A stretch of DNA of 64,000 bases, from positions 599,536-663,535 of the forward strand of contig JAHPZH010000001.1 of NCBI GenBank assembly GCA_019058315.1. Reading direction: 5' to 3'. The notes under the pieces were generated by a model. The model saw nothing but the letters and a program-made list of their open reading frames with translations. It made no database searches and was not told where the DNA came from. How positions within the stretch are numbered: the first letter of the stretch is position 1; each line of letters begins with the position of its first letter. Positions 1-64,000 of this stretch are shown here, in pieces. This DNA is from Candidatus Helarchaeota archaeon. GTDB lineage: Archaea > Asgardarchaeota > Lokiarchaeia > Helarchaeales > RDOG01. Both the position numbers and the translations under genes were made by a program.

Positions 1-534
1 TAATAATGATTTTAAAAGCCGTTCAAGGATATTAGAATAATCTTGTTCATCAAGGTCCAACTGTGTTTTATATCGTTCTATTTTTTCTTGAGTTACGAGC
101 ATTATAGATAATACTCGGTTCATAGCTTGTGTGACATTCAATACAGAATCATTCCAAAGCTTTTCTATACGGAATATATTATGAATAAAATCTTCTTGGG
201 CTGAAAGAGAAAACATTCGTATTGATTCCTTTATTTCTTCAGTACTTCCTGCTTCATCAACGGTCTTCTTCAATGAATGATGTAAATTATTAATTCCACT
301 CAAAGCTTGCTTACGAAGTACGAACCATGTCTTCATATCCTTTATCCCACGTTCTACTATCGCAATATCCTCTGAGATTTTTTTTATAACTTCTTCGACT
401 TGTTCTAAAAGTTCATCCTTAATTAGAACAGATGGCGATCTGACCCTAACACCCGAAAAATCCTTCTCTATTAGGCTGACGAGCTCAAGAACTTTCGATA
501 GTGCATTCAGTAAATTTGATATGCTCGGTTCCAT
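1..534 (-). CDS. Hypothetical helical protein, truncated at window edge
   Basis: Hand translation from ATG at 534 (MEPSISNLLNALSK...) stays open to base 1. Not in the ORF track because it has no stop. Confidence 0.65.
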   Translation of the reverse strand, partial: MEPSISNLLNALSKVLELVSLIEKDFSGVRVRSPSVLIKDELLEQVEEVIKKISEDIAIVERGIKDMKTWFVLRKQALSGINNLHHSLKKTVDEAGSTEEIKESIRMFSLSAQEDFIHNIFRIEKLWNDSVLNVTQAMNRVLSIMLVTQEKIERYKTQLDLDEQDYSNILERLLKSLL

Positions 535-663
535 TTCAGTTCTTCCTTGATTATTTATTTTTTTATGATAAATTTGCAATGTTTAAAAATAAAGGTTTTT
601 AGATTTTTAAATACAATGTAATTTTAATTAAATAGTTTCAATTTATAACCTTAATTAATTTAA

Positions 664-1338
664 CTAATGAGTAATTTTAGAGCAAACAGCATTTTGTCCA
701 TTTAGAATTTGATAAATTCTAACGGGAAAATTCCCATTTATTAAATAGACTGTTATTTTGTATTTATTTATAAAATTATATAGTGCTTTATCAACACAAC
801 TCTCATCGTATTTTTTAAGATCCGATGATTTAATTAATTTGATTAATTTTGCATCCGGATTTTTTTTAGGATCCGCAGTAAAAAGACCGTCTACATCCTT
901 AACTAGAATAACTGTATCAATTTTGAGTTTATTTGCGAAGTAAACGGCTATTGAGTCACTTGTAACATCCCATGAATGAGGTAATTCATCTAATTCTAGT
1001 AAAAATTTTGAAGGAAGTAGAATCGGAATTTTTGATTGGCTTAATATTTTTTGAATATTTTCTAAGTTATAAGTTAAAATTCCATCTTCAATAAATTCTG
1101 CCATTAGAATTCCAACTATATCTTCAGCCATTATTGCCATTTTATGAGCTGTTGAATCTGAATATTTATAAAGTGACTGAAAATTTCGAACTTGGTCTGC
1201 AAATGCCCCACCACCTGGTAGAATTATTATTGAGTGTTCATTTGTAATGTTTTTGAATGTTATAAGTAATTTCTTCAAAGTAACCGGATTTTTTAATAGA
1301 CTTCCTCCAATTTTAATGAGCACTTTCAGTTTTATCAC
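664..1338 (-). CDS. mfnE: Amino-acid-kinase family protein, likely MfnE (aminomethylfuranyl-methyl phosphate kinase)
   Basis: KIGGSL, PGGGAFAD, HSWDVTSDSIA and KDVDG motifs; operonic with mfnF/mfnD-like genes. Confidence 0.75.
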   Translation of the reverse strand: MIKLKVLIKIGGSLLKNPVTLKKLLITFKNITNEHSIIILPGGGAFADQVRNFQSLYKYSDSTAHKMAIMAEDIVGILMAEFIEDGILTYNLENIQKILSQSKIPILLPSKFLLELDELPHSWDVTSDSIAVYFANKLKIDTVILVKDVDGLFTADPKKNPDAKLIKLIKSSDLKKYDESCVDKALYNFINKYKITVYLINGNFPVRIYQILNGQNAVCSKITH

Positions 1339-2402
1339 TTTTGATTGTTCTTAAAAGTATCATAAAGCATCTTTGCTATTGAGATGGATGGAGCGACTAA
1401 TGCTCCTTTACCACCAATAAGAGAATCAAAATCAATAACATTTTTATATCCTAATTCTTCAGCAGCTTTCCTCGCTAAAAAATCTTTCCCAAGACCAGTA
1501 ACAACAATAGGAAAATCCAGATCTTGTATAGCTTCATTATTATTCGTAACTTGTAACAATCCCTCTTTAATCTGTTCTAATTGTTTTCCGTAAATCTCTT
1601 TTGCGATATTTTGAATCTCTTCTTTTGAAAACATTTCAATATCAGCACAAACAATTCGTGCTAATCTTGCATAGGAGTTTTCTGAATCATTGTCTCTACC
1701 ATCTGCTGTATCGCAATTATATTCATTTCTTGTAATATTTCCTAAAATTAAATGAACATCTGCAGCAAGTGCAAATTTTTCAAAAGAGATTCTGCAAGGT
1801 TTACTTTTAATCTCGACTGTTCTAACAATTGATGGTATTGTTGCTCGTAATGAACCCGTATATACTAATTCACCAGCGATTAATCTGTCAAGATCAGTCT
1901 TACTTTCTGTAGCAATTTGTCCCTCAATAATTGGTATAATATCAGTTGTTGTACTACCAATATCTATCAATATACAATTGGAAACGTATTGACCTACTAA
2001 ATAACAAGTTGCAACCCAATTTGAAGCCGCAACAGATAAAGGTGCATTAATAGCTTGAGATATCGAAATAAAATTTCCATCAACAGTTAATACATGGCAT
2101 TTTTTTTCTGAAAATACTTTTTTAAATGAATTTAGGATATGGTTAACACCTTCACGCTTAGTATAAAAAGCATCTGATAACTCAGCAGTCATTGTTATTG
2201 CTATTAAATCAGGCTTGGCTAAAACCATAGTAGAATAAATACTTGATAATATTTCTGGTAATTTTTGACGCTCTTTTAACCACATAGGATAAAATTTTGA
2301 TTGAACTTTAAAACTTTCTATTTTTTCATTTTCTATCTCAACTAATGCTGCTTTAATATTTACTCCGCCAACATCCCAGCCAATAATTTTCAAATTATTC
2401 AC
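1335..2402 (-). CDS. mfnF: Hydantoinase-A-like methanofuran biosynthesis protein MfnF
   Basis: GWDVGGVNIKAA, TMTAELSDAF, AASNW, DIGSTTTDIIPI, TADGR motifs. Confidence 0.85.
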   Translation of the reverse strand: MNNLKIIGWDVGGVNIKAALVEIENEKIESFKVQSKFYPMWLKERQKLPEILSSIYSTMVLAKPDLIAITMTAELSDAFYTKREGVNHILNSFKKVFSEKKCHVLTVDGNFISISQAINAPLSVAASNWVATCYLVGQYVSNCILIDIGSTTTDIIPIIEGQIATESKTDLDRLIAGELVYTGSLRATIPSIVRTVEIKSKPCRISFEKFALAADVHLILGNITRNEYNCDTADGRDNDSENSYARLARIVCADIEMFSKEEIQNIAKEIYGKQLEQIKEGLLQVTNNNEAIQDLDFPIVVTGLGKDFLARKAAEELGYKNVIDFDSLIGGKGALVAPSISIAKMLYDTFKNNQK

Positions 2403-3619
2403 TCACCAAAAAATAATTTATTTCTTATATTTTCAAATTGCTTTTTTGAATCTTTTAAGGTTTCTTGATGAGAACAAATAAAAGCTGAAGTTTTTTCATT
2501 CTCTCTTCCTCTAACCACAAATGGTGGAGCAACTATACCCTCTTTAAAATACTTTTCTTTAAAATCGTCTAATGATAAATTAGGAATAATTAGATCTATT
2601 TTAGAAAAATGAGAATAGCCAAGGAACTCAAATTTTGATAGCCGTTCCTCCTTAAAAATAAATAAATCTATTATCGCATTTGTTATATTTTGATTAGAAA
2701 CTGATTTTATACCCACATAAGATGTTGTTAATCGTGGGTTAATTTCCATAAAATATGCTTTTTCAGGAGTTAGGACAAAATCTATACCGATATATCCTTT
2801 TAGACCTTTTATCTTCTTTATTATTTCTTTAGATTGAGTAACAACTTCTTTTTTTAAAGGATGATTAAATGGCGTATAGCCACCTAGATAGGTTGAACTT
2901 TGAAGATCAATATTTTGGTAATTTAAAGTTAAAGGAATTATCTGATTTTCACCAATTAAAAGACTTATACTTGCATCAACTCCTTCAATAAACTCCTGAA
3001 TTATGAATTTATTTGCTGCTGACTCTTTTCTAATCTTTTCCAAAGCTTGGGGAACCTGAACTTCGCGTTGAATTACGGAAATTCCAGCACAAGCTACCCC
3101 ATCTAATGGTTTCATTACAAAGGGTAATCCTATTTCTTTTGATGCTTGAAAAACATCTTCTGAGGGTAAATCAATTGACATTAATTCTGTTTTTGGAATT
3201 TCTGCTATATTTTCTATCCTCTTAATCGTTTGATATTTATCAGTTGTTATTTTTATTGAGGATGCTGATGGTCCTAATAATAGAATCTTTTTATGTTCGA
3301 CAATTTTTGCTAGATTATATAAGATATTATCAGTCTCAGGAGCAATTAAAAAAACTGCATCAATGGAATTAGATAAGATTTTATTAAATTTGACATTAAA
3401 ATTATCTTTGTGCGAAATTTCAATAATAATGTCTGCATTAATGGGGGGATTATATGTTTTTATTCGATAATCGAGAGTTGAGATTATTTTATGCTCAGTT
3501 TTATTAAAATCTGCTAAAATGGAACTGAGCATAGCATACCCCTCACTAAGTATTGAATTAGATACAGGTTGTGTGGCACTGCCACCTCCTGAAAAAAATT
3601 CAAAAACAAAAATACGCAT
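2399..3619 (-). CDS. mfnD: ATP-grasp ligase, likely tyramine-L-glutamate ligase MfnD
   Basis: FEFFSGGG N-terminus, EGYAML, IAPE, KPLDG, EINPRLTTSYVG; gene context. Confidence 0.8.
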   Translation of the reverse strand: MRIFVFEFFSGGGSATQPVSNSILSEGYAMLSSILADFNKTEHKIISTLDYRIKTYNPPINADIIIEISHKDNFNVKFNKILSNSIDAVFLIAPETDNILYNLAKIVEHKKILLLGPSASSIKITTDKYQTIKRIENIAEIPKTELMSIDLPSEDVFQASKEIGLPFVMKPLDGVACAGISVIQREVQVPQALEKIRKESAANKFIIQEFIEGVDASISLLIGENQIIPLTLNYQNIDLQSSTYLGGYTPFNHPLKKEVVTQSKEIIKKIKGLKGYIGIDFVLTPEKAYFMEINPRLTTSYVGIKSVSNQNITNAIIDLFIFKEERLSKFEFLGYSHFSKIDLIIPNLSLDDFKEKYFKEGIVAPPFVVRGRENEKTSAFICSHQETLKDSKKQFENIRNKLFFGE

Positions 3620-3699
3620 AGATAGTTTTATTTTGTCTTATATTTTAAAGTATTTTTAAAAAATATAGTGATTAGTTATCTATATAAAAGAAAGTTGGT

Positions 3700-3765
3700 G
3701 AACTTTGCCTCCACTTGATGGAGGGAGTAGGATTTTTTTCAAAATCTACAGCGGAGGCAAAGTTC
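3700..3765. repeat. GC-rich intergenic stem-loop
   Basis: GAACTTTGCCTCCAC ... GCGGAGGCAAAGTTC inverted repeat with inner GTAGGATTTT/AAAATCTAC, just 3' of the 704-aa gene. Confidence 0.6.
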
Positions 3766-3790
3766 TCGAAAAAATTAAGAAATTGGAGTT

Positions 3791-5905
3791 CTAGAACTCA
3801 AATAATTTATGAAATATATTTCCAGAGTTATTAAATTGTGAAATATTTCCCGAAAAAGACTTAAGATGGTGCTCGTATTGGTTTTCAAATTCGTGTACAA
3901 AATTATTAAGGTTCTGAACCAAGTAGTCATTTGTTTTTCCATTTAATAGAATAATAGCTTGAATATATTCTCCACTACCAATTTCAATATTGAAATTTTT
4001 ATACTTCAAACCTGTAACGGGTGTCTCCTTCTTCGAGATTTCAGATCCAAAGCTTTGTATTGCTGTTATAAAACCACTCACTAAATCTGCATTTAATTCT
4101 ACCGGTCCAAGTTGTTCTTGGTAAATTGCTAGACCATTATTCTGATGTATAACAATTACATAATTAAGAATCGAAAGTCCATAAATTTTTTCTATTAATT
4201 CCAGATTTTTATCGATATTTTCTTGTCCAATTTCAAAATCTTCTATATACTTTTCAAAATCTTCATGGTCCTCTTTGTATAATTTAATATCATAATTTAC
4301 TAAATCACGAAGTTGCTTTAACCAATCTATTAAATCAGATTCTAATTCAATTGCAGTATCTATATCAATACAACTTTCTTCCTCAAACATTCCATTTAGT
4401 TTTATACTCCATTTATTCATACTATCTAAAACTTTAAAATCGGGGTAATATTTTTTTAAACCATTTTTAATCTTCGCTATGGAAGTTGATATTTTTTTTA
4501 TTTTTTCACCATTACAACATGTATTGAAGCATTCTTTTAATTCATTATTATAATTAAAAACATCTATTATTTTCCTAGCAACGTCCTCAGATTTTTCCAA
4601 TGCTTTTAAAGATTGTTCAAGTGAAATTATAATTAAATTTCGAATATAGGCTAACAAACCTGTAGTTTGGGTTAGATCATTTGCCCAAACTTCGATCATT
4701 ATATTTGGTTGATCCATACTAAGTTTTACAACGATTTCTTGTCCTGTTACTTTTACCTTACCCGAATAAAGAGTTGAAAGTTCTTGTTTATTTTCATTTA
4801 CTTTTGATAAATCTAATGCCTTAATTTGACTGAGAGCTATATTAAATGCTTGATTCTGAGAAATATCTCCGTAATCAATTTTAGTTGTGGATTTTTTCAA
4901 AGTTTTAATCCATTTATTAATTTCATATTCAGACATTGTTTGTGGAATTACTAATGGACATTTGATTGCTATCTCTTTTGGGGGGATTGTTATAGTATGG
5001 GCATTACCATAGGCATCTTGATATGAGACTGCACCAAAAATTGTTGATTTTCCACATGTATTTGGAATTAAAGTAAAATCCACGCCTCTAGAATTATTAG
5101 GGGGCAAAATTGGAACTCTCTGTATTGAATCTTCCCAAAAAAATTGATCTGATGGGGTTAATGTAACTGAAATATTACTTATACTCATATTTGAGGTGTT
5201 ATTTAGGGCAACTTTAAACCTAATATTTCCTCCAACGTAATCAAATTCACGTTTAATGGATAAAGTGTCAACAGTTTCATCGGCTTTTGGTATATAAAAT
5301 ACTACGTCATTTTCCACAATAGATTCAATTATATTGTATTTCAATAGTTTTTTTATGTGAGGTTGGATTTGACCATGCTGTAAATCTAAGTTTTTCTCGA
5401 TATCAACGAGCCGAACCTTTTTATAGATATTAATCTGGTGGAGAATTAGTTTTGTTCTCTCATTTCTTAAAACAAGTATTGTTTCATCTTGATTCTCGTC
5501 AGTACCAACTAAGAAATACACTTTTTTATTCATAAATCGTTTACTTCTTAATAAACCAAAAATCTCTAAATACTTCAGGTGTCTAAAAGCCCTATACGCA
5601 CCAAGGCCGAAAATATCCCTTATTTCTCTATTATGTGTGCCTGGGTTCATTTTAATATATTCAAATATCTTCTGTCTTATCTCATTATCCAAAATTGTCT
5701 CTTTGGTTAACCTAGATCCCTCAACAATATACTTTTTTTGATAAAGCTTCTTTATAGAATTTAAAATTTCTTCTTTAGACTGTTCAAGATGAGATATGCA
5801 AGATTTATAAAGATATTTCAACTCAATAGTTCTCTTTTCTGCTCCAATTTTGTTAGCAATATCTAAAATATCTCTCTCTAATTTTCCTACTCCCTCACGT
5901 TGCAA
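3791..5905 (-). CDS. wHTH / Ig-like / C-terminal longin-like multidomain protein (paralog A)
   Basis: Tandem wHTH (NPGTHNREI), beta-sandwich (REFDYVGGNIRFKV...FTLIPNTCG), C-terminal DLVSGFITAIQSFGSEI longin-like motif. Confidence 0.7.
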   Translation of the reverse strand: MQREGVGKLERDILDIANKIGAEKRTIELKYLYKSCISHLEQSKEEILNSIKKLYQKKYIVEGSRLTKETILDNEIRQKIFEYIKMNPGTHNREIRDIFGLGAYRAFRHLKYLEIFGLLRSKRFMNKKVYFLVGTDENQDETILVLRNERTKLILHQINIYKKVRLVDIEKNLDLQHGQIQPHIKKLLKYNIIESIVENDVVFYIPKADETVDTLSIKREFDYVGGNIRFKVALNNTSNMSISNISVTLTPSDQFFWEDSIQRVPILPPNNSRGVDFTLIPNTCGKSTIFGAVSYQDAYGNAHTITIPPKEIAIKCPLVIPQTMSEYEINKWIKTLKKSTTKIDYGDISQNQAFNIALSQIKALDLSKVNENKQELSTLYSGKVKVTGQEIVVKLSMDQPNIMIEVWANDLTQTTGLLAYIRNLIIISLEQSLKALEKSEDVARKIIDVFNYNNELKECFNTCCNGEKIKKISTSIAKIKNGLKKYYPDFKVLDSMNKWSIKLNGMFEEESCIDIDTAIELESDLIDWLKQLRDLVNYDIKLYKEDHEDFEKYIEDFEIGQENIDKNLELIEKIYGLSILNYVIVIHQNNGLAIYQEQLGPVELNADLVSGFITAIQSFGSEISKKETPVTGLKYKNFNIEIGSGEYIQAIILLNGKTNDYLVQNLNNFVHEFENQYEHHLKSFSGNISQFNNSGNIFHKLFEF

Positions 5906-5999
5906 AAAAAATCCTCCATCTTATGGATTTATTTCAAATAACATTCTCCATCATATTTTTTTTAAATTAATATAATAAAAAAATAAAAGGTGGAATTTA

Positions 6000-8909
6000 T
6001 TAATCTTCTAGATCCTCGACTTCTTTCAGCCATTCTTCTATTTGTTCTTCATCTAGATTAGCAAGATCTTTTAAGAGTAACTCTTTATCTTCCTGTGATA
6101 GATTTCTTAAATTTTGAACTCTGCTATAAAGATCATCTGAAATGACTTTAAATGGTTTTTTGAGCATTTTTTCAACATCCTCAAAGGAAGTTTGTTCCGG
6201 TTTAGTTTCCTCAGATTCGGCTAAGATTGTTCTTATCTCCTTTGCTCCTAATTTAACACCTATTTTACGTTTTCCTTTCATAACCTTTTTTGATTTTACT
6301 TTTGGTGAACGTCTTTTAATAATTACTGTTGTCGCTACTAATGAACTAGCTGCGATACTACCAATTATTATTATTATTATTATGGTAATATCTTCTCCTG
6401 GGGGTATTATAATAATTGGTTTAGGATTCTTTTTCACTTTAAATTCATATACACTTGAATTATTTACTTGTCCACTTGTGTCATTGGCCCAAATTTGGTA
6501 TGAAATAGTTTTTTTGCTTGCATTCAAAGGAACAAATGTAACATAACTCCAATATCCATCTAATAAAGTTCCTGAAGTTAAGTTCATTTCAAAATATTGA
6601 AAAGATCCATATAAATCTGTATAGATTAGGACTTTAGAGATGCCTTTATCGTCCGTTACTCGTGCGGTAATATTAATGATGTCAAGTGGTCTTGGTCTTT
6701 TATTATTAATTGTAACATTTTGAATAGTAGGTAATTCATCAAAAATAACTTGATATTGATAGACACTTGAACTAGTTGAATTGCCATTAGTATCATTTGC
6801 CCAAATGGTATAATTAATTGTTGTTCCAATGGGTTGTTGAGGAATTGTATAATTCCAATAACCATTTTGAGGAGTACCAGATAGAAAATCTGTAGGATAA
6901 TCTAGGAAAATTCCTGTATAATTGGTATTTATTAATACTGTGTCAACCCCCGTTTCATCAGTGATATGCGCTGTTATAGAGACCATGTCCAAATCACTAG
7001 GAATGACTGGATCTTGTGTTACCATAATTATATTTGGCGGTTGCGTATCTGGAGTTCCGTTTCTAGGACCAAGAATACCAATAGTTGGTGGATTAACTAT
7101 CATAAGATTATGGAGATTATCAACAAAACCTTGTTTTTCAGTAACATTAGTAGTTCCGGCATCTAAAAAGAACTGCCATGCTCCAAAGCTGTTAATTACT
7201 TCCCATGGATATGGAAAGGTAGGATTTCTTCCAATAGTTACAAATACATTTGCAGGGTTAGGCCAACCACATTCTCGTATTAAAATATCATCTAAGTAAG
7301 GATCCTGAGTTGTTTCCCATATAGTTATTAAGATATTAGGATCACCAGTGTCTTCTTGAAACATTTTACCTGCATCAACTGCGTTTGGATGACTTTGCCA
7401 ACTAGCACCGGTATAATCAAAAGCTTCATATTGCCAGCTGCTAGATTGATGGTAGTAAACGCCATTAAAATCAATTGTGGCCTCATCGGCTTCAGCACCC
7501 CATACAAACCAGCCCGTAACACCTGAGCCAGGGTAATTATGATACTTATAGATATATGAATTTGCATAATACTTATATACTGACCATCTAGAAGAACTAT
7601 CAACATGCCAAGATTCAACAAAAATTGGACCATCAGAAATAATTGGTTTATTTGTTATCCAACCACCAGCACCTGTATCATATGTACTGGTCTCATGATA
7701 GTCAGACCTTCCTGATAAATGCTCATTCCCATTTTTATCGAACTGCCTAAGTATATCATAATTTACACCATTATCAGTATGCATCAAGACTGAAGCCCCA
7801 TCGGTGAAATTCACTGTATAACCCGTCCTCGAGATGTCGGTATATGCTGCTGGAGCTGTTGGAGTAGAGTTATAATATATACGATAACTTTTTGTTTCAG
7901 AGCCCGTTAGATTATCTATAAATGCGATATCTGCGGATGAAACATATAATATTCTATCTTCTTGATATCCAACATCCCATGAATTGTCGATTGCAGCTAC
8001 ATAGAAAGCTTTGTTTGCTTGTGGACCCGCACTTTCAATATGAAACCGATAAACCGTGGTTTGTACATTACGAAAACCAGTATTTTCGGTGATAATAGAC
8101 CAATTTAAATTAGTATCATCCCAAAAATAAGCCGAATATTGATCTATGGAACAATCAAAATTGATTTTAAAAGTATACCATTTATTTGCTTCATATGGTA
8201 TCCCAGAATCACTATAACCTGAACTATGACCATAATAAAAGGTACCTGAACTATTGAAAGCAACTGATACAGCATATCCATTAGCACCAGTAACTGAAAT
8301 ACCATTATATGTATCTGGACTAGTTGTCATTGTTGTTATATAATATGTTCCATTGACTTGGTTTGAAAAATCATGTTGTATATAACACCAATTTGTTGAA
8401 CTGTTATCATACAATTCAACTACCTTTTTATGACCACCAAAACGAGGTAGAACCCTAACACTAGTATCTGAAAGTTCTTGTACAGTCCATCCACTTGGAT
8501 TTCCCCAATCTGTTGAAGAAGAAAAAGTTTCCCAAGCGTAAGGCTCTAAATTATAAATTTGTGAAATTAATTCGTCTCCAACACCATATGGTGCCTTATA
8601 TACTCGTAAAGAGTCTTTAAAACAGTACTTACTTTGTTCAGTAAAATTTATGGGGTCTATTATGACATCTGTTTGATTTGAGCCAGTATTTTCTGTGATA
8701 TCGAATTGTTTGAAATGTTCAAAGTCTTCAGAACCAGCTATTTCTATATCTAGATCTAGAGATGCATTAGGAACTTGGATAAATGTAAAATTAGCTGAAC
8801 CCGAATTAAGCAAAGAAACTCCAAGATATATTGAACTAAGTAATATTAGACTTGTAAGAGCTAAGAGTAATCCTTTTTTATTTATTCTATTTTTATTTTT
8901 TAATCCCAT
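6000..8909 (-). CDS. Membrane-anchored surface protein (paralog A)
   Basis: N-terminal hydrophobic signal, beta-rich N/T/S/Y/W ectodomain with WANDT Ig-like repeats, Ile-rich TM, basic plus helical cytoplasmic tail. Confidence 0.75.
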   Translation of the reverse strand: MGLKNKNRINKKGLLLALTSLILLSSIYLGVSLLNSGSANFTFIQVPNASLDLDIEIAGSEDFEHFKQFDITENTGSNQTDVIIDPINFTEQSKYCFKDSLRVYKAPYGVGDELISQIYNLEPYAWETFSSSTDWGNPSGWTVQELSDTSVRVLPRFGGHKKVVELYDNSSTNWCYIQHDFSNQVNGTYYITTMTTSPDTYNGISVTGANGYAVSVAFNSSGTFYYGHSSGYSDSGIPYEANKWYTFKINFDCSIDQYSAYFWDDTNLNWSIITENTGFRNVQTTVYRFHIESAGPQANKAFYVAAIDNSWDVGYQEDRILYVSSADIAFIDNLTGSETKSYRIYYNSTPTAPAAYTDISRTGYTVNFTDGASVLMHTDNGVNYDILRQFDKNGNEHLSGRSDYHETSTYDTGAGGWITNKPIISDGPIFVESWHVDSSSRWSVYKYYANSYIYKYHNYPGSGVTGWFVWGAEADEATIDFNGVYYHQSSSWQYEAFDYTGASWQSHPNAVDAGKMFQEDTGDPNILITIWETTQDPYLDDILIRECGWPNPANVFVTIGRNPTFPYPWEVINSFGAWQFFLDAGTTNVTEKQGFVDNLHNLMIVNPPTIGILGPRNGTPDTQPPNIIMVTQDPVIPSDLDMVSITAHITDETGVDTVLINTNYTGIFLDYPTDFLSGTPQNGYWNYTIPQQPIGTTINYTIWANDTNGNSTSSSVYQYQVIFDELPTIQNVTINNKRPRPLDIINITARVTDDKGISKVLIYTDLYGSFQYFEMNLTSGTLLDGYWSYVTFVPLNASKKTISYQIWANDTSGQVNNSSVYEFKVKKNPKPIIIIPPGEDITIIIIIIIGSIAASSLVATTVIIKRRSPKVKSKKVMKGKRKIGVKLGAKEIRTILAESEETKPEQTSFEDVEKMLKKPFKVISDDLYSRVQNLRNLSQEDKELLLKDLANLDEEQIEEWLKEVEDLED

Positions 8910-9114
8910 TATATCTCACCTTTTACTTCAAAGTAGATATTTATTTTCATGGATTAAGAATAAAATCGATTAATTGAAATTTAAATAACTAGGGACCAGT
9001 TCTATGCTCAGTCCAATATTATGCTACTTTGAGTTTTCAAAAATTTAATATTTTAATATAAACCAAAGAAAAAATTACACGAAATAGAGAAATAAGTTTA
9101 TTGATTTCTATATT

Positions 9115-11226
9115 TCAATTTAGGTTAAAAATTCTATGAAAAATATTTTTAGTGCTTTCAAATATCGAAATATTCCCTAAAAAGGATTTTAATTCTTTTT
9201 CATAGTGTCTTTCGAATTCATTAACAAAATTAACTAGAGATTTATTTAACTCATTGGTTGATTTACCATTTAATAAAATAACTGCTCTTGTATATGTTCC
9301 AGTAACTATCTCAATATTATAGTTTTCATATTTTAAACCTTTTACTAAAGTTTCCTTCCTTGAGACTTCAGTTCCAAAACTTTGTATTGCTGTTATAAAG
9401 CCACTTATTAAATCAGCATCCAATTTTACCGATCCAAGTTGTTGTTGATAAAGTGCCAATCCATTTTCCTTATGGGTTACGATGAGAAAATTAAGGATTG
9501 AATGTTCATATTTTTTTCTAATTAATTCTAAATTTTTATTAAAATTTTGTATTCCAATTTCAAAATTTTCTGGTATTTCATCATGGTCATAAGTATCCTT
9601 ATATAATTTTATATCATGGGAGACTAGTTCTTGGCTTTGTTTTAACCAATCAATCATTTCATATTCTAATTCAAGTGCAAGGTCATTATCAATACAATTT
9701 TCTTCTTCATACATTCCTTGAAATTTTAAAATCCATCCATTTATTGAATCCAAAACTTTAAAATCGGGATAAAGAGGTCCTAAATTATTTTTAATTTTTG
9801 TTAAATAACTAATTATTTTTCTAATTTCATCTCCATTACAACAAACATCAAAACAATTCTTTAATTCATGGTTCAAATTGAAAATTTGGTTTATCTTTCT
9901 CATCAATTCTTCAGATTTTTCCAAGGTTTTCTGAGATTGTCCTAAAGAAATTGCAATAAGATTTCTAATATATGCTAATAAACCAGTTGTTTGAGTAAAA
10001 TCTTCAGCCCAAACATCAATGATAATATGAGGTTTATCTATTCTAAGTTTCACGACAATTTGTTTGCCAGTAACTTTAACTTTTCCCGTATATAGGGCAT
10101 ATTCCTTAGAATTATCTTTGATTCTAGATAAATCTAATGCTCCTACATGACTTAAGGCAATATTATACGCTTGAATATCAGAGATATTTCCGTAATCTAT
10201 TTTGGTGGTAGATTTCTTTAAATTTTTAATCCACTGATTAATTTCAAATTGGGACATAGTTTGGGGAATTACTAATGGACATTTAATTGGAATCTCCTTA
10301 GCAGCTATTGTTGTGTTATGTATATTTCCAAAAGCATCTTGATAAGATACAATTCCAAAAACGGTCGATTTACCGCAAGTATTCGGGATTAAAGTAAAAT
10401 CTACACCTATTGAATTATGAGGCCGTAAAACAGAGACTCTTTTTACTGTCTCTTCCCAAAAAAATTGTTCTGAGGGAGTTAATGTCACCGAAATATTACT
10501 AATACTCATATTACTATTGTTTTGTATCGCAACTTTAAACCTAATATTACCTCCGAAATAATCAAATTCACGTTTGACTGTTATTTTATCAACTAATTCT
10601 GAGATTTTAGGAATATAATATACTATATTATTCTCTATTACAGAGTTAATTAACTTATATTCTTCCAGTTTTTTTACATGCGGTTGGATCTGTCCATGAC
10701 TTAAATTTAAAGATTTTCCTAGATCAGATAGTCTAGCTTTTTCCATTGTATTAATCTGATCTAAAATTTGCTTAGTACGTTCGTTTCTTAGGATTAATAT
10801 TTTATCATCTTGATTTTCGTCTGTTCCAACCAAAAAATAAGTGACTTTATTCATAAATCTCTTGCTTCTTAGAAACCCAAATACTTCTAAATAACCGAGA
10901 TTTCTAAGTGTATCATAAGTGCCAAGATTAAATACTCTTTGTATCTCTCTAATATGTGCTCCAGGATTTTGTTCAATATAATCATATATCAACTTTCTTT
11001 TCTTACTATCCAACAAATTTATTTTTGTAAGTTCATATCCTTCAATTAAATACTTTTCTCGAAATAATTTGTGGATTGATTTAACTATATCTTTTTCAGG
11101 ATAATTAAGTTTAGAAATAGCAGCTTTATAAAGCGGTTCTAATTCGATAGGTCTTTTCATTCCCCCAATCTCAACAGCAATTTCTAGGATCTTTCTTTCT
11201 ATGCTGTTTAATTCTTCTTGACCCAA
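9115..11226 (-). CDS. wHTH / Ig-like / C-terminal longin-like multidomain protein (paralog B)
   Basis: Collinear with and highly similar to 3791-5905. Confidence 0.7.
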   Translation of the reverse strand: MGQEELNSIERKILEIAVEIGGMKRPIELEPLYKAAISKLNYPEKDIVKSIHKLFREKYLIEGYELTKINLLDSKKRKLIYDYIEQNPGAHIREIQRVFNLGTYDTLRNLGYLEVFGFLRSKRFMNKVTYFLVGTDENQDDKILILRNERTKQILDQINTMEKARLSDLGKSLNLSHGQIQPHVKKLEEYKLINSVIENNIVYYIPKISELVDKITVKREFDYFGGNIRFKVAIQNNSNMSISNISVTLTPSEQFFWEETVKRVSVLRPHNSIGVDFTLIPNTCGKSTVFGIVSYQDAFGNIHNTTIAAKEIPIKCPLVIPQTMSQFEINQWIKNLKKSTTKIDYGNISDIQAYNIALSHVGALDLSRIKDNSKEYALYTGKVKVTGKQIVVKLRIDKPHIIIDVWAEDFTQTTGLLAYIRNLIAISLGQSQKTLEKSEELMRKINQIFNLNHELKNCFDVCCNGDEIRKIISYLTKIKNNLGPLYPDFKVLDSINGWILKFQGMYEEENCIDNDLALELEYEMIDWLKQSQELVSHDIKLYKDTYDHDEIPENFEIGIQNFNKNLELIRKKYEHSILNFLIVTHKENGLALYQQQLGSVKLDADLISGFITAIQSFGTEVSRKETLVKGLKYENYNIEIVTGTYTRAVILLNGKSTNELNKSLVNFVNEFERHYEKELKSFLGNISIFESTKNIFHRIFNLN

Positions 11227-11347
11227 AATTAATATCCCTCATTAAAAATTCTGAATTATCACCACTATATTTTCTAACCTCTCTGTATATAAAAATTGGA
11301 TTATTATTTCATTATAAAAAATTTTAAAATCAATTTTTGGTTTAAGC

Positions 11348-11418
11348 GGGGATGCATAACCGAAAAATGGGGGATGCAGGGAGGTTTTCTCAAAAACAGT
11401 TTTCCGGTCCTGCATCCC
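11348..11418. repeat. GC-rich intergenic stem-loop with a duplicated arm
   Basis: GGGATGCA occurs near 11348 and at 11371; CCTGCATCCC at 11409-11418 can pair with either copy. Confidence 0.5.
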
Positions 11419-11486
11419 TTTCGCCACCATCAAAAATTATAATTTGTTTTAATAATATAAAAAAATTTAATAAAAAAATAAAAAAT

Positions 11487-14126
11487 TTAGGTTTTATAGT
11501 CTTCAATCTTTCTTAGCCATTCTTCCATATGTTCTTCATCTAAAGTAGCGAGATCTTTTAATAAAACCTCTTTTTCTTGTTCAGTTAGATGTTTTAGATT
11601 TTCTACTCTTAATAAAATATCCTTTGGGATAATTTTAAATGGTTTTGTTATAATTTTCTTAAGATCCTCAAAGGTTTCAGGTTCGAATTGCATTGATTCT
11701 CTAGTTGCAGCTGATTCTTCGGATTCTTTTAAAATAGCTCTGATTTCTTTTGCACCTAATTTGACATCTTTCTTTGCTTTTCCTTTTATGGCTTTTGCTT
11801 TTGTGATCTTTTTTGGTTCAAGTTTTAAAGCTCTTCTTCTTTGAAGAAATATAATTGTGCCAACAATAGAAGACGCTGCGACACTTCCGATGATAATAAT
11901 GATTATGATTCTAATATCTTCGCCTGGCGGGATTATGATGATTGGTTTTGGATTCTTTTTTACCTTAAATTGATAAAATGCTGAAGTATTTATTTGTCCG
12001 CTAGTATCATTGACCCAAATTGAGTAATTAATAGTTTTTTTACTGGCAGTCAAAGGAATTGTTGTATTATAGCTCCAATATCCATCCCATGTGCTTCCTG
12101 AAGTAAAATTCATTTCTAAATATTGAAATGTACCAAAAAGATTCGTATATAGAAAGACGTGAGAAACTTGTACGTTGTCTGTCACATGGACGGTAATATT
12201 TAGGGGATCAAGAGGTCGATATTTTTTCTGATTAAGAATAATTTCCAAAATATTAGGTGCTTCAGTATCTAAAGCCCCGTCCCTAGGTCCTAAGGCACTA
12301 ATTGTAGGTGGATTTTCAATAAGGATATCATATATATTATCAACGAAATCTTGTTTATCATTGATATTGGTTGAACCTATATCCATATAAAAATGCCAAA
12401 AATCGAAACTATGTGTAATTCCTGTCATTAGAGGGCTGGGACAGATTCCCATAGTAATTTGAAGAGCTGGATATCCAGCAAATGGAGGAAACCTGCATTC
12501 TCTAATCCGTAAACTATTTAACCAAATATCGGGAGCAATATCCCATAATGTTATTAAAATATTAGAATCACCAGTGTTTTCTGTAAACATCTTGCCTTGG
12601 TCTAATGTATAATAAGTCTCATGCCAACTTGCACCAGAATCATCAAAATCTTCTTGTGCCCAACTCCCCCCTTGATGAAAATATGATGCATTAAAGTCGA
12701 TATCTTGTCCTCCAGTAAGTGGATCAGAATATATTCCCGAAAAAGTATTTCCTCCTACTCCTGGATAGTGTTGATATTTATAGATAAATGAATTAGAATA
12801 GAATCTATAATAACACCAATCATTTTCATCATCACTTTGCCATGCCTCAATAAAAATAGGTCCATCACTGATTATTGGAGCGGACTCTGTTGCTCCAGTG
12901 ACGTTATTACCAGAAGAAGTCATAGCATATTGAGTTTGACCGGACAGATGTTCATTCCCATCCTTATCAAACTGTCTAAGAACATCCATATTAGTAGGAT
13001 ACATAATTGCAGAAGCCCCATCCGTGAAATTGACAGTGTAACCAGTCCTTGCTATATTTGTATAACTCGTCGATACTGTTGGAGTGCTGTTATAATATAC
13101 ACGATATTGTTTTGTCTCCGAGGCGGTTAAATTATCTATAAAAGCTACATTTACAGAAGAAATGTATAATATTCTATCTTCTGAATAAGCTGTTGCCCAA
13201 CTTGTATCTACTGCAGCAACATAAGAAGTACCTTTTGTTGCACCCGTGGCTCCAGCAATATATAGCGTATCAATATCTGCAGCTGGATTGTTCATATTAG
13301 CATCAATAAAAAGGCTTGACCAAGTATTAGCACTTTCATTCCAAAAATATCCTGAAAACTTATTTTCAGTGCAATTAAATGACATTTTGAATGTATACCA
13401 TTTATTTATTGAATATGGAATACCTGTATCTTGCAGCGAACCATTATGATAGCCAAAATTACCATCAGTTCTAAATAGAATTGAGCCTCTTGGATCAACT
13501 CCCCTTGACATGCTGAAACCTCCCCCATTGGTTTCATTAACTAACATAACAACATAAATCGTACCACTAGTCTGAGCCGTAAATGTATATCCAATGTTAT
13601 TACTTTGAACTGTATCATTATCATTGATTTCAACAACCTTTTCATACCCTTTAAATCGCGGAAGAACCCAGATATTTGTACCTACTGGTTCCCAAAGCAC
13701 CCAATTTGTTGTAGGATTTCCAAAATCAGGATCATTTTCAAAATTTTCCCAAGCTTGTAACTTTAAATTATAAACTTGGGAAATAATCTCGTCACTAGGT
13801 CCGTAAGGTGATTTATATAACCTTATTGAATCTTTAAAACAGTAATTATTTTCCTCATTGAAAATTACAGGATCTATTATTACATTCATTTGATTTGAAC
13901 CGGTGTTCTCTGTAACGGTAAATTGTTTAAAGTTTTCAAAACTTTTAGCAGATATTATGATATCTTCTACTTGGGAAGTTGCATTAAGAATTAGTGTGTT
14001 AGGAAATATATTCGATGAATTATTAGATATTGAACTTCCGATTCCAAGTATGCCTAAGAACATTAAACTTGTGAAAAACAGTAAGAAAATCCTTCTCTTG
14101 AAGTTACTTTTAGTTTTAAACCCCAT
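11487..14126 (-). CDS. Membrane-anchored surface protein (paralog B)
   Basis: Collinear with 6000-8909, shares FKVKKNPKPIIIIPPGEDI before the TM, one Ig-like repeat shorter. Confidence 0.75.
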   Translation of the reverse strand: MGFKTKSNFKRRIFLLFFTSLMFLGILGIGSSISNNSSNIFPNTLILNATSQVEDIIISAKSFENFKQFTVTENTGSNQMNVIIDPVIFNEENNYCFKDSIRLYKSPYGPSDEIISQVYNLKLQAWENFENDPDFGNPTTNWVLWEPVGTNIWVLPRFKGYEKVVEINDNDTVQSNNIGYTFTAQTSGTIYVVMLVNETNGGGFSMSRGVDPRGSILFRTDGNFGYHNGSLQDTGIPYSINKWYTFKMSFNCTENKFSGYFWNESANTWSSLFIDANMNNPAADIDTLYIAGATGATKGTSYVAAVDTSWATAYSEDRILYISSVNVAFIDNLTASETKQYRVYYNSTPTVSTSYTNIARTGYTVNFTDGASAIMYPTNMDVLRQFDKDGNEHLSGQTQYAMTSSGNNVTGATESAPIISDGPIFIEAWQSDDENDWCYYRFYSNSFIYKYQHYPGVGGNTFSGIYSDPLTGGQDIDFNASYFHQGGSWAQEDFDDSGASWHETYYTLDQGKMFTENTGDSNILITLWDIAPDIWLNSLRIRECRFPPFAGYPALQITMGICPSPLMTGITHSFDFWHFYMDIGSTNINDKQDFVDNIYDILIENPPTISALGPRDGALDTEAPNILEIILNQKKYRPLDPLNITVHVTDNVQVSHVFLYTNLFGTFQYLEMNFTSGSTWDGYWSYNTTIPLTASKKTINYSIWVNDTSGQINTSAFYQFKVKKNPKPIIIIPPGEDIRIIIIIIIGSVAASSIVGTIIFLQRRRALKLEPKKITKAKAIKGKAKKDVKLGAKEIRAILKESEESAATRESMQFEPETFEDLKKIITKPFKIIPKDILLRVENLKHLTEQEKEVLLKDLATLDEEHMEEWLRKIEDYKT

Positions 14127-14481
14127 GGTTCATTTTCACCTTTTTTTGTTTAAATCAGGTTAATATTATTAAAAAAAAATTGAATTTAAATCGAAATGGA
14201 ACAGTTTTATGCGATGATGAGTTTGCACTGAAATTGTGCTCTTAGGGTGAATTCATATTTTGGTGGAAAATTTTAAAAAAGGGTTATTAATGTGGGAATA
14301 AACAAATAAAAAATTTACTAAAATTTATTCATTTTTAAATTCATATATAATTTTGAAATTTATAATAAATTAATTCTGTATTTTGGGATAATTAAAGAAC
14401 GTACATTGAAAAAGAAGTTACCTTATTGAAACAAATAAGTTTAATATATCAGTATAAAAATTAACCAAATTGTGCTAAAAG

Positions 14482-14507
14482 TGGACTAGATGCCTTTTTA
14501 AATTAAA
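14482..14507 (+). promoter_or_regulatory. Promoter/operator motif TGGACTAGA-N4-TTTTTAAATTAAA, copy 1
   Basis: Same motif and spacing recurs at 15250-15275; TATA-like element upstream of the gene. Confidence 0.55.
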
Positions 14508-14539
14508 TAAAGGAATTTCAATTCATAAGCTCGGTAGGG

Positions 14540-15247
14540 ATTAACATCGATAAAATTAAACTTACAGCTTTAGAAAATTCAATTCTAAAACTGGCAAAGA
14601 AAATTGTTAGGAGGGGGCCCTTAAACATTCAAGAGCTATATTCATTAGCAATCAAAGAACTAAATTATTCTAAAATTGAGATTAGTAAGGGAATTTATCA
14701 ACTTACATTAAAAAAAGTCTTGGTTAAAGGGACTAAAATTACACAAGATTCCGTCCTTGAGAACTATGTTCGAAATAGAATTTTTAAATACATTTTAAAA
14801 AATCCAGGTACTCATTTGAGAGAGATTAGAGATAGATTGAGTTTGTTGCCTTTGCAGGCAGATTGGCATCTAAACATGCTAGAAAAATTTGGGTATATTA
14901 GAAAGAATAGAATTAAAAATAAAGTAGTGTATTTTGAGTCAAAAATTAATCCTGATCTTTATGATTCAATCTTTATTTTAAGAAATCTAGATAATTTGAA
15001 TATTATAAAAAAAATTTTAGCAGAACCAGATATTCCTTTAAACACTTTAGTGGGAAAAGTCCGATTAAGACCACGAAAAGTTAAAAATATCATTTTTAAT
15101 CTATTGGAAACAGATTTAATAAAGGAAATAATAGAAGATGGACAGGTAAAATATCGAGCAAATATAGAAAATATTAGTTCAGTAACAAAAATCTTTGAAG
15201 AATTAAGAATAAAAAATAATCAGAGGGGATCAAATTCAACCGTCTAA
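14540..15247 (+). CDS. Stand-alone tandem wHTH regulator, homologous to the N-terminus of the 704/703-aa proteins
   Basis: NPGTHLREI wHTH. Frame is open upstream of the TTG at 14720 (LENSILKLAKKIV...IQELY...EISKGIYQL) and matches the paralog N-termini. Start probably non-canonical (ATT at 14540). Confidence 0.7.
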   Translation: MNIDKIKLTALENSILKLAKKIVRRGPLNIQELYSLAIKELNYSKIEISKGIYQLTLKKVLVKGTKITQDSVLENYVRNRIFKYILKNPGTHLREIRDRLSLLPLQADWHLNMLEKFGYIRKNRIKNKVVYFESKINPDLYDSIFILRNLDNLNIIKKILAEPDIPLNTLVGKVRLRPRKVKNIIFNLLETDLIKEIIEDGQVKYRANIENISSVTKIFEELRIKNNQRGSNSTV

Positions 15248-15249
15248 AA

Positions 15250-15275
15250 TGGACTAGACCCATTTTTAAATTAAA
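15250..15275 (+). promoter_or_regulatory. Promoter/operator motif TGGACTAGA-N4-TTTTTAAATTAAA, copy 2
   Basis: Repeat of 14482-14507, upstream of the 2597-aa gene. Confidence 0.55.
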
Positions 15276-15329
15276 ATTTGAAAATGATGAATTTAGATTG
15301 CCTAAAAAAACAAAAATATGTGATAAGAT

Positions 15330-18300
15330 ATGAAAAAAGATAAATTCGTAAACTTAATTTTGGCTTATTTTCTCATAATTTTCATATTTCTCCCCGTTAT
15401 TCATTCACCTTCATCAAATTTTTTGCCGCTATGGAGTAAAATAACAATTACTAACGAAATTCCGAAACATAAGCTTGAATTAGAAACTTCTGCTTTGGGC
15501 TGGCCCATGACTGAGGTGGTTTCCACGGAGAGTACGGGTAATTCTTATCATCCCTCGATCGCGGTGGACGGTACCGGGAACGTACATGTGGCGTGGGAAG
15601 ATTGGACGGACTATGGAGGTTCGGGAACGGATAATGATATATTCTATAAGTGCTGGAACGCAACCACTGGAACATGGAAGACTATAGAGGTGGTTTCCAC
15701 GGAGAGCATGGGGGATTCTTACTCTCCAACAATCGCTGCAGACGGTTTTGGGAACGTGCACGTGGCGTGGTATGATTTGTCGGATTACGGGGGCTCGGGG
15801 ACTGATTGGGATATATTCTATAAGCGCTGGAACGCCACCACAGGAACATGGTCAGGATTTATTAATACAACTGATGTAATCTCCACGGAGAGCACAGATC
15901 TTTCCCGTAAACCCTCACTGGCGGTAGACAGTTCTGGGAACGTGCACGTGGCGTGGGAAGATTGTACGGACTATGGGGGTTCGGGGACGGATAATGATAT
16001 ATTCTATAAGTGTTGGAACACCTCCACGAGTTCTTGGACTACGACCGTGCTAATCTCCACGGAGAGTACGGGTAATTCTTATAATCCCTCGATCGCAGTG
16101 GACGGTTCCGAGAACGTGCACGTGGCGTGGTACGATTTGACGGATTACGGAGGCTCGGGGACTGATAAGGATATATTCTATAAACGCTGGAACGCCACAG
16201 GAATATGGTCAGGATTTATTAATACAACTGATATAGTCTCTACGGAGAGCTCGAATGATTCTTGGCTTCTAGCAATCGCGGTGGACGGTTCCGGGAATGT
16301 ATACGTGGCGTGGTGTGATTTGACGGACTATGGGGGCTCGGGAACGGATCCTGATATATTCTATAAGTGTTGGAACACTACCACAGGAATATGGAACACG
16401 ACAGAGGTGGTTTCCACGGAGAGCACGGGTATTTCTTTTCATCCAACAATAGCAGTGGACGGTTCTGGGAACGTGCACGTTGCGTGGATGGATTATACGG
16501 ACTATGAGGGTGCAGGAACGGACCGGGATATATTCTATAAGCGCAGGAACGCCATCACAGGAATATGGTCAGGATATGTTAATGCGAGTGATGTAGTCTC
16601 CACAGAGAGTACGGGACAATTTTATAATTCCAGTCCAACAATAGCGGTTGATACTACTGGAAACGTGCATGTGGCATGGGATGATTCGACTAATTATGGA
16701 GGTTCGGGGACCGATCATGATATATTTTATAAACACCAAATAAATATTGCAAATAATTATTCGGATGATTTTAATTCCGGGACCTTAGATCCGAAATGGA
16801 TATGGCACGATGGGGGTGAAGGGGAGAGTTGGAACTTAACCGTTAATCCCGGAAATTTACGGATAATCTCGACGAGTAAGATTAATGCATGGTGGGGTAA
16901 TAATGGAGACAATATTATTTATATGCCATACATATATCAAAATTTTTCTAATATTCAATATTTTGAAATTATAACTAAGGTTAATCCTCCAGACGGAAAT
17001 GGAAAAGGGAATGGAATAGTTCTTTATGAGGATGATAATAATTATATTGTTTTAAATAACTATCGAGATAGTGTGGGAAATATTCTCTATGCACAGTATA
17101 GAAGTGTGGGAGATCCACTAACTAATATAGGTGTAATCAGAACTACCGTCAATTATTTTAAATTAATGCGAATAGGAAATTTAATTTCATATCAATATTC
17201 AAATGATGGAAGTTCTTGGAATATATTAGCAAATTATACTCATAACTACAATTTTATTCGGATGGGTATTTTTTGTTCAAGTGTAGGAGGAGGTATATTT
17301 AATTCAGATTTTGACTTTTTCAATTTCACAGAGTTAGCACCTTCTATGCCGCCACCAGATCCAAATACAAAAACCCCTCTTTGGAAATATGATACTGGTA
17401 GTTCTATTTATTCTGTTGCAATTACACCTAATGGTCAATATATTGCGGTAGGGACTGGAAACAGTTTACATTTTTGGGATATAAACTCTTCCACTCCTCT
17501 TTGGAGTTATTATGTTGGAGATGTTGTTCAAGCAGTGGATATGTCAGAAGATGGAAATTATATAGTTGCTGGAACTGGAGTTTTGGACCAGCCAGGTAAT
17601 GTTGTATTATGGCAACGTAGTAGTTCAACTCCAATATGGAATTATACAGGTTCTGGTAATTTTGGTTCTATTGCTATATCTGCTGATGGCAATTATATTG
17701 TTGCTGGAGACAGACTTTCAAATAACTTGCATTTATGGCATAGAGATAATTCTACACCTTTGTGGTCTTTCAATCCTGGTTCAGGTAATTGGGAATCGGT
17801 TGCAATTTCATCAGATGGATATTACATTGTCGCTAGTGATGGTTTCTATCATGATTATGTTTATTATTTTGATAGGACAAGTTCTACTCCTATGTGGAAC
17901 TATCAATGTGGTTCGGATGTTTGGTCAGTAGACATTTCAAAAGATGGGCAATATTACGCTGCAGGAAGCAAAGATCATAAAATATATTTCTGGCAAAATA
18001 ATAGTGATACACCAGTTTGGGATTATTCTACTAGTGGAGAAGTGTTTTCGGTTTCAATTTCAAACGACGGATCTCATATTGCAGCTGGAAGTGTCGATAA
18101 TAACCTATATTATTTTAAAACTGATAATTCTACTCCTCAATGGTCCTATACAACTGGTGATGATATCTGTTCAGAAAGAACTGTTTCCATCTCTGGAGAT
18201 GGAGAATATATTGCAGCAGGAACTAAGGATTCTAAAATTTATTTCTTCTATAGAAATGATTCTACACCCATATGGAATTTTACTACAATTACTGGATCTA

Positions 18301-21300
18301 TTGGAGCCATTGATTTATCGGATACAGGACAATATTTGGTAGCAGGCGGGCAAGATCATTATGTCTATGTATTTTCACAAGATAATGAAATGCCCCCAAC
18401 TTCAAATCATCCATTAGATATAATTACTACTGTAAGCGGAACAGAAACGATTAATTGGACACTTTACGATGATTCTGGACCAGGTCAATACCGAATTTGG
18501 GTTAATGATACTAATAATAACTATTATATATGGATTGATTGGACACCGTGGATTAATAATACTAATTTAATCGTTCCAATAAATAGAAGTACTGTCGGAG
18601 TGTTCAATTATACTATAGAATATAATAATAGCAATGGAACATTTGGAATTCCTGATATAGTTATAGTAAAAATAGAAATCTCGGTATTTAACTGGACTAT
18701 GACTGAAGTTATCTCTACGGAGAGTACGGAAGATTCTTCCCAGCCAGCAATTGCAGTTGATAATCTTGGAAATGTTCACGTGGTATGGAATGATTGGACT
18801 GACTATGGAGGTTCAGACATGGATTGTGATGTATTTTACAAGCGTTGGAATGCTATTACGAGCAACTGGACTTTGACGGAGGTAGTTTCCACTGAAAGTA
18901 CGCTTGATGTTTGGAATTTATCCATCGTGGCTGATAGTTCTGGGAATTTACACGTGGTTTGGAGCGATTGGACAGATTATGGAGGTTCAGGAACAGACAA
19001 TGATATATTTTACAAGTTCTGGAATGCTACTTCGGGAACTTGGAGCGGATATATTAATGCTACCGATGTGGTCTCTACAGAGAGCACAGGAAGCTCTAGG
19101 GATCCGGCAATCGCAGTGGATGGTTCCGGGAATGTGCACGTGGTATGGACTGAATGGTCTAATGGAGATATATTCTACAAATTCTGGAACTCTACCTCGA
19201 AAACTTGGAACGGGAATATTAATGCTACCGATGTGGTCTCCACGGAGGGCACAGGTCAATCTTGGTATCCATCTATCGATGTGGATGGATCCGGAAATGT
19301 GCACGTGGTGTGGGAGGATTCGTCGGATTACGGTGATTCGGGAACAGATGATGATATATTTTATAAATTCTGGAATGTTACCTCAAGAATTTGGAGTGGA
19401 AATATTAACACAACTGACATAGTTTCAACGGAAAGCACGGGGGGCTCTTGGTATCCATCGATCGCTGTGGATAGTTCTGGGAATGTACATGTGGTATGGA
19501 GCGATTGGACGGATTATGGAGGTGCGGGATTGAAAAATGATATTTTTTACAAATTCTGGAACGTAACCTCGGGAACTTGGGGTGGTAATTTTAATGCAAC
19601 CGATGTTGTCTCCACTGAAAGTACGGAAAGTTCTTACAGTCCATCGATATTTGTTGATAGTTTCAATAACTTACACGTGGTATGGGAGGATCATACGGAT
19701 TATGGGATGTCAGGAACAGATAATGACATATTTTACAAGTTGAGGAACGCTCCCTCGGGAATCTGGAGCGGAACTGTTAATATTACTGATATAATATCGA
19801 CAGAGAGCACGGGATCTTCTTGGAACCCATCGATAGTTGTTGACGGCTCTGGGAACATACATGTTACTTGGGATGATATGACCAATTATAATGGTTCAGG
19901 AATAGATCGTGATATATTTTATAAGAAAAAAACAATTACGGAATTACCATCTCCTCCTACTTCAAATCATCCAGCAGATATTATTACTCCATTAAGTGGA
20001 ACAGATACCATTAACTGGACACTATACGATGATTTTGGACCAGGTCAATACCGAGTTTGGGTTAATGATACAAACAATAATTACTATATATGGGTAGATT
20101 GGACAATATGGACTAATAATACTAATTTGGCCATTCCAATTAATAGAACTGCTATCGGAGTGTTCAATTATACTATAGAATATAATAACAGCATAGGATT
20201 ATTTGGGATTCCAGATACAGTTCTTGTATTTATTAATCTCCCTGCTCAGAGTAATTCTATTATTTATGGTCTAAATTCGTCTATAGGGTATAATTATCAT
20301 GCAATTCGTATAGATTTGGGTGATATAATAGTTGAAAATACTTTAAATCTTACTCCAGGTAAATTAAATGGGACTCCAGTGATTAATTCTACTATACTTG
20401 AAAACTCAAATGTTATATACGAATCATTTCTGGACAATATTAATCTGTTCGGGAATGCAAAGCTTACTATGAGAAATATATTTGAAACAGGATTAAATAT
20501 TTATTTATTCAATAACTCTGAATTGATCCTAGAGAATTGTACCCTTAATTCAATCACGGCTTGCGACACCTCAAAAGTTTGGATTAAGAATACAACTATA
20601 AACTATATATATGATTATATTAATTGGAGTTTTCCGATTATTTTTGATCCCAGCCCCGACTCAAGTACAATATATGTATTACAAAAATCAACTATAAGCC
20701 AAGTTCACTTATCTGGTGGATCAAATTTTGTAGTTGAAAATAGCACGATTGATTGGATGACAATGCAATCTTTAGCGAACATAATATCAGGAATTTCAAG
20801 AATTTCTTTGCAAGCAACGATTACTAATTCAACGTTAAATTATCTTAGGCTTTATAGGGATTCAAAAGCTACGGTATTTAGCTCACAACTTATTACAGCA
20901 TATGTGTATGATATAGCAAAATTGAGTTTAGTTGCGTCCACAATTACGAATTTATATTATGGCATAATTTGCAATTCAGGATTCACAAGTATTGTTGATG
21001 GTGTTCCAAGTGGAGGTTATATAAATAATACTCAACTAATCGGAACTTCACCATCTGGTTCGTTTGAGCTTATAAGTGTTGCAGTAACCGGTTCTGCATC
21101 TGCCTATATAGAGGGATGGCTAACAACTACTTCATTTGATCTATATTTATATGATTCTTCCTTAGCTCAGTTAAATTACACTTTTGATGCGAATTTAATA
21201 TGTTCTTATAATAATTCTCAATTAGACATTGAAAATTCGATTATAACAACTATAATGGCGTATTTGAATTCTTCAGTAACAATCCAAAAAAATTGTTCGA

Positions 21301-23123
21301 TTGGTTATATGACTATTTGGGGGACAGGGGCTATCTCAATAGATAATAGCACAATTAATGACATATATACAGCTCAATCTTTAACTTCCTCACCAGTTGG
21401 CAATATTTTAATTACGAACTCAACTATCTCATGGGCATCTATTTCTGGGGAATTTATAGCGACCTTTATAAATTGTATAATTAATTCTTTGGTAGAAGGC
21501 ATTGTTGTTTATGATGGTACTGTTATAATAGATTCAACTGGGATAAGTGGGTCAGGAAGTTATACAAATTATACTCAAATCATTTCAAGTACAGTTTTTT
21601 CAAGGTCTTTAATGTTGATCGAAGTAAATAATACTGCTAATGTAATTATTAATGAAGGTTGGTATGGTAATATATATTTAATGCATGATGCAAGTGCCAC
21701 TCTAACTAATGCAAACATAGCAGGAATAGCTTTGTTCAATAATTCCAATGCTTTCATCCATAATTCTACTATAAACGGAACTTTGTTTGGGTTAATGAGT
21801 CTTGGGAGTTCTTATTTTTCAATTGATCAAAATTCCACTTTAAGTATGATGTTTTGTACGGCATCAAGTAATGGGACAATGACTAACTCTACGGTTCTTT
21901 CAAGATTAATCTTAGCCAATTCCGCAACATTGACCATTCTAAAATCTACAATCTTGGGAGTCGCTAAAATTATGGGGTCAAATTCAATTGATTATTCTCT
22001 TAAAATGTATAATTCATCAATTGATGTACTTGAGGGAATTATCTGGGATTATTTATTATTTTATGTAACTATTAAACCTTCAATAATATTAAATAGTCCA
22101 CAAAATCAAACTGTAATAAAAAAACCAGCATATATTGATCTTAAGATTTCAGATGATGATCTAGACCCCTCGACTGTGGAATGGATAGCAAACGTAACAC
22201 AACTTACTTGGACGAATTCTTTTATTGGGTCTTATGATATTGATCTATCTAGTTTTGCCAGTGACCAGACGGTGCAATTCTGGGTTAGAGCGAATGATAC
22301 TTTAGATAATCAGAATCTAATAACTTTTATTTTGACTTTTGATGATATTCCTCCAACTAAACCATCGAATCTAACAGCAATTATTCAAAAAGGCAATATT
22401 ACTATCTCTTGGAATTCATCTTCAGATTTTAATGCTATTTATTATCATATTTGGAGACATAGTAAAAGAGTTAGTAAATATTTAGGAAATACTACATCCA
22501 ATTTTTATATAGATCTCGAGAGTTTAAAACCAGGAAAATATACTTACGAGATAATTCCATTTGATGAAGCAAATAATACAGGAGAATCTATAAACATTAC
22601 TGTAAAAATACGAGGAAGAGATATATATTATCCATTTTTAGAACCCCCTAAAGATAATATAACCTTTATTATTTTCGTGATTATAGGATCTATAGCTGTA
22701 ACCACAAGCGTAGCAATTGTATATAGGAAATACAAAGGTTCAGAAAAAAAGCCTAAAAAAATAGGTAAGGAGACAGGACCAAAACGGAAAAAAAGAAAGA
22801 AATGGAAAGGTAAAATGGCTTTCAAAGTGGATTATATTGGAATCAGTGATCTTTCTGTAGAACTAAAGCTTAGAAATCTCACTAAATCCCCAATTCCTCT
22901 AGATTCCATTGAAGATGAAAATATTAGGGAATTTTATAGTCAAGAATTCAACATTTTATCTGTAGATGAAATAAATAGAATTTTAAAAATGCAAATTCCA
23001 GATATTTCTGATAAAATAGAAATATTGGATGAATTAGCTCGTTTATCTCCAGAAGAACGAAAAGATTTGATTGAATCTCTTGAAAAACTTAATCGATCAA
23101 GACTTAATAGTGAATTTCAATAA
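15330..23123 (+). CDS. Giant surface protein: two 7-repeat beta-propellers, ConA-like domain, WD40-like propeller, beta-helix, FN3-like domain, TM, cytoplasmic tail
   Basis: 7+7 repeats of VSTEST..S..P.IAVD..GNVHVxW.D..DYGGSGTD.DIFYK; W.Y...V.SVAIS.DG.YIAAGS repeats; NSTI repeats; signal peptide and C-terminal TM. Confidence 0.8.
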   Translation: MKKDKFVNLILAYFLIIFIFLPVIHSPSSNFLPLWSKITITNEIPKHKLELETSALGWPMTEVVSTESTGNSYHPSIAVDGTGNVHVAWEDWTDYGGSGTDNDIFYKCWNATTGTWKTIEVVSTESMGDSYSPTIAADGFGNVHVAWYDLSDYGGSGTDWDIFYKRWNATTGTWSGFINTTDVISTESTDLSRKPSLAVDSSGNVHVAWEDCTDYGGSGTDNDIFYKCWNTSTSSWTTTVLISTESTGNSYNPSIAVDGSENVHVAWYDLTDYGGSGTDKDIFYKRWNATGIWSGFINTTDIVSTESSNDSWLLAIAVDGSGNVYVAWCDLTDYGGSGTDPDIFYKCWNTTTGIWNTTEVVSTESTGISFHPTIAVDGSGNVHVAWMDYTDYEGAGTDRDIFYKRRNAITGIWSGYVNASDVVSTESTGQFYNSSPTIAVDTTGNVHVAWDDSTNYGGSGTDHDIFYKHQINIANNYSDDFNSGTLDPKWIWHDGGEGESWNLTVNPGNLRIISTSKINAWWGNNGDNIIYMPYIYQNFSNIQYFEIITKVNPPDGNGKGNGIVLYEDDNNYIVLNNYRDSVGNILYAQYRSVGDPLTNIGVIRTTVNYFKLMRIGNLISYQYSNDGSSWNILANYTHNYNFIRMGIFCSSVGGGIFNSDFDFFNFTELAPSMPPPDPNTKTPLWKYDTGSSIYSVAITPNGQYIAVGTGNSLHFWDINSSTPLWSYYVGDVVQAVDMSEDGNYIVAGTGVLDQPGNVVLWQRSSSTPIWNYTGSGNFGSIAISADGNYIVAGDRLSNNLHLWHRDNSTPLWSFNPGSGNWESVAISSDGYYIVASDGFYHDYVYYFDRTSSTPMWNYQCGSDVWSVDISKDGQYYAAGSKDHKIYFWQNNSDTPVWDYSTSGEVFSVSISNDGSHIAAGSVDNNLYYFKTDNSTPQWSYTTGDDICSERTVSISGDGEYIAAGTKDSKIYFFYRNDSTPIWNFTTITGSIGAIDLSDTGQYLVAGGQDHYVYVFSQDNEMPPTSNHPLDIITTVSGTETINWTLYDDSGPGQYRIWVNDTNNNYYIWIDWTPWINNTNLIVPINRSTVGVFNYTIEYNNSNGTFGIPDIVIVKIEISVFNWTMTEVISTESTEDSSQPAIAVDNLGNVHVVWNDWTDYGGSDMDCDVFYKRWNAITSNWTLTEVVSTESTLDVWNLSIVADSSGNLHVVWSDWTDYGGSGTDNDIFYKFWNATSGTWSGYINATDVVSTESTGSSRDPAIAVDGSGNVHVVWTEWSNGDIFYKFWNSTSKTWNGNINATDVVSTEGTGQSWYPSIDVDGSGNVHVVWEDSSDYGDSGTDDDIFYKFWNVTSRIWSGNINTTDIVSTESTGGSWYPSIAVDSSGNVHVVWSDWTDYGGAGLKNDIFYKFWNVTSGTWGGNFNATDVVSTESTESSYSPSIFVDSFNNLHVVWEDHTDYGMSGTDNDIFYKLRNAPSGIWSGTVNITDIISTESTGSSWNPSIVVDGSGNIHVTWDDMTNYNGSGIDRDIFYKKKTITELPSPPTSNHPADIITPLSGTDTINWTLYDDFGPGQYRVWVNDTNNNYYIWVDWTIWTNNTNLAIPINRTAIGVFNYTIEYNNSIGLFGIPDTVLVFINLPAQSNSIIYGLNSSIGYNYHAIRIDLGDIIVENTLNLTPGKLNGTPVINSTILENSNVIYESFLDNINLFGNAKLTMRNIFETGLNIYLFNNSELILENCTLNSITACDTSKVWIKNTTINYIYDYINWSFPIIFDPSPDSSTIYVLQKSTISQVHLSGGSNFVVENSTIDWMTMQSLANIISGISRISLQATITNSTLNYLRLYRDSKATVFSSQLITAYVYDIAKLSLVASTITNLYYGIICNSGFTSIVDGVPSGGYINNTQLIGTSPSGSFELISVAVTGSASAYIEGWLTTTSFDLYLYDSSLAQLNYTFDANLICSYNNSQLDIENSIITTIMAYLNSSVTIQKNCSIGYMTIWGTGAISIDNSTINDIYTAQSLTSSPVGNILITNSTISWASISGEFIATFINCIINSLVEGIVVYDGTVIIDSTGISGSGSYTNYTQIISSTVFSRSLMLIEVNNTANVIINEGWYGNIYLMHDASATLTNANIAGIALFNNSNAFIHNSTINGTLFGLMSLGSSYFSIDQNSTLSMMFCTASSNGTMTNSTVLSRLILANSATLTILKSTILGVAKIMGSNSIDYSLKMYNSSIDVLEGIIWDYLLFYVTIKPSIILNSPQNQTVIKKPAYIDLKISDDDLDPSTVEWIANVTQLTWTNSFIGSYDIDLSSFASDQTVQFWVRANDTLDNQNLITFILTFDDIPPTKPSNLTAIIQKGNITISWNSSSDFNAIYYHIWRHSKRVSKYLGNTTSNFYIDLESLKPGKYTYEIIPFDEANNTGESINITVKIRGRDIYYPFLEPPKDNITFIIFVIIGSIAVTTSVAIVYRKYKGSEKKPKKIGKETGPKRKKRKKWKGKMAFKVDYIGISDLSVELKLRNLTKSPIPLDSIEDENIREFYSQEFNILSVDEINRILKMQIPDISDKIEILDELARLSPEERKDLIESLEKLNRSRLNSEFQ

Positions 23124-23130
23124 TTAAGAA

Positions 23131-23189
23131 TGGTGGATAGGGGAGGATTCGAACCTCCAACCGCTCGGTTAACAGCCGAGTCCTATACC
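23131..23189 (-). pseudogene. 3' fragment of tRNA-Asn (att-like direct repeat)
   Basis: 59 bp with 2 mismatches to 27969-28027; lacks the 5' acceptor strand. Confidence 0.9.
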
Positions 23190-23209
23190 CAAAAGGATTT
23201 GTTGTTTAA

Positions 23210-26200
23210 ATGATTAGATGGAAATTCCAAAGGAGAAAAAACTCTATGAATAGAAATAAACTCTCATATTTTGGTAAAATTCAATTTTTTATAATTTTAA
23301 TATTTATTCTTTCTATGTTTTCATCCATATCTTATCTTTGGTCGCCTTGGAGCTATAAAATGAACCCAAGATCTCATATTGGTGATCAGGTGTTATTTAA
23401 ATCCGATTATTATGGCTATGGTAACGAAATAATAATGATTGAGGATCCTGATGCAGACGTTACTCCTGGTCCTTTTAATGATATAATCATAGTTTTTATA
23501 AATAGCAGTTCCGATCCAGCTGGATTATTCGTAACTGGCGATGAATTCGATCCTGGAGTATTTGTTGTCACGATTGGATTCACTGATGGTCCTACCGTTG
23601 GAACATTTCTCCATGTTGAAGATGGTGATTTAATTATGGTCATATATAAAGGAGAGGTGTATGCATCTGATATTTGGCATAAAACATACACAGCTATAAT
23701 CCCAAAACCCCCAATGGAAGATGAATATCATGGTTTATCTTCTTATCATGTATTAAAAATTCTGGATCCAGACATGGACATTACAAACATTACAGAAACT
23801 TTTATCCCTGATAATTTAACCGCTAAAATTGATAGCACAAGCGATCCAATTGGAATTACAGCAACATTCATTGAACTTTTCCCAACTGATGGGGAATTTT
23901 ACTTTGTATTTTCATTCACTAATGGATCTACTTATGATGATTATCTCCACGTAGAAGATGGAGATACGATTAGTTTAACATATTACGATGAACATAATTA
24001 TCAAGGAGATAGTGTTTATCTCGAAGCAAATGCCACTTGGCACAAAACTTATACCGGAACAATTAATGTAAGTGTAACTGGGTCTGTATCTGCGGGTTTA
24101 GATGCTGTTGCTGAAGTAACAATTAATGATAAAGATTTAGATATAAATCCTCTAGTTCTTGATAATTATTCTTTGCCATTTAGTCCCCTCGAGGTCCATA
24201 CTCAAGGAAATAGTTCCAATCTAATTAAAATCCCTCTAAATGAAACTGGACCATCAACTGGGATATTCAAAGGAGTTTTTAATTTAACATTAGGTCCGAC
24301 AAATCAAGATATTCCTTCCCTTCACGTATATGATGGTGCAATTATAATATATACGTATTATGATGCACGAGATATGTATGGTGATTCGGTAAATTTATCT
24401 AAACAAGAACAATTCTTTTTACATCAAAATGGTGTTTTCATAATCGATGATCTTGAATATTTTGGAGATCCAGTTACTGTAAATGTAACAATTAAAGATA
24501 AAGATTTAAACCAACTTCCGACTGTTCAAGAAACTGCAACAATTAATGCATCAAGTAGTCCTTCGGATCTAATTAGTATTACTATCTACGAAAATGGTAC
24601 AAATAGTGATAAATTCATAGGTCAATTTGACATAGGCTCCCTTGTTACATCCGATCCTGATGACTATTTACATGCAAATACAGGAGAAAATATAACAATT
24701 ATATATTTTGATGAAAAAGATATAAATGGTACATCCCAAACGAGAATTGTTAACATAACTTGGTATGAATTTCCAGAGCCCCCATCAATAAAAGTGGTAG
24801 GACTAGTAAATAATTCCATAATCTGGTCTGGGACTCTACTTAATTTCAATGTCTCTGATAATTGGTTAATAGATTCTATTTGGTATAGAGTTAATTTTGG
24901 TCCTAATATTACAATTGATACTTCTATTGGTGTTCATAATTTTTCATTCGTAATAAATGCTACAATAGAAGATCCCTACTGGATTTATGGTTTAAATTAT
25001 ATTGACATTTTTGCTAATGACTCTTTAGGTTTCGAAACTATGAGTAGATTTATACTTACTCTTGATGACACTCTTATTAGAATTAGACCACTTAATCAAA
25101 CAAATATTGTGCCAGATGCAGACGGTAATATCCTTATTGAATGGAACTCTTCGCCAGCTTGGAATCCTATTAGCTTTGATATTTACCGCAGTACCACCCT
25201 TGGATTTACCCCCAATGCAACAAACCAAATAGCACAGGGAATAAGTGATATATACTATTTAGATAATGGAACTGTTGATGGTCTTCATTATTATACAATT
25301 ATCGGTTTTAATGGGACTAATAACTCAACTTATTGGGAATATAGTTCGATATTGATTATCGATATAACTCCACCTAGTTGGGTTTTACCTCCAACTTTTA
25401 CCAGTACTCCAGTTGGTACAGAAAACGCTCGACTTGCCTGGACTAACTCGTTTGACTCTTATGATATAGCTGGATTTTCAATCTATCGAGCTAATGTTGA
25501 TAATTTTACCCAAAGTGTGCGGATTGCCAACCTGACCGAATTAACTTATCTGGACACTAGTTTAAATGCGACAATTTATTATTATTGGATAACAGCATAT
25601 GATGAGAAAGGACAAGAAAGCGGACCATCATTTTCTAGAAGTGTTATCCTACCTGGATTTGACGACGGGGATATCAGTTGTAATAAAGGAGAATACTTTG
25701 GTGATGGGGTCATCGTCTATGTGAATATTACTGATTTGGATTTAAATCAAAACGATTTAACCATTCAGAACGTCACAGTAACTGCAAATACCTCAACATA
25801 TTCAATTAATTTTACCTGTCTAGAATTAGGTCCTAATAGTGATACTTTTGTAGGTAATTTTTCGTTAGTAACTACTGGTACTAATGATTCAACAGATGAG
25901 TTGAACATTACACCTGGAAGTACTATCACAATTTTTTATTTAGATGAAAAGAATAGCGCTGGGTATCCAATATATAGATCTGTTACGATATTTTGGATCG
26001 ACGATCCCCAACCCCCAATTATAGAATTGGACGCCCCTGCAAATAGTTCTATTGTTTGGAGTTGGGATACACTTTATTTCACTGTAAGAGATAATGTACG
26101 GGTAGATTCTGTTTGGTATAGAGTTAATGATGGTATTAATGTAACAGTTGCTACTGATATACAATTCGATGAATATTCATTTGGAATCCTTGTTAATTTA

Positions 26201-27937
26201 TCAGCTCCCGATTGGATTTATGGTTTTAATTATATTGATATTTTTGCTAATGACACTATGGGTATGGAAAATACTAGTAGATTTTCATTTATTATTGATG
26301 ATACCCTTATTAGAATTAGACCGCTTAATTTAACAAATATTGAGCCAGATGCAGACGGTAATATCCTCATTGAATGGAACTCTTCGCCAGCTTGGAATCC
26401 TATTAGCTTTGATATTTACCGCAGTACAATCCCTGGATTCATTCCCAATGCAACAAACCGAATAGCACAAGCGATACCTTGGTCAACTAATTATTATATA
26501 GATAATGGAACTGACGATGGTCTTCACTATTATACAATTATTGGATTTAATGGGACTCATAATTCAACTTGCTGGGAATATGGTTCAATATTAGTTAACG
26601 ATATTACTCCACCGATTCCACCCCAAGATATTAATGCTACTCCAGTTGGTACAAGTGGTGTTCGTCTCATCTGGACTGCCCCGCCAGCCTATTATGATGT
26701 GGTTGGATATTCAATCTACCGAGCTACTATAGATGATTTTGCCCAAAGTGTGTGGATTGCCAACGTGACCGAATTGACACATTTAGACACAGGTTTAAGT
26801 AGTGGACTTTATTTTTATTGGATAACAGCATATGACGAGAAAGGACAAGAAAGCGGACCATCATCACCGGAATTTGTTATATTACCTGGACCAGAAGATG
26901 GTCATATTGAAACTGATAGAGCAGGGTACTTTGGGGAAAATGTTACCGTTTATGTAACCATTACAGATCTAGACTTAAACCAAGATGATTTATCAGTTCA
27001 GGATGTTACTATAAACGTTTCAACTGGTTTTGAATTAATTTATGTAAATCTTTTTGAGTCCGGTTGTAATAATAATACTTTTTTTGGGAATTTTACCTTA
27101 GTTACTTACATTACAAACGATACTCTTGATTACATAAATGTTACTGACGGAGCTATTATTACCATTTCATATCTTGATGAAACGAACAGCCTTGATATTC
27201 CTGAATTATTTCATATTAATATTACTTGGAACTTGATCTCCCAAGCCCCAATAATAAATCTGATAAGCCCGGAGAATGAAACCACAGTTCAAAAACCTAA
27301 CTTAATTGATTTGAATATTTATGATCCAAACTTGGATCTTTCCACTGTGGAATGGAGGGCAAACACAACACAGCTTACTTGGACAAATTCGTTTATTGGG
27401 TCCTATGATATTGATCTATCGAGTTTTGCTAGTGACCAAACTGTGCAATTTTGGGTTAGAGCGAATGATACTGCAGATAATCAGAATTTAATAACTTTTG
27501 TTTTAACTTTTGATGATATTCCTCCAACCAAACCATCGAATATGACAGCAGTAATTCAAAAAGGTAATATTACAATCTCATGGAATACATCTTCAGATGT
27601 TCATATAGTTTATTATCATATTTGGCGACATAGTAAAAAAGAAAGTAAATATTTAGGAAATATCACATCCACTTTTTATACAGATCTCGAGAGTTTAAAA
27701 CCGGGAAAATATACTTATGAAATAATTCCATTTGATGAAGCAAATAATACAGGAGAATCTATAACCATTACTGTAAAAATCAGAGGAAAAGAAACTTATT
27801 ATCCATTCTTGGAACCACTTGATAATCAAGTGACTATTATAATAATAGCAATTTTAGGATCGATAGCTATGGTGATAGGTATTGCTGTATTATTAATGAG
27901 AAAAAAATTTATTTCAGCAAAAAACCATAGTAAATAA
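23210..27937 (+). CDS. Large membrane-anchored surface protein with Ig-like/FN3 repeats
   Basis: Repeated I.D.DLN domains, internal duplication (DGNILIEWNSSPAWNPISFDIYRST twice), FN3 motif YYYWITAYD, C-terminal TM. Confidence 0.8.
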   Translation: MIRWKFQRRKNSMNRNKLSYFGKIQFFIILIFILSMFSSISYLWSPWSYKMNPRSHIGDQVLFKSDYYGYGNEIIMIEDPDADVTPGPFNDIIIVFINSSSDPAGLFVTGDEFDPGVFVVTIGFTDGPTVGTFLHVEDGDLIMVIYKGEVYASDIWHKTYTAIIPKPPMEDEYHGLSSYHVLKILDPDMDITNITETFIPDNLTAKIDSTSDPIGITATFIELFPTDGEFYFVFSFTNGSTYDDYLHVEDGDTISLTYYDEHNYQGDSVYLEANATWHKTYTGTINVSVTGSVSAGLDAVAEVTINDKDLDINPLVLDNYSLPFSPLEVHTQGNSSNLIKIPLNETGPSTGIFKGVFNLTLGPTNQDIPSLHVYDGAIIIYTYYDARDMYGDSVNLSKQEQFFLHQNGVFIIDDLEYFGDPVTVNVTIKDKDLNQLPTVQETATINASSSPSDLISITIYENGTNSDKFIGQFDIGSLVTSDPDDYLHANTGENITIIYFDEKDINGTSQTRIVNITWYEFPEPPSIKVVGLVNNSIIWSGTLLNFNVSDNWLIDSIWYRVNFGPNITIDTSIGVHNFSFVINATIEDPYWIYGLNYIDIFANDSLGFETMSRFILTLDDTLIRIRPLNQTNIVPDADGNILIEWNSSPAWNPISFDIYRSTTLGFTPNATNQIAQGISDIYYLDNGTVDGLHYYTIIGFNGTNNSTYWEYSSILIIDITPPSWVLPPTFTSTPVGTENARLAWTNSFDSYDIAGFSIYRANVDNFTQSVRIANLTELTYLDTSLNATIYYYWITAYDEKGQESGPSFSRSVILPGFDDGDISCNKGEYFGDGVIVYVNITDLDLNQNDLTIQNVTVTANTSTYSINFTCLELGPNSDTFVGNFSLVTTGTNDSTDELNITPGSTITIFYLDEKNSAGYPIYRSVTIFWIDDPQPPIIELDAPANSSIVWSWDTLYFTVRDNVRVDSVWYRVNDGINVTVATDIQFDEYSFGILVNLSAPDWIYGFNYIDIFANDTMGMENTSRFSFIIDDTLIRIRPLNLTNIEPDADGNILIEWNSSPAWNPISFDIYRSTIPGFIPNATNRIAQAIPWSTNYYIDNGTDDGLHYYTIIGFNGTHNSTCWEYGSILVNDITPPIPPQDINATPVGTSGVRLIWTAPPAYYDVVGYSIYRATIDDFAQSVWIANVTELTHLDTGLSSGLYFYWITAYDEKGQESGPSSPEFVILPGPEDGHIETDRAGYFGENVTVYVTITDLDLNQDDLSVQDVTINVSTGFELIYVNLFESGCNNNTFFGNFTLVTYITNDTLDYINVTDGAIITISYLDETNSLDIPELFHINITWNLISQAPIINLISPENETTVQKPNLIDLNIYDPNLDLSTVEWRANTTQLTWTNSFIGSYDIDLSSFASDQTVQFWVRANDTADNQNLITFVLTFDDIPPTKPSNMTAVIQKGNITISWNTSSDVHIVYYHIWRHSKKESKYLGNITSTFYTDLESLKPGKYTYEIIPFDEANNTGESITITVKIRGKETYYPFLEPLDNQVTIIIIAILGSIAMVIGIAVLLMRKKFISAKNHSK

Positions 27938-27968
27938 GTAAAGCTAATAAAATAACAATAATTTAAAA

Positions 27969-28045
27969 TGGCGGATAGGGGAGGATTCGAACCTCCAACC
28001 GCTCGGTTAACAGCCGAGTGCTATACCTGATTAAGCCACCTACCC
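27969..28045 (-). tRNA. tRNA-Asn(GTT), CCA encoded
   Basis: Cloverleaf; CTCGG-CT-GTT-AA-CCGAG; G73. Confidence 0.95.
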
Positions 28046-28052
28046 ATTTTAA

Positions 28053-28127
28053 TGGGATGGAGATCGGGAATTGAACCCGAGTCTATTGAGCCACAATCAA
28101 TTATTCTACCATTAAACTATCTCCACC
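28053..28127 (-). tRNA. tRNA-His(GTG), G-1 and CCA encoded
   Basis: ATTGA-TT-GTG-GC-TCAAT; G-1:C73. Confidence 0.95.
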
Positions 28128-28133
28128 AAAATT

Positions 28134-28243
28134 TGGTGCGGATGGGGAGATTTGAACTCCCGTTTTTAGATTTCAGCAGTTTTTGGCGTTCTAGTCCAAA
28201 TAATTTGGAAGTCTAAATGTCTAAACCTCTAACGTACATCCGC
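28134..28243 (-). tRNA. tRNA-Gly(TCC) with intron carrying an alternative GCC anticodon
   Basis: TTAGA-CT-TCC-A, 34-nt intron (28172-28205), A-TCTAA; GCC cassette at 28185-28187. Confidence 0.9.
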
Positions 28244-28250
28244 AAAAAAA

Positions 28251-28613
28251 TTAGAGAATTAAGGCAGGCACTGTAATAAATTGCACTGGATTTCTCTTGT
28301 TATACTTTCTATGACATTCCCAACACCATGTAATATTGTTTGTTAATGTTTCAACTTTATAAGCTGAACCGTTACACTTTCCAATAATATGGTGTCGTGT
28401 CAAGTAATTGTTTGGGTCTAGTTTATTTTGTTTTACACCGCATTTCTGACAGGTAAATTTATCTCTATTGTAGATAAATAACCGGAGCTTTAGTTGAAAT
28501 CGCCCGCAGTGTGGACATTGAATGTAACCGATAACTTCTTTATTGAATTGTTTGCATTGTTTGTATTCTTTTTTCAGACCTTTTATTGTTTTTTTACAAT
28601 AAATACACTTAAA
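28251..28613 (-). pseudogene. HNH endonuclease frame with N-terminal Zn-ribbon; start codon missing
   Basis: 120 open codons: FKCIYCK...CPHCG...RDKFTCQKCG...LTRHHII...NNITWCWECHRKYN. GAGGTGA SD upstream, but an in-frame TGA precedes the frame. Confidence 0.8.
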
Positions 28614-28641
28614 TCACACATCACCTCTTTTTGTTTGTTGA

Positions 28642-28713
28642 TCCGACTGTGCGGATTTGAACCACAATATCACAGATCTACAGTCTGCTGCCGTACCAGT
28701 TGGCTACAGTCGG
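28642..28713 (-). tRNA. tRNA-Tyr(GTA)
   Basis: C1-G72, A73, short variable loop (archaeal type); GCAGA-CT-GTA-GA-TCTGT. Confidence 0.95.
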
Positions 28714-28793
28714 TATTTTAATAAAGATGGGTAGGGTCTAATTCAAAAAAAATAAAAGGGATTGATGGTAAGTCTAATTATATTAAGATATTT

Positions 28794-28910
28794 TTAATCA
28801 ACTTCCTTAGACATCGGACTTAATACAACCTCTACGACTTTTTCAACAACTTTCATTTCTTCTGCTTCTTTTTCCGTCAAATATGCATAATAACCCATAT
28901 ATTGTTGCAA
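28794..28910 (-). CDS. Putative 38-aa microprotein
   Basis: GGAGGTGA SD, then TTG: MQQYMGYYAYLTEKEAEEMKVVEKVVEVVLSPMSKEVD*. Confidence 0.45.
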   Translation of the reverse strand: MQQYMGYYAYLTEKEAEEMKVVEKVVEVVLSPMSKEVD

Positions 28911-28970
28911 AATTCTTCACCTCCAATTTTTTTTTAAGATAATTTCTAGCTTCAATTGGGTTTTGTAAAG

Positions 28971-29041
28971 TTGCACAGACAGGAATCGAACCTGCTTGCA
29001 ACTCGTTGTAAGCGAGTCAACGATCCAACCGTCCCTGTGCA
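28971..29041 (-). tRNA. Atypical tRNA-Val(TAC)-like gene
   Basis: 7-bp acceptor TGCACAG/CTGTGCA, canonical T arm, loop CT-TAC-AA; but G8, a 5-nt D loop and a 6-bp anticodon stem. Confidence 0.65.
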
Positions 29042-29046
29042 AATGA

Positions 29047-29121
29047 TGGAATCGGTGGGATTTGAACCCACATAAACTTGATCTTCAGTCAAGCGGACTC
29101 GCCGGATTATCCTACGATTCC
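29047..29121 (-). tRNA. tRNA-Phe(GAA)
   Basis: CTTGA-CT-GAA-GA-TCAAG. Confidence 0.95.
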
Positions 29122-29123
29122 AA

Positions 29124-29209
29124 TGGTGGGGTTACTAGGATTTGAACCTAGATCACCAGATTTCTCCACATTTGGAGTCTGGAAGTCTCCCGGATTAACG
29201 TATAACCCC
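29124..29209 (-). tRNA. tRNA-Trp(CCA) with 10-nt intron at 37/38
   Basis: CCAGA-CT-CCA-A-[ATGTGGAGAA]-A-TCTGG; CTCC/GGAG helix. Confidence 0.92.
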
Positions 29210-29211
29210 AT

Positions 29212-29327
29212 TGGTACTCCCGCTCGGGTTCGAACCGAGGTCAATGGGTTTCTCCCATATTCAGATTATGTTTGATCTGAATCAGACCAAAGCCCATCAT
29301 GCTTGGCCAAAGCTACACCACGGGAGT
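29212..29327 (-). tRNA. tRNA-Gln(TTG) with intron carrying an alternative CTG anticodon
   Basis: A1-U72; 37-nt intron 29250-29286; T-CTG-A cassette at 29261-29265. Confidence 0.92.
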
Positions 29328-29331
29328 ATTA

Positions 29332-29482
29332 TGGCGGTAGGGGAGAGATTTGAACTCTCGCTCCCCGTGGGGAAGTAGATTTCTGGTAAAGTGAAATCTC
29401 AACTCGAGGGTAGGCTACTAAGCCGTTCCATTCTCACTGCTTCAATAGCAGTCTACCGTCGTAACCACTTGACTACCCTACC
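29332..29482 (-). tRNA. tRNA-Ser(GCT) with intron carrying CGA, GGA and TGA anticodons
   Basis: Long variable arm, G73; 65-nt intron 29381-29445. Confidence 0.92.
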
Positions 29483-29490
29483 GCTGATTG

Positions 29491-29607
29491 TGGCGGACTT
29501 GGGGAGATTTGAACTCCCAATCTACGGGTTTCTCCACGATTAAGTTCGGGTTACCCCAAAGCTTGAGATAAAAGCCCGTTGCCGTAACCTGGTTTGGCCA
29601 CAAGTCC
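29491..29607 (-). tRNA. tRNA-Lys(TTT) with intron carrying an alternative CTT anticodon
   Basis: 39-nt intron 29530-29568; CTT at 29542-29544 preceded by CCCG-AA. Confidence 0.92.
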
Positions 29608-29611
29608 GCTT

Positions 29612-29824
29612 TGGCGGGATTGCGGGGAATTGAACCCCGACCTTATGATTTCTGTACTACGGTCGCTTTCCTCCTTTTTCAAAGTCTTATTCTAAACCCT
29701 GCCATGGATAAGTCAACTGAACCCCTATTAAGGAAATTTAATCATTTTTGAGGTGAAATTAATAATTATCAAAAAGGGGCCGTAGTTAGACAGTCATAAA
29801 TCATAGCCATTAGACCACAATCCC
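29612..29824 (-). tRNA. tRNA-Asp(GTC) with 138-nt intron
   Basis: Strict BHB (CTGT/ACAG helix, ACTACGG/CCGTAGT outer stem); intron 29650-29787; G73, CCA. Confidence 0.88.
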
Positions 29825-29882
29825 ATTATTCCTCTTCGACTTCAGCCCTAATCTTAAATTAAAAAATGGGGATAATTTGTTA

Positions 29883-29929
29883 GGGGGCAATAATTAGACA
29901 GTCATTAATAACTATTGAACCACAATCCC
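29883..29929 (-). pseudogene. Degenerate copy of the tRNA-Asp 5' half plus intron start
   Basis: GGGATTGTGGTTCAATAGTTATTAATGACTGTCTAATTATTGCCCCC versus GGGATTGTGGTCTAATGGCTATGATTTATGACTGTCTAACTACGGCCCC. Confidence 0.75.
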
Positions 29930-29963
29930 CGTAAGATGTTGTTGGCTGAGTATACAACTATCT

Positions 29964-30028
29964 GGCTTCAGTACGAGAGGAACAATTTCACATTGTTTGT
30001 TTCTGACAAGAGGAACTTCATCATAGCC
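29964..30028 (-). ncRNA. Box C/D guide sRNA complementary to the 23S sarcin-ricin loop
   Basis: GGCT-ATGATGA-AGTTCCTCTTGT-CAGA-...ATGTGA...-GTTCCTCTCGTA-CTGA-AGCC: terminal stem, perfect C and D boxes, both guides antisense to (U)ACGAGAGGAAC. Confidence 0.85.
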
Positions 30029-30158
30029 TTGGGAATTATAGTTTGGATAACGACTTATATCCAAGCCCCTGCTATTTCGTTCTCTCATTTTCATTACCAA
30101 TTGCTACACCTCTTACTTTAATTGATTGTATACAATAGATTGTTTTCATCTGATAAAC

Positions 30159-30195
30159 TAATGATAGTGGCAGTAGGATTTGAACCTACAATCTT
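30159..30195 (-). pseudogene. 3' fragment of initiator tRNA-Met (direct repeat)
   Basis: 37 bp with 1 mismatch to 31002-31038. Confidence 0.9.
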
Positions 30196-30214
30196 ACAGG
30201 CTATTTGCAAAGAA

Positions 30215-30874
30215 TTAGATATTCTCTATTATGTATTTGGTCATTCCTTTTAAGATATATAACTCCTTTGTACTATCAATTCTCAATTTGCATACCCCAT
30301 TATAACTTCTACCGATTCCTCTAGAGCCATGCTTTTTTATGTAAGGTTTTGTAAACTGATTCTTTGGAATATTAAGTATTATTGACCAATAAGAAATCAT
30401 TTTTTCAATTTCATGATAAGAATGTAGATGAAGATGAATCTTAATAGAATTTTTATCGATTTTAAGAACATCTAAAAGAAATCTAAGAAAAATTTCAATT
30501 AATTTTGGGTCGGAATTACTAAATTCTATTCTATGATCACTAGATGTAGTCCCTTCGCTCTGATATAATGTTGTTCCTATTATCATTAGGTCTGACCAAT
30601 TTTCTTTTGCAATTTTCTGCCCTTCCTTATAATATAGTTTTCTTCGTTGTTTTGCTAGTTCCTTCATTTTGTGATGCCCTTTTTCTAGAATAGATTGAGA
30701 TTTCTTCTTCAGTCTATCTTTTTGTTCATTTGTTAAAATTATATCTCTTGTCCAGTTCGCAACTGTTCCCTTCGGTATTCCCATTTGTGAAGATATTTCT
30801 CCAAAAGAATACCCCTTTTTACGCAACCTCCTAGCTTTTCTCTTAATTTTTTCTTTATAACTTCTATACTTCAA
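30215..30874 (-). CDS. HTH plus LAGLIDADG-like (homing-endonuclease-fold) protein
   Basis: N-terminal HTH (LRKKGYSFGEISSQMGIPKGTVANW); GTTLYQSEG followed by IEFSNSDPKLIEIFLRFL. Confidence 0.7.
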   Translation of the reverse strand: MKYRSYKEKIKRKARRLRKKGYSFGEISSQMGIPKGTVANWTRDIILTNEQKDRLKKKSQSILEKGHHKMKELAKQRRKLYYKEGQKIAKENWSDLMIIGTTLYQSEGTTSSDHRIEFSNSDPKLIEIFLRFLLDVLKIDKNSIKIHLHLHSYHEIEKMISYWSIILNIPKNQFTKPYIKKHGSRGIGRSYNGVCKLRIDSTKELYILKGMTKYIIENI

Positions 30875-31007
30875 TGAACATCACTCTTATATCTCCATAG
30901 CCCAATAATGGCAGTTCAATTGTTTTGTTTCATATTCATATATAAACTCAACAAATTCTCCTGACTATCAAGTGAAATTTTCGTAGAGACGGGAAATTCA
31001 ATAATGA

Positions 31008-31101
31008 TAGTGGCAGTAGGATTCGAACCTACAATCTTTGGGTATCTCAATAGATTATTATTTATGAGCCCAACGAGATCTCCTGATTACTCCATGCCAC
31101 T
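31008..31101 (-). tRNA. Initiator tRNA-Met(CAT) with 19-nt intron
   Basis: A1-U72, three G-C pairs closing the anticodon stem; intron 31044-31062 with CTCA/TGAG helix. Confidence 0.92.
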
Positions 31102-31102
31102 A

Positions 31103-31241
31103 TGGTAGAGAGGAGGGGGATCGAACCCCTGCTCTTCAGTTGTCTAAAATTGTTTTGTTACAAAGACAACCATATAAGATTCGTCTTTGTATGACATTAC
31201 ATCATATCAGACTGACGCCTGAACCACTCGGCTACCTCTCT
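31103..31241 (-). tRNA. tRNA-Ile(GAT) with 63-nt intron
   Basis: TCAGT-CT-GAT-A, intron 31142-31204, A-ACTGA. Confidence 0.9.
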
Positions 31242-31243
31242 AT

Positions 31244-31351
31244 TGGTGCTGACCGGGGGAATCGAACCCCCGTCAACGGATGTCTTCATGTAAATTCGAG
31301 ATTGCGTTTCAATCGAAAGTCCGCTATACTTGTCCGCTATACTAGGCCAGC
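31244..31351 (-). tRNA. tRNA-Glu(TTC) with intron carrying an alternative CTC anticodon
   Basis: 32-nt intron 31282-31313; T-CTC-G at 31297-31301. Confidence 0.92.
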
Positions 31352-31355
31352 ACGG

Positions 31356-31492
31356 TGGAGGGCTAGGAGGGATTTGAACCCTCAACATCTCACTATCTCT
31401 GGCTAACTTACGCTACAGATACATTCCGCATAAGGAAGAGCATGTCTTCTGCATACTAGGCGAGCGCTCTAGACCATTGGAGCTACTAACCC
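31356..31492 (-). tRNA. tRNA-Thr: AGT in place, TGT after removing a 33/34 intron
   Basis: U73, CCA; BHB TCGC/GCGG-AA|TGT-A defines introns 31424-31457 and 31395-31419. Confidence 0.8.
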
Positions 31493-31578
31493 TATTTTTC
31501 CAATGCAAATGGTTCTTAAACCATACTATTTTTTAAAACTTCTTTTCATCAACTCCGTTTTTTTTATTTTAAATATGT

Positions 31579-31656
31579 TGGTGGACTCGCCGAGCTTCGA
31601 TCTCGGAGCCTCCTACTTGCAAAACAGGCGTTCTACCATTTTCGAACTACGAGTCC
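31579..31656 (-). tRNA. tRNA-Ala(TGC), atypical (A3-U70, A54)
   Basis: CCTGT-TT-TGC-AA-GTAGG; acceptor GGACTCG/CGAGTCC; T loop ATCGAAG. Confidence 0.85.
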
Positions 31657-31665
31657 ATTTTTCTA

Positions 31666-31738
31666 TGGGCAAGAGAGGATTCGAACCTCTGTGGGTTGGT
31701 CTGCATCCAACTGCATGACCTAATTCTGCCACTTACCC
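31666..31738 (-). tRNA. Atypical second tRNA-Cys(GCA)
   Basis: GTTGG-AT-GCA-GA-CCAAC; A32, A73, no encoded CCA. Confidence 0.7.
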
Positions 31739-31762
31739 ACTATTAAACAAATGTAATTTTGA

Positions 31763-31839
31763 TGGAGGATAAGACAGGATTTGAACCTGTGTGAAATTGG
31801 GTTGCAGCCAATCGCCTACGCCAACTCAGCCACTTATCC
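31763..31839 (-). tRNA. tRNA-Cys(GCA)
   Basis: ATTGG-CT-GCA-AC-CCAAT; U73, CCA. Confidence 0.95.
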
Positions 31840-31843
31840 TTAA

Positions 31844-32020
31844 TGGTGCAGGAGGAGGGATTTGAACCCTCGGTCTCAAGATTTCTTCTAGTATTAGGAT
31901 TCTGTTCGGATTCCGTTATTCGAATACTGTACTATTCGCATTCTGTTATTAGAATTCCAGATCGATGAGGATAACCTCAAAAAATTGTCTTGTAGTTTAT
32001 CCATACTAGCGTACTCCTGC
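31844..32020 (-). tRNA. tRNA-Arg with five tandem anticodon cassettes (TCT, GCG, TCG, CCG, CCT)
   Basis: A20 in D loop; stem CAAGA/TCTTG; on the + strand the insert reads Arg codons AGG 31896, CGG 31907, CGA 31921, CGC 31937 and AGA 31951, each in a tt-NNN-at context. Confidence 0.88.
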
Positions 32021-32021
32021 A

Positions 32022-32100
32022 TGGTGGGATCGGCAAGATTTGAACTTGCGATTGCTTGATCCCAAATCAAGAGTCCTAAACCATACTAGACCACGATCCC
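32022..32100 (-). tRNA. tRNA-Pro(TGG)
   Basis: CTTGA-TT-TGG-GA-TCAAG; CCA. Confidence 0.95.
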
Positions 32101-32110
32101 CAGTATAAAG

Positions 32111-32248
32111 TGGAAGGAAGGGGTTTCGAACCCCTGAACTCCTACGAGATTAGATTTCTCACAGACCTTGAGTGTCGTTCTTAGTATCGTTCTTGACCGA
32201 TAATAAATATCTTAAGTCTAACGCCTTTGACCACTTGGCTATCCTTCC
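32111..32248 (-). tRNA. tRNA-Leu(TAA) with 55-nt intron containing CAA/TAA repeats
   Basis: Long variable arm, A73; intron 32156-32210. Confidence 0.9.
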
Positions 32249-32505
32249 AATATATAGTGTAAAATTGGAAATATTGATAGAATTTAATAGAAATCTAGTT
32301 AGTATAAGAAGAAGTAGAAATTTTTTCGGATGTATTTTTTAATGTTCACCAAGAATGTCACTGAAACAACGATTCAATAATCCAATGAATTAATAGGTAA
32401 ACCGTTCGGCATAACCACTACCACGGTTGAGCCTCCATGTAGACGACTGTTGTTTCATCTTTTTTAACACATCCTTATAAAGTAATAAAAAAAAATCAAA
32501 CATAG

Positions 32506-32513
32506 TATTTAAA
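32506..32513 (-). promoter_or_regulatory. Candidate TATA box for the tRNA array
   Basis: TTTAAATA upstream of the first array gene; weak evidence in AT-rich DNA. Confidence 0.3.
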
Positions 32514-32688
32514 CTTATGGAAAATTACTGTAATGAATAAAAAAAATGAAAAATATTATCCCAATTCATTATAAATTAGTGAAATTACATTTAGGGTCAA
32601 ATTCTAATTATGATTTGTACAAGTTATTATTTAATTAAATTAAACTATTTAAATAAAAATTTCAGAATTTAATTAAGGAAGGTAAAAA

Positions 32689-33759
32689 TTGGATTTTTTA
32701 TTATTAATTTTAATATTAATTCAAATTATAATTCTGGGAATTTTGACTATATTTTTAACAAGATTATATATAATAACGAGATACTTGCCAATTATTTCCT
32801 TGATACTTTTTTCTGGTTTATTTTTAATAAATTATACATTTTTTATTCCAATTTCATGGCTTAATGAGTTCGAATTTGAAATGGCAAAATTTATTCTGGA
32901 TTTAACTTCATATTTAACATTCATTTCATTTCCATTTTTAATTTTATTTGTTGAAGGGATAAAAGGACGTCCATTTTCTCCAATATTTATTTCATACTTA
33001 TCATTAAATGCATTTACTATAGGCTATGCAACAGGATCCCGCTGGTATTACATATATCAAGGTTCTTGGATCCAGCTATACACTTTTGATCTCGATCTTC
33101 TGTCAACTATACTTTTGTCTTATTTGTTTCTAATCGTATTTTTAAGATTATTTCAATTTATATTGGATAAAAGTAGTGGTAGACCAAAAAAAATGGCAAT
33201 TATCGTAATTTTTGGACTTTTATTCGCGATAATAGGTGGTTCTTTCTCTTTATCTTCTAATATTATGTATTTTTCATTGGTAAATGTATTAATCGGAACA
33301 TCAATTACCTCCTTTGCATATTTAAAAGAACCCAATAGTTTCTTTTTATCGAATACTAATATAAAAGCTATTATGCTAATCAATAATAAAACAAAAGTAA
33401 CATATCTTACTATGAGTTTAAGTGAAGATGATAAACTAGTTATAGCAGCATCAGGAATAGGGGGTATTATGAGCTTTCTTCAAGAAATATTAGATGTAAA
33501 AAATCCTCCACTTGATCTTATCCATAAAGACTCGGGGTTCTTATTAGAGCATAATTATGAAAATGAAGTATCAGCCATTCTAATTCTTGATAAAATTGAT
33601 TATTTACTTCGATCTCCTCTCAAACATGCACTCTCATTATTTATTAAAAAGTATAAAATGGAATTAGATGGATGGAATGGACATTTAGAACCCTTTAAAA
33701 ACTTTAAAGAAGATCTCCAAAAAATTTTCAAATTTGCTTTACCCGTTTCAAAAGAATAG
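32689..33759 (+). CDS. Polytopic membrane protein with C-terminal longin-like domain
   Basis: About 7 hydrophobic segments, then SGIGGIMSFLQEI...F.KKY..ELDGWNG.L.PF..F. Confidence 0.6.
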   Translation: MDFLLLILILIQIIILGILTIFLTRLYIITRYLPIISLILFSGLFLINYTFFIPISWLNEFEFEMAKFILDLTSYLTFISFPFLILFVEGIKGRPFSPIFISYLSLNAFTIGYATGSRWYYIYQGSWIQLYTFDLDLLSTILLSYLFLIVFLRLFQFILDKSSGRPKKMAIIVIFGLLFAIIGGSFSLSSNIMYFSLVNVLIGTSITSFAYLKEPNSFFLSNTNIKAIMLINNKTKVTYLTMSLSEDDKLVIAASGIGGIMSFLQEILDVKNPPLDLIHKDSGFLLEHNYENEVSAILILDKIDYLLRSPLKHALSLFIKKYKMELDGWNGHLEPFKNFKEDLQKIFKFALPVSKE

Positions 33760-33856
33760 AAATTTATTATATTCTTATCAAAGCAAAAATAATAGATGGG
33801 TATTTTATATAAAACAATTTATTAATTATTTAATAAAATAGCGTGGAGAAAAATTA

Positions 33857-34408
33857 ATGAAATTAGTTATAGCAATAACAGGCGCTTCTGGGATGATATA
33901 TGCCAGAAATTTACTCCATTATTGTAAGGATAAATTTGAAGTTCATTTAATCATTTCAAAGCCTGCCGAAATCATATTAGAACAAGAATTAAAAATTAAA
34001 AAAGAATATTTTCGAGATTATGCTAAGAAAATTTATTCTCCTGATGATATAAAAGCACCGTTAGCCAGTAGTTCATTCAAAGCAAATGCCTATATCGTTG
34101 TTCCATGTTCAAATAAAACTCTTGCATGTATTGCTAACGGAATTTCTCTAAATCTTATTACGCGGACCTGTGAGGTGGCATTAAAAGAAGATAGGAAACT
34201 CATAATTGTCAATAGAGAAACCCCTTTAAGTTTGATTGCTTTAGAAAATATGGTAAAGTTAAAGAGAGCAGGAGCTATAATTCTTCCTGCTATGCCAGGA
34301 TTTTATCATTCTCCAAAAAACTTAGATGATATAGCTAATTTTATTGTTGGCAGAATATTAGATCAATTAGATTTAAGTCATAATTTCGTTAAATATGAGC
34401 CCATATAG
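33857..34408 (+). CDS. ubiX: Flavin prenyltransferase
   Basis: ITGASG, PCS.KTL, RETPL, PAMPGFYH. Confidence 0.95.
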   Translation: MKLVIAITGASGMIYARNLLHYCKDKFEVHLIISKPAEIILEQELKIKKEYFRDYAKKIYSPDDIKAPLASSSFKANAYIVVPCSNKTLACIANGISLNLITRTCEVALKEDRKLIIVNRETPLSLIALENMVKLKRAGAIILPAMPGFYHSPKNLDDIANFIVGRILDQLDLSHNFVKYEPI

Positions 34409-35198
34409 TTGGTGTAAGCGTTTGAAAGAATTAATTTTAATAAAAATAGGAGGGGCTTTAATTACAGATAAAAACCAAGAAACTCCTACTGCCAACTTGA
34501 CTAATCTCCGTAGGATCGTGGAGGAAATTAAGGAGGGGTTCGATCCAAATGTTAATAATTTAGTTCTAATTCATGGAGCAGGGTCATATGGTCACCCCAT
34601 AGTGAAATCCACTGGAATAGATAAAGGAATAAAGAATGATAAGCAAGTTTTAGCATTTGCTAAAACACAAAAGCTCCAAAATGAATTAAACGCAATCGTT
34701 TGTGAAGAATTAGAATCTATAGGCTTACCCGCTATACCATTTCAACCCTCCGCTTCAGCTGTTATGAAAAGCGGAAAATTAATTTCTCTAAACGTCAGTT
34801 TAATAAAAAATTTACTAAATCTCTCATTAATCCCAGTTTTATATGGTGTTCCCGCATATGATGTGGTTCAAGGTTGTTCTATTTTATCGGGAGACCAAAT
34901 AATTACATATTTAGCAAAAAATCTTGAACCAAAGAGAATTATTCTTGCCACAAATGTTCCTGGTGTATTAAATAAAAAAAATGAGGTTATTAAGCGAATT
35001 GATAAAAGTAATTTTGAAACCATAAGACCTCTTTTAGAAAATGTAACAATACCTGATGTAACTAGAGGGATGTTAGGTAAAGTCGAAGAACTTTTACAAA
35101 TTAAAAATATTGCCTCGGAAATTATCGGGGGAGAACCTGGAACTATAAAAAAAGCTTTAAAGGGTGAGAAGGGATTAGGAACTATAATAATTGGATGA
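34395..35198 (+). CDS. ipk: Isopentenyl phosphate kinase
   Basis: KIGGALITDK, HGAGSYGH, ILSGD, DVTRGM.GK. Confidence 0.88.
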   Translation: MSPYSWCKRLKELILIKIGGALITDKNQETPTANLTNLRRIVEEIKEGFDPNVNNLVLIHGAGSYGHPIVKSTGIDKGIKNDKQVLAFAKTQKLQNELNAIVCEELESIGLPAIPFQPSASAVMKSGKLISLNVSLIKNLLNLSLIPVLYGVPAYDVVQGCSILSGDQIITYLAKNLEPKRIILATNVPGVLNKKNEVIKRIDKSNFETIRPLLENVTIPDVTRGMLGKVEELLQIKNIASEIIGGEPGTIKKALKGEKGLGTIIIG

Positions 35199-35210
35199 GG
35201 AAGTGTTTTT

Positions 35211-36101
35211 TTGCCAAGTAAAGAACTTGAAAAAATTATCAATATGATTAAGTCCCGTGAGCTCGCAGAAGATCGCACAATGGAAGAAATGAGAGCGGAT
35301 TCGGAAGAATGGGCACAACAATTCCCAGTTGCTTCTAATACTGATTGTAAACCAATAAAAGTGGGAAATATTGATGCTGAATGGGTAATAAATTCTAATG
35401 CGAAGGATGATAGGGTGGTGTTATTCCTTCATGGAGGTGGGTATTTATTAGGTTCTATAAATACTCATAGGGCTTTAGCTTCGGACATCTCTAAATCCTC
35501 CGAAGCACAAGTATTACTTATAGCATATAGACTGGCCCCTGAACATCCCTATCCCGCGGCAGTTGAAGATTCTAAAGCTGCATATCGTTGGTTACTAAAA
35601 AAAGGATATGAACCATCTCAAATTGTAGTCGCTGGAGATTCTGCTGGAGGTGGTTTAGCAGTTGCGATTTGTGTTGCATTGAGGGATGAAGGAGTTAAGC
35701 TCCCGGCTGCTATAGTGAGTCTTTCACCATGGATCGATATGGAGGCAATAGGAGAATCTATGACAACTAATGCTGAAATTGATCCGAATGTTCAACGTGA
35801 CCCTCTTATTGAAATGGCAAAAGTATATCTTGGTGGTGCAGATCTTCGAACTCCGTTAGCAAATCCTTTATATGCAGACCTTAAAGGTTTACCACCAATT
35901 CTAATACAGGTAGGAAAACGAGAAACCCTACTTGATGATTCAACTCGTCTTGCTGAAGTAGCAAAAAAAGCAGGTGTAGAAGTAATTTTAGAGCCTTGGG
36001 AAGATATGATACATGTATGGCATAGATATGCTTATATATTACCAGAGGGAAGAGAAGCTATCAAGCGGGTTGGGGACTTCATTCGCCTACATACTGGTTA
36101 A
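35211..36101 (+). CDS. Alpha/beta hydrolase, HSL-family esterase
   Basis: HGGG, YRLAPEHPYPA, GDSAGG, D/H triad residues. Confidence 0.92.
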   Translation: MPSKELEKIINMIKSRELAEDRTMEEMRADSEEWAQQFPVASNTDCKPIKVGNIDAEWVINSNAKDDRVVLFLHGGGYLLGSINTHRALASDISKSSEAQVLLIAYRLAPEHPYPAAVEDSKAAYRWLLKKGYEPSQIVVAGDSAGGGLAVAICVALRDEGVKLPAAIVSLSPWIDMEAIGESMTTNAEIDPNVQRDPLIEMAKVYLGGADLRTPLANPLYADLKGLPPILIQVGKRETLLDDSTRLAEVAKKAGVEVILEPWEDMIHVWHRYAYILPEGREAIKRVGDFIRLHTG

Positions 36102-36162
36102 GTATTTTAATACTTTAGATTATTATTAAAGCAGTTGAAAGATTAATTGAATTTTAGCTAAG

Positions 36163-37434
36163 GTGAAATATTTGAATTTTAGGGAATACCTTAAAACCAT
36201 AAAATTTCGTGAAATCAAGAAGGATATTAATCCCAAATTTGAAATGGCCGCTATCCTCAAAGAATTAGATGGAATACCAGTATATTTTACCAAATTAAAT
36301 GTTGTTGGAAACATTTTTTCAAATTTAGAGCTATTATCTCAGAGTATTGGATTAAAAAAATTTGATGATTGGATCCCAAAACTCATTGAAGCTCAAGCTA
36401 AACCGGGGAAAATAATTGAAAAGGGAACACCTAAAGATATGCATCCCATTGAAATTACTGATCTTCCAGTTTTAACACATTATGAAAATGATGCAGGGGC
36501 GTATATTACCAGTGGTGCAGTGATTGCCCAAAGAGGAGAAAGAAGGAATGCATCTGTCCATAGAATATTAATCATCGATGAAAATACATTGGTTATGAGG
36601 ATTGTAAGACGCCATTTATATGATATATTTGTGGATGCTAAAGAACATGGTGAAAATTTACCTCTTTCTATATGTTTAGGTATTCCTCCTGCTGCACAAA
36701 TTGCCGCTGCAACTTCAATTCCTCCAGATCAATATGAAATGGAATTTGCTGCTGCATTAAATAATGGTAAACTTGAAGTTTTTCAAGGACTCCCAGAAAG
36801 CGAAATAATAATTCGTGGTGAACTTTTACATGATGAAGAAATAGATGAAGGACCTTTTTATGATATTGCTAGTAAATACGACATTGTTAGAAAACAACCA
36901 ACTTTTAAAATAGATTCCATTTTGGCTAAAAAAGATTTTATATATCACGCTTTGCTTCCAGCTTGTAATGATCATCTTTTCCTTATGGGGCTTCCCAGAG
37001 TTCCTTTTATTTATGAAGAAACAAGAAATTCAGGTGTTGATGTTAAAAATGTATATTTGAGCCCTGGAGGCTCTGGATGGCTAAAAGCAATTGTTGCTAT
37101 TAATAAAAAGTCCGAAAATGATGTAAAAAAAGCCGCAGATGCGGTATTAAGAGCTCATAAAAGTGTCAAATATATAATTATTACAGATGATGATATTGAT
37201 ATCACTGATAACCTTCAAGTAGAGAGAGCCGTCACCTTAAATAGCCTTTTTACAAAAAATAATCCATTAATATTAGAAAATGTTTATGGTTCTTCCTTAG
37301 ATCCTCGAGCGAAGGATGACATTGGCTCAAAAATGATCCTCGATGCTACTAAACCTCTCCAAAAAAGAGAATTAAGCTTTGAAAAAGGTGGGATTCCGAT
37401 ATCCCAAAAACGTTTAAAGGAGTTATTAGACTGA
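36163..37434 (+). CDS. UbiD-family decarboxylase, likely anhydromevalonate phosphate decarboxylase
   Basis: DAGAYITSG, NASVHR, EGPF.D, GSSLDP; context with ubiX, ipk and aconitase X. Confidence 0.85.
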   Translation: MKYLNFREYLKTIKFREIKKDINPKFEMAAILKELDGIPVYFTKLNVVGNIFSNLELLSQSIGLKKFDDWIPKLIEAQAKPGKIIEKGTPKDMHPIEITDLPVLTHYENDAGAYITSGAVIAQRGERRNASVHRILIIDENTLVMRIVRRHLYDIFVDAKEHGENLPLSICLGIPPAAQIAAATSIPPDQYEMEFAAALNNGKLEVFQGLPESEIIIRGELLHDEEIDEGPFYDIASKYDIVRKQPTFKIDSILAKKDFIYHALLPACNDHLFLMGLPRVPFIYEETRNSGVDVKNVYLSPGGSGWLKAIVAINKKSENDVKKAADAVLRAHKSVKYIIITDDDIDITDNLQVERAVTLNSLFTKNNPLILENVYGSSLDPRAKDDIGSKMILDATKPLQKRELSFEKGGIPISQKRLKELLD

Positions 37435-37436
37435 GT

Positions 37437-38879
37437 TTGAAAATTTATACAAAACAATCAATCTCCTTACTTGACGGAATAGACCGCAAAACTGGAATTA
37501 TTACCCAGAAGGGTCATGAATTAGAGGGTAAATGTATTGCTAATTCTGTGTTAAGGTTTCCAAAAAGTACCGGATCTACAGTTGGAGTTAGCACATTATT
37601 AGAATTAAAAGAGAATTCTGTTGCTCCAAAAAAAATAATCTTAGGTAAACCAGATTCAAATGTTATTGCAGGTTGTATTTTAGCTGAAATACCAATTGAG
37701 GTTGAAGGAATTAAAATAAAAAAATTAACTGAAAGAGAATTGGGTAAAATACAGCATTTACCAAAATATTTGCAAGATATTTTAATAAAAGAAGCAGAAA
37801 TTTCTGGGGCTGAAGGATTTATTCAAATAGATAGTGTTCAAATAGCTGGAGTATCATATAAAACTGTTGGAGAAGGTGGTCTAAAAGCTATAAAATACTT
37901 GACTGATAAAGGTGACAAAGTTAAAGTTCCTACTACTTTAAATCCTTCCGGAATGGATTTAGAAGAGTGGAAAGAACAAGGAATTTCAGCTAATTTTGCA
38001 GAAAAACAGCTTGAAATAATTAATGCATTTAAAAAAATTGGAGCAATTCCAACTGCATCCTGTATACCTTATAGTTTAGGAAATTTTGCTCCATCTGGTA
38101 GACATATTGCATTTGGTGAAAGTTCCGCAGTAAATTATGCAAATTCAGTTCTAGGATGCAAAACAAACCGTGAGAATTCGGTTAAGACTATTATTTCTGC
38201 ACTTTCAGGGTATACTTTGAATAATGGTATGCATTTATCTGAGAATAGAAAACCAGATTGTGAAATTCATGTCAAATGTGAGTTAAATAGTTTTTCTGAT
38301 TATGGTGCTTTGGGTTATTATGCAGGGGAAAATTCAGAAATACCATATTTTACCGGGATTTCTCCTAATTTATGGGAATTAAAAGCTATATCAGCAGCCA
38401 GTGCTGCAGTAGGTTCAGTATCCCTGTTTTTTGTAGAAGGAATGATCTCTACGGATGAAAATAATATTAAAAAGAAAATTAATTTTGGAAAGAAGGATTT
38501 AAATTCGATTTATAAAAAATTAAATACAACAGATAAAACTCCTGATTTAATTACCGTAGGTTGTCCACATTACGATATGTTTGAAATTAATATGGTTGCA
38601 CGTTTATTAGAAGATCGAAGATTAAGAATTCCTTTTTGGATTATGACTGCGAATTTGTTTAAAGAACAAGCAAGACAACTTGGTTTTAAGAAAATAATTG
38701 AGAAAGCAGGTGCAAAATTATACTCTGATACATGTATGGTTGTTGCACCAATAGAAGATCTTGGTTTTAAAATAACTGCAACAAACTCCGCAAAAGCCGC
38801 AAAATATTTACCTTCTTTTTGTAAGCAAGAGGTAATTTTTAAACCTTTAGAAATATTAATTGAGCTTGCTTGTTCATAA
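37437..38879 (+). CDS. Aconitase X (fused small and large subunit), likely phosphomevalonate dehydratase
   Basis: N-terminal swivel domain (GSTVG); catalytic motifs GVSYK, TTLNP, ESSA, GCPH, DTCMVV, TNSAKAA. Confidence 0.88.
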   Translation: MKIYTKQSISLLDGIDRKTGIITQKGHELEGKCIANSVLRFPKSTGSTVGVSTLLELKENSVAPKKIILGKPDSNVIAGCILAEIPIEVEGIKIKKLTERELGKIQHLPKYLQDILIKEAEISGAEGFIQIDSVQIAGVSYKTVGEGGLKAIKYLTDKGDKVKVPTTLNPSGMDLEEWKEQGISANFAEKQLEIINAFKKIGAIPTASCIPYSLGNFAPSGRHIAFGESSAVNYANSVLGCKTNRENSVKTIISALSGYTLNNGMHLSENRKPDCEIHVKCELNSFSDYGALGYYAGENSEIPYFTGISPNLWELKAISAASAAVGSVSLFFVEGMISTDENNIKKKINFGKKDLNSIYKKLNTTDKTPDLITVGCPHYDMFEINMVARLLEDRRLRIPFWIMTANLFKEQARQLGFKKIIEKAGAKLYSDTCMVVAPIEDLGFKITATNSAKAAKYLPSFCKQEVIFKPLEILIELACS

Positions 38880-38888
38880 AAATTTAAC

Positions 38889-39359
38889 TTAATCAACATC
38901 AACTGGTATCTTACACTTATTACATCTTTTAGCTCCACGAAATAACTTATTACCGCATTCTGGGCAAATATATCTTTTTTCTTCTTCTTCAACCCATTTT
39001 TCAGTTCCAAGCTCTCGCCATTGTGGGATAGCACGCTGAATAACTTTTTTTCCTACTGGAATTGGGAAATTATTTATCATTTTACAAGGCCAATCATCGC
39101 ATTGATGGCAACCTTCAATCCCTTTTTTTATTGTACAATCTTTAATTGGGCAGGTTTTACAAACGCTAAAAACAACCCCATCCGAAAAACAACCTGTACA
39201 TTGGATCTCATCTGGACTTGATGTAAAGGGATAAACCTTTACTAATAATTTTTTAAATTTTGGATTATTATCTCTATGTGCAATATAAATGGCACAAACT
39301 CCGCAATATAAACCACATGGAGCTAATAATTCTTTTTTTACTTCTGTCATTTTTATCAT
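38889..39359 (-). CDS. Cys-rich DUF3795-like protein
   Basis: APCGLYCGVC, CTGC, CPIKDC, GCHQC..WPC, C-terminal Zn ribbon. Confidence 0.8.
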   Translation of the reverse strand: MIKMTEVKKELLAPCGLYCGVCAIYIAHRDNNPKFKKLLVKVYPFTSSPDEIQCTGCFSDGVVFSVCKTCPIKDCTIKKGIEGCHQCDDWPCKMINNFPIPVGKKVIQRAIPQWRELGTEKWVEEEEKRYICPECGNKLFRGAKRCNKCKIPVDVD

Positions 39360-39447
39360 TTTACCTTTTTAAATTAATTATTTGAATTTTTTTTAGAAAT
39401 TTATTAATTCAAAAAAATATATATAATACTGCAAATAGAATAAAGGA

Positions 39448-40323
39448 GTGCTTCTTTTGAGATTAGGTGCCCATATGCCAATTGGTGGTGGAATCTATAA
39501 AAGTATTGAAAGAGGAGAAGGAATAGGTTGTGAATCTATTCAGATCTTTACGAAATCAAACAGGCAATGGACTGCAAAACCACTCAAAAAAGAGGACATT
39601 GAAAAATTCATAGAAACGAAGAAGAAATATGAATCAAAAATTTTTCCAATCTTTGCTCACACTAGTTATCTAATTAATCTTGCCTCCCCTGAAAAGGAAA
39701 CTTATGATAAATCCTTTAATGCAATGCTTATTGAATTAGAGAGAGCAGAAGCGTTAGAATTATCTTATTTAGTGTATCATCCAGGTTCACATCTTGATAA
39801 AAAAAATCCTAAGACTGGTTCAGAAAAAGGCATTAAACGAATTGCGAAAGCCATCAATGAATTACATGAGAAGACAGAAGGGTATAAAGTAATGATTTGC
39901 CTTGAAACAATGGCTGGTCAAGGTACAAATATTGGTAGGAAATTTGAGGATTTAGCTCAAATAATTAAATTAATTACCGACGATTCTCGAATAGGTGTCT
40001 GTTATGATACCTGTCATTCATTCGCCGCTGGGTATGATATTCGAACTGAAAAAGCTTATAATAAAACATTTGAAGAATTTGAAAGCGTTATAGGTTTTGA
40101 TAGGCTTATAGTCTTTCATATAAATGATTCTGTGGGTGAATTAAATCGTCGTAAAGATCGACATGAACATATAGGTAAAGGTAAAATAGGAAAAGCAGGT
40201 TTTAAACTCCTTCTTAATGATTCAAGGTTCAAAGATCTTGGTGGCACATTAGAAACACCAAAGGGAAAAGAATTAGCTGAAGATGTTGAGAATTTAAAAG
40301 TTTTAAGAAGTCTCTATGATTAA
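39448..40323 (+). CDS. nfo: Endonuclease IV
   Basis: GAH, HTSYLINL, HPGS, ETMAGQG, DTCH, HIND, DRHEHIG, LETP. Confidence 0.95.
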   Translation: MLLLRLGAHMPIGGGIYKSIERGEGIGCESIQIFTKSNRQWTAKPLKKEDIEKFIETKKKYESKIFPIFAHTSYLINLASPEKETYDKSFNAMLIELERAEALELSYLVYHPGSHLDKKNPKTGSEKGIKRIAKAINELHEKTEGYKVMICLETMAGQGTNIGRKFEDLAQIIKLITDDSRIGVCYDTCHSFAAGYDIRTEKAYNKTFEEFESVIGFDRLIVFHINDSVGELNRRKDRHEHIGKGKIGKAGFKLLLNDSRFKDLGGTLETPKGKELAEDVENLKVLRSLYD

Positions 40324-40332
40324 GATCTAAAT

Positions 40333-41562
40333 TTAATTTGTGTATTGCTTAATTTTTTTAGTTATTTCATCAATTTCTCTTTCAAAGTTTTCAAAATCAG
40401 CTAATTTTAACCCGGGCATTTTCATTTGTGTTCTTAAGTATTCTATTTCTTTAATAAAACCATCTATTATTCTTTTTTTACAGAAAGCAACAACTGCTTG
40501 TGTCCCCCTTGAATATGCATCTTTGTCCTCCTGATATGAAAAATGATAAGATGATATGTTAAAAATTTTTAAATTAATTAGATTCTCTAAACCTTCAAGC
40601 TTTTTAATATTCTTATTATTAAAGACTCTTAATTCTTGTAATTGAGAAAGCTTTCCTAATCCTTCTAATTTAATAAGTTTATTATTATCCAGAGATAATT
40701 TCTCTAGTTGGGAAAGCTCATCTAATCCTTCAATTTTTGAGATCTTATTATTATTTAAATTTATATCTAATAACTGGGCAAGTTTATCTAGATTTTCTAA
40801 ATTACTTATCTTATTTGAAGAGAGATTTAATTCTTTTAACTGTGTTAATTTCTCTAATCCTTCAATTTTAATAATTTTATTCGCAGAAAGGTTTAAAGTC
40901 TGCAATTGGGAAAGTTTACCTAATCTTTCAATCTTTACGAGTTTATTTTTTCTAATATTTAGCTCTTCTATTTGTATAAGGTCATCTAATTCTTGTATCT
41001 GTGTAATTTGGTTATAATCAATGCTAAGCTTTTTCAATTGAGAGAGATTCTTTAATCCCTCTATTTTAATAATTTTATTTCTTCCAAGATCTAATTCTTG
41101 CAATTGAGGAAGGTTTTCAAGTCCCTCTATCTTTTTTATTTGATTAGTACTAAGATCTAGTATTTTTAATTGTTTTAGATTCTCTAATCCTTCTATTTTC
41201 GAAATTTTATTATTTTTAAGGATCAATTCTTGTAATTGAGAAAGATTTTCTAACCCTTCTAGCTTTTTTATATAATTATTTTTCAGTTCTATTCTTTTTA
41301 AATTGGTTAAATCTTCTAAATTTTCCATATTATCCAAATAATCATTTGTGGCTCTTAATTCTTGTAAATTTTTAAGATTTACAATTAATTTAGGAAGACC
41401 TTTGCCGCTAACGTTTATTCTAGTAAAAGTCGGAAATTTTAGGCTCGTAACATGCCCCTTTTTATCAATTTTATAACTTCTGGTTTTTACATATTTGTTT
41501 TTCTCAAATTCGGAAATTGTTTTTTTTTCTCCTGAATCCTTGATTTTATCGATTTTTTTCAT
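40333..41562 (-). CDS. SDS22-like leucine-rich repeat protein
   Basis: 22-aa repeats L.L..N.I.KIEGLE.L.QL. Confidence 0.9.
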   Translation of the reverse strand: MKKIDKIKDSGEKKTISEFEKNKYVKTRSYKIDKKGHVTSLKFPTFTRINVSGKGLPKLIVNLKNLQELRATNDYLDNMENLEDLTNLKRIELKNNYIKKLEGLENLSQLQELILKNNKISKIEGLENLKQLKILDLSTNQIKKIEGLENLPQLQELDLGRNKIIKIEGLKNLSQLKKLSIDYNQITQIQELDDLIQIEELNIRKNKLVKIERLGKLSQLQTLNLSANKIIKIEGLEKLTQLKELNLSSNKISNLENLDKLAQLLDINLNNNKISKIEGLDELSQLEKLSLDNNKLIKLEGLGKLSQLQELRVFNNKNIKKLEGLENLINLKIFNISSYHFSYQEDKDAYSRGTQAVVAFCKKRIIDGFIKEIEYLRTQMKMPGLKLADFENFEREIDEITKKIKQYTN

Positions 41563-43106
41563 TTAAATTCCTTAATTTCACTATATATTTTATCAATTTC
41601 TCTTTTCATATATTCATAATCTAATTTTTTCAATCCATTCAAATTAAGTCGTGCTTTTAACTCCTTTAATTTCTCGGTAAGCTCATTTAGTTTTCTTTTT
41701 CTACAATATTCAACAAAAGCCGCAGCTATTTTAAATGTATTATGTATTTTATTAATTTTTTTATTTACTTCTTGATCCTCAGGCGATAATGAATCTGAAG
41801 GAAACCATATATTATTTAATTTAGATAAGTGTTCTAAACCCTCGATCTTTTTAATCGGATTACTTCCAAGTTGAAATTCTACTAATTCAGATAGAGTATC
41901 TAACCCCTCAATTTTTGTGATTTGATTCTTATGAAGCTTTAAATATTTTAATTGAGTAAGGTTTTCTAATCCTTCAATTTTTTTGATCTGATTATGAGCA
42001 AGCTCTAAATTTTTTAATTGCGCTAAATTTTCTAAGCCTTCGATTTTTTGTATCTGATTTCCATGTATATTATCACCAAAATATAATTCTTTTAATTTCT
42101 TAAGGTTATTTAATCCTTCTATTTTTGTAATTTTGTTAGCTTGAAGAGACAATTCTTCTAATTGAGTAAGATTCTCTAAACCTTCCAATTTTTTTATTGA
42201 ATTAAATTCAAGTTTTAAATATTTTAGATTCAATAAATTTTCTAGTCCCTCAATTTTGGTTAATTTATTATGCCAAAGAAATAATTCTTCTAAAAGTGAG
42301 AGGTTTTCTAATCCTTCAATCTTTTTAATATTAGTATATCTGACATCTAAACGTTTTAATTGGCTGAGATTTTCCAAACCCTCTAACTTGTTTATCGGAT
42401 TTTTTCCAATGAATAAATATTCTAATTGTGTTAGGTTTTCCAATCCTTGGATTCTTGAAATTTTATTTTCACCCAACCATAACCTTTTTAATTTTGTGAG
42501 GTTCTCCAAACCTTCTAACTTTGAAAATTTATTCCCTCTAATCCCCAAACCTTCCAAATTTAATAGGTTATTCAACCCTTCAATTTTTTTGATCTGACAA
42601 TCATCAAGATGTAAATTTGTTAATTGGGAAAGGCTATCTAACCCCTCTATTTTCTCAATCTTATTCTCGGAAAGAGATAACGATTGTAATTGAGTTAACT
42701 TATCTAAACCTTCAATCTTTGTAATTTCATTATAATATAAGCTTAAATTCTTTAATTGAGTGAGTTTATCTAATCCTTCAATTTTCTTTATACTCAAATA
42801 GTCTAACTGCAATTCCTCTAATTTTGTTAACCTTTCCAACCCTTGTATTTTTTCAAGATGCCCTACACTTTCAAGCTCACCCTCCCAAAAATCATAAGTA
42901 TCTCCACGAAGGGTTAATCTTTGTAAATTTGAAAAATTTCCGATGATATCCAAACAAATTTTTCCTATTGGGCCTTCTTTCACTTCAATTACAATAACAT
43001 TTCCATTATCGACTTGAAAATTATAGGTTTCTAATTTCATTTCCTTGAGTAATTTTTTCATATCTTCTCTTTCGGTCAAATCCTGAATCTTTTCCAACTT
43101 ATCCAT
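41559..43106 (-). CDS. SDS22-like leucine-rich repeat protein
   Basis: About 17 22-aa LRRs; C-terminal cap shared with the neighbour. Confidence 0.9.
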   Translation of the reverse strand: MDKLEKIQDLTEREDMKKLLKEMKLETYNFQVDNGNVIVIEVKEGPIGKICLDIIGNFSNLQRLTLRGDTYDFWEGELESVGHLEKIQGLERLTKLEELQLDYLSIKKIEGLDKLTQLKNLSLYYNEITKIEGLDKLTQLQSLSLSENKIEKIEGLDSLSQLTNLHLDDCQIKKIEGLNNLLNLEGLGIRGNKFSKLEGLENLTKLKRLWLGENKISRIQGLENLTQLEYLFIGKNPINKLEGLENLSQLKRLDVRYTNIKKIEGLENLSLLEELFLWHNKLTKIEGLENLLNLKYLKLEFNSIKKLEGLENLTQLEELSLQANKITKIEGLNNLKKLKELYFGDNIHGNQIQKIEGLENLAQLKNLELAHNQIKKIEGLENLTQLKYLKLHKNQITKIEGLDTLSELVEFQLGSNPIKKIEGLEHLSKLNNIWFPSDSLSPEDQEVNKKINKIHNTFKIAAAFVEYCRKRKLNELTEKLKELKARLNLNGLKKLDYEYMKREIDKIYSEIKEFK

Positions 43107-43284
43107 TAAATCCGCTCAAATATTACATTTTTCTCTTTTAAATCCCTGATTCTTTTTGCTTTTTTCATTTGAATCATCAAAGTAATGTGTAAAATTCTTT
43201 TTATGTTTTTAATAATTTAATAATTTGAGTAATATAAAATATTAACAAACTTTCCATAAATCTTTCTTAAATAGAGGAAATCGC

Positions 43285-44085
43285 TTGTTAAAAATTGTAT
43301 TTACAACCGATTTGCATGGTAGAAAGTATAAATATAAAAAATTTTTTAACTTAGATGCAAATATTTACATTATTGGAGGAGATTTGCTCTCTATTGGAGG
43401 AAGTTTTACTCAAATTTATCAAAATCAAAAAAAATTTACAGAAGAAGTTATATATAAACTATTAAAAGAAAAAGAAGGATCTTGTGAAATTCTAATAATG
43501 TCTGGTAATAATGACTTACCATTTTTTGAAAATTACATAGAAAAATGGGAAAATGAGGGATTATGTAAACAATTACATGGCAGAAAGTATAATTATGATG
43601 GAATTGAAATAATAGGATTTAAATATGTTCCCCCTACACCCTTTATATTTAAGAACTATGAAAGAGGGGATGAAAGAGATATAGGCCACCAAATCTTAAA
43701 ACCCGTATTATTTGACAGAAATGGGAAATACACAATAATAAATTTTGAAGATTATTTAAAATCAAATAAAACTATTTCTGAATTATTGGAAGAGTTGCCA
43801 AAACCAGCAGACTTTTCTAAAACAATATATATAATGCACACTCCACCATTTAATTGTGATTTGGACAGAGTTCATGATGGAAGGATTGTAGGATCTATTG
43901 ATATTAGGAAATTCATTGAAAAAAATCAACCAAAATTAGTATTATGTGGGCATATTCACGAAAGTAGGGCCCAAACGCGTATTGGAAGTACAATATGTAT
44001 CAATGATGGGCAGATCGGTAACAAACTTCATTATGTAAGTTTTGAAATAAACCGAGGACAAGTAAAAAATATAATTTTGAAATGA
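43285..44085 (+). CDS. Icc-like metallophosphoesterase
   Basis: DLHG, GGD, GNND, HTPP, GHIHE. Confidence 0.88.
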   Translation: MLKIVFTTDLHGRKYKYKKFFNLDANIYIIGGDLLSIGGSFTQIYQNQKKFTEEVIYKLLKEKEGSCEILIMSGNNDLPFFENYIEKWENEGLCKQLHGRKYNYDGIEIIGFKYVPPTPFIFKNYERGDERDIGHQILKPVLFDRNGKYTIINFEDYLKSNKTISELLEELPKPADFSKTIYIMHTPPFNCDLDRVHDGRIVGSIDIRKFIEKNQPKLVLCGHIHESRAQTRIGSTICINDGQIGNKLHYVSFEINRGQVKNIILK

Positions 44086-44148
44086 ATTACATAATATAAT
44101 TAAAATCTATATCAATTAAAAAAGAAAAAAAGGTATGAGAAATTAAGA

Positions 44149-45915
44149 TTACTGCTTTTTCATCTCCCGATCTCGTAATGCACGACGCATTACCTTGCCC
44201 ACAGCCGTCTTAGGTATAGATGAGATAAACTCCACCTCTCTGGGGTACTTATAACCAGCTATATTTTCTTTAGCCCATTCAATTATTTCTTCTGTTGTTG
44301 TGTCTTTAAAATCTTGTTTCAATTTGATAAATGCCTTGATTTTTTCTCCAGTTAATTTATCTGGAATGCCAATTACTCCGACTTCTAAAACTGCTGGATG
44401 CTCATAAAGACTAGCTTCGACTTCTGCTGGTAAAATTCTATATCCTTTATATTTGATCATTTCTTTTGAACGCCCAGAAATGTAAAAATACCCATTTTCA
44501 TCCATCCGACTAATATCACCAGTCCTAAGCCAAATTTTTCCTTTTTCATCTTTAATCAAAACTCGTGCGGTAGCTTCTGGATTCTTCCAGTATCCTTTCA
44601 TTACTTGTGGTCCTCTAATTAAAAGCTCGCCATCTTGTCCTGGTTCCAATTCTTCTAATGTATCTAGGTCTACAATTTTAACATCGGTATCGATAATTGG
44701 TAAGCCTATAGAGGCAGGAATCCATTTTGCCCAGCTTTGAGGTTGCATGTGGGTACCAGGACTACATTCAGTTAATCCAAAGACTTGACGAACTTGAACT
44801 CCAGCTACTTCTTCCCACTCTTTTGCAACAGCTGGAGCTACTGCTGCACCACCTGCTGCTACTCTATCTAATGAAGTTAAATCTCGTTTTTTAAAGTCAG
44901 GATGGTTTGCAATCATAATATACATAGTAGGTACGCCAGAAAAAGCCTCAACTTTGTACATTTCAATTGATTCTAAAATGGATGCAATATTTAAAGAATC
45001 ATAAACAATTAATTGTGTTGCAGCGGCTGAATAGCCGAGGATTGAGATCATACCAAATGTGTGACATAAGGGAAGAACCATTATAAAAGATATTTTTCCA
45101 TAATTTTTATCGAGATATTCCTCTTTAAATTCATCCATAAAATTCCCCAATTGACTAAGATTAGCAAGAATGTTAAAATGAGTCAAGATGACTCCCTTCG
45201 GAAGTCCCGTTGTCCCTCCTGTATATAATAAACAAAATAGATCTTCTTTTATATTAATTGGAATTTTTTCTTCTAAAGGTTGATATTTTTCGAGTAACTC
45301 ATGAAAATTTAATATTTCTACACCAGGAATTTCTCTTGTTTTTCCTTCATCTTCTATATCTTCTTTTATGAGAATAATTTTTTCAAGATCAAATTCTTTA
45401 CTTGAACGCTTAAATAGTGCAAAATTCTTTTCATGGACTACTGCAATTTTAACATCGCCACAATCTCTTAAAATGTGGGATACTTCGAGCTTTTTTAGTA
45501 AAGGATTTATTGGAACCAAAACTGCGCCTAATTTTGCGCATGCCCACATAGCAATAACAAATTCTGGGCAATTTTTTGAATTTAATGCGACTGGAATACC
45601 CTTTTTAACACCAAGATCTCTTAAGGCATTTGCCATCTTCTTTGAATAGTATAGAATTTCTCGATAGGTATATTTCTGCTCTTTTGGTTTAAAATTTATC
45701 GCAACATTGTTTGGAAAATTCATCGCCACTAGCTTTAATACACAAAATACACCATTATATTTTTCTATAGCATCATAATTCAAGGTTTTTGGCATCCATT
45801 CAGGATAATTTTTATACCAAAGTCGATCGGGTCTTACCCATGGGCTTGGGACATCAAATTTACCGGTTCCTTCACCTGGATCAACTGGACATTCTTCATC
45901 AAATTCAAATTTCAA
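44149..45915 (-). CDS. Long-chain acyl-CoA synthetase
   Basis: YTGGTTGLPKG, FGLTE, GPQVMKGYW, RTGD, PKTAVGK. Confidence 0.9.
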   Translation of the reverse strand: MKFEFDEECPVDPGEGTGKFDVPSPWVRPDRLWYKNYPEWMPKTLNYDAIEKYNGVFCVLKLVAMNFPNNVAINFKPKEQKYTYREILYYSKKMANALRDLGVKKGIPVALNSKNCPEFVIAMWACAKLGAVLVPINPLLKKLEVSHILRDCGDVKIAVVHEKNFALFKRSSKEFDLEKIILIKEDIEDEGKTREIPGVEILNFHELLEKYQPLEEKIPINIKEDLFCLLYTGGTTGLPKGVILTHFNILANLSQLGNFMDEFKEEYLDKNYGKISFIMVLPLCHTFGMISILGYSAAATQLIVYDSLNIASILESIEMYKVEAFSGVPTMYIMIANHPDFKKRDLTSLDRVAAGGAAVAPAVAKEWEEVAGVQVRQVFGLTECSPGTHMQPQSWAKWIPASIGLPIIDTDVKIVDLDTLEELEPGQDGELLIRGPQVMKGYWKNPEATARVLIKDEKGKIWLRTGDISRMDENGYFYISGRSKEMIKYKGYRILPAEVEASLYEHPAVLEVGVIGIPDKLTGEKIKAFIKLKQDFKDTTTEEIIEWAKENIAGYKYPREVEFISSIPKTAVGKVMRRALRDREMKKQ

Positions 45916-46035
45916 TTTTTGTTTCTCCTTTTAAAGTAACAAATAATTAAAATAATTATTATATCCTCATTTCTTATGAATACTTTATATAATTATCTAA
46001 AATTTAATGCGATCTAAATAAATAAATGACTTAAA

Positions 46036-47184
46036 ATGACAAAATACAGACTAGTTGCTTTATCTGATTTACATCTAGGTCATGAATCATGCCTTTTAAG
46101 AAATGAAGGATCTATAGAAGGTTTAAATGAAGCAATTATTGCTATGCAAACTAAAGATATTAATGGGCCTGAAATACAAGAAATTGAAACTTTAGTCTTA
46201 ATAGGTGATATAATCGATGCCGCATTATGTAGAGCTAATGATATGTATGAAGCTGCAGGATCTTTTTTCAGAGAATTAACAAATAGAATAAAGATAGGAA
46301 AAATTGTAATAATTCCAGGAAACCATGATAGAATTTTATTAAAAGATGCCACTGATACACTTCAGAATTCGGGAACACTAACTCAATATTTTGATGGCGT
46401 ATTTCCTGTCGAGGGTCTCGATATTGATTTGGAACCTGAATTATTTAATATTTCGATAAATTACTACCAAAATTTATCACTACTTCAGCTTTATGGCTTA
46501 AAAAATTATCAAAATCAACTCAATGTTGGAAAAAAAACCAAAATTTATTTTGCTAACCCTATTTTTTATGAAAAAATTGGAAATAAATCGTTTATATTTA
46601 ATCATGGACTCCATATGTATATGGATTATTTTCAATTAATTTCAAAAGCACAAACTCTCAAAGAGATTGAAAATAATTCTATAAACATTGTTACAACTAT
46701 TTGGAATAACAGAGGAGATCACGATCTTACAATACAAAAGAGTTTTTGGACAGGAGTCCAATTTTTCCATTCACAATTACTAAAATTTAGAAATATAACA
46801 GATTTTTGGTATAAGCCATGGACATTATTAAAAAAAGAAAAATCACGATGGAATAGAAAATTTAATCCCTTTAGAAATTTAATTGATAATCCAAAAATTG
46901 AATTTTTTCGAAAATTATGGTCAATATTCAAAAAAATCCCTGATAAAAATATTTCAAAAAATAATATGGTATTTGTCTATGGTCATTTACATACTTCTGA
47001 ATTCAAAGAATTTTATGTAGACAATACAATTGGGAATGTGGTTAGCTTTAATACAGGAGCATGGAATACTTGGCATAAAAAACTTAGACCCGATTCATGT
47101 ATCCTCACTATTGATAATAAGGAATCTAAACTCTGGAGATATCAATACCCCAAAGATCTAGTAAAAAGTTTAGCTCCATTTTAA
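46036..47184 (+). CDS. Metallophosphoesterase
   Basis: SDLHLG, GDIID, GNHD, HG, GHLH, NTGAW. Confidence 0.82.
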   Translation: MTKYRLVALSDLHLGHESCLLRNEGSIEGLNEAIIAMQTKDINGPEIQEIETLVLIGDIIDAALCRANDMYEAAGSFFRELTNRIKIGKIVIIPGNHDRILLKDATDTLQNSGTLTQYFDGVFPVEGLDIDLEPELFNISINYYQNLSLLQLYGLKNYQNQLNVGKKTKIYFANPIFYEKIGNKSFIFNHGLHMYMDYFQLISKAQTLKEIENNSINIVTTIWNNRGDHDLTIQKSFWTGVQFFHSQLLKFRNITDFWYKPWTLLKKEKSRWNRKFNPFRNLIDNPKIEFFRKLWSIFKKIPDKNISKNNMVFVYGHLHTSEFKEFYVDNTIGNVVSFNTGAWNTWHKKLRPDSCILTIDNKESKLWRYQYPKDLVKSLAPF

Positions 47185-47397
47185 AGTCATTTTAATTAAG
47201 GAAAAATTCTAAAAAGTAAATTGTTAATAAAATTTTTTCAGCTAAAGTTTGCAACTTTGCTATTTTTTATCCGCAAAATATAGTTTTATATAATGCGAAA
47301 TTCATAATATAAATTGGATTTTTCTTGAATATCACATTTTTTACAATTAAACTTGAGAATTCTTAATGGTTCAAATTTCATTATTTACTGATTTTGG

Positions 47398-48369
47398 TTG
47401 AGAATTATGATAGAAAAACTAGATCGAGACGGATTTGTACTAGATTTTCAAAAAATTAATGCTCAACCAATTGAATTTTATGATGATACTATTGGTGAAT
47501 TAGTTTCACAAGACATATATCAAGTAGCACGTAAAGATGACCAATATAAAATAAATATAATTAAAAAATCAAGAAATAAAGGTAATGAAATATTTAGACT
47601 GACTGTAAACCAAAAGGAGTTAGATGAAATCCTATGGGGTTTACCTAAAGAACTATTTTATGGTTTAAGTGAAACAAGAGATGAATTCAAAAAAGAAATG
47701 GAATCTTGGAATTCTGAAAATTTAGGCTCTAAATTCTTTATTACAGATAATGATGCTTTACCACTATATAGTAGAGGTGTTCTAGTTCAACACGATGAAA
47801 TAATAAATTCATATGTAGTAGGAAAATTATTACCTATTTATGAAGAATTCGGGGAAGAATTTGTAGGAGAAAAGCCATTTACAATATTATTTGCGAGACC
47901 TGAATCATTTGCTTATATTTTTGATAATGAAATTAATATATCAGTCTCTTTTACTGAAATAAACTCAATTTTGCATTTAAATAAACTATACTTGGCTGCA
48001 GCCAAAGTATTTTATGGTAAAAAAAGCCATGAATTTCGATTAAATTATGCAATTTCTGATTTTATTAAAGCAAGCTTTGATTTAAATATTTCAAACTTAT
48101 CATGTGTCATATTTAACCAAGATCTAGAGCTTGAATTTTCAAATATGGATGATTTTGAAATTGATTGCCTGGAGAAATTAATAAAATCATTTCCAAGGAT
48201 AAAAGATGAGTTAAAAATTGAAATTCAAGATTCAATTATAGGTGGGAATAATAATTCTTATGGAATGGGTATTACTAATAAAGGTATAATTGTTATTAAA
48301 AATGAACTCCAAAGTTTCTCAATTATTAAGCAAAAATTTATAGAAAATGCACTCCCAATTAGACCATAG
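47398..48369 (+). CDS. Hypothetical protein
   Basis: 323-aa ORF with no recognised motif. Confidence 0.6.
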   Translation: MRIMIEKLDRDGFVLDFQKINAQPIEFYDDTIGELVSQDIYQVARKDDQYKINIIKKSRNKGNEIFRLTVNQKELDEILWGLPKELFYGLSETRDEFKKEMESWNSENLGSKFFITDNDALPLYSRGVLVQHDEIINSYVVGKLLPIYEEFGEEFVGEKPFTILFARPESFAYIFDNEINISVSFTEINSILHLNKLYLAAAKVFYGKKSHEFRLNYAISDFIKASFDLNISNLSCVIFNQDLELEFSNMDDFEIDCLEKLIKSFPRIKDELKIEIQDSIIGGNNNSYGMGITNKGIIVIKNELQSFSIIKQKFIENALPIRP

Positions 48370-48463
48370 AATCATATTATAAGATACCCAAGCTGATTTG
48401 TTTTTTAAGTAGCTAAAAAATATTTACGAATATTTTTGTATTTTATCAACTTAACTGATAATA

Positions 48464-49717
48464 ATGCAAATAATTCATTGTCCATATGGTTATTTTCCTT
48501 CCATTTCAGGAGCTGAGCTTTATATACAAAGAATTTCAGAAATTTTGTTAAAGAGAAAACATAAAATTAAGGTTTTTTGTTCTAATGCAATTGATTTTCA
48601 AGCCTTTAGATCGCCTAAAGGAAAAATAATATCAGAACTAGAGAGAAAAGTTAATAATGTCGAAATAAAAAGGTTTAAAATCGAATATTCTAAATTTATT
48701 AACTTCATTAAATTAATTCTAAATACTTCTCTAAAAGAAATATTAAATAAAATAAGTTTTTTGAAATTTAACCTAATAGATCTGCTTAAATTTGTAAAAA
48801 ACGGTCCCTCTATTCCCGATTTTTTCAGATCACTATTAAAACAAGATGCAGATATTTTCCATACAACTGCTATTCCTTATTTAAATATAATATTAACATT
48901 AATTGCTGGCAAATTAAAAAAAATACCAATTATTTGCACTCCTTTCTATCATTTTGAAAATGAAAGATATCAAGATCCTTCTTTTTCTCGTATTTTAGGT
49001 GAATTTAACAAAATTTTAGTCTGCTCAAAGGCCGAAAAAAACTATTTAATTGAAAATGGAATAAAACCAGAAAAAATTAAACAAATACATATGGCGGTTG
49101 ACTTGCATAAATATGAAAAAGCAAAAAAAAATTGGTTTTTTGATAAATACCCTATACAAGGACCAAAGATTTTATTTTGTGGTTATAAGAATATTGAGAA
49201 AGGAGCAATTAGCATTTTAGATTGTATTAAATATGTAGTATCTGAAGTACCAGACACTAAATTCATTTTTATTGGACCTAGCACTAAGGTATTTAATATA
49301 AAAAAAAGAAAATTAGGTGATTTAAGAGAAAATATCGTTAATATTGGAGTTCTGCCTTACGATGCAACCCTCAAACGTGGAGCATTTGCTGCGTGTGATA
49401 TGTATCTTATGCCTTCTAGAAGTGAAGCATTTGGTATAGCTTACTTAGAGGCGTGGGCTTGTAAAAAACCAGTTATAGGTGCAGATATAAGGGCATCAAT
49501 AATTGAAGATGGTCAAGATGGTTTTGTAGTTCCATTTAATTCATCTCCTAAATTATTAGCTGAAAGAATTATCAAGTTAATAAAAGATGAAAAACTAAGA
49601 ACTGAATTAGGTTTGAACGGTTATAATAAAATTAAAAAGAATAATTGGACTTGGGAGCATTTGGCAATAAAAATTGAAAATATATATAAAGAGGTGATAA
49701 ATTCTAGTGAAAACTAA
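48464..49717 (+). CDS. GT4-family glycosyltransferase
   Basis: SGAE, KG, PSRSEAFGIAYLEAWA..KPVI. Confidence 0.9.
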   Translation: MQIIHCPYGYFPSISGAELYIQRISEILLKRKHKIKVFCSNAIDFQAFRSPKGKIISELERKVNNVEIKRFKIEYSKFINFIKLILNTSLKEILNKISFLKFNLIDLLKFVKNGPSIPDFFRSLLKQDADIFHTTAIPYLNIILTLIAGKLKKIPIICTPFYHFENERYQDPSFSRILGEFNKILVCSKAEKNYLIENGIKPEKIKQIHMAVDLHKYEKAKKNWFFDKYPIQGPKILFCGYKNIEKGAISILDCIKYVVSEVPDTKFIFIGPSTKVFNIKKRKLGDLRENIVNIGVLPYDATLKRGAFAACDMYLMPSRSEAFGIAYLEAWACKKPVIGADIRASIIEDGQDGFVVPFNSSPKLLAERIIKLIKDEKLRTELGLNGYNKIKKNNWTWEHLAIKIENIYKEVINSSEN

Positions 49718-50930
49718 AATTTCAGGGAATCCTATCGCTACAATTAGACAAAATGAGGCATATATTGATGGATTTTCTACAAAAAAAATGATAAAAGAAT
49801 TTGGTACTCCATTATTTGTATATTCAGAAAATAAGATTCGTTCTAATTGTTCAAATTTCTTACAAATACTCAAAAAATTTTTCCCAAAACTATTAGTTTT
49901 ATATTCTTTCAAGGCAAATTATCTCCCTCAAATTTGCGAAATAATAAAATCTGAAAAAATAGGTGCGGAAACTGTCACCTCTTTTGAATTAGAATTAGCG
50001 ATTCAGCTTAAATTTGATCCAAAAAAAATTCATTTAGGTGGTGTATATCTACCTGAAGATACATTAAAACTGGCATTACAAAATAGGATAGGATTAATAT
50101 CTGTCTGCTCATTAACACAACTTAATACCTTAATTAAATTAGCAAAAGATATCGATAATACTCAAAATATTGGAATTAGAATCGTTTCACCTAAATTTGA
50201 TCGTAGAATAGGTATAGTTTCAAGTAAAGATAATTTTATGAAAATTAATGATACTTTATCAAAATCTCCCAATCTTAAATTAACAACTCTTCATTCACAC
50301 TATGGTACACAAATGATGAAACCCTCAATTTTCAAAGATAATGCTAGATATGCTCTAAATACTGTATCCTTAATGGAGGAAGCTGGGTTAAGCATAAGGC
50401 AACTCAATCTCGGAGGGGGTTTTCCAGAAGCTACAATTATGAATAATAATAATCTTGAAAAAATCGGAAAGGATATTTCTGAATTGATAAAGGTATGTGG
50501 TTACCCTCATCTAGAGATTATCTTCGAACCTGGTCGTTATATTATCGGAGATGCTGGAATATTATTAACCAGTGTAATTGACGTAAATTTTGAAAATCAA
50601 CGATGGATATACGTAGATGCAGGAACAAATATCTGTCCAATTTGGGCAAATAATAATCTCAGATTTTTTTGTGCAAATAAGATCAATTCACCTCATAATA
50701 TTCCTGTTAATATAGCAGGACCTCTTCCTACGTACATGGATGTTCTTGCAAAGAAAGCTCCATTCATAAAAAATATTGAAATTAATGATACACTCATGAT
50801 TTTAAACACTGGGGCATATAACCTATCTTGGGGTACTCTCTTCCCATTTCCACAACCTCCATGTATTCTAATTAAAAATAATCAACTGGTTGAAATAAGA
50901 TCTCGAAAAAATCCATCCTTCATACTTTAG
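49707..50930 (+). CDS. Fold-III PLP decarboxylase, diaminopimelate decarboxylase-like
   Basis: YSFKAN, HYGTQ, NLGGG, EPGR, GAY; the usual GPxCE motif reads GPLPTYMD. Confidence 0.75.
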   Translation: MKTKISGNPIATIRQNEAYIDGFSTKKMIKEFGTPLFVYSENKIRSNCSNFLQILKKFFPKLLVLYSFKANYLPQICEIIKSEKIGAETVTSFELELAIQLKFDPKKIHLGGVYLPEDTLKLALQNRIGLISVCSLTQLNTLIKLAKDIDNTQNIGIRIVSPKFDRRIGIVSSKDNFMKINDTLSKSPNLKLTTLHSHYGTQMMKPSIFKDNARYALNTVSLMEEAGLSIRQLNLGGGFPEATIMNNNNLEKIGKDISELIKVCGYPHLEIIFEPGRYIIGDAGILLTSVIDVNFENQRWIYVDAGTNICPIWANNNLRFFCANKINSPHNIPVNIAGPLPTYMDVLAKKAPFIKNIEINDTLMILNTGAYNLSWGTLFPFPQPPCILIKNNQLVEIRSRKNPSFIL

Positions 50931-51026
50931 ATTCAAAAATAAAATAAGATTATTAAGATGAAATAAATATAAAATCATTAATTGTAATGTTTTGTTTTAT
51001 TTAGATATTATAACGCGGTTGATGAT

Positions 51027-51452
51027 ATGAGTGAAGAACGTTTCAAAAAATTTATTGGTTATAAATTGAAAGATGGAAAATGGACATTACCTTCAGAAAG
51101 AATGAAGCAATACCAAACAGCTGTAGGGGATACACGCCCTGAATATATGTCAAAAAATCCTATTTCCAGTCCCGCTTTTACTTGTGTCCTTGTTCTTGAA
51201 GCTAGAAAACAACATGTAAAAGACGTCCCCGGATTGAATATTGATTATACTAAAGTTCTTCATGCTACACAAGCTTATGAATTCTTTAAGCCATTGAAAG
51301 CTGGTGCAGAAATAGTAACCAAGAATTATATTTCTGATATATACATCAAACGTGAAAAACTTTGGATCGAAACTACCATAGATTGTTATGATGGCGATGA
51401 TTTATGTGTCAAAGTAATAAATAAAATAGTCGTGCGTAAGGGTGGCTTTTAA
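51027..51452 (+). CDS. MaoC-like hotdog-fold dehydratase subunit
   Basis: AVGD..P.Y, VLHATQ.YEFFKPL.AG. Confidence 0.75.
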   Translation: MSEERFKKFIGYKLKDGKWTLPSERMKQYQTAVGDTRPEYMSKNPISSPAFTCVLVLEARKQHVKDVPGLNIDYTKVLHATQAYEFFKPLKAGAEIVTKNYISDIYIKREKLWIETTIDCYDGDDLCVKVINKIVVRKGGF

Positions 51453-51477
51453 AAGTAAAAAATAAAGTAAAAAATAA

Positions 51478-52890
51478 TTATGCCACTAATTGTAAAACTC
51501 GATCATATGCCTCTAACGCTTGATCTATAATTTCATTTGTATGAGCCATTGTTGTATAACCTCTACTGCCAGCAAGTGTAAAAACACCCTCTGTTAGTAG
51601 GGCAGCTTGAAATTCGTCCATTACTTTTTTACGAACATTGATTTGGTTAAAGATATCAGGATCTGAAAGTTTTAAAGCTAAAGGAGCACCTGTTTCTATA
51701 TGAAGCACTGATTTAAAATTAAATGCAACAAAGGGCAAATTATATTTTTCAAAAAGTTCTTCCAATCCTTTAGTAAGCCTGTCGCCTGCCGCAGCTGCTT
51801 TTTCTATGGCATTAGTTTCTGCGATTGCTTTAATTGTATGATAACATGCTGCACAAGTTATTGGGTTTGCAGTTACTGTACCACCAGTATATGTCCTTTT
51901 TTTACCTTTTTCTACACCCTCAATTCCTGCAGCGAAATGGATCATAACATCTTCTCTACCACCAACTCCTCCACACATTGGGAATCCATGCGTTATAATT
52001 TTTCCAAAAGCCGTTAGGTCTGGTTTTACATTATAATATTCCTGAGCTCCGCCCATTGCCATTCTGAACCCCGATACTACCTCATCAAAGATTAATAATG
52101 CTCCATTTTCATCACAAACTTCTCGTAAAATTTGATTCCATCCCGGCTTTATCGGATGAGTTCCAGATTCTCCACCAAGGGGTTCTACAATAATAGCAGC
52201 AACATCATTTTCATATTTTTTGAAAACTCGCCGAAGCTTTTTTTCATTATTAGGTGGTATTGAAAGAGTGTGTTTAAGTACTGAACTTGGGATGCCATGT
52301 GATTCAATTGCTTTGATTCCTGGGATATGCATGTCATATACCAATTGATCTCCCCAACCGTGATAAGACCCTCCAATTTTAATTATCTTATTTTTCCCGG
52401 TAAATACTCTTGCAACTCGAAGTGCTGCCATATTTGATTCGGTTCCAGAAGCAAAGAACCTAAATAACTCAACAGATGGAACATATTTCTTAATTTGTTC
52501 AATCGCTTTTATTTCGTATTCTGAAGTAACGCCGTGTGCAGCTTGGTTATTTTGCACGACTTCTGCCACAGCATCACGAATGGGAGCATAATTATGCCCT
52601 AAAATTATTGGACCGCCACAACTTAAAAAATCTATATATTGGTTGCCATCTACATCCCACATATAGGGACCTAATGCCTTATCTATTACTACGGGATATG
52701 GATGTTTAATGCTTAAATTATGTTCTAAACCGCCAGGAATTAAAGTCTTTGCTTTTACAAATAATTCCTTAGATCGAGGAGTTAAATCTTCAAATGCTCC
52801 AATTACTTTCTTCATTTTTTCAGGTGCAATTCTAAGAACGGGCTGCGTAACAAGCTCTCTTAATCTTCTAACAATCTCTTCATATTCCAT
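51478..52890 (-). CDS. Class III aminotransferase (GSA-aminomutase-like)
   Basis: DVDGN.YID, SGTE, YHG, FDEV.SGFR, FGK, GGT. Confidence 0.85.
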   Translation of the reverse strand: MEYEEIVRRLRELVTQPVLRIAPEKMKKVIGAFEDLTPRSKELFVKAKTLIPGGLEHNLSIKHPYPVVIDKALGPYMWDVDGNQYIDFLSCGGPIILGHNYAPIRDAVAEVVQNNQAAHGVTSEYEIKAIEQIKKYVPSVELFRFFASGTESNMAALRVARVFTGKNKIIKIGGSYHGWGDQLVYDMHIPGIKAIESHGIPSSVLKHTLSIPPNNEKKLRRVFKKYENDVAAIIVEPLGGESGTHPIKPGWNQILREVCDENGALLIFDEVVSGFRMAMGGAQEYYNVKPDLTAFGKIITHGFPMCGGVGGREDVMIHFAAGIEGVEKGKKRTYTGGTVTANPITCAACYHTIKAIAETNAIEKAAAAGDRLTKGLEELFEKYNLPFVAFNFKSVLHIETGAPLALKLSDPDIFNQINVRKKVMDEFQAALLTEGVFTLAGSRGYTTMAHTNEIIDQALEAYDRVLQLVA

Positions 52891-53087
52891 TTTTTAACAT
52901 CATCCAATAATAAAAATAATTCTCAATGATTATAACAATTAATATTTGGTTAAAAACTATATTATCATTTTTTTTATGAAATTTTAGATATCAAAAAAAA
53001 TCTAATAAATTCAGAATCCGTAAATAGAATTATGCTGATTTTGGATTTGATATAATTAAAAAAAAAGGATTTTTAGAAATAATAACT

Positions 53088-54404
53088 TTATATTGCAGTT
53101 TTTTTGGCACCCCAAAGACCCATTGCAACGCCCAATTCTCTATGATCTTTTGCATATTTTGCTAAAGGTATATTTTCCATGGTAGCATCTATTGCTTGGC
53201 GAAATGCCATCGCACCTGATCGAGGACCATCTGGATGTGCGTGGATTCCTCCGCCAGAACCAATAACAATATCATTACCTAAAGTCTTCATACATTTATC
53301 AACCATCCCTGCAGTAATTCCTCCTGAAGGCATCGGAAACATTGGCTTAATGTTTGCCATAGGAAACCGACAGTTTCGGGCAACTCTTGTGAATTTTTCA
53401 GATATTACAGAGGCTTTACCATAAGGGGCAGGATGTACAACTATATCTGCACCGCACAACCGTGCAAATTTAGCTAATATTAAATGTGAACTTACTCCAT
53501 GCCAAGGACTCATATACATAGCTCCCGCATAATCCATATGTGCTAGAATCGGAACTTTCACACTTGGATCGCTAGAGAGTTTCCTTAAAACAGGTAATCC
53601 CATAACTAGGTAATTAACCATCAATGCATTAGCTCCTAATTCTTGAGCTTTATCCGCATTTTCGAAGAAGTTTTCTAAATTATCTGTTATGTTTACTGTA
53701 AATAGAGTATCTTCTCCTGATTCTTCCTTGGCTTTGTCCACCTCTTCCATATAGGCAGGTACTCTTTGTTCAAGTGTATTAAAATTTTGATTTGCAAGCA
53801 ACTCATCATCTTTGATTACGTCACAACCTCCCACAGCAGCATCAAAAAATAATTCTCTAAATGAATCATTCCAAGTATAGACACAGGGTTTTATCATGTT
53901 ATTTAGCAAGGGGCGTTTAGGAATATTCAATCGTTTTCTAACACCTTCAATACCAAATTTCGGACCTTTGAAATCCTTCAGATAAGATTTCGGGAACCTA
54001 AGATCTACCATTTTCAAATCTCCACCCATACTTATATTACCAAAGGTGGCAGTTAACATCATAGCTATTTGATTCGCCATATTTATTACTGGAAATGCTA
54101 TTGAAATTGCATACGTACGTTTTGGTTCTTCTTTTTTACCAGGTCGTTCAAATTCATAATCCGGTAGTTGAGTAGCCCAAAGTACTCGCGCAACATGTTT
54201 TTTTCTAACTTCTGGTGTTTCTGCTGGGACAGGAGTCCATGTACCAGTACTCTGTTCAATTGCTAATGCAGGACCTATAAGATCCACATTGATATTTGCA
54301 TCCACCATTCCTATATATGTCCCAATTATATAATCTTCAAAATCAATACCATCTGGAAGTGCCCAAGGCTCAGCCATAAGATCTGGTGGTTCATATTCAC
54401 TCAT
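53088..54404 (-). CDS. RuBisCO-like protein (form IV)
   Basis: EQSTGTW, GPKFGI.G.R, IKP, KDDE, SGG, GGGI.AHP.G; HM in place of the HR of bona fide RuBisCO. Confidence 0.88.
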   Translation of the reverse strand: MSEYEPPDLMAEPWALPDGIDFEDYIIGTYIGMVDANINVDLIGPALAIEQSTGTWTPVPAETPEVRKKHVARVLWATQLPDYEFERPGKKEEPKRTYAISIAFPVINMANQIAMMLTATFGNISMGGDLKMVDLRFPKSYLKDFKGPKFGIEGVRKRLNIPKRPLLNNMIKPCVYTWNDSFRELFFDAAVGGCDVIKDDELLANQNFNTLEQRVPAYMEEVDKAKEESGEDTLFTVNITDNLENFFENADKAQELGANALMVNYLVMGLPVLRKLSSDPSVKVPILAHMDYAGAMYMSPWHGVSSHLILAKFARLCGADIVVHPAPYGKASVISEKFTRVARNCRFPMANIKPMFPMPSGGITAGMVDKCMKTLGNDIVIGSGGGIHAHPDGPRSGAMAFRQAIDATMENIPLAKYAKDHRELGVAMGLWGAKKTAI

Positions 54405-54732
54405 TTCATTTCAAAACTCCTAAATTAATTTATATTATTTATTTAATAATTAGATTAAAATTATTTAACAATTTTTAATTTAAAAAAAATTTCAATTTGA
54501 AATGCATTTTTAAATTAAAATTTTATCTTAATTACTTTATTTAATATGACTAAAAGGGAAATAATACTAAATTAGATAAGAATTTAAAATCTTAATAAAT
54601 TTTGAATAGAAATATTAAATTTAATAACAAAAGGATTGCAAAACAAATATAAATAAAAAAAAATGAAGGTTCCTCATTAAATTTTAAATATGTCAAAAAA
54701 GTGATATTATTGTACTATATTAGGGATGATTC

Positions 54733-55584
54733 ATGAATTCAGATTCTGAGGAAAAACGAGACCGGATTGGCTGGTTTCAACTCCAACTTCTTTTACAGTT
54801 AGCTTTTAGACCTAAATATGGATATGAGATAATTAATGAAATGAAGATTAATGATATTAAGATTTCAACGGGTCAAGTATACCCAGCCTTAAAAAAATTA
54901 GAAAATAGTGAATATCTGAAAAGTTTTTCAAAAAAAGGAAAGGCTGCAAGGCGAAAATACTACGAAATAACTAAGAAAGGGTTAGAAGCAGTTCGAAATA
55001 CAATTAAACCCATGATATTTAACTTACTCCCAGCTGTTTACACACTACTTGCTGATATTAAAAAAAATATTTTCGATATTGCTGAACTTAAAGAAGGCGA
55101 TAAAGTATTAATATTTTCCGACCCAATTAAACAACCACTTCTCGATTTGGCTCGAATCGTAGGCTATGACGGTGAAGTATATATAACAGTAAATACCCCC
55201 GCAAGTTTTCAAACCGTAAATGATTTCGCTTTATTTTATAATCTTGAAAAAGTCATTAAACCTGTAATTTTAAATGATAAATTTAAGATTCAATTAGGAA
55301 GTAACATTGTAGATCATGGAGTTTTTATGCTTTTTCAACGTCAACAAAGGCAAGCAGCCCAAGAAATTCTGAATGAAATAAAAAGATGTACTAAAAAAAA
55401 TTCAGCGGTTTATATTTTATCAACTGAACCTGGTCTTTTTAGTGAAACTTTTTTGAACTTCTTTGATTTCAGTTATGGTTATGAACAAGAAGAAATTATG
55501 GATTTCTGTAAAGTTGCTGGGCTTAAAATTGAAAGCGTAGATGATATTCAAAGAATTTTTATCATAAAATGTAGAAAAGAGTAA
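54733..55584 (+). CDS. PadR-family regulator fused to a degenerate methyltransferase-like domain
   Basis: YGYEI, GQVYPALKKLE, RKYYEIT.KG; LKEGDKVL...LARIVG..GEVY. Confidence 0.8.
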   Translation: MNSDSEEKRDRIGWFQLQLLLQLAFRPKYGYEIINEMKINDIKISTGQVYPALKKLENSEYLKSFSKKGKAARRKYYEITKKGLEAVRNTIKPMIFNLLPAVYTLLADIKKNIFDIAELKEGDKVLIFSDPIKQPLLDLARIVGYDGEVYITVNTPASFQTVNDFALFYNLEKVIKPVILNDKFKIQLGSNIVDHGVFMLFQRQQRQAAQEILNEIKRCTKKNSAVYILSTEPGLFSETFLNFFDFSYGYEQEEIMDFCKVAGLKIESVDDIQRIFIIKCRKE

Positions 55585-55784
55585 AAAAATATTTTAGGCT
55601 ATTGATCAGATTTTTTTTTTTTACCACTTTTATATTTAAATTAACGAAAGTTGGGAATTTATATAGATCAATGTGGTTTTGAAAGTAGTTAAAAGACCAT
55701 TCGAGCTATATAAGCAAAAATTCTTCCTTGATGAAATTCTTAAATAATGTTTAAAGAATTTGTTAAATGATCTTATATAAATAG

Positions 55785-56039
55785 GTGAGAATAATTTCAA
55801 TTGAAATAAAAATACAAATAATAATACTTGGGATTTTTTTGCTCGTTGGTGGGATTCTTATAGCTATCGGATTAATCTATCTTATACCACTTATACCAGA
55901 ATTTTCATTTAGCAAATTATTGTCAAGTTCAAAATATCTATTTTCAATACTCTTTTCTAGCATCTTACTAGCAATTGGAGTTGCTTTTGTTATAATCTGC
56001 ATCCATGTTACAAATATAATTAGGAAACATCGAAAATAA
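55785..56039 (+). CDS. Small two-TM membrane protein
   Basis: Two hydrophobic segments and a basic C-terminus. Confidence 0.5.
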   Translation: MRIISIEIKIQIIILGIFLLVGGILIAIGLIYLIPLIPEFSFSKLLSSSKYLFSILFSSILLAIGVAFVIICIHVTNIIRKHRK

Positions 56040-56116
56040 GATATGCTTTTTATTCAATTTTAATGCTAGAAAAACTATACTATGCCTTTTTTCCATCTGT
56101 TTGATTTTTAATTTGC

Positions 56117-57067
56117 CTAAGTTATATCTCTAATTCCATCACTTGTTATTTCAAATACTATTTCACCCTCTGGTAAATAAGGTGAATCAATTAGACGTGC
56201 ACTTCTTTCATTTCTCCTTATTCGTCTCAAATAAATACGAGTTTGAGCTGCATGAGCTAAAATATTACCTCCTGTAGGCTGCGAAGCATCGCCATATGAG
56301 ATTGAAGGATCTGCTTGAATTTGATTTGTGATAAAAACTGCTAAATCATAAGTACTTGCCAAATTCTGGAGAAGATGAAGATATTTATTTAATTTTCCTT
56401 GACGTTTTATTAAAGATTCTGGTCCTAAATATTCAGCACGAAAATGACCGATAACAGAATCAACTATAATTAAACGTGCATTCATTTTTTTTAAAATTTT
56501 AGGTATCTGTTTCGTTATAAAAATTTGATGCTCTGAATTATATGCTCTTGCTACTAATATGTTTTTTAATATTTCCATTGGATGGAGAGAAAGTGCAGAA
56601 GCCATTTCTACAATACGTTCTGGACGAAAAGATCCCTCACAATCAATAAATATCGCACCTGCATCAAGTCCTCCCTCATCCTCAGGGCGTTGTACATTAA
56701 CAGCTAATTGAAAAGCTAATTGAGTTTTTCCAGAACGAAATGCACCATATACTTCAGTGATTGATTGCGATTCTATGCCTCCCCCTAATAAACTGTCTAA
56801 GTTATATGAACCAGTAGTTATTCTACTAATTTTAGTTCGTTTATCATAAATAGAATCCGCTGCTTCAAATGGAGATCCCAATTTTTTTCTCGCTTTTTTT
56901 ATAATTTCTTGTAAAGTAGTTAAACCAATAGCAGATTCATCAGCAATCTGCTCTGGATTAGAAAATGCAAGGCTCTTTACATCAACATATCCAAGTTCTA
57001 TTAACTTTTTTGCAATATTTTTAGGAATACCCGGCAATCCTTTGATCTTAACATCATTTTCTTCCAA
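56117..57067 (-). CDS. radA: RadA/Rad51-family recombinase (RadA or paralog)
   Basis: N-terminal HhH, LLGGGIE, GAFRSGKTQ, FRPERI, RAYNSEHQ, FRAEY.G, TNQ, GGNILAH. Confidence 0.8.
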   Translation of the reverse strand: MEENDVKIKGLPGIPKNIAKKLIELGYVDVKSLAFSNPEQIADESAIGLTTLQEIIKKARKKLGSPFEAADSIYDKRTKISRITTGSYNLDSLLGGGIESQSITEVYGAFRSGKTQLAFQLAVNVQRPEDEGGLDAGAIFIDCEGSFRPERIVEMASALSLHPMEILKNILVARAYNSEHQIFITKQIPKILKKMNARLIIVDSVIGHFRAEYLGPESLIKRQGKLNKYLHLLQNLASTYDLAVFITNQIQADPSISYGDASQPTGGNILAHAAQTRIYLRRIRRNERSARLIDSPYLPEGEIVFEITSDGIRDIT

Positions 57068-57248
57068 TTTCGAATCTTCTTCCCTTACTTTTATTCTATT
57101 AATTGTATGATACCACCTAATATTTCTACTTTCTTGTATAATTTTTATTTTATCAATTTTTAGTCCTTAATAAAATTAATAAATTAATAAAAGATTTAAA
57201 TCCCATAAATTAAATTTAGTTTTCAAAACGTTATTTAGGCGAAATTTT

Positions 57249-57983
57249 TTGAGAATAATACCTGTTATTGACATTCTAAAGGGAGATGTAGTTCATGGAA
57301 AAATGGGAGAGAGGAATAAATATGTTCCAATCAAAAGTGTAATTTGTAAAGACTCTGATCCCCTGAATGTAGCGAAATCTTTTAAATCAAAATTTAATTT
57401 TAAGGATCTATATATTGCTGACTTGGATTCTATAATGAGGGAGAAAATGGAATTTGATTACATTAATAATATTGCTAAATCCACAGGTATGCGAATTATA
57501 ATGGACGCAGGCATTACAACCGTAGATGGATCTGATATCTTATTTCAAAATGGAGTTAGCATCGTTATTATAGCGACCGAAACTCTAAAAAGTTTTCACC
57601 AACTGGCAGAAATAGTCAATGAGTTTGGACCCGAAAAAATTATCACAAGTATTGACCTTTATGAAGGAAAATTAATGGCAAAGAGTGCTGGAATTAATAA
57701 ATTATCTCCAATAGATGTCGCTACTAAAATTGAAGAATTAGGAATAATTGAAACAATAGTCTTGGAGCTTACAAGAGTCGGATCTAACCAAGGTGTCACA
57801 TTAGAATATATAAAACAAATTCAAGAGAAGACAGATTTAAAAATAATAACAGGTGGTGGAGTAAGAATAATTGAGGATTTATATAATTTAAAAAAACTTG
57901 AGCTTTCTGGGTTATTAATCGCCACAGCCTTTCATAATGGTTCAATTAGACCTGAAGACATAAAAGAATTCTATTCATATTGA
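57249..57983 (+). CDS. HisA/HisF-related TIM-barrel protein of C1-cofactor pathways
   Basis: IPVIDI.KG.VVHG..GER, YIADLDSI, RVGS..G, GGGVR. Confidence 0.8.
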   Translation: MRIIPVIDILKGDVVHGKMGERNKYVPIKSVICKDSDPLNVAKSFKSKFNFKDLYIADLDSIMREKMEFDYINNIAKSTGMRIIMDAGITTVDGSDILFQNGVSIVIIATETLKSFHQLAEIVNEFGPEKIITSIDLYEGKLMAKSAGINKLSPIDVATKIEELGIIETIVLELTRVGSNQGVTLEYIKQIQEKTDLKIITGGGVRIIEDLYNLKKLELSGLLIATAFHNGSIRPEDIKEFYSY

Positions 57984-58074
57984 TATTTTCTAGGGAAAAA
58001 TGAAAATAATTAAAAACCCTGAGTTTAATTTCGATTAGTGCATATTTATTATATTCCTAAAGTAAATTTTAATA

Positions 58075-58887
58075 TTATATATTAAAAACTGATTTAGGAA
58101 TTACTTCTAAATTCCATTTTGTAATGAATTTATCTCTTTTATGTTTAATCTTAGAGTCATGGATAATGGAAACTGGAATAAGTAAGCACATCATTATGAA
58201 CGGTTGCATTATTAAGCTAAAAGTACCTTGCCATGGAATATTATAAATAATTGTTTTATAAATTTCGATGCCAAGTCCGATTGGGGTGGTAAAACCTATA
58301 AATCCCGCCCAAGCTGAATTATAGTAATGTCCAACCCCTTCAATAGTTGGAGGATATCTTTTATTTCTATATTTCTTTTTCCTAATACCTATAATGCCCG
58401 TGTCTTGTAGAATCCAACTTCCACTTACTACAACACATGAAACTGGTAAGAAAAGCAAATTTAATGATATACTTGGTAATACATTCTGAAAATAGCTCAA
58501 ATGTGTTTCTGTAGGTGTAATAAAGGCTTGAAACATAATTAATAGCGAATAACAGAACAAAGCTGGGATTGCAAGTCTATATAAATAATCGAAATTTGAA
58601 AATTCAGTTCCTGGTTCAATATTTTTATAATCATACTTATTTAATTTAATAATTTTATGTAATGGGAAATAAATAGACGTCATAAAATCTCCGAATAAAA
58701 AATAAACTCCAATTAGATATAAAGGTTGAAATGTTGCAAGTAACAAAAAATCTATTGGTGCAGTACTCGGAATAAATAAAGCTAAATCTTCATTAGGATA
58801 TAGAATAAACATCATAATTTGACCAAATAAGATCATGGAATATCCACAAAGAAATATTAAAAGAATTTTTTTCATACTATTCACCAA
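58075..58887 (-). CDS. Hypothetical membrane protein
   Basis: About 6 hydrophobic segments. Confidence 0.6.
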   Translation of the reverse strand: MVNSMKKILLIFLCGYSMILFGQIMMFILYPNEDLALFIPSTAPIDFLLLATFQPLYLIGVYFLFGDFMTSIYFPLHKIIKLNKYDYKNIEPGTEFSNFDYLYRLAIPALFCYSLLIMFQAFITPTETHLSYFQNVLPSISLNLLFLPVSCVVVSGSWILQDTGIIGIRKKKYRNKRYPPTIEGVGHYYNSAWAGFIGFTTPIGLGIEIYKTIIYNIPWQGTFSLIMQPFIMMCLLIPVSIIHDSKIKHKRDKFITKWNLEVIPKSVFNI

Positions 58888-58986
58888 AAAACTTTAATTT
58901 AATTTCCAATCAGATGACAAAAATTTATCGTTCCTTTTATAATCAATATTAGGCATAATTATCAAAGCCATATTAAATTAATAAAT

Positions 58987-59799
58987 TTAAATGTTTCCGC
59001 ACGCCTCACAGCCTGAACGTCTTTTTTGAAAAATATTCTGAATTTTAACTTCTTCTTCGAGTGAAATCCTAATTTTTGGAATAATTTTGCCATAATTAAG
59101 GATATACTTAAACCCTTGATCCACTTGTAGACTAGCGACAATATTCATTGTAGATGCTAGACTTGCCCCACAAGGTAATTTAGGTATTTCTTCTTGTTCA
59201 TTTTCAGGTTCGATATAAACCAAAGTATCAGGGCTATAATAACATTCTAAACATGGAGTTTTACCAGGAATTACTGATATAATAATACCTCTTAATGCAT
59301 TTTCACTAGTTCCACCATCAATAATTGGTTTTCCTTGTTGTACTGCATATGCATTGACCTCGATCCTTGCCTCTTCATTATCAAAACAAGTGAAAATGAT
59401 GTTACTTTGACTAATCAAATCTTCCAATTCAGGCCAAGCAATTACATTATTTTTATAAGCCTCAGTCTGAATATGAAATTTTTTATCTACATTTCTTGCG
59501 TTTCGTATCTCTTTTAACTTTTCTGCTAAAACAAAAGCCTTTGATTTATTTATGTCGTTTCTATTATAAACTAATCTATTAAAATTTTCTTCTTCCACAA
59601 CATCTTTGTCTATTATTATTATTTTTCCGATGCCAGTTCTGGCTAAAATTTGGGCTACAATTACTCCTAGCCCACCTGCACCGCATACGAGAGCAGTCTG
59701 TGATAAAAGTTTATTTATATCATATCCCATAAAAATAATTCGTGAGAACATTTTAGGTGAATTCAGGGCCAGATTCGTTCTATCTTCAATTGGGATCAT
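58987..59799 (-). CDS. ThiF/MoeB/E1-like activating enzyme
   Basis: GAGGLG, D.D.VE..NFNR, DN..AR, TPCLEC, LPCG, C-terminal CEAC. Confidence 0.9.
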   Translation of the reverse strand: MIPIEDRTNLALNSPKMFSRIIFMGYDINKLLSQTALVCGAGGLGVIVAQILARTGIGKIIIIDKDVVEEENFNRLVYNRNDINKSKAFVLAEKLKEIRNARNVDKKFHIQTEAYKNNVIAWPELEDLISQSNIIFTCFDNEEARIEVNAYAVQQGKPIIDGGTSENALRGIIISVIPGKTPCLECYYSPDTLVYIEPENEQEEIPKLPCGASLASTMNIVASLQVDQGFKYILNYGKIIPKIRISLEEEVKIQNIFQKRRSGCEACGNI

Positions 59800-59808
59800 T
59801 TTATTACC

Positions 59809-60930
59809 TCAACCATATCTCATAAATTTATCTAAAGTTGTATCCGAATCTTTTTTATTATCCTTCCCTTCTAATTTGCTCAATCTTCTCTCAATATCTT
59901 TAATAGTATTATGAATTTTTTCAAATTGTTCATCAATATTTCTTAAACTGCGAGTATGAAGAGAAATTTCTTCTAAATCTCTTCTCAAAGAATTTACACT
60001 TTTTTTTAATTGTTCAAAATTCTCGATTTTCCCCTTTTGTTTTTCGAATTCTTTCTCCTTTAATATTAGTACTTTTCCTACCATCTCTGATAATTTTATC
60101 TTTTTATCAAGCTCTTTATCTCCAGAAAATAATTCTAAAGTTGGAGAAATTTTAAAATCTTTAGTTATTTTTTCATAAAGATCTTCAATTTTTGCATTCG
60201 CAGGCAAAAAAAATCTATAAGCTATATCGAAATTTTGCCCCAATTTAATATCAATTGGAACAAATGGGATAACTTCTATTTCATCAATGTTCAATAGTAT
60301 TTCTTTATCTGGAATTTCTTGATAACCATATATAAAAATGGGTCGCGAGAGACATTTTCCAACTTCATGAGCCGCATTACTAATAAAATTAAATCTTAGA
60401 TCTTGTATTTTAGAATTTTTTGGTCCGCATAACTGGAAAGTTATTGGGATTGTGAAATGATAAATTTTTAATCTTTCTTCTCTATTGAGATTCCTGATTT
60501 CTATTTCAATTTTGTGAACTTTATCATTAACGGCATTAAATGCTACTAATTCATCTGGATTTAAAACATATATTATGAACACATTTCTATTGTGACTATC
60601 ACGAGCATATTTTGTAAATGTCTCTTTATCTGTATTGCTAAAGGTCAGCATTCTTCCTGGATGTTTATGCATATTCCCTAAAATTTCTAAGCCGATCGGT
60701 AATCCCGCTCTAAGCCTAAAATCCTTTGCAAAGTCAGTTTCTACATATGTGGGTCCTTGTTCATAATAATCAAATTCAATTAAATCATAACAATAAGCAG
60801 TTTTGCCACGAATTAACCCAACAATATAAAATCCAACTTCTGAGCTGGTTTTTTGCCCTTGTTTAATTGCGTGCTTATATAAAAAATTGGGTAGAACTAC
60901 CTTTTCAATTATTGGTCCATTTTCATCCAA
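59809..60930 (-). CDS. JAB/MPN+ isopeptidase fused to ubiquitin-like domain(s) and a coiled coil
   Basis: EVG...HKHP.....SNTD JAMM motif; beta-grasp-like segment (LPANAKIEDLYEKI...LELFSGDKEL..KIKLSE); heptad C-terminus. Confidence 0.7.
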   Translation of the reverse strand: MDENGPIIEKVVLPNFLYKHAIKQGQKTSSEVGFYIVGLIRGKTAYCYDLIEFDYYEQGPTYVETDFAKDFRLRAGLPIGLEILGNMHKHPGRMLTFSNTDKETFTKYARDSHNRNVFIIYVLNPDELVAFNAVNDKVHKIEIEIRNLNREERLKIYHFTIPITFQLCGPKNSKIQDLRFNFISNAAHEVGKCLSRPIFIYGYQEIPDKEILLNIDEIEVIPFVPIDIKLGQNFDIAYRFFLPANAKIEDLYEKITKDFKISPTLELFSGDKELDKKIKLSEMVGKVLILKEKEFEKQKGKIENFEQLKKSVNSLRRDLEEISLHTRSLRNIDEQFEKIHNTIKDIERRLSKLEGKDNKKDSDTTLDKFMRYG

Positions 60931-61059
60931 ATTAATTCCTCTCCTTAAATTGAAAGAAGGTATCGAATATAAATATAAGACTTCGTGAGAAAAATAAATT
61001 TCCTAAATTCAATTACAAATTCTGAATTTGAATAAATATTATTTAATGAGGTAATAGTA

Positions 61060-61269
61060 TTGGCAGAATCGGTTTATAAAGTTATAGAAGTAGTTGGTTC
61101 ATCGGAAAAAAGCTTTGAAGATGCTATACAAAACATAATAGATAAAGCTGCTAAGACTTTACGTGACTTAAGGATTGCAGAAGTTATACAATTTGATGTA
61201 AAAATTGAAGATAATAAAATAGTCTTATATCGAGCTCGAGTACATCTTTCATTTAAAATGGAAGAATAA
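61060..61269 (+). CDS. Dodecin
   Basis: VYKVIEVVGSS..SFEDAI...A.KTLR...YRARV.LSFK. Confidence 0.92.
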   Translation: MAESVYKVIEVVGSSEKSFEDAIQNIIDKAAKTLRDLRIAEVIQFDVKIEDNKIVLYRARVHLSFKMEE

Positions 61270-61333
61270 TAAATCTAAAAATCTATTTTAAATCACTTTT
61301 TTTTTAATTTATCTTGTAAAAATTGCTTTGTTA

Positions 61334-62569
61334 TTATTCTTCTTCTTTAATTAATAATATTAATATGAAGACAATTGCCAATAAGATTGTCTGTAATATT
61401 AATGCTGGGAAATAATCTTCACTAATTGGCAATTTCAAATCTTCTAATCCTAAAATGAATAAGATACCACCGATTTGTCCTACCATCATTAAGATTCCAT
61501 TTGAAGTGGCTTCTGGGACCGGTTTTGTGGCATCAACTGCGTATTCTAAACTGACAGGAGAGGCCGAGATCAAACCAAATCCAAAAATAAAACCTAATAA
61601 CCCCAATAGAATAGGATCTTTCGTAAAAGAAATTCCTAATAATGAAATCGTAGCAATTATAACTGAAATATTAAGTAATATTTTACGTTTTTTGTATTTA
61701 TCAGATATAATTGACATAATTAAGCTTCCTATTATGCCTCCTAATAAAATTAGAAGCCCAAATAGACCTGCAAATGCAGAATAATGACCTTTTGGAATCA
61801 CTATTCCTTCGATAAATGTTAATATTGTGTTGAAAATGCCTAATCCTATTAAAAAAGTAATTATTAATATCCAAAAATTAAAATTAGAAAATAATTTCTT
61901 TAGGCCTTCAAACATAAGAACTTTTTCAACGGTCACTTCTCTAGATGGTGGCGTAGGTGGTTTATTTTTTATAAAAATAATATAAATAATTCCTAGACTT
62001 AATGATAGAATTCCATACACATTTAACATATTTTGAAAATTAGGAAAATTATTCAATATTTCTATAAGATTGACACCTCCAACTATAAATGGAGTGATAA
62101 ATAGACCCATAGCAGTGCCTAAAAAAACTGATATTAATGCTATACCAGTTGCAGTGGTTCTTTCTGAAGGTTCAAACCAATTTGCAGATAATTTAGTTAT
62201 GCTATTTAACATAAATGGTTGTCCAATTGCGATACCTATTTGGAACAATAAAACAAGATCATAAGAACCAACTGAAAAAATACGTAAAAATCCACATACT
62301 GCAATAAACAAAGTACCGATTATCGTTCCGATTTTAAAATCATATTTATCTAATATCCAAGAAGCAATAAAAGTAACTGGAATGTAAACTACCATAAATA
62401 CTAAAGATAACAAATAAATTGATAATTCTTCAACTCCGTAGAATAATTGTGCTGCTGTGGTTACTGTTGCAAAACCTATCCATAAGATTTGAAGAACCAT
62501 ATTAACTAGCATAAATAAAATTAGTACAACCCAACGATATCCATAAATTTTTGGTTCAGTTTCAGTCAT
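61334..62569 (-). CDS. MFS transporter (FLVCR/SLC49-like)
   Basis: Y.YRWVVL, GQPF, ANWF...ER..AT, PPTPPS; about 12 TM. Confidence 0.88.
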   Translation of the reverse strand: MTETEPKIYGYRWVVLILFMLVNMVLQILWIGFATVTTAAQLFYGVEELSIYLLSLVFMVVYIPVTFIASWILDKYDFKIGTIIGTLFIAVCGFLRIFSVGSYDLVLLFQIGIAIGQPFMLNSITKLSANWFEPSERTTATGIALISVFLGTAMGLFITPFIVGGVNLIEILNNFPNFQNMLNVYGILSLSLGIIYIIFIKNKPPTPPSREVTVEKVLMFEGLKKLFSNFNFWILIITFLIGLGIFNTILTFIEGIVIPKGHYSAFAGLFGLLILLGGIIGSLIMSIISDKYKKRKILLNISVIIATISLLGISFTKDPILLGLLGFIFGFGLISASPVSLEYAVDATKPVPEATSNGILMMVGQIGGILFILGLEDLKLPISEDYFPALILQTILLAIVFILILLIKEEE

Positions 62570-62745
62570 AATAACCTCTCATTAAAGTAATTTATAAAAA
62601 TTGTTATTTACAAATTTTTTAAAGATTAGTAAAATCACTTTTCTTATTTTTCTTTAGTGTAAATTTCTTTTTAAAGATCCAGTTATCAATTCTTTTGAAA
62701 GCATAAATGTGAATAAAATATCTAATAAATTACGGAGCAAACGGA

Positions 62746-63204
62746 ATGTCATATAAATGTGAAATTAAAGAAAAGTCCACACAACCTACACTAATAATCC
62801 GGAAAAAAACATCTGTACAGAACTTATCTGAACTATTAGGAAAATCATATGGCGAAATTATTATATATATCATGGAACTAGGGGAACAACCTTCAGGACC
62901 TCCCTATGTTGCATATTATAATACGGATATGCTAAATTTAGAAATTGAAATTGGTTTTCCGGTTTCTAAAAAGTTTTCTGATAAAGGTGATATTAAATCA
63001 AGTGAGATTCCTGGAGGAAAATTCGCAAATTGTCTCTATATTGGTCCTTATAATGAAATTGCAGCAGCTTATAATGCTCTTACAGAGTGGATTGAAAATA
63101 ATGGATATGAATCAACAGGAGTTGCATATGAAATATATCTAAATGATCCAAGAGAAACCCCACCTCATGATTTAAAAACTCAAATTATGTTTCCGCTTAA
63201 ATAA
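62746..63204 (+). CDS. GyrI-like small-molecule-binding protein
   Basis: IPGGK.A...YIGPY, YEIYLNDP. Confidence 0.85.
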   Translation: MSYKCEIKEKSTQPTLIIRKKTSVQNLSELLGKSYGEIIIYIMELGEQPSGPPYVAYYNTDMLNLEIEIGFPVSKKFSDKGDIKSSEIPGGKFANCLYIGPYNEIAAAYNALTEWIENNGYESTGVAYEIYLNDPRETPPHDLKTQIMFPLK

Positions 63205-63301
63205 TTAAGATTAAAAAAAATTGGGTTTAGTACTAATATGAACTATTGTTGAATAGAATAAATAAAACTCTTTTTTATTTTTTTAATATTCAGTAAATAA
63301 A

Positions 63302-63748
63302 TTATTTTACCACTAACACTGGACATTTTGCATGGTTTACAACTTCATTACTAACGCTACCTAGGAAAAATCTCTTAAGTCCACTTAGACCTCTGCTTCC
63401 TATAACTATAAGGTCCATTTTCTCATCTTCAGCAATTTGAATGATTGTATCTGCTGGTCTTCCTTCCATTAACTTGGGTTCAATTTCTAGATCAGGTTTT
63501 TTTTCTCTTGCCTTTTCGACAGCTTCAGCTAAAAGTTTTGCAGTAGAATCCATCAATTCCTTTGAATAAGTTTCAAGAATTTCTCCAGGAACAGGTGTCC
63601 CAATCATTCCTAGGGGTGTTGTGGCGTGATGGGATACACTTAAAACGGTAACTTTTGCTCCACACTTTTCTGCTAAATCAAGTGTAAAGTCCAAAGTTTC
63701 CTGAGCGTGTTTTGAACCATCAAATGCTACCAAAATTTTTTTCATCAT
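63302..63748 (-). CDS. Universal stress protein
   Basis: KKILVAFDGS, DLIVIGSRG, LGSVS..V..HA.CPVLVVK; start moved to the ATG after the GGAGGTGA SD. Confidence 0.92.
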   Translation of the reverse strand: MMKKILVAFDGSKHAQETLDFTLDLAEKCGAKVTVLSVSHHATTPLGMIGTPVPGEILETYSKELMDSTAKLLAEAVEKAREKKPDLEIEPKLMEGRPADTIIQIAEDEKMDLIVIGSRGLSGLKRFFLGSVSNEVVNHAKCPVLVVK

Positions 63749-64000
63749 TCTTTCACCTCCATATATATAAAAAAAGAATAATTTTCTCATATAAAAATCC
63801 TTTTATTAAAATAAGATTTAAAATAGTTAATTTTCCTCAACCTATTATAAAAAAAGAGCGTTTAATTTTATTAAAAAGAGCCTTATTCATTGAAATAGAC
63901 TTCATATCTTCTCGCTAAAGTAAATAAAATAGTTATTTGAATATACTCCCTTTTTTCTTAATCTGATAACCTTAAAAATCATAATTTACTTAGGAATTTC

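Follow-up and report, generated by a model that had tools for sequence, protein, structure and literature searches.

The window (the whole stretch of 64,000 nucleotides analysed here) derives from a Helarchaeota-like Asgard archaeon with a genome of 5.79 Mb in 12 contigs and 30% G+C, and it carries an array of about 21 co-oriented tRNA genes, many of them intron-bearing, packed into ~4.3 kb. Metabolic genes of the host border the array, and in two NCBI Helarchaeota metagenome-assembled genomes it likewise adjoins genes for UbiD, a kinase and a flavoprotein, with the same gene order. On the strength of these flanks and this synteny, a recent viral or mobile insertion was rejected as the origin of the array in this genome, and the array is taken to be an inherited chromosomal feature; the related versions L036, L037 and L086 (described below) look more like AT-rich elements. 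The runs found to contain the array are DNA only and come from sediment and mangrove metagenomes. Two further features of the array may be recorded in passing: the tRNA-Asp(GUC) gene has an intron of ~135 nt, with a divergent second copy of its 5' half ~60 nt upstream, and an HNH endonuclease-like zinc-finger ORF, whose homologues are 69-96% identical, lies among the tRNA genes. In the source genome this ORF shows no ATG, GTG or TTG before residue 71 of the open frame and may have an unusual start or a spliced mRNA.

One member of the array is a tRNA-Lys gene specifying a 114-nt pre-tRNA (Table 1). It begins, from 5' to 3', with GGACUUG-UG-GCCA...CGGC-A-ACGGG-CU followed by UUUA, and continues through UCUCAAGCUUUGGGGUAA, CCCG-AA, CUUA, AUCGUGGAGAA and A-CCCGU to the T arm, the acceptor strand, G73 and CCA. 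It scores 53.2 bits against an Rfam RF00005 threshold of 29, its cloverleaf is intact with an A-C mismatch in the D stem, and each of the two spliced forms that can be drawn from it is 75 nt long with a Lys anticodon in a 7-nt loop (CU-UUU-AA or CU-CUU-AA). This is the third Lys copy in the genome and is AT-richer than the GC-rich host genes for Lys(UUU) and Lys(CUU), the latter of which has a T-loop intron of ~30 nt and is detected by Rfam in its first 58 nt only. The host tRNA genes are heavily interrupted, as has been reported for Asgard archaea (bioRxiv 10.64898/2026.10.13.758758), and many have introns in the D arm or T arm, so that tRNA counts from standard tools are far too low. The same tools falter on the array: ARAGORN misreads several of its genes and calls the Lys gene Ser(aga), and standard annotation of the Rfam or ARAGORN type gives the anticodon of this gene wrongly or incompletely, e.g., as plain Lys(UUU).

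Table 1. Coordinates of the tRNA-Lys gene, its elements and the related features (window numbering is that of the plus strand, as in the sequence-only reading; elements of the Lys gene are listed in their transcribed form; L033 is the array contig of G002)
Feature	Position	Strand	Remark
tRNA array	27969-32248	minus	~21 genes
tRNA-Lys, whole gene	29494-29607	minus	114-nt pre-tRNA; Rfam RF00005, 53.2 bits
Encoded CCA directly 3' of the gene	29491-29493	minus
5' exon, tRNA positions 1-33	29573-29607	minus	ends ...A-ACGGG-C32-U33
CGGG, positions 28-31	29575-29578	minus	partner is the intron CCCG or the 3'-exon CCCG
In-place U34 U35 U36 A37	29569-29572	minus	also the first 4 nt of intron 1; invariant in 7/7 homologues
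Intron 1, 28 nt, between 33 and 34	29545-29572	minus	bulges CU|U and AA|C at its borders
Inner helix, 5' strand	29563-29571	minus	UUAUCUCAA
Inner helix, 3' strand	29551-29559	minus	UUGGGGUAA
Intron CCCG	29547-29550	minus	partner of CGGG(28-31)
Bulge AA after the intron CCCG	29545-29546	minus
Mini-exon CUUA	29541-29544	minus	C34 U35 U36 A37 of the CUU product; invariant in 7/7 homologues
Mini-intron, 11 nt, at 37/38	29530-29540	minus	3' bulge AA|A
GGAG in the mini-intron	29532-29535	minus	pairs with positions 32-35
Alternative single 39-nt intron at 37/38	29530-29568	minus	UUU anticodon stays after removal
3' exon	29494-29529	minus	A38, CCCGU, variable loop, T arm, acceptor strand, G73
tRNA-Asp(GUC)	29615-29824	minus	~135-nt intron
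Divergent second copy of the tRNA-Asp 5' half	29883-29929	minus
HNH endonuclease-like ORF	28251-28613; L033:9553-9939	minus (window)
tRNA-Arg	31844-32020; L033:10219-10384; L086 ~2965-3150; L087 ~3755-3990	minus (window)	five cassettes
tRNA-Ser	29335-29482	minus	GCU in place
tRNA-Gly	28137-28243		UCC and GCC only
tRNA-Gly of G002	L033:9940-10054		all three Gly anticodons
tRNA-Lys of L087	L087:5125-5261		~30 extra nt
Host Lys(UUU)	C10:15317-15390		GC-rich
Host Lys(CUU)	C1:253283-253385		GC-rich; T-loop intron ~30 nt

The sequence-only reading had proposed that this gene holds a switch between UUU and CUU anticodons built on a bulge-helix-bulge (BHB) motif at the 33/34 bond. A motif scanner for the strict hBHBh' form (central helix with at most one G-U, inner helix of at least 4 bp) finds exactly one such motif in the gene: its outer helix is A26A27/UU (2 bp), its central helix CGGG/CCCG is free of G-U, and its inner helix UUAUCUCAA/UUGGGGUAA counts 9 bp, including three G-U, closed by a GCU loop. 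The pairing of CGGG(28-31) with CCCG and the bulges CU|U and AA|C are thus present as claimed, with the right geometry throughout: two 3-nt bulges lie on opposite strands with a 4-bp helix between them, and in the source genome this core is flanked on either side by a helix of at least 2 bp. The outer helix is missing in the homologues G002 and L037, which have the relaxed type of motif. Recomputing the spliced forms likewise bore out the earlier arithmetic: deletion of intron 1 (28 nt) together with the mini-intron (11 nt) leaves ...ACGGG CU CUU AA CCCGU... at 75 nt, and deletion of the single 39-nt segment leaves ...CU UUU AA... When the gene is shuffled by mononucleotides, 4.7% of the shuffles contain a strict motif of this quality somewhere and 26% contain a relaxed one, so that a single copy of the motif is on its own weak evidence.

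The weight therefore falls on homologues, of which six further versions besides the source genome (G000) were obtained, by four independent routes. G002, a genome from the same order, was found by BLAST; X10 is a strain variant from a mangrove metagenome, represented by one contig at depth 3.9; a pattern that omitted the 5' part of the gene recovered two divergent contigs, L036 and L037, from metagenomes; and L086 and L087/L088 were reached via the HNH endonuclease gene of the array, and since it was this neighboring gene that led to them, the discovery of L086 and L087 is independent of the Lys features. The array contig of G002, which is also L061 (DATKTP010000053.1), is titled 'Candidatus Deferrimicrobium sp.', a bacterium, probably through an error of naming or binning. 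Other searches added little: the exact pattern matched G000 and G002 only among 400 genomes of the phylum; an IMG/VR scan returned 21 matches, all chance and non-tRNA; BLAST with the Lys gene over the phylum hit mostly T arms of unrelated tRNAs; a covariance model run on 151 genomes of the class recovered, besides G000 and G002, host-type Lys genes only; and a pattern for the cassettes of the tRNA-Arg gene (discussed below) found G002 and three chance matches in the genome collection.

Both 33/34 cuts fall at identical bonds in all seven homologues, and the helices between which they lie vary in a concerted manner (Table 2). MAFFT puts the inner helix out of register, and the pairs were therefore tabulated by script; in the five versions so tabulated (G000, X10, G002, L036 and L037) each listed inner-helix pair is standard, with compensatory changes between lineages, and the scanner gives five standard inner-helix pairs each for L086 and L087. 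The intron CCCG has become CUCG in X10 and L087, where pairing is kept via G-U. The CUUA mini-exon, followed by an intron of 10-13 nt that ends in (G/A)(G/A)AG-AA, is likewise present in all homologues. L087, which belongs to a syntenic Helarchaeota metagenome-assembled genome, additionally has ~30 nt (AAACUAAAAUGAUGAUAUUUUGAUUCUCAU) that separate its GGGAGAA|A site from the 3' stem; the segment may be a third intron, and a clear BHB for it was not found.

Table 2. Helices of the 33/34 motif in the seven versions of the gene
Version	Inner helix	Central helix
G000	UUAUCUCAA/UUGGGGUAA	CGGG/CCCG
X10	closing pair A-U -> G-C (29563 T>C with 29559 A>G)	CGGG/CUCG
G002	UUAGAUUGC/GCAAUUUGA	CGGG/CCCG
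L036	UUAAC/GUUAA	CGGG/CCCG
L037	UUAGGAGG/CUUCUUAA	CGGG/CCCG
L086	UUAUC/GAUAA	CGGG/ACCG (3/4 pairs)
L087	UUAUC/GAUAA	UGGG/CUCG

The compensatory substitutions indicate that the RNA structure is under purifying selection, and the recurrence of the motif at the same position and with the same two bonds in the six other homologues goes far beyond what chance would give. We conclude that the 33/34 BHB is in all likelihood a real, selected splicing signal at which cleavage would be expected, with tRNA-Lys(CUU) as a probable product; two genes with an EndA domain are present in the host genome, at C12:5422-5676 and C1:331438-331698. These patterns bear on two simpler views of the gene. If the array copy were a decaying or unexpressed duplicate with a functionless pattern, as might be supposed from the separate GC-rich host genes for both Lys isoacceptors, the D-stem mismatch and the extra ~30 nt before the 3' stem in L087, then neither selection on its RNA structure nor a cloverleaf intact at 53 bits with an encoded CCA would be expected, nor the retention of array position and gene order in relatives; we regard this as scarcely credible. 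The other view, namely that the gene encodes a plain tRNA-Lys(UUU) interrupted by a single canonical intron of 39 nt, is the one given by Rfam and ARAGORN-style models, and it would make the internal motif and CUUA incidental. An incidental motif, however, would not keep its cut sites, its CCCG/CUCG and its 2-nt bulge through seven lineages with compensatory changes, nor would CUUA and the subsequent bulge-helix-loop intron of 10-13 nt be kept equally long; moreover, such a cassette is lacking from the host-type Lys(UUU) genes whose introns are canonical (L068, L069, L085). The tRNA-like fold is marginally more stable in G000, and in X10 the 3'-site strand, AAAG, pairs perfectly with CUUU and has a C-A mismatch with CUCU, both of which would suit an exclusive UUU product; nevertheless, we consider this view very unlikely.

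The splicing signal at 33/34 leads to a predicted processing path that is well supported by the comparison of homologues, better than any other. Two folds that exclude each other are predicted for the precursor, according to which CCCG takes CGGG(28-31) as its partner. In the first, which may be called fold A, CGGG would pair with the intron CCCG to form the BHB, the splicing endonuclease would cut after U33 and just before CUUA, and ligation would follow; the 11-nt mini-intron, then presented in a bulge-helix-loop at 37/38, would be removed to give tRNA-Lys(CUU) with the joins ...GGGCU|CUUA|ACCCG... RNAfold was applied to G000, X10, G002, L036 and L037, and the 33/34 fold is the whole-precursor minimum-free-energy structure in three of these five (G002, L036 and L037), where its stability exceeds that of the tRNA-like fold by 5 to 10.6 kcal/mol. 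In G000, L036 and L037 the mini-intron bulge-helix-loop becomes the minimum-free-energy fold once intron 1 is removed.

In the alternative, fold B, CGGG would pair with the 3'-exon CCCG to form the normal anticodon stem, and GGAG would pair with C32-U35; the shared 3' site and a 5' site after the in-place A37 could then allow removal of 39 nt and yield tRNA-Lys(UUU), joined as ...GGGCUUUUA|ACCCG... The UUU and CUU introns share their 3' end, and so two products appear possible; GGAG, the 3'-site helix strand, pairs with CUUU and with CUCU alike. For this path the enzyme would have to accept a bulge-helix-loop closed over a large loop: at 37/38 the stem, the AA|A bulge and the CUUU/GGAG helix (with two G-U) are present and the inner helix of a canonical intron is missing, and checking the sequences by hand found none beyond the 5' bulge in any homologue. 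The 37/38 site is thus relaxed and bulge-helix-loop-like at most. The perfect AAAG pairing in X10 gets little weight, since a mismatch opposite position 34 is tolerated in the Arg genes. Two other devices were considered for this region and rejected: a second BHB excising the first intron base through CUUA, as a two-step path to UUU, would need a CUUU/AACU helix that cannot pair, and a GNRA hairpin, UUUGGG-GUAA-CCCGAA, taken as a designed switch, is weak in X10 and missing elsewhere.

The energetics speak on both sides of the UUU path. In G000 the anticodon-stem-closed fold reaches -39.2 versus -38.5 kcal/mol for the 33/34 fold, and in X10 the tRNA-like fold -36.6 versus -36.0 kcal/mol; this near-equality of the two folds was counted in its favor. 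Against it stand the disfavoring of the tRNA-like fold in G002, L036 and L037, the missing inner helix at 37/38, and the consideration that fold A would form first during transcription. Since fold B is the less stable and fold A would come first, UUU could be a very minor product in L036, L037 and G002. Since separate genes of the host already encode Lys(UUU) and Lys(CUU), the cell could strictly do without either product of the array gene.

These points raise the question of whether the gene makes CUU alone, as a two-intron tRNA-Lys(CUU) interrupted at 33/34 and 37/38, with UUUA as the mere start of intron 1 and with the tools wrongly calling a one-intron Lys(UUU). Much fits such a gene: in all homologues the 33/34 motif covaries and is at least close to strict, the 33/34 fold is favored by 5-10 kcal/mol in the three versions named above, the mini-intron then forms a clean bulge-helix-loop, the 37/38 site of the unspliced RNA is without an inner helix, and tRNA genes with several introns occur commonly in Asgard archaea (bioRxiv 10.64898/2026.10.13.758758). 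What it leaves unexplained is the in-place triplet. U34U35U36A37 is identical in all seven versions, whereas intron 1 otherwise shows no relatedness from one lineage to the next, and even the pairing partner of positions 35-37 is variable (UAA or UGA). The sister genes of the array, too, carry their own cognate anticodon in place (UUG in Gln, UUC in Glu, UCC in Gly, UAA in Leu, and GCU or GGA in Ser), and as these triplets differ among the genes, the in-place UUUA does not reflect a bias of the enzyme for that sequence. The corresponding triplet of the Arg gene is no valid Arg anticodon, and there it is unconserved (C-A-AUU-U in G000 versus C-U-AUU-G in G002). The simplest cause of the conservation of the in-place triplet would be that it reaches the mature tRNA at least sometimes. 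An exclusive CUU product would furthermore make Lys the sole elongator of the array besides Trp with C34 alone, when AAA codons would be expected to dominate at 30% G+C, and such a reading does not extend to the Arg, Ser and Gly genes with their 3-5 conserved cassettes. We therefore hold that CUU alone is possible but tentative, and that we would sooner expect it to be wrong.

The sister genes provide the wider setting in which two products from one gene become easier to entertain. Most intron-bearing genes of the array show anticodon cassettes, and the Lys gene has a strict, covarying motif. Synonymous anticodons with a purine after them are strongly enriched in the array introns: of those possible, 17 of 21 occur in G000, versus 7.6 +/- 1.9 in shuffles (0 of 5000 reach the observed count), and 9 of 10 in G002, versus 3.2 in shuffles (P = 0.0002). 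The tRNA-Arg gene has the cassettes U-UCU-A, U-GCG-A, U-UCG-A, U-CCG-A and U-CCU-A, in the same order in G000, G002, L086, L087 and L088, and these make up all five archaeal Arg anticodons. The tRNA-Ser genes of L037 (minus strand, gene start GCGGAGGTATG...) and of the window hold all four Ser anticodons, with GGA in place in L037 and GCU in G000; in L037 the hidden ones sit in repeats of the form CCGAG-A(A/G)|U-NNN-AA, in which CGAG is complementary to stem positions 27-30, and these repeats would act as rival 3' splice sites for a single 5' site. In G002 the tRNA-Gly gene carries UCC as its in-place anticodon and, in its intron, GU-GCC-AA plus AU-CCC-AU, thereby covering all three Gly anticodons; its counterpart in G000 has two.

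A reading in which each gene gives a single product cannot, as far as these sequences allow a judgment, explain the multi-cassette Arg, Ser and Gly genes, and this raises the prior for two products from Lys. We would thus put the proposal that the one Lys gene yields both UUU and CUU tRNAs at an even chance. From the claim of a switch, what has stood is the real, conserved BHB at 33/34 and the two-step path to CUU; the joint output of UUU and CUU is the part that hangs in the balance. By extension, the array might be a near-complete decoding set compressed into ~4 kb, with 2-5 cassettes per gene and alternative BHB splicing, and the intron segment engaged by the 5' strand of the anticodon stem would decide which cassette is used; this could go either way. 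The Lys gene is the simplest, two-state case of the proposed cassette array.

A parallel might be struck with archaeal tRNA genes that have several introns, some of them of non-canonical BHB type, such as those of Thermoproteales and the much-interrupted ones of Asgard archaea (bioRxiv 10.64898/2026.10.13.758758; reviewed in PMC4390854). As in those genes, short protein-spliced introns of BHB or relaxed type occur more than once per gene, also in the anticodon arm, and annotation software miscalls them. In the multi-intron genes all introns are removed to give one product, whereas here intron 1 opens with a conserved cognate anticodon and A37, and the two introns share their 3' end with a larger alternative intron. 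A second parallel is offered by the tri-split tRNA-Gly of Caldivirga maquilingensis and the split tRNAs of Nanoarchaeum equitans, which, according to that review (PMC4390854; Fujishima 2009 cited there), are trans-spliced; there too isoacceptors arise from shared pieces and alternative anticodon pieces via BHB cleavage and ligation. The pieces of the split tRNAs are, however, separate genes joined in trans, whereas the Lys pieces are all in cis, contiguous within one 114-nt gene, with the choice proposed to be made by folding, so that the gene would work alike and is not a member of that class.

A search of the literature turned up no description of alternative splicing in cis for any tRNA gene. 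Even on a conservative view, standard tools give the wrong anticodon for tRNA genes with nested introns. If both products are made, the Lys gene would be the first instance of cis alternative tRNA splicing that we have found described, with two isoacceptors between which RNA folding selects. In that event, the way in which tRNA repertoires are counted in intron-rich archaea would change, tRNA introns would gain a concrete function, and the split and tri-split tRNAs would be linked to ordinary intron-bearing genes.

Follow-up and report, generated by a model that had tools for sequence, protein, structure and literature searches.

What does a 65-base RNA gene, embedded among the tRNA genes of an Asgard archaeon, guide, and what would it do to the ribosome? 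The gene lies in a window of 64,000 nucleotides (G000:C3:599536-663535 of the host assembly), and an initial annotation had described it as a box C/D sRNA with two guides against the sarcin-ricin loop, part of 23S rRNA. Few RNA sequences in biology are conserved as strongly as this loop, which acts as the docking and activation site of translational GTPases. None of the papers searched mentions a modification within it, and we know of none in any organism studied; given the extreme constraint on its sequence, a methyl group there might be harmful. The host belongs to the Promethearchaeia (Asgard) and is represented by a 5.8-Mb assembly of 12 contigs (~30% G+C, 94% complete). Our analysis points to an RNA of a known kind with an unusual target, and a guide to the sarcin-ricin loop appears to be new.

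The sRNA gene and its genomic setting

We found that the minus strand of the window carries, at positions 30028 to 29964, a box C/D sRNA of 65 bases with textbook archaeal architecture. Listed from 5' to 3', and beginning with a candidate promoter element, its parts are as follows.

30055-30060, minus strand: possible archaeal TATA box of the sRNA gene, ATATAA, 27-32 bases 5' of the stem, as judged from the sequence alone
30025-30028, minus strand: 5' half of the terminal stem, GGCU, pairing with AGCC at 29964-29967
30018-30024, minus strand: C box AUGAUGA, an exact match to the RUGAUGA consensus
30006-30017, minus strand: D' guide AGUUCCUCUUGU, 12 nt, whose positions 1-11 pair with 23S ACGAGAGGAAC
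30002-30005, minus strand: D' box CAGA, 12 nt past the C box, with one deviation from CUGA and the GA core retained
about 29992-30001, minus strand: spacer of 9-10 nt between the D' and C' boxes, as read from the sequence
29985-29991, minus strand: C' box GUGAAAU, degenerate, with the UGA core retained
29972-29984, minus strand: D guide UGUUCCUCUCGUA, 13 nt, of which 13/13 positions pair with host 23S UACGAGAGGAACA
29968-29971, minus strand: D box CUGA, unchanged in related strains
29964-29967, minus strand: 3' half of the terminal stem, AGCC, pairing with GGCU at 30025-30028

The C box AUGAUGA, the D' box CAGA, the D box CUGA and the 4-bp stem named in the initial annotation were thus all recovered, on the minus strand. 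Its description of the C' box as degenerate was also correct, though its reading UGUGAAA starts one base further 5' than GUGAAAU. This C' box deviates from the consensus at three positions and fails a strict C' filter, while the C box is invariant across a four-sequence alignment (A1). The guide lengths of 12 nt (D') and 13 nt (D) fit the archaeal C/D range of about 12 nt, and the spacer between the D' and C' boxes has a length inside the usual archaeal range. In the minimum-energy fold, the GGCU/AGCC stem of 4 bp is closed and both guides are mostly unpaired; relative to shuffled sequence, the fold has a z-score of 0.63, i.e., no extra stability, as expected of a guide RNA. No Rfam family matched over 29964-30028, even at E values up to 10, and the lack of any match above a gathering threshold places the sRNA outside any described Rfam C/D family. 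The ATATAA motif sits within a small inverted repeat (about 30043-30064). Elsewhere in the window, a SNORD64-like Rfam match at 28764-28830 proved weak and devoid of the boxes, and was set aside.

Profile searches recovered the three protein partners of such RNAs in the host genome. Fibrillarin and Nop5 adjoin each other on the same contig as the sRNA gene, and L7Ae is encoded elsewhere.

G000:C3:1273552-1274235, host gene: fibrillarin (309.8 bits)
G000:C3:1274436-1275071, host gene: Nop5 (218 bits)
G000:C5:287009-287287, host gene: L7Ae (107.1 bits)

The sRNA gene lies inside a co-oriented tRNA array (27969-32248) that holds 19 of the 42 tRNAs of the host genome as called by ARAGORN, many of them with introns. 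The 3' part of a tRNA is found upstream, 137 bases from the sRNA gene, and the 5' half of a tRNA-Asp follows downstream at a distance of 34 bases; the first T-run past the sRNA gene comes only after this tRNA-Asp 5' half. On this layout the sRNA may be processed out of a tRNA co-transcript, as the initial annotation proposed, or may have a start of its own at the ATATAA element. Directly beside the array are genes of the archaeal mevalonate-pathway type (AcnX, UbiD-like, a UbiX-like flavoprotein and a member of the amino-acid-kinase family), indicating that the sRNA locus is chromosomal, with no obvious mobile element.

The neighborhood holds a number of further features. An intron of about 140 nt interrupts the tRNA-Asp(GTC) gene (minus strand, window 29612-29930): the 5' exon begins at 29824, the 3' exon occupies about 29650-29612, and the two joined give a 75-nt tRNA-Asp (ARAGORN). 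A second, diverged tRNA-Asp 5' half (29930-29883), the one located 34 bases downstream of the sRNA, can be joined to the same 3' half, and both 5' halves have a G+C-rich stretch at their end, with a T-run behind it. Also within the array, an open reading frame of 219 aa (window 30215-30874, minus strand) has an N-terminal helix-turn-helix and a LAGLIDADG_3 match that stays below threshold (E 0.034). This frame possibly represents a homing-endonuclease-like gene within or next to a tRNA gene, and a tRNA 3' part at 30165-30264 (a weak tRNA match, 24.4 bits) lies directly downstream of it. Two giant open reading frames of 2597 and 1575 aa occupy the plus strand just upstream of the array (window 15330-27937). 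The second of these, to which the Pfam scan was confined, had weak matches to fibronectin type III and Ig-like domains; this 1575-aa product is probably a surface protein.

Two guides and one loop in the host 23S rRNA

A single 23S gene was detected in the host (G000:C5:105496-108654, minus strand). Its sarcin-ricin loop region reads CUCAGUACGAGAGGAACAGAC and contains AGUACGAGAGGAAC, which the D guide pairs perfectly. All 13 of the 13 guide positions form Watson-Crick pairs and, together with the D box, the complementarity to the host 23S extends over 17 contiguous bases, at which point the match stops. A 14-mer from this match occurs exactly twice in the 5.8 Mb, once in the 23S gene and once, in antisense, in the sRNA gene. 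Position 5 of the D guide, a U, lies opposite the equivalent of A2660 (E. coli numbering), which is nucleotide 2871 of the delimited 23S gene. The D' guide forms 11 pairs with ACGAGAGGAAC through its positions 1-11, including a G.U at position 3, near the nucleotide to be targeted. Its pairing is shifted by one base relative to that of the D guide, and its position 5, a C, lies opposite the equivalent of G2661. Alignment to the host's own 23S hence agrees with the earlier claim that both guides are antisense to the loop with an offset of one base, and counting from the boxes reproduces the two nucleotides to which the D+5 rule had pointed, A2660 for the D guide and G2661 for the D' guide with its one G.U pair.

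We gauged the chance background with a genome-wide scan for RUGAUGA ... CUGA combined with a perfect 10-mer to rRNA at guide positions 2-11. This yielded three sites with a suitably spaced C box, compared to one for reversed rRNA. Two of the three were a T-run and a coding-looking stretch, leaving the sRNA gene as the only convincing site, and its guide-target match was the best among the host C/D candidates. The perfect Watson-Crick complement of the D' guide is found at five further genomic sites, which are purine-rich and apparently coding. These five coding-looking matches are absent for the guide variant of related strains, and the sarcin-ricin loop is the sole target common to the host and related-strain variants of the D' guide.

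Other C/D sRNAs are scarce in the host. A strict four-box filter, whose C' criterion the sRNA under study fails, returned one other canonical sRNA (C5:103608), and a relaxed scan added one further sRNA with a perfect guide (C5:1346854); such a very low number of detectable C/D sRNAs is usual for mesophiles. The former candidate (G000:C5:103608, minus strand), with boxes that are fully canonical, is located some 1.9 kb downstream of the 23S gene, and the latter (G000:C5:1346854, minus strand) has AUGAAGA boxes, a 5-bp stem and a D guide perfectly matching the helix 71 region of 23S. The sole 16S rRNA match (G000:C12:50-897) is partial, covering model positions 4-828 at a contig end, so that guide-target checks exclude the 3' half of 16S.

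When the two halves of the sRNA are aligned, the D' half resembles a D half that lacks the box-adjacent base (...GUUCCUCUUGU-CAGA vs ...GUUCCUCUCGUA-CUGA), which accounts for the one-base shift of the D' target. We infer that the D' guide arose by internal duplication or conversion in the host lineage, where alone a D' guide against the sarcin-ricin loop was seen. Related-strain contigs that cover the gene, from four other sediment metagenomes and 90-99% alike, carry four differences within it. The stem and the D guide are unchanged in these contigs, as are the boxes C, D' and D. Two of the differences are in the D' guide, where a U-to-C change at 30008 (position 3) converts the G.U pair into G-C and a C-to-U change at 30013 (position 8) converts a G-C pair into G.U. 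The other two are in the C' box, with G-to-A at its first position and U-to-A at its last, both of which bring it nearer to RUGAUGA. Upon counting the single changes possible at the 11 paired D' positions, we found 4 out of 33 to be pairing-neutral, as compared to 2 out of 2 of those observed. This is to be read as suggestive and not as proof. On contig X2 record 4 of a related strain, which spans 163 bases, the gene as a whole shows no greater conservation than its flanks (4 changes within its 65 bases vs 3 in the other 98). In a more distant contig of run X3, the match takes in the C box and the beginning of the D' guide, after which 80 unlike bases replace 182. Given the degenerate C' box and the CAGA sequence of the D' box, the D' site may work poorly.

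Homologues with the same D guide

Pattern searches covered the class with 161 genomes and the phylum with 400, complemented by a sequence model (R1), and further scans extended to 185,579 species genomes, JGI metagenomes and viral contigs; in other archaea, the scans looked for the loop guide in the D position at a fixed register. C/D sRNAs that share this D guide and its register were found in six other Promethearchaeia genomes (G054, G058, G070, G009, G093 and G158), which represent three families, and on five metagenome contigs (L131, L152; L150, L166; L146). Their distribution is patchy. Only 7 of the 161 class genomes contain the loop-guide sRNA, which was found neither in the six closest GTDB relatives of the host (82-94% complete) nor in the single-contig genomes of the class. 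There was likewise no true match in 239 other Asgard genomes or, among the 185,579 species genomes scanned, in any other archaeon or bacterium, and the viral contigs gave no true match and none with the guide at the D' position.

Among the homologues, positions 2-11 of the D guide (UUCCUCUCGU) and the D box are retained throughout. These conserved positions match the 10-bp guide-target duplex of solved archaeal sRNPs. At position 1 of the guide any of the four bases occurs, and at position 12 either G or A; the only two changes in the core are both C-to-U opposite a G (G009 at position 4, G093 at position 8), leaving the pairing intact. The C box is retained save for one base in G009 and one in G158. 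The terminal stems covary, with GGCU/AGCC in the host, GGC/GCC in G158 and L146, and CCU/AGG in four genomes of family f4. Homologue guides measure 12-13 nt, and the C' boxes are better than that of the host (e.g., AUGAUGA or AUGAAGA), with the G070 homologue likewise having CAGA as its D' box. The D' guides, spacers and flanks are by contrast unrelated, with A-rich filler in most; outside the host lineage, a real second guide is present in the G158 and L146 homologues, and no tRNA lies within about 1.5 kb on either side of the homologous sRNAs. The G058, G070 and G009 assemblies themselves hold the loop sequence, and the lack of a loop copy in G054 and G093 suggests that their 23S is probably unassembled. 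Furthermore, the D' guide of G158 pairs, with one mismatch, with GGUAGCCAAAUG in the helix 70/71 region of 23S, a published methylation hotspot, which supports rRNA as the substrate class. The recurrence of the guide in independent lineages also argues against a chance match. In our view, the conserved guide, boxes and covarying stems mark a real, previously undescribed family of box C/D sRNAs in the Promethearchaeia, whose conserved guide is predicted to be aimed at the ricin-site adenosine.

A number of related RNAs and loci came to light in these searches. The subtype formed by L071 (G158) and L146 is a true double guide, with a D' consensus (..UUUGG.UACG) directed to helix 70/71 and the D guide directed to the sarcin-ricin loop. 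L055 (G045:C1:1204284-1204354) is a C/D sRNA with a CCA/AGG-type scaffold as in the family-f4 homologues. Its D guide GUUCUUCGCGU departs from the loop guide at two places, including the N+5 position. The G045 look-alike, with a G opposite A2660 at position 5, was left out of the family; it may represent a related guide that was retargeted to another RNA. Four metagenome contigs (L135, L142, L160 and L171) carry LSU rRNA genes with the loop AGCACGAGAGGAAC, in which the U normally found two bases ahead of the loop-closing C is replaced by C.

Several classes of matches were rejected. When the gene was compared with 40 relatives by BLAST, only their 23S genes came up, in antisense. The first phylum-wide pattern gave 25 matches against 13 for controls, most of which had no C box and lay in coding-looking sequence. 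The R1 model, built on sequence only, recovered its training sequences and G009; its weak matches L054, L059, L061, L066 and L068 are apparently one conserved coding stretch, and the remainder were unrelated. In the scan of 185,579 genomes, the matches in Poseidoniaceae, Thermoplasmata and bacteria did not show the sRNA architecture. Of the metagenome matches, several turned out to be rRNA genes in antisense whose loops are variant, one group was an RRM-type coding sequence, and the five viral-contig matches all fell in one conserved coding stretch.

Possible roles and relation to known guides

We consider it fairly likely that the locus is a working C/D sRNA gene that guides ordinary 2'-O-methylation at A2660, and in the host lineage perhaps additionally at G2661, with a role in stabilizing or fine-tuning an rRNA center. 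Points against this reading are the patchy distribution of the family, the weak boxes of the D' site, the G.U pair near its target base, the constraint on the loop, and a conservation among related strains that is no greater in the gene than in its flanks. The sRNA would join L7Ae, Nop5 and fibrillarin in the usual sRNP, which would bind helix 95 before it folds in the nascent 23S rRNA. In this complex the D guide would set the A2660 equivalent opposite its fifth base, allowing fibrillarin to methylate the 2'-OH of this nucleotide, and the D' guide would bind the same sequence one base along, leading to methylation of the G2661 equivalent. The likeliest role of these marks would be to stabilize or fine-tune the docking site of the translational GTPases. 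The sequences themselves show the anatomy, the complementarity to the host's own rRNA, the protein genes and the pattern of conservation; we infer expression, RNP assembly, methylation and its effect, as well as a D-guide function common to the sRNAs of other Promethearchaeia. A guide conserved in several Asgard lineages leads one to expect methylation of precisely the adenosine removed by ricin and, in the host lineage, also of the guanosine whose 2'-OH sarcin uses. If true, this would add a new functional center to the map of guided rRNA modification, would show how a guide duplication extends a target, and would open the question whether ribose methylation tunes or protects the loop; if false, strong guide conservation can exist without methylation.

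The two predicted sites coincide exactly with the nucleotides attacked by ricin and sarcin, and this raises the notion that the two methyls mainly protect the loop from toxins, which we nevertheless regard as quite improbable. A 2'-O-methyl at G2661 would remove the nucleophile on which sarcin-type cleavage depends, making a block of such cleavage sensible in terms of general RNase chemistry, and a methyl at A2660 might hinder depurination. The patchy distribution and the lineage-specific second guide would fit a conflict trait, and the self-protection of the thiostrepton producer at A1067 offers a precedent. Toxins directed at this loop do circulate among prokaryotes, as with SRLase1, a polymorphic toxin whose homologues occur across many bacterial phyla as well as in archaeal genomes, but this enzyme cuts between A2662 and G2663 (preprint 10.64898/2026.09.18.752725), one bond further on, so that methyls at 2660 and 2661 would not block it. 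The initial annotation had proposed protection of the loop against ribotoxins; this found no support, and nothing in the data links the guide to conflict. No gene of the RNase T1/sarcin family was found in the host genome; a RIP search, which gave no match even in its controls, carries no weight either way. Nearly all known guide-directed marks are explained by ordinary structural roles. A broader variant, in which the guide was duplicated to cover the neighboring nucleotide and serves either immunity against loop toxins or a switch in GTPase activation, likewise strikes us as having little in its favor.

Rather than directing both methylations, the RNA could help helix 95 to fold or assemble, with the D guide alone, or neither guide, methylating. 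We hold this to be unlikely too. In all homologues outside the host lineage it is indeed the D guide alone that addresses the loop, the C'/D' motif of the host is weak, and chaperone roles have been discussed for archaeal double guides (reviewed in PMC7994747). Pure antisense, however, would have no need for the register between D guide and D box that is fixed in every homologue, and both D' substitutions in related strains preserve pairing. By far the least probable reading, in our estimate, is that the locus has no function at all, being a chance look-alike, a decaying copy, a captured antisense piece of 23S or a plus-strand mimic of the loop. The lack of an Rfam family match would be in line with this, as would the complementarity that continues through the D box in the manner of a captured rRNA fragment. 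Yet the match to 23S ends after 17 bases, the architecture is complete with the right spacing, and the RNA is conserved with compensating stems in distant genomes that have no flanking sequence in common. A plus-strand loop mimic was rejected since the flanks are unable to form the helix-95 stem.

Published work locates the hotspots of archaeal guides in helices 35, 61, 68-71 and 90-93, and helix 95 is not listed among them (PMC7994747). None of nine 9-mers of the loop complement was present among 489 sRNAs of seven archaea; a 9-mer at the 5' edge of the loop matched only Sac-sR118 in that table, a Sulfolobus sRNA that resembles the loop guide minus two bases, but for which Dennis 2015 places the target elsewhere (PMC4644070). 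In the literature searched, coverage of which was incomplete, we found no earlier description of O-methylation of the loop, of A2660 or of G2661, and nothing on the C/D guides of Asgard archaea. The host sRNA resembles the archaeal box C/D sRNAs of Sulfolobus, Pyrococcus, Pyrobaculum and other sR families (PMC4644070, PMC7994747) in its size, boxes and guides of ~12 nt, and has its terminal stem, protein partners and N+5 rule in common with them. Unlike these, it is predicted to target helix 95 and directs both guides to one loop, one base apart; moreover, very few C/D sRNAs could be detected in its host, a mesophilic Asgard archaeon.

Among eukaryotic guides, human SNORD91 directs the modification of 28S Gm4618, a site mapped to helix 95 (as cited in PMC12288042). 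SNORD91 is likewise a C/D guide for the sarcin-ricin-loop helix. By our own numbering, we take Gm4618 to lie at the base of helix 95, outside the GAGA loop. Certain snoRNAs with unusual C'/D' motifs modify several sites in one target region (PMC5389607) and, as described there, address neighboring rRNA nucleotides from one guide RNA, as the host sRNA is predicted to do. Those snoRNAs are described as employing one guide with alternative box use, whereas the host sRNA has two separate guides with a one-base offset.

Links between C/D guides and tRNA genes are familiar from the intron of haloarchaeal tRNA-Trp, from the tRNA-sRNA co-transcripts of Nanoarchaeum and from the dicistronic tRNA-snoRNA genes of plants. 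The host sRNA gene similarly stands among tRNA genes on the same strand; in contrast to these examples, it lies outside any intron, and its homologues have no tRNA nearby. Lastly, the thiostrepton-resistance methyltransferase 2'-O-methylates A1067 in the GTPase-associated center and thereby protects the producer. It thus also places a 2'-O-methyl in the factor-binding region of 23S, there with a protective effect, which makes it the model for an anti-toxin role of the marks predicted here. That enzyme is a stand-alone protein of a bacterial antibiotic producer and acts on another helix.

Follow-up and report, generated by a model that had tools for sequence, protein, structure and literature searches.

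Each transfer RNA gene is assumed to specify one anticodon, and one is what programs that search for tRNAs report. The tRNA-Glu gene described here, from a 64,000-nucleotide window of a Candidatus Helarchaeota archaeon genome, raises the question of whether a single gene can specify two isoacceptors; its intron holds a second glutamate anticodon, CUC, behind the first, UUC. Positions refer to the window, that is, the whole stretch of DNA analysed, and all features of the gene lie on the minus strand. We take the second module as a real, selected design in which alternative endonuclease splicing would swap the synonymous anticodon, and not as an accident, because of its placement, its conservation and its spread across the surrounding tRNA array. 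In our reading UUC is the main product of the gene. A minor CUC product in this genome is possible, and we lean slightly against it.

The gene occupies positions 31351-31247, with the acceptor stem GCUGGCC/GGUCAGC and discriminator A, and CCA is encoded directly after it at 31246-31244. It belongs to the tRNA family with an Rfam RF00005 score of 47.8 bits against a cut-off of 29, and ARAGORN, run with introns (-i), reports Glu(ttc) with a 32-nt intron. Both spliced forms discussed below are normal cloverleaves, which ARAGORN calls Glu(ttc) and Glu(ctc); the isotype is Glu, with a 7-nt loop that displays UUC in one form and CUC in the other. Because a single 105-nt gene contains every part, this is not a split or tri-split gene with pieces at separate loci. 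An 11-nt direct repeat, GUAUAGCGGAC, occurs twice, at tRNA positions 10-20 and 22-32 (31319-31342), and the D-loop thus contains a second copy of the 5' anticodon-stem strand. Because of this internal repeat, models of the whole precursor misfold in the D-arm region. The anticodon arm was analysed alone for the reason that equilibrium folding of the full precursor misfolds at the D-arm.

The arm, positions 31324-31276, comprises tRNA positions 27-43 including the insert and reads, in RNA-strand order, GCGGA-CU-UUC-GA-UUGAA-ACGC-AA-U-CUC-GA-AUUUACAUGAAGAC-A-UCCGU. Sequence and pair counts define the 5' strand of the anticodon stem (positions 27-31, GCGGA, 31320-31324) and its 3' strand (positions 39-43, UCCGU, 31276-31280). 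The 5' strand has two alternative partners, namely 39-43 or, through 27-30, the ACGC of the intron. The first anticodon module, C32-U33-UUC-G37, lies at 31314-31319, and its UUC (31317-31315), the anticodon that ARAGORN reports, faces GAA (31310-31308) across a GAUU loop. This hairpin (31308-31317) holds the first anticodon and is present in the minimum-energy fold of the nascent arm. Behind it, ACGC (31307-31304) stands opposite G27-C28-G29-G30 (31324-31321) with three pairs (G:C, C:G and G:C) and a G30.A mismatch. The bulge A,A|U follows at 31303-31301, and by its geometry U31301 would become U33. The second anticodon module, CUC-G37, is at 31300-31297 (CUC at 31300-31298), and the corresponding spliced form is Glu(ctc). 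The terminal GAAG (31287-31284) and the 3' bulge A,C|A38 (31283-31281) are common to both routes.

This layout had been proposed in a sequence-only reading, which described a Glu TTC/CTC gene with the pairing GCGG/ACGC, the bulge AA|T followed by CTC-G, the first anticodon in a TTC/GAA hairpin, and introns at 31302-31318 (17 nt) and 31282-31296 (15 nt). Every coordinate and pairing was found as described, and sequence comparison with the tRNA-Gln gene of the same array confirmed the shared architecture down to the G30.A mismatch.

Archaeal bulge-helix-bulge (BHB) motifs follow a published rule: each bulge has three bases and is cut behind its second base, and the outer helix needs 2 pairs or more (preprint 10.64898/2026.10.13.758758). 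For a canonical motif at 37/38 we required a four-pair central helix between positions 32-35 and the intron, a 3-nt bulge on either strand with the cut site in it, and two or more base pairs in the outer helix. The UUC intron (31313-31282, 32 nt, 37/38) has all of these. Its central helix CUUU/GAAG is complete (4/4), the bulges are C,G|A and A,C|A, and the outer helix h has 7 contiguous pairs, formed by the five anticodon-stem pairs extended upwards. It is a canonical hBH motif and the only 4/4 BHB motif that an unbiased scan found in the Glu arm of this genome.

The CUC route would require two excisions. The proposed 17-nt switch intron (31318-31302, 32/33) takes out U33-UUC-G37 together with the hairpin, and has the central helix GCGG/ACGC at 3/4 (G30.A), the 5' bulge A31,C32|U and the 3' bulge A,A|U. 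Its inner helix h', UUC/GAA, has 3 bp at the 5' bulge and exceeds the 2 contiguous pairs expected of an HBh' motif; the mismatch in the central helix places the motif in the relaxed class only in this genome. The second intron (31296-31282, 15 nt, 37/38) pairs CUCU with GAAG at 3/4 (C34.A), with bulges C,G|A and A,C|A and the anticodon stem as outer helix, and is likewise relaxed. Since both helices of this route carry one mismatch, CUC would be a minor product at best here. The terminal helix GAAG of this gene pairs with U34 and not with C34, and in the Gln and Lys genes of the array the terminal helix is GGAG, which is compatible with both. The order of elements on the CUC route, a four-base partner of 27-30, a two-base bulge, U33, a synonymous anticodon and a purine, fits the published BHB rule exactly. 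As stand-alone evidence, the relaxed 3/4 class was rejected because it is not discriminating: 102 motifs of this class can be drawn in the 49-nt arm, and in 14 of these the outer helix reaches 3 bp or more.

The layout is nevertheless more than chance, because shuffled inserts rarely match it and two other lineages conserve it. When the insert of this gene was shuffled with its dinucleotides preserved, U-CUC appeared in the right register and behind at least 3/4 pairs in 0.4% of cases, and in 1.6% when two registers were allowed. For the orthologous Glu genes of two further genomes, G006 and G003, the 4/4 version arose in 0.45% and 0.13% of shuffles, respectively. The pattern extends beyond Glu. 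Six of the nine multi-isoacceptor genes of the array carry a second synonymous anticodon behind at least 3/4 pairs, against an expectation of 1.97 (P = 0.002). Each of the 12 terminal 3' splice sites of the array opens its bulge with A, as do the three internal Glu sites.

The array is present in G006 (L003) and G003 (L011), which belong to the same order and another family; these orthologues were detected by BLAST and by a pattern for the five-cassette Arg gene described below. The Glu arm reads UCGGA-CUUUCAA-...-CCGA-AC-U-CUC-AA-...-GGAG-AA-A-UCCGA in G006 and CCAGA-CUUUCAA-...-CUGG-AG-U-CUC-CC-...-AAAG-AU-A-UCUGG in G003. Both keep the partner of 27-30, two bases and U-CUC, and the rest of the intron is much less conserved than the tRNA body. 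The 32/33 helix covaries at two positions: pair 27 is G:C in this genome, U:A in G006 and C:G in G003, and pair 29 is G:C, G:C and A:U. With the partner in place, 90.5% of cells are paired, compared with at most 43% when it is slid by 1-3 columns. The covariation of this helix equals that of the anticodon stem in strength. The covariation evidence, read from aligned sequences, is thin, given that the array occurs in three related lineages only.

In both orthologues the central helix at 32/33 is complete (4/4), with an h' of 5 bp in G006 and 2 bp in G003. The switch and the 37/38 intron are both canonical in G006, and in G003 they are the only two canonical BHB motifs of the arm. The G006 orthologue (L003:1471-1577) is thus the clean positive case and the Glu gene of this genome the weakened one. 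G006 can dispense with the cassette, since besides the array it has a separate Glu(CUC) gene as well as a separate Glu(UUC) gene (L197, L206). In G003 the CUC is followed by C37 and lies in the loop of a strong 6-bp hairpin. All three lineages repeat the dual design in their Gln genes, where h' has 8 bp and the terminal helix can pair with either U34 or C34. The G30.A mismatch occurs in both Glu and Gln of this genome only; this pair is G:C in both genes of G006 and of G003, and the mismatch of the G003 Gln gene sits at position 27. The earlier suggestion that G30.A hints at a shared relaxed motif is therefore not needed. The C34.A mismatch is found in this genome and in G003.

Folding models of the isolated arm weigh against the CUC route in this genome. 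We refer to the closed anticodon stem, with 27-31 paired to 39-43, as fold A and to the pairing of 27-30 with the intron as fold B. At equilibrium fold A dominates, and the pair probability of fold B is at most 0.005. The calculated energies of folds A and B are -6.3 and -3.9 kcal/mol in this genome, -12.1 and -11.9 kcal/mol in G006, and -11.1 and -4.4 kcal/mol in G003. With the first intron gone, the predicted probability of the second-intron BHB is approximately 0 in this genome and in G003, and 0.9 in G006. Before the 3' stem strand exists, the minimum-energy structure of the arm pairs G27-G29 with CGC of the intron, capped by the hairpin that holds UUC. In this genome that helix leaves G30 unpaired and is in a competing register, also 3/4, with the bulge G30-A31-C32, a cut at 31/32 and an h' hairpin of 4 bp. 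This competing register is the minimum-energy fold of the nascent arm here, and a cut in it would yield an aberrant loop. The sequence-only proposal of a dual UUC/CUC gene thus stands in part: its architecture is real, like that of Gln, conserved in two other genomes and covarying, but in this genome the 32/33 helix is 3/4, the 31/32 register is more stable and the second intron carries C34.A.

Based on these results, we propose that the precursor has two mutually exclusive folds. In fold A, pairing of 27-31 with 39-43 would create the canonical BHB at 37/38, the endonuclease would remove the 32-nt intron, and ligation would give tRNA-Glu(UUC) as the main product. Fold B would arise first during transcription, when 27-30 could pair with the intron ACGC while the first anticodon is locked in the UUC/GAA hairpin. 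It would present an HBh'-type motif at 32/33, and we infer that this motif is cut and ligated, with 17 nt leaving and C32 being joined to U-CUC-G. A second cut and joining at 37/38 would remove the remaining 15 nt to give tRNA-Glu(CUC). One tRNA gene may in this manner give two isoacceptors by alternative splicing, with the strength of the competing helices setting the UUC:CUC ratio and the same principle operating across the array (Gln, Lys, Ser, Thr and Arg); we advance this tentatively and as falling just short of probable. That the mismatches tune the gene for a low CUC share in an AT-rich genome is speculation.

The same arm could instead belong to a gene with UUC as its single product, in which ACGC-AA-U-CUC is a decaying relic of an ancestral dual design that may still work in relatives like G006. 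We consider this rather unlikely, although it deserves real weight. It accounts for the UUC intron being the sole canonical BHB of the arm in this genome, for a G30.A mismatch confined to this genome and a C34.A mismatch shared with G003, for the near-zero weight of the CUC route in the folding models and for the further decay seen in G003 (C37). However, contigs from four DNA runs were compared with the array, and in the three other sediment runs that cover the Glu gene (X2, X7 and X8) the gene is unvaried, among the differences listed, while nearby spacers differ between runs. The Gln gene, with the same G30.A, is otherwise fully dual-compatible, which suggests that the mismatch is tolerated or tuned. 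In addition, a search for a further Glu(CUC) gene in this genome gave none, although the assembly is incomplete and intron-rich genes easily escape detection; GAG accounts for 18.7% of the Glu codons. It is less likely still that the helix between 27-30 and the intron has been conserved for another structural role and that U-CUC is incidental. Such a role might be to stabilise the intron hairpin, or to hold the anticodon stem open as a folding delay or processing checkpoint. Helix covariation indeed reports selection for pairing and not for cutting, and in G003 the CUC sits in a hairpin loop that serves as the h' of a canonical motif. Such a role leaves unexplained why U and a synonymous C34 anticodon always follow the two-base bulge in Glu and Gln of three lineages, why the same placement of U and an anticodon recurs in other array genes, and why the spacing of the BHB 3' bulge is exact.

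The remaining explanations concern which product is made, if any. A constitutive two-intron gene, in which both introns always leave, Glu(CUC) is the sole product and the apparent UUC loop is intron, would agree with the abundance of multi-intron tRNA genes in Asgard archaea (preprint 10.64898/2026.10.13.758758). The first anticodon of the Thr gene, AGU, fits its terminal helix poorly, so that some first anticodons of the array may be spurious. For Glu this is very improbable, as the UUC motif at 37/38 has a complete (4/4) central helix and seven outer pairs in each of the three lineages, and in two of them the terminal helix is better matched to U34 than to C34. Equally hard to credit is a silent or dying set of gene copies, for example the remnant of a mobile element, of which no product matters. 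A second, dispersed tRNA set with its own Glu(UUC) exists in the genome, and the array contains HNH-like and homing-endonuclease-like reading frames and a polymorphic insertion. Against such decay, the acceptor stem has changed in a compensatory manner (GCUGGCC, GCUGCGU and GCUGCAG in the three lineages, each with a matching 3' strand), the Trp, Tyr, Met, Asp, Gln and Ile tRNAs are found only in the array, and the array is flanked by ordinary chromosomal genes, namely a UbiX-type flavoprotein, an amino-acid-kinase-family gene, UbiD and aconitase X.

Exchange of anticodons on a shared tRNA body has precedents among archaeal tRNAs joined in trans. In Nanoarchaeum equitans, one 3' half of tRNA-Glu is common to two 5' halves carrying UUC or CUC (PMC4033280). 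The likeness to the gene described here lies in Glu(UUC) and Glu(CUC) made from a shared body, with cutting by the BHB endonuclease and joining by ligase (PMC4033280). The halves of Nanoarchaeum equitans, however, are separate genes joined in trans, and the choice is which 5' half anneals, whereas here one contiguous gene would make the choice through which of two exclusive folds is cut. The tri-split tRNAs of Caldivirga maquilingensis, in which anticodon pieces are swapped between shared 5' and 3' pieces to give synonymous tRNAs (PMC4033280), follow the same logic of a modular anticodon. There, as many as three transcripts from different loci are spliced in trans, whereas here the arrangement is in cis, with the spare anticodon lying in the intron of the first. 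Multi-intron archaeal tRNA genes, known from Thermoproteales and Asgard archaea with HBh' and hBH motifs, resemble this gene in having introns away from 37/38, relaxed BHB motifs and an endonuclease, EndA, with two paralogues. Those genes have one fixed product from which all introns are always removed, whereas the Glu gene has two overlapping, exclusive sets of introns, each leaving a different anticodon.

In full-text literature searches we found no account of alternative splicing altering the anticodon of a tRNA, nor of a cis version with overlapping exclusive introns, and the recent Asgard tRNA-intron preprint (10.64898/2026.10.13.758758) mentions neither. If the proposal is true, gene counts underestimate the decoding capacity of intron-rich archaea, tRNA introns gain a clear function, which has been a long-standing question, and split and tri-split tRNAs gain a counterpart in cis.

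The enzymatic setting is compatible with relaxed splicing. The genome encodes two EndA paralogues (PF01974, 103 and 78 bits; open frames of 184 and 204 aa; regions C12:5422-5676 and C1:331438-331698), the composition expected of a broad-specificity host. A two-subunit EndA layout has been tied to broad specificity for relaxed BHB motifs (PMC4033280; preprint 10.64898/2026.10.13.758758, section 2.6), and by analogy the EndA of this archaeon is probably of the permissive kind. The assembly has 5.79 Mb in 12 contigs with approximately 30% G+C and is an estimated 94% complete. It contains an archaeal small-subunit rRNA and a full-length actin-family gene (448 bits), which fits an Asgard archaeon. 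The array comprises approximately 22 co-oriented tRNA genes on the minus strand (32248-27972). The dispersed tRNA set has a higher G+C content, is partly redundant with the array and is located on contigs C1, C5, C6, C7, C10 and C11 of this genome; its intron-bearing Glu(UUC) gene (C5:198977-199110) also has G37.

The array appears to have a narrow distribution. The five-cassette Arg pattern, scanned in 400 genomes of the phylum, matched only this genome, G003 and G006. BLAST of the locus against 60 relatives gave nothing beyond G006, and Rfam tRNA scans of the four other genomes of the order revealed no comparable array. A wider scan with the Arg pattern gave 119 metagenome, 46 genome (contigs of species-representative genomes) and 7 viral matches, among which the true ones were only of the G003 and G006 types and the others were chance. 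Independent dual Glu genes were sought with the pattern CUUUCRA...UCUCRA...GGUUC in 161 genomes of the class, which gave 58 matches against approximately 36 in a reversed control; none was in a tRNA besides those of this genome and G006.

Several other genes of the array have unusual arrangements. The tRNA-Arg gene (31845-32021, minus strand) has no valid anticodon after C32 and carries all five Arg anticodons (UCU, GCG, UCG, CCG and CCU) as tandem AU-NNN-AA units. The order of the five cassettes is conserved in G006 (L003, ~1003-1168) and G003 (L011, ~1500-1670), and their spacers differ. In the Thr gene (31359-31492, minus strand), AGU stands where the first anticodon would be and matches the terminal helix at only 2/4. 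A 4/4 helix in the 33/34 register precedes a UGU cassette, and this may be a constitutive two-intron gene whose first anticodon is spurious. The Gly gene (28166-28216, minus strand) has a GCC cassette behind a 4/4 helix in the 32/33 register, with C and not U at the future position 33, and its terminal helix fits GCC at 3/4 and UCC at 2/4. The tRNA-Asp gene (29640-29950, minus strand) has an intron of approximately 140 nt, and a second, diverged copy of its 5' half, also with the anticodon GUC, lies just upstream.

The 3' half of the tRNA-Met gene (31008-31101) is duplicated at approximately 30165-30200 (30165-31101, minus strand), and a reading frame of 219 aa (30215-30874) without a Pfam hit lies between the copies. 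In one sediment run a contig skips 30196-31061, and the insertion at the Met locus is therefore polymorphic, as expected of a mobile homing-type element. Finally, the Glu pattern search by chance revealed a conserved non-tRNA element, GCUUUCGAGCGAC...GUGUUGAAAG..., at L264 (~1500-1576, minus strand) and L267 (799-874, plus strand), which recurs in at least 3 genomes of another genus of the class.

What the first reader, a model, noticed from the sequence alone, without database searches (positions are those of the whole stretch)
31844..32020. One tRNA-Arg gene carrying all five archaeal Arg anticodons as tandem mini-exon cassettes
Seen: an intact tRNA body (A20, CAAGA/TCTTG stem, CCA) has no valid anticodon after C32 (it reads C-A-ATT-T). 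The insert holds five units: GGAA|T-TCT-AA, AGAA|T-GCG-AA, AGTA|T-TCG-AA, GGAA|T-CCG-AA, AGAA|T-CCT-AA. Each has U33 and A37 and is preceded by G-N-A, like the 3' splice sites of other introns in this array. A relaxed BHB at 32/33 (CAAG/CTGG, intron 31955-31986) joins C32 to the TCT unit and creates a perfect CTTC/GAAG helix for the 37/38 intron. Known: TCT, CCT, GCG, TCG and CCG are the standard archaeal Arg anticodon set, and A20 is an Arg identity element. Inference: alternative or recursive splicing (or DNA cassette switching) makes up to five isoacceptors from one gene. Cassettes 2-5 lack clean BHB helices by eye, so their mechanism is open. Anticodon swapping by trans-splicing of split tRNAs is known in Caldivirga; I know of no cis cassette array like this.
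Basis: partly seen in the sequence, partly recalled or inferred. Interest (0 to 1): 0.98.

Follow-up and report, generated by a model that had tools for sequence, protein, structure and literature searches.

The report
One tRNA-Arg gene, five anticodon cassettes
A single arginine tRNA gene in a Helarchaeota-like Asgard archaeon has no anticodon in place; its insert holds five short units spelling all five archaeal arginine anticodons, kept unchanged in five diverged genomes, which suggests one gene makes several tRNAs by alternative splicing, though no RNA evidence exists yet.

Summary
On the minus strand at 32020-31844 lies a complete tRNA-Arg body (A20, CAAGA/TCTTG anticodon stem, encoded CCA). 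A 104-nt insert follows C32. It holds T-TCT-A, T-GCG-A, T-TCG-A, T-CCG-A and T-CCT-A.

- **Chance:** only 5 of 200,000 dinucleotide shuffles of the insert contain all five.
- **Conservation:** I found four more distinct orthologues, in three MAGs and one Logan contig. All keep the five units in the same order. 0 of 25 core positions vary against 40 of 81 other insert columns (p = 9e-7). Spacers gain indels, and the acceptor and T stems change by compensatory pairs.
- **Context:** neighbouring genes of the same tRNA array (Gly, Glu, Gln, Lys, Thr, Ser) hide synonymous anticodons behind a second bulge-helix-bulge (BHB) motif whose helix covaries with the anticodon stem.
- **Machinery:** the genome encodes an (alpha-beta)2-type splicing endonuclease and RtcB.
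- **DNA switching:** four metagenome runs show no DNA rearrangement.

**Best reading (about 0.6):** alternative, stepwise BHB splicing yields several Arg isoacceptors. The TCT route is clear. Cassettes 2-5 most plausibly use a CTGG AA|T "hub" site; a strong copy of this design sits in the Thr gene, but the Arg helices are weak. No RNA data exist. This is a new cis variant of the anticodon swapping known from split tRNAs. The scan's first-stage notes had already flagged the array-wide design on this same window.

The parts
31844..32020 (-). Whole tRNA-Arg gene with a 104-nt insert between C32 and A38 and an encoded CCA
   Evidence: Read directly. The acceptor and T stems pair perfectly. All five spliced products are called tRNA-Arg by ARAGORN. 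Orthologues were found.
31987..32020 (-). 5' exon, tRNA positions 1-32: acceptor GCAGGAG, D loop with G18 G19 A20, anticodon-stem strand CAAGA, C32
   Evidence: In this lineage only 2 of 4 D-stem pairs form. G003 and G006 have a perfect D stem.
31955..31986 (-). First intron, at position 32/33. It carries a hairpin at 31966-31979 and the 3' splice-site context CGAT CTGG AA|T.
   Evidence: BHB score: CAAG/CTGG 3 of 4 pairs plus an inner helix of 3-6 bp in four of the five genomes, 1 bp in L036. The hairpin shows compensatory changes (GAGG/CCTC to GAGA/TCTC).
31955..31960 (-). Proposed hub site CTGG AA|. It would act as the 3' splice site with exon 1, and as the 5' splice site paired with the NCAG NN| contexts before cassettes 2-5.
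   Evidence: CTGG is invariant in all five genomes. All 20 pre-cassette 4-mers (ACAG, ACGG, TCGG, ATGG, TCAG, CCAG, CCAA) keep 3-4 of 4 pairs with it, and none pairs with CAAG. The role is inferred.
31950..31954 (-). Cassette 1: T33-TCT-A37 (Arg, reads AGA)
   Evidence: Invariant in five orthologues.
31936..31940 (-). Cassette 2: T33-GCG-A37 (Arg, reads CGU/CGC)
31920..31924 (-). Cassette 3: T33-TCG-A37 (Arg, reads CGA). It is always preceded by CAGTA.
31906..31910 (-). Cassette 4: T33-CCG-A37 (Arg, reads CGG)
31895..31899 (-). Cassette 5: T33-CCT-A37 (Arg, reads AGG)
31883..31888 (-). GAAG AA|: the 3' half of the canonical 37/38 BHB, shared by all cassettes
   Evidence: GAAG pairs 4 of 4 with C32-T33-T34-C35 (TCT, TCG). 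It pairs 3 of 4 with the GCG, CCG and CCT forms, with the mismatch only at position 34. GAAG is invariant in five genomes.
31844..31882 (-). 3' exon: A38, TCTTG, variable loop AGACC, T arm, CTCCTGC, A73, CCA
   Evidence: The acceptor and T stems change by compensatory pairs among orthologues.
27969..32248 (-). Surrounding co-oriented tRNA array of about 22 genes, several with hidden synonymous anticodons
   Evidence: with covariation of the second BHB shown.

Best explanation
The gene is a compressed, multi-isoacceptor tRNA-Arg gene. One precursor carries one tRNA body and five interchangeable anticodon units (U33-NNN-A37). The host's broad-specificity splicing endonuclease and RtcB ligase would remove different stretches of the insert, so that C32 is joined to one unit and that unit's A37 is joined to A38.

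**Route for TCT**
1. A relaxed BHB at 32/33 (CAAG/CTGG, bulges AC|A and AA|T, inner helix ATT/GAT plus hairpin) removes the first intron.
2. A canonical BHB at 37/38 (CTTC/GAAG on the true anticodon stem) removes everything downstream.

**Proposed route for units 2-5 (inferred)**
1. The invariant CTGG AA|T site first acts as a 5' splice site, pairing with the NCAG NN|T context in front of unit n. This deletes the earlier units and leaves the CTGG AA| context intact.
2. The same two steps as for TCT follow. The 37/38 helix then carries a single mismatch at position 34 for the GCG, CCG and CCT forms.

Competition between these foldings would set the ratio of isoacceptors.

**Shown:** the anatomy, its conservation, the array-wide design and the enzymes.
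**Inferred:** that splicing happens at all, the hub step, and how many of the five products are made.
For: 1. **Complete set.** The five units spell exactly the archaeal Arg anticodon set, each with U33 and A37. Chance is 2.5e-5 by dinucleotide shuffle.
2. **Conservation.** Five distinct orthologues keep all five units in the same order: the window, L037/L038 (syntenic), L036, G003 and G006. 0 of 25 core positions vary against 40 of 81 other insert columns (p = 9e-7) and 17 of 35 spacer columns (p = 1.7e-5). Spacers carry 3-5 nt indels.
3. **A living tRNA body.** The acceptor and T stems change by compensatory pairs, A20 is kept, and one orthologue has gained a T-loop intron.
4. **Same design in sister genes.** In Gly, Glu, Gln and Lys a 4-mer complementary to positions 27-30 (or 28-31) sits 2 nt before a synonymous anticodon, and it covaries with the stem. 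Gly has TTAG/CTAG, CCAG/CTGG and GCAG/CTGC. Glu has GCGG/ACGC, CCAG/CTGG and TCGG/CCGA. Ser-CGA behaves likewise.
5. **A strong hub elsewhere in the array.** In the Thr gene, GCGG AA|TGT pairs 4 of 4 with YTGT RR|CGT and has a 5-bp outer helix, in two genomes. This is the only perfect partner of GCGG among about 55 intron positions.
6. **Pre-cassette 4-mers.** All 20 keep at least 3 of 4 pairs with CTGG despite six variant forms, and they share the G.A mismatch seen in the Gln and Glu helices of this window.
7. **Machinery.** There are two EndA paralogues, 27% identical. One lacks the catalytic His, which indicates an (alpha-beta)2 enzyme. RtcB is present. That enzyme type cleaves non-canonical introns (abstract of PMC5829648).
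Against: - No RNA evidence of any kind exists.
- For units 2-5 the hub helix has only 3 bp plus a G.A mismatch in most cases, and its flanking helices are 0-2 bp. About 22% of random 4-mers would pair this well with CTGG, and the spacers are paralogues, so they are not independent.
- The routes for units 2-5 need three ordered splicing events.
- The D stem is weak (2 of 4 pairs) in the window's lineage.
- The host has its own Arg(TCG) and Arg(CCT) genes, so the array is accessory and no product is demonstrably required.
- Pro, Ala and Val genes of the same array carry a single UNN anticodon, so full isoacceptor sets are not a general rule of the array.
- RNAalifold predicts that units 1-4 are base-paired with each other and with spacers. 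That pairing could contribute to their conservation.
Confidence: 0.6

Rival explanations
1. The gene makes only tRNA-Arg(UCU), through two introns (32/33 and 37/38). Units 2-5 are part of the long second intron. They would be relics of tandem duplication of the anticodon-loop segment, kept because the intron must fold in a particular way.
For: - Only the TCT route has respectable BHB motifs.
- The spacers look like degenerate copies of stem positions 28-32, with an 11-nt period in G003 and G006.
- RNAalifold pairs units 1-4 with each other and with spacers.
Against: - Structural constraint does not explain why the five triplets are exactly the five Arg anticodons, each with U33 and A37.
- It does not explain why spacing is free to change by indels while the triplets never change.
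- No compensatory change is seen in the predicted unit-unit helices.
- Sister genes show covariation for anticodon-swapping BHBs.
Confidence: 0.2
2. The excised insert, linear or circular, is the functional product. It would be a string of Arg anticodon-loop mimics acting as a decoy or sponge, for example for an anticodon nuclease, a modification enzyme or ArgRS. Only one tRNA, or none, needs to be made.
For: - The units are conserved.
- The array sits with homing-endonuclease genes, and one orthologous array sits in a possibly mobile or viral contig. tRNA arrays of mobile elements are often linked to conflicts over tRNA. That link is general knowledge and was not tested here.
Against: - The units lack their own stems of normal length, so they are poor mimics of an anticodon stem-loop.
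- The tRNA body is itself conserved by compensatory change.
- Sister genes fit a splicing design rather than a decoy.
- No nuclease or target was identified.
Confidence: 0.08
3. The anticodon is chosen at the DNA level. Recombination among the repeated units would delete or reorder cassettes, so that different cells carry different single-anticodon genes.
For: Short direct repeats (CAGAAT and similar) flank the units.
Against: - Five genomes from different samples hold the same full five-unit order.
- Contigs of four metagenome runs cover the gene without joints, and differ only at 31972/31974 in the hairpin loop and at 31847 in the encoded CCA.
- Deletion would be irreversible.
- No recombinase gene or site is adjacent.
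Confidence: 0.03
4. The gene is a decaying pseudogene in an accessory array, and the pattern has no function.
For: - The D stem is weak in the window's lineage.
- The gene is missed by tRNA finders.
- The host has other Arg tRNA genes.
Against: - Compensatory changes appear in the acceptor stem, the T stem and the intron hairpin.
- Splice-site contexts and triplets are invariant across five diverged genomes.
Confidence: 0.04

Closest known systems
Tri-split tRNA-Gly and split tRNAs of Caldivirga maquilingensis (Fujishima et al. 2009; reviewed in PMC4390854 and PMC4033280)
   Same: One constitutive tRNA part is combined with alternative anticodon-carrying pieces to give synonymous isoacceptors. 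The pieces are joined at BHB-like motifs by the splicing endonuclease and ligase.
   Different: There, the pieces are separate genes transcribed from different loci and joined in trans through complementary leaders. Here, all alternatives lie in cis inside one precursor, as 5-nt units between C32 and A38. The choice must therefore be made by alternative folding and splicing of a single RNA.
Nanoarchaeum equitans split tRNA-Glu(UUC)/(CUC) sharing one 3' half (Randau et al. 2005; PMC4390854)
   Same: Two synonymous anticodons share one tRNA half. This is the same UUC/CUC pair as in the Glu gene of this array.
   Different: That system uses trans-splicing of half genes, with two alternatives only. 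There is no cassette array.
Multiple-intron and non-canonical-intron tRNA genes of Thermoproteales and Asgard archaea (PMC4090602; bioRxiv 10.64898/2026.10.13.758758)
   Same: They have BHB or relaxed BHB introns at positions such as 32/33 and 37/38, several per gene, and need (alpha-beta)2 or epsilon2 endonucleases.
   Different: In those genes each intron is simply removed and one mature tRNA results. The 2026 Asgard census text holds no occurrence of 'cassette', and the passages shown for 'anticodon' and 'alternative' describe no alternative anticodon.
tRNA gene arrays of phages, plasmids and other mobile elements
   Same: A dense, co-oriented, AT-richer accessory set of roughly one tRNA per amino acid, with HNH and LAGLIDADG-type endonuclease genes interspersed.
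   Different: Known arrays encode one anticodon per gene. This one appears to multiply anticodons by splicing. In the window and L037 it lies between ordinary chromosomal genes.
Anticodon editing that lets one gene decode more codons (kinetoplastid mitochondrial tRNA-Trp C-to-U, marsupial mitochondrial tRNA-Asp; from general knowledge)
   Same: One tRNA gene gives two decoders after transcription.
   Different: That works by base editing of a single nucleotide, not by exchange of an encoded anticodon unit through splicing.

Membership tests
tRNA-Arg gene | Cloverleaf body with acceptor, D, anticodon and T arms | tested here: met
   ARAGORN folds every spliced product as tRNA-Arg. The acceptor, anticodon and T stems are perfect. 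The D stem has 2 of 4 pairs in the window, L037 and L036, and 4 of 4 in G003 and G006.
tRNA-Arg gene | Arg identity elements A20 and C35 (established knowledge of ArgRS recognition) | tested here: met
   G18 G19 A20 is present in all five orthologues. All five units have C35.
tRNA-Arg gene | Aminoacylation with arginine | not testable with these tools
   Needs biochemistry.
Archaeal BHB-intron tRNA gene | A bulge-helix-bulge, or a relaxed form of it, at each exon-intron boundary | tested here: inconclusive
   Met for 32/33 to unit 1: 3 of 4 central pairs plus a 3-6 bp inner helix (1 bp in L036). Met for 37/38 of the TCT and TCG forms: 4 of 4 pairs plus the 5-bp anticodon stem. The 37/38 helix has a single mismatch at position 34 for GCG, CCG and CCT. 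For units 2-5 there is no helix with positions 27-30, only the weak CTGG hub.
Archaeal BHB-intron tRNA gene | Splicing endonuclease able to cut non-canonical sites, and an RtcB ligase, in the genome | tested here: met
   Two EndA paralogues, of which one lacks the catalytic His, and one RtcB.
Archaeal BHB-intron tRNA gene | Introns actually removed in vivo | not testable with these tools
   No RNA run holds the locus.
Split or tri-split tRNA | Pieces encoded at separate loci, with complementary leader or trailer sequences, and joined in trans | tested here: not met
   All parts are contiguous in one 177-nt gene, 1 nt after tRNA-Pro. It works like a tri-split tRNA in swapping the anticodon piece, but it is not a member of that family.
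Mobile or viral tRNA array | Carried by an element with integration, replication or virion genes, and variable in location | tested here: inconclusive
   The location differs between genomes and HNH and LAGLIDADG-like genes lie inside the array. L036 has phage-like nucleic-acid enzymes. However, no capsid, terminase or integrase was found, and the window and L037 share chromosomal synteny.

The most novel reading that the evidence does not exclude
The whole array is a compressed translation kit. It would hold one tRNA body per amino acid, with the full isoacceptor set generated by a network of competing BHB foldings: a primary site, hub sites, and a shared 37/38 site. Up to five Arg, four Ser, three Thr and two each of Gly, Glu, Gln, Lys and Ile species would come from single genes. 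The ratio of isoacceptors would be tunable by RNA folding conditions. This would be the first alternative splicing of tRNA in cis, found in the archaeal lineage closest to eukaryotes, and possibly spread by a mobile or viral element.
Probability: 0.4. Interest if true: 0.95.

Novelty: new variant of a known kind. Interest (0 to 1): 0.88.

Why it matters
- **The rule it would break.** If the products exist, the rule that one tRNA gene specifies one anticodon fails. Genome annotation would undercount isoacceptors wherever such genes occur, because standard tRNA finders miss this gene entirely.
- **A new kind of regulation.** It would be alternative splicing carried out by the tRNA endonuclease and ligase system. 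That adds a layer of control over the tRNA pool in Asgard archaea.
- **Evolution of broken tRNA genes.** It would be a cis counterpart of split and tri-split tRNAs, and so bears on how disrupted tRNA genes evolve.
- **Testability.** The system is compact enough to test directly: a 177-nt transcript, two endonuclease subunits and one ligase. It also offers a design for packing several decoders into one synthetic gene.

Tried and rejected
**Searches that led nowhere**
- RNA evidence: no RNA holder is listed for the locus.
- More orthologues by DNA pattern:
  - 400 genomes of the phylum gave only the three already known.
  - Metagenome contigs gave one copy identical to G003 and one chance hit in a coding region.
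  - Genome contigs gave G003, G006 and three chance hits in bacteria.
  - Viral contigs gave nothing with two patterns.
  - Extra orthologues came only through the HNH protein encoded inside the array.
- Literature: five full-text searches found no report of cis anticodon cassettes or alternatively spliced tRNAs.

**Splicing routes tested and rejected**
- Direct BHBs from exon 1 to units 2-5, in registers shifted by 0-7 nt. None is conserved. One perfect helix at 28/29 for TCG (ACTA/TAGT) falls to 3 of 4 pairs in L037 and is absent from the other three genomes.
- Unit-to-unit skipping at other offsets, and skipping at 37/38. No consistent helices appeared.
- A downstream CTG after unit 5, or T41-T42-G43, as partner of the spacers' CAG. 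These have the wrong topology for a 3' cut before U33, and the downstream CTG is not conserved in three genomes.
- An unrestricted BHB enumeration. It was far too permissive to be informative.

**Other negative or inconclusive checks**
- Thermodynamic folding gives different optimal structures in different genomes and no BHB for units 2-5.
- Identical T-arm and acceptor hits in other Lokiarchaeia turned out to be unrelated tRNA-Leu genes.
- A relaxed whole-genome scan for host tRNAs was mostly noise. I therefore did not establish the host's full Arg repertoire.

Full report
**What is there**

The window lies in a 5.8-Mb, 30% G+C archaeal genome. Its closest public relatives that carry the same locus are named Candidatus Helarchaeota archaeon.

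On the minus strand between 32248 and 27969 stands an array of about 22 co-oriented tRNA genes. Many have introns and an encoded CCA. One nucleotide after tRNA-Pro begins the gene in question, at 32020-31844.

Its 5' part reads acceptor GCAGGAG, a D loop with G18 G19 A20, the stem strand CAAGA and C32. Its 3' part reads A38, TCTTG, a 5-nt variable loop, a perfect T arm, CTCCTGC, A73 and CCA. Between C32 and A38 lie 104 nt and no anticodon in place.

The insert has three parts:
- a first intron with a hairpin, ending in CGAT CTGG AA;
- five units T-TCT-A, T-GCG-A, T-TCG-A, T-CCG-A and T-CCT-A, each preceded by RGWA;
- a tail ending in GAAG AA.

**Is it more than chance?**

All five Arg anticodons in a T-NNN-A context appear in 5 of 200,000 dinucleotide-preserving shuffles of the insert. 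This test is conservative, because the shuffles keep the composition contributed by the units themselves.

The arrangement is not an assembly artefact. Contigs of four other metagenome runs cover the gene. They differ only at 31972/31974 in the hairpin loop and at 31847 in the encoded CCA, and they show no joints.

**Comparative evidence**

BLAST over 60 relatives found two orthologues in another family of the same order, G003 and G006. Through the HNH endonuclease gene encoded inside the array I found two more distinct orthologues:
- L037/L038, in two Helarchaeota MAGs;
- L036, in a Logan contig.

All five distinct genes carry the same five units in the same order. In the alignment, 0 of 25 core positions (U33, anticodon, A37) vary. 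By contrast, 40 of 81 other insert columns vary (Fisher p = 9e-7), as do 17 of 35 spacer columns (p = 1.7e-5).

Spacers differ by indels of 3-5 nt, so spacing is not constrained. The tRNA body has diverged strongly, but by compensatory changes:
- acceptor GCAGGAG, GCAGAAG or GCAGCGG, each with a matching 3' strand;
- T stems GAGGG, GAGAG, GCGAG or GGGAG, each with its complement.

A20 is kept throughout. L037 has even gained a 28-nt T-loop intron. These are living genes, and the triplets are under selection as Arg anticodons.

**The array-wide design**

The scan's earlier notes on this window suggested hidden synonymous anticodons in other genes of the array. I tested this with the orthologues.

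In Gly, Glu and Gln, a 4-mer complementary to stem positions 27-30 lies exactly 2 nt before a second U33-NNN. In Lys the 4-mer (CCCG) pairs with positions 28-31 and lies 2 nt before C34, because the junction is at 33/34; its stem is the same in both genomes, so it shows no covariation. In Gly, Glu and Gln the 4-mer covaries with the stem:

| Gene | Window | G003 | G006 |
|---|---|---|---|
| Gly | TTAG/CTAG | CCAG/CTGG | GCAG/CTGC |
| Glu | GCGG/ACGC | CCAG/CTGG | TCGG/CCGA |
| Gln | ATGG/ACAT | GCGG/CCGA | TCGG/CCGA |

Ser-CGA has GTAG/CTAC in the window and GCAG/ATGC in L036. This is good evidence that a second BHB at 32/33 or 33/34 swaps the anticodon in these genes.

The shared 37/38 helix often fits one form perfectly and the other with a single mismatch at position 34. 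That is the same situation as in the Arg gene.

**How the Arg gene could work**

My BHB geometry was checked on canonical introns of the array, such as Glu and iMet.

*TCT route.* The 32/33 motif has CAAG/CTGG (3 of 4 pairs), bulges AC|A and AA|T, and an inner helix of 3-6 bp in four genomes (1 bp in L036) followed by a hairpin with compensatory changes. After that splice, C-U-U-C pairs perfectly with GAAG on top of the true anticodon stem, giving a canonical 37/38 motif.

*Units 2-5.* The 4-mers before U33 are ACAG, ACGG, TCGG, ATGG, TCAG, CCAG or CCAA. They do not pair with CAAG in any register. A systematic search for an upstream partner common to all of them gave CTGG, 2 nt before unit 1, as the only conserved candidate in a sensible place.

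I therefore propose a hub:
1. CTGG AA|U(1) pairs with NCAG NN|U(n).
2. The two symmetric cuts delete units 1 to n-1 and keep the CTGG AA| context.
3. The 32/33 and 37/38 steps then follow.

All 20 pre-cassette 4-mers keep 3-4 of 4 pairs with CTGG. The usual G.A mismatch is the same as in the Gln and Glu helices of this window.

The design has a strong copy in the Thr gene. There, GCGG AA|UGU is itself the partner of stem 28-31. It also pairs 4 of 4 with YUGU RR|CGU and has a 5-bp outer helix, in both genomes that hold the gene. It is the only perfect partner among about 55 intron positions.

For Arg the flanking helices are only 0-2 bp. An offset 3-4 bp helix between CGAT and C35-G36-A37 is possible for the three NCG units. 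This step therefore remains an inference.

**Machinery and context**

The genome has two EndA paralogues, 27% identical. One lacks the catalytic His, which indicates an (alpha-beta)2 enzyme. It also has one RtcB. According to PMC5829648, only (alpha-beta)2 and epsilon2 enzymes cut non-canonical introns.

The host has ordinary, G+C-richer tRNA genes elsewhere, including Arg(TCG) and Arg(CCT). The array is therefore accessory.

The array's location varies:
- It is syntenic between the window and L037, next to the flavoprotein, amino-acid kinase, UbiD and AcnX genes.
- It lies elsewhere in G003 and G006.
- In L036 it sits beside a Dam methylase, a CCA-adding-enzyme-like gene, a topoisomerase-like gene and homing endonucleases.

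This fits a mobile origin but does not prove one.

**Rivals**

- *TCT-only with relic units.* This explains the good TCT motifs. It does not explain why the triplets spell the full Arg set and never change while spacers do.
- *A decoy role for the excised insert.* Possible, but without positive evidence.
- *DNA switching.* Contradicted by identical order in five genomes and by the absence of joints.
- *A pseudogene.* Contradicted by compensatory evolution.

**Novelty**

Five full-text searches found no cis case. The closest known systems are the split and tri-split tRNAs, in which alternative anticodon-carrying transcripts are joined in trans to shared parts.

This gene works like them, but it is not a member of that family, because everything lies in one precursor. 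I rate it a new variant of a known kind and of high interest. The decisive test, sequencing or reconstituting the spliced products, is simple.

Noticed in passing
window 31359-31492 (-); L037 8226-8357: A Thr-type gene has AGT in place, an A34 anticodon that is unusual for archaea. It also holds TGT and CGT units. A 33/34 BHB (TCGC/GCGG, 4 of 4 pairs) and a hub BHB (GCGG AA|TGT with YTGT RR|CGT, 4 of 4 pairs plus a 5-bp outer helix) are conserved in both genomes.
   Followed up: partly
window 28137-28243, 29215-29327, 29494-29607, 31247-31351 (-): The Gly, Gln, Lys and Glu genes each hide a second synonymous anticodon behind a second BHB. In Gly, Gln and Glu its helix covaries with the anticodon stem across three genomes; in Lys it is complementary but unchanged. 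In the window the Gly GCC unit has C33 instead of U33.
   Followed up: yes
window 29335-29482 (-); L037 9336-9479; L036 9190-9330: The Ser gene holds GCT (ACT in L036) plus TGA, GGA, CGA and a second TGA unit. Only CGA has a strict BHB with exon 1. A conserved TGAG/CTCG helix links the GGA and second TGA sites.
   Followed up: partly
window 32111-32248 (-): A Leu-type class II gene has TAA in place and CAA units in the intron. The shared 37/38 helix TGAG fits both forms perfectly. I could not work out the route to CAA.
   Followed up: partly
window 28254-28613 (-) and 30215-30874 (-): An HNH-type zinc-finger endonuclease gene and a 219-aa ORF of no known family (which the scan's first-stage notes called LAGLIDADG-like) lie inside the array. 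The 219-aa ORF is followed by a duplicated 3' half of the neighbouring tRNA (30165-30205, compare 31006-31050), as expected after a homing or insertion event.
   Followed up: partly
L036 (Logan contig, 27 kb): An orthologous tRNA array lies beside genes for a Dam methylase, a CCA-adding-enzyme-like protein with an HD domain, a topoisomerase-like protein, a photolyase-like radical SAM protein and homing endonucleases. This may be a virus or other mobile element of Helarchaeales. No capsid or terminase was seen in the 20 kb read.
   Followed up: partly
L037 about 7910-7945: The Arg orthologue of a syntenic relative has gained a 28-nt hairpin intron in the T loop (59/60) that is absent from the window. 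This looks like a recent intron gain.
   Followed up: no
L021 10858-10993 (G003): The orthologue of the Ile gene (GAT in place, TAT unit in the intron) has GAC (Val) in place in G003 while keeping the TAT unit. If both were made, they would carry different amino-acid identities on one body.
   Followed up: no
G000 C1:289844-289951: The host's own tRNA-Arg(CCT) gene has a D-arm intron. It shares the D-loop string CTAGTATGGATAA with the window's array Arg gene, which hints that the array gene's 5' part derives from it or was converted by it.
   Followed up: no
window 15330-27937 (+): Two giant ORFs (2597 and 1575 aa) abut the array. The 1575-aa ORF, the only one scanned, gave weak fibronectin type III and phage tip-attachment-protein Ig-like matches. 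It is unclear whether they are host adhesins or remnants of a virus.
   Followed up: no
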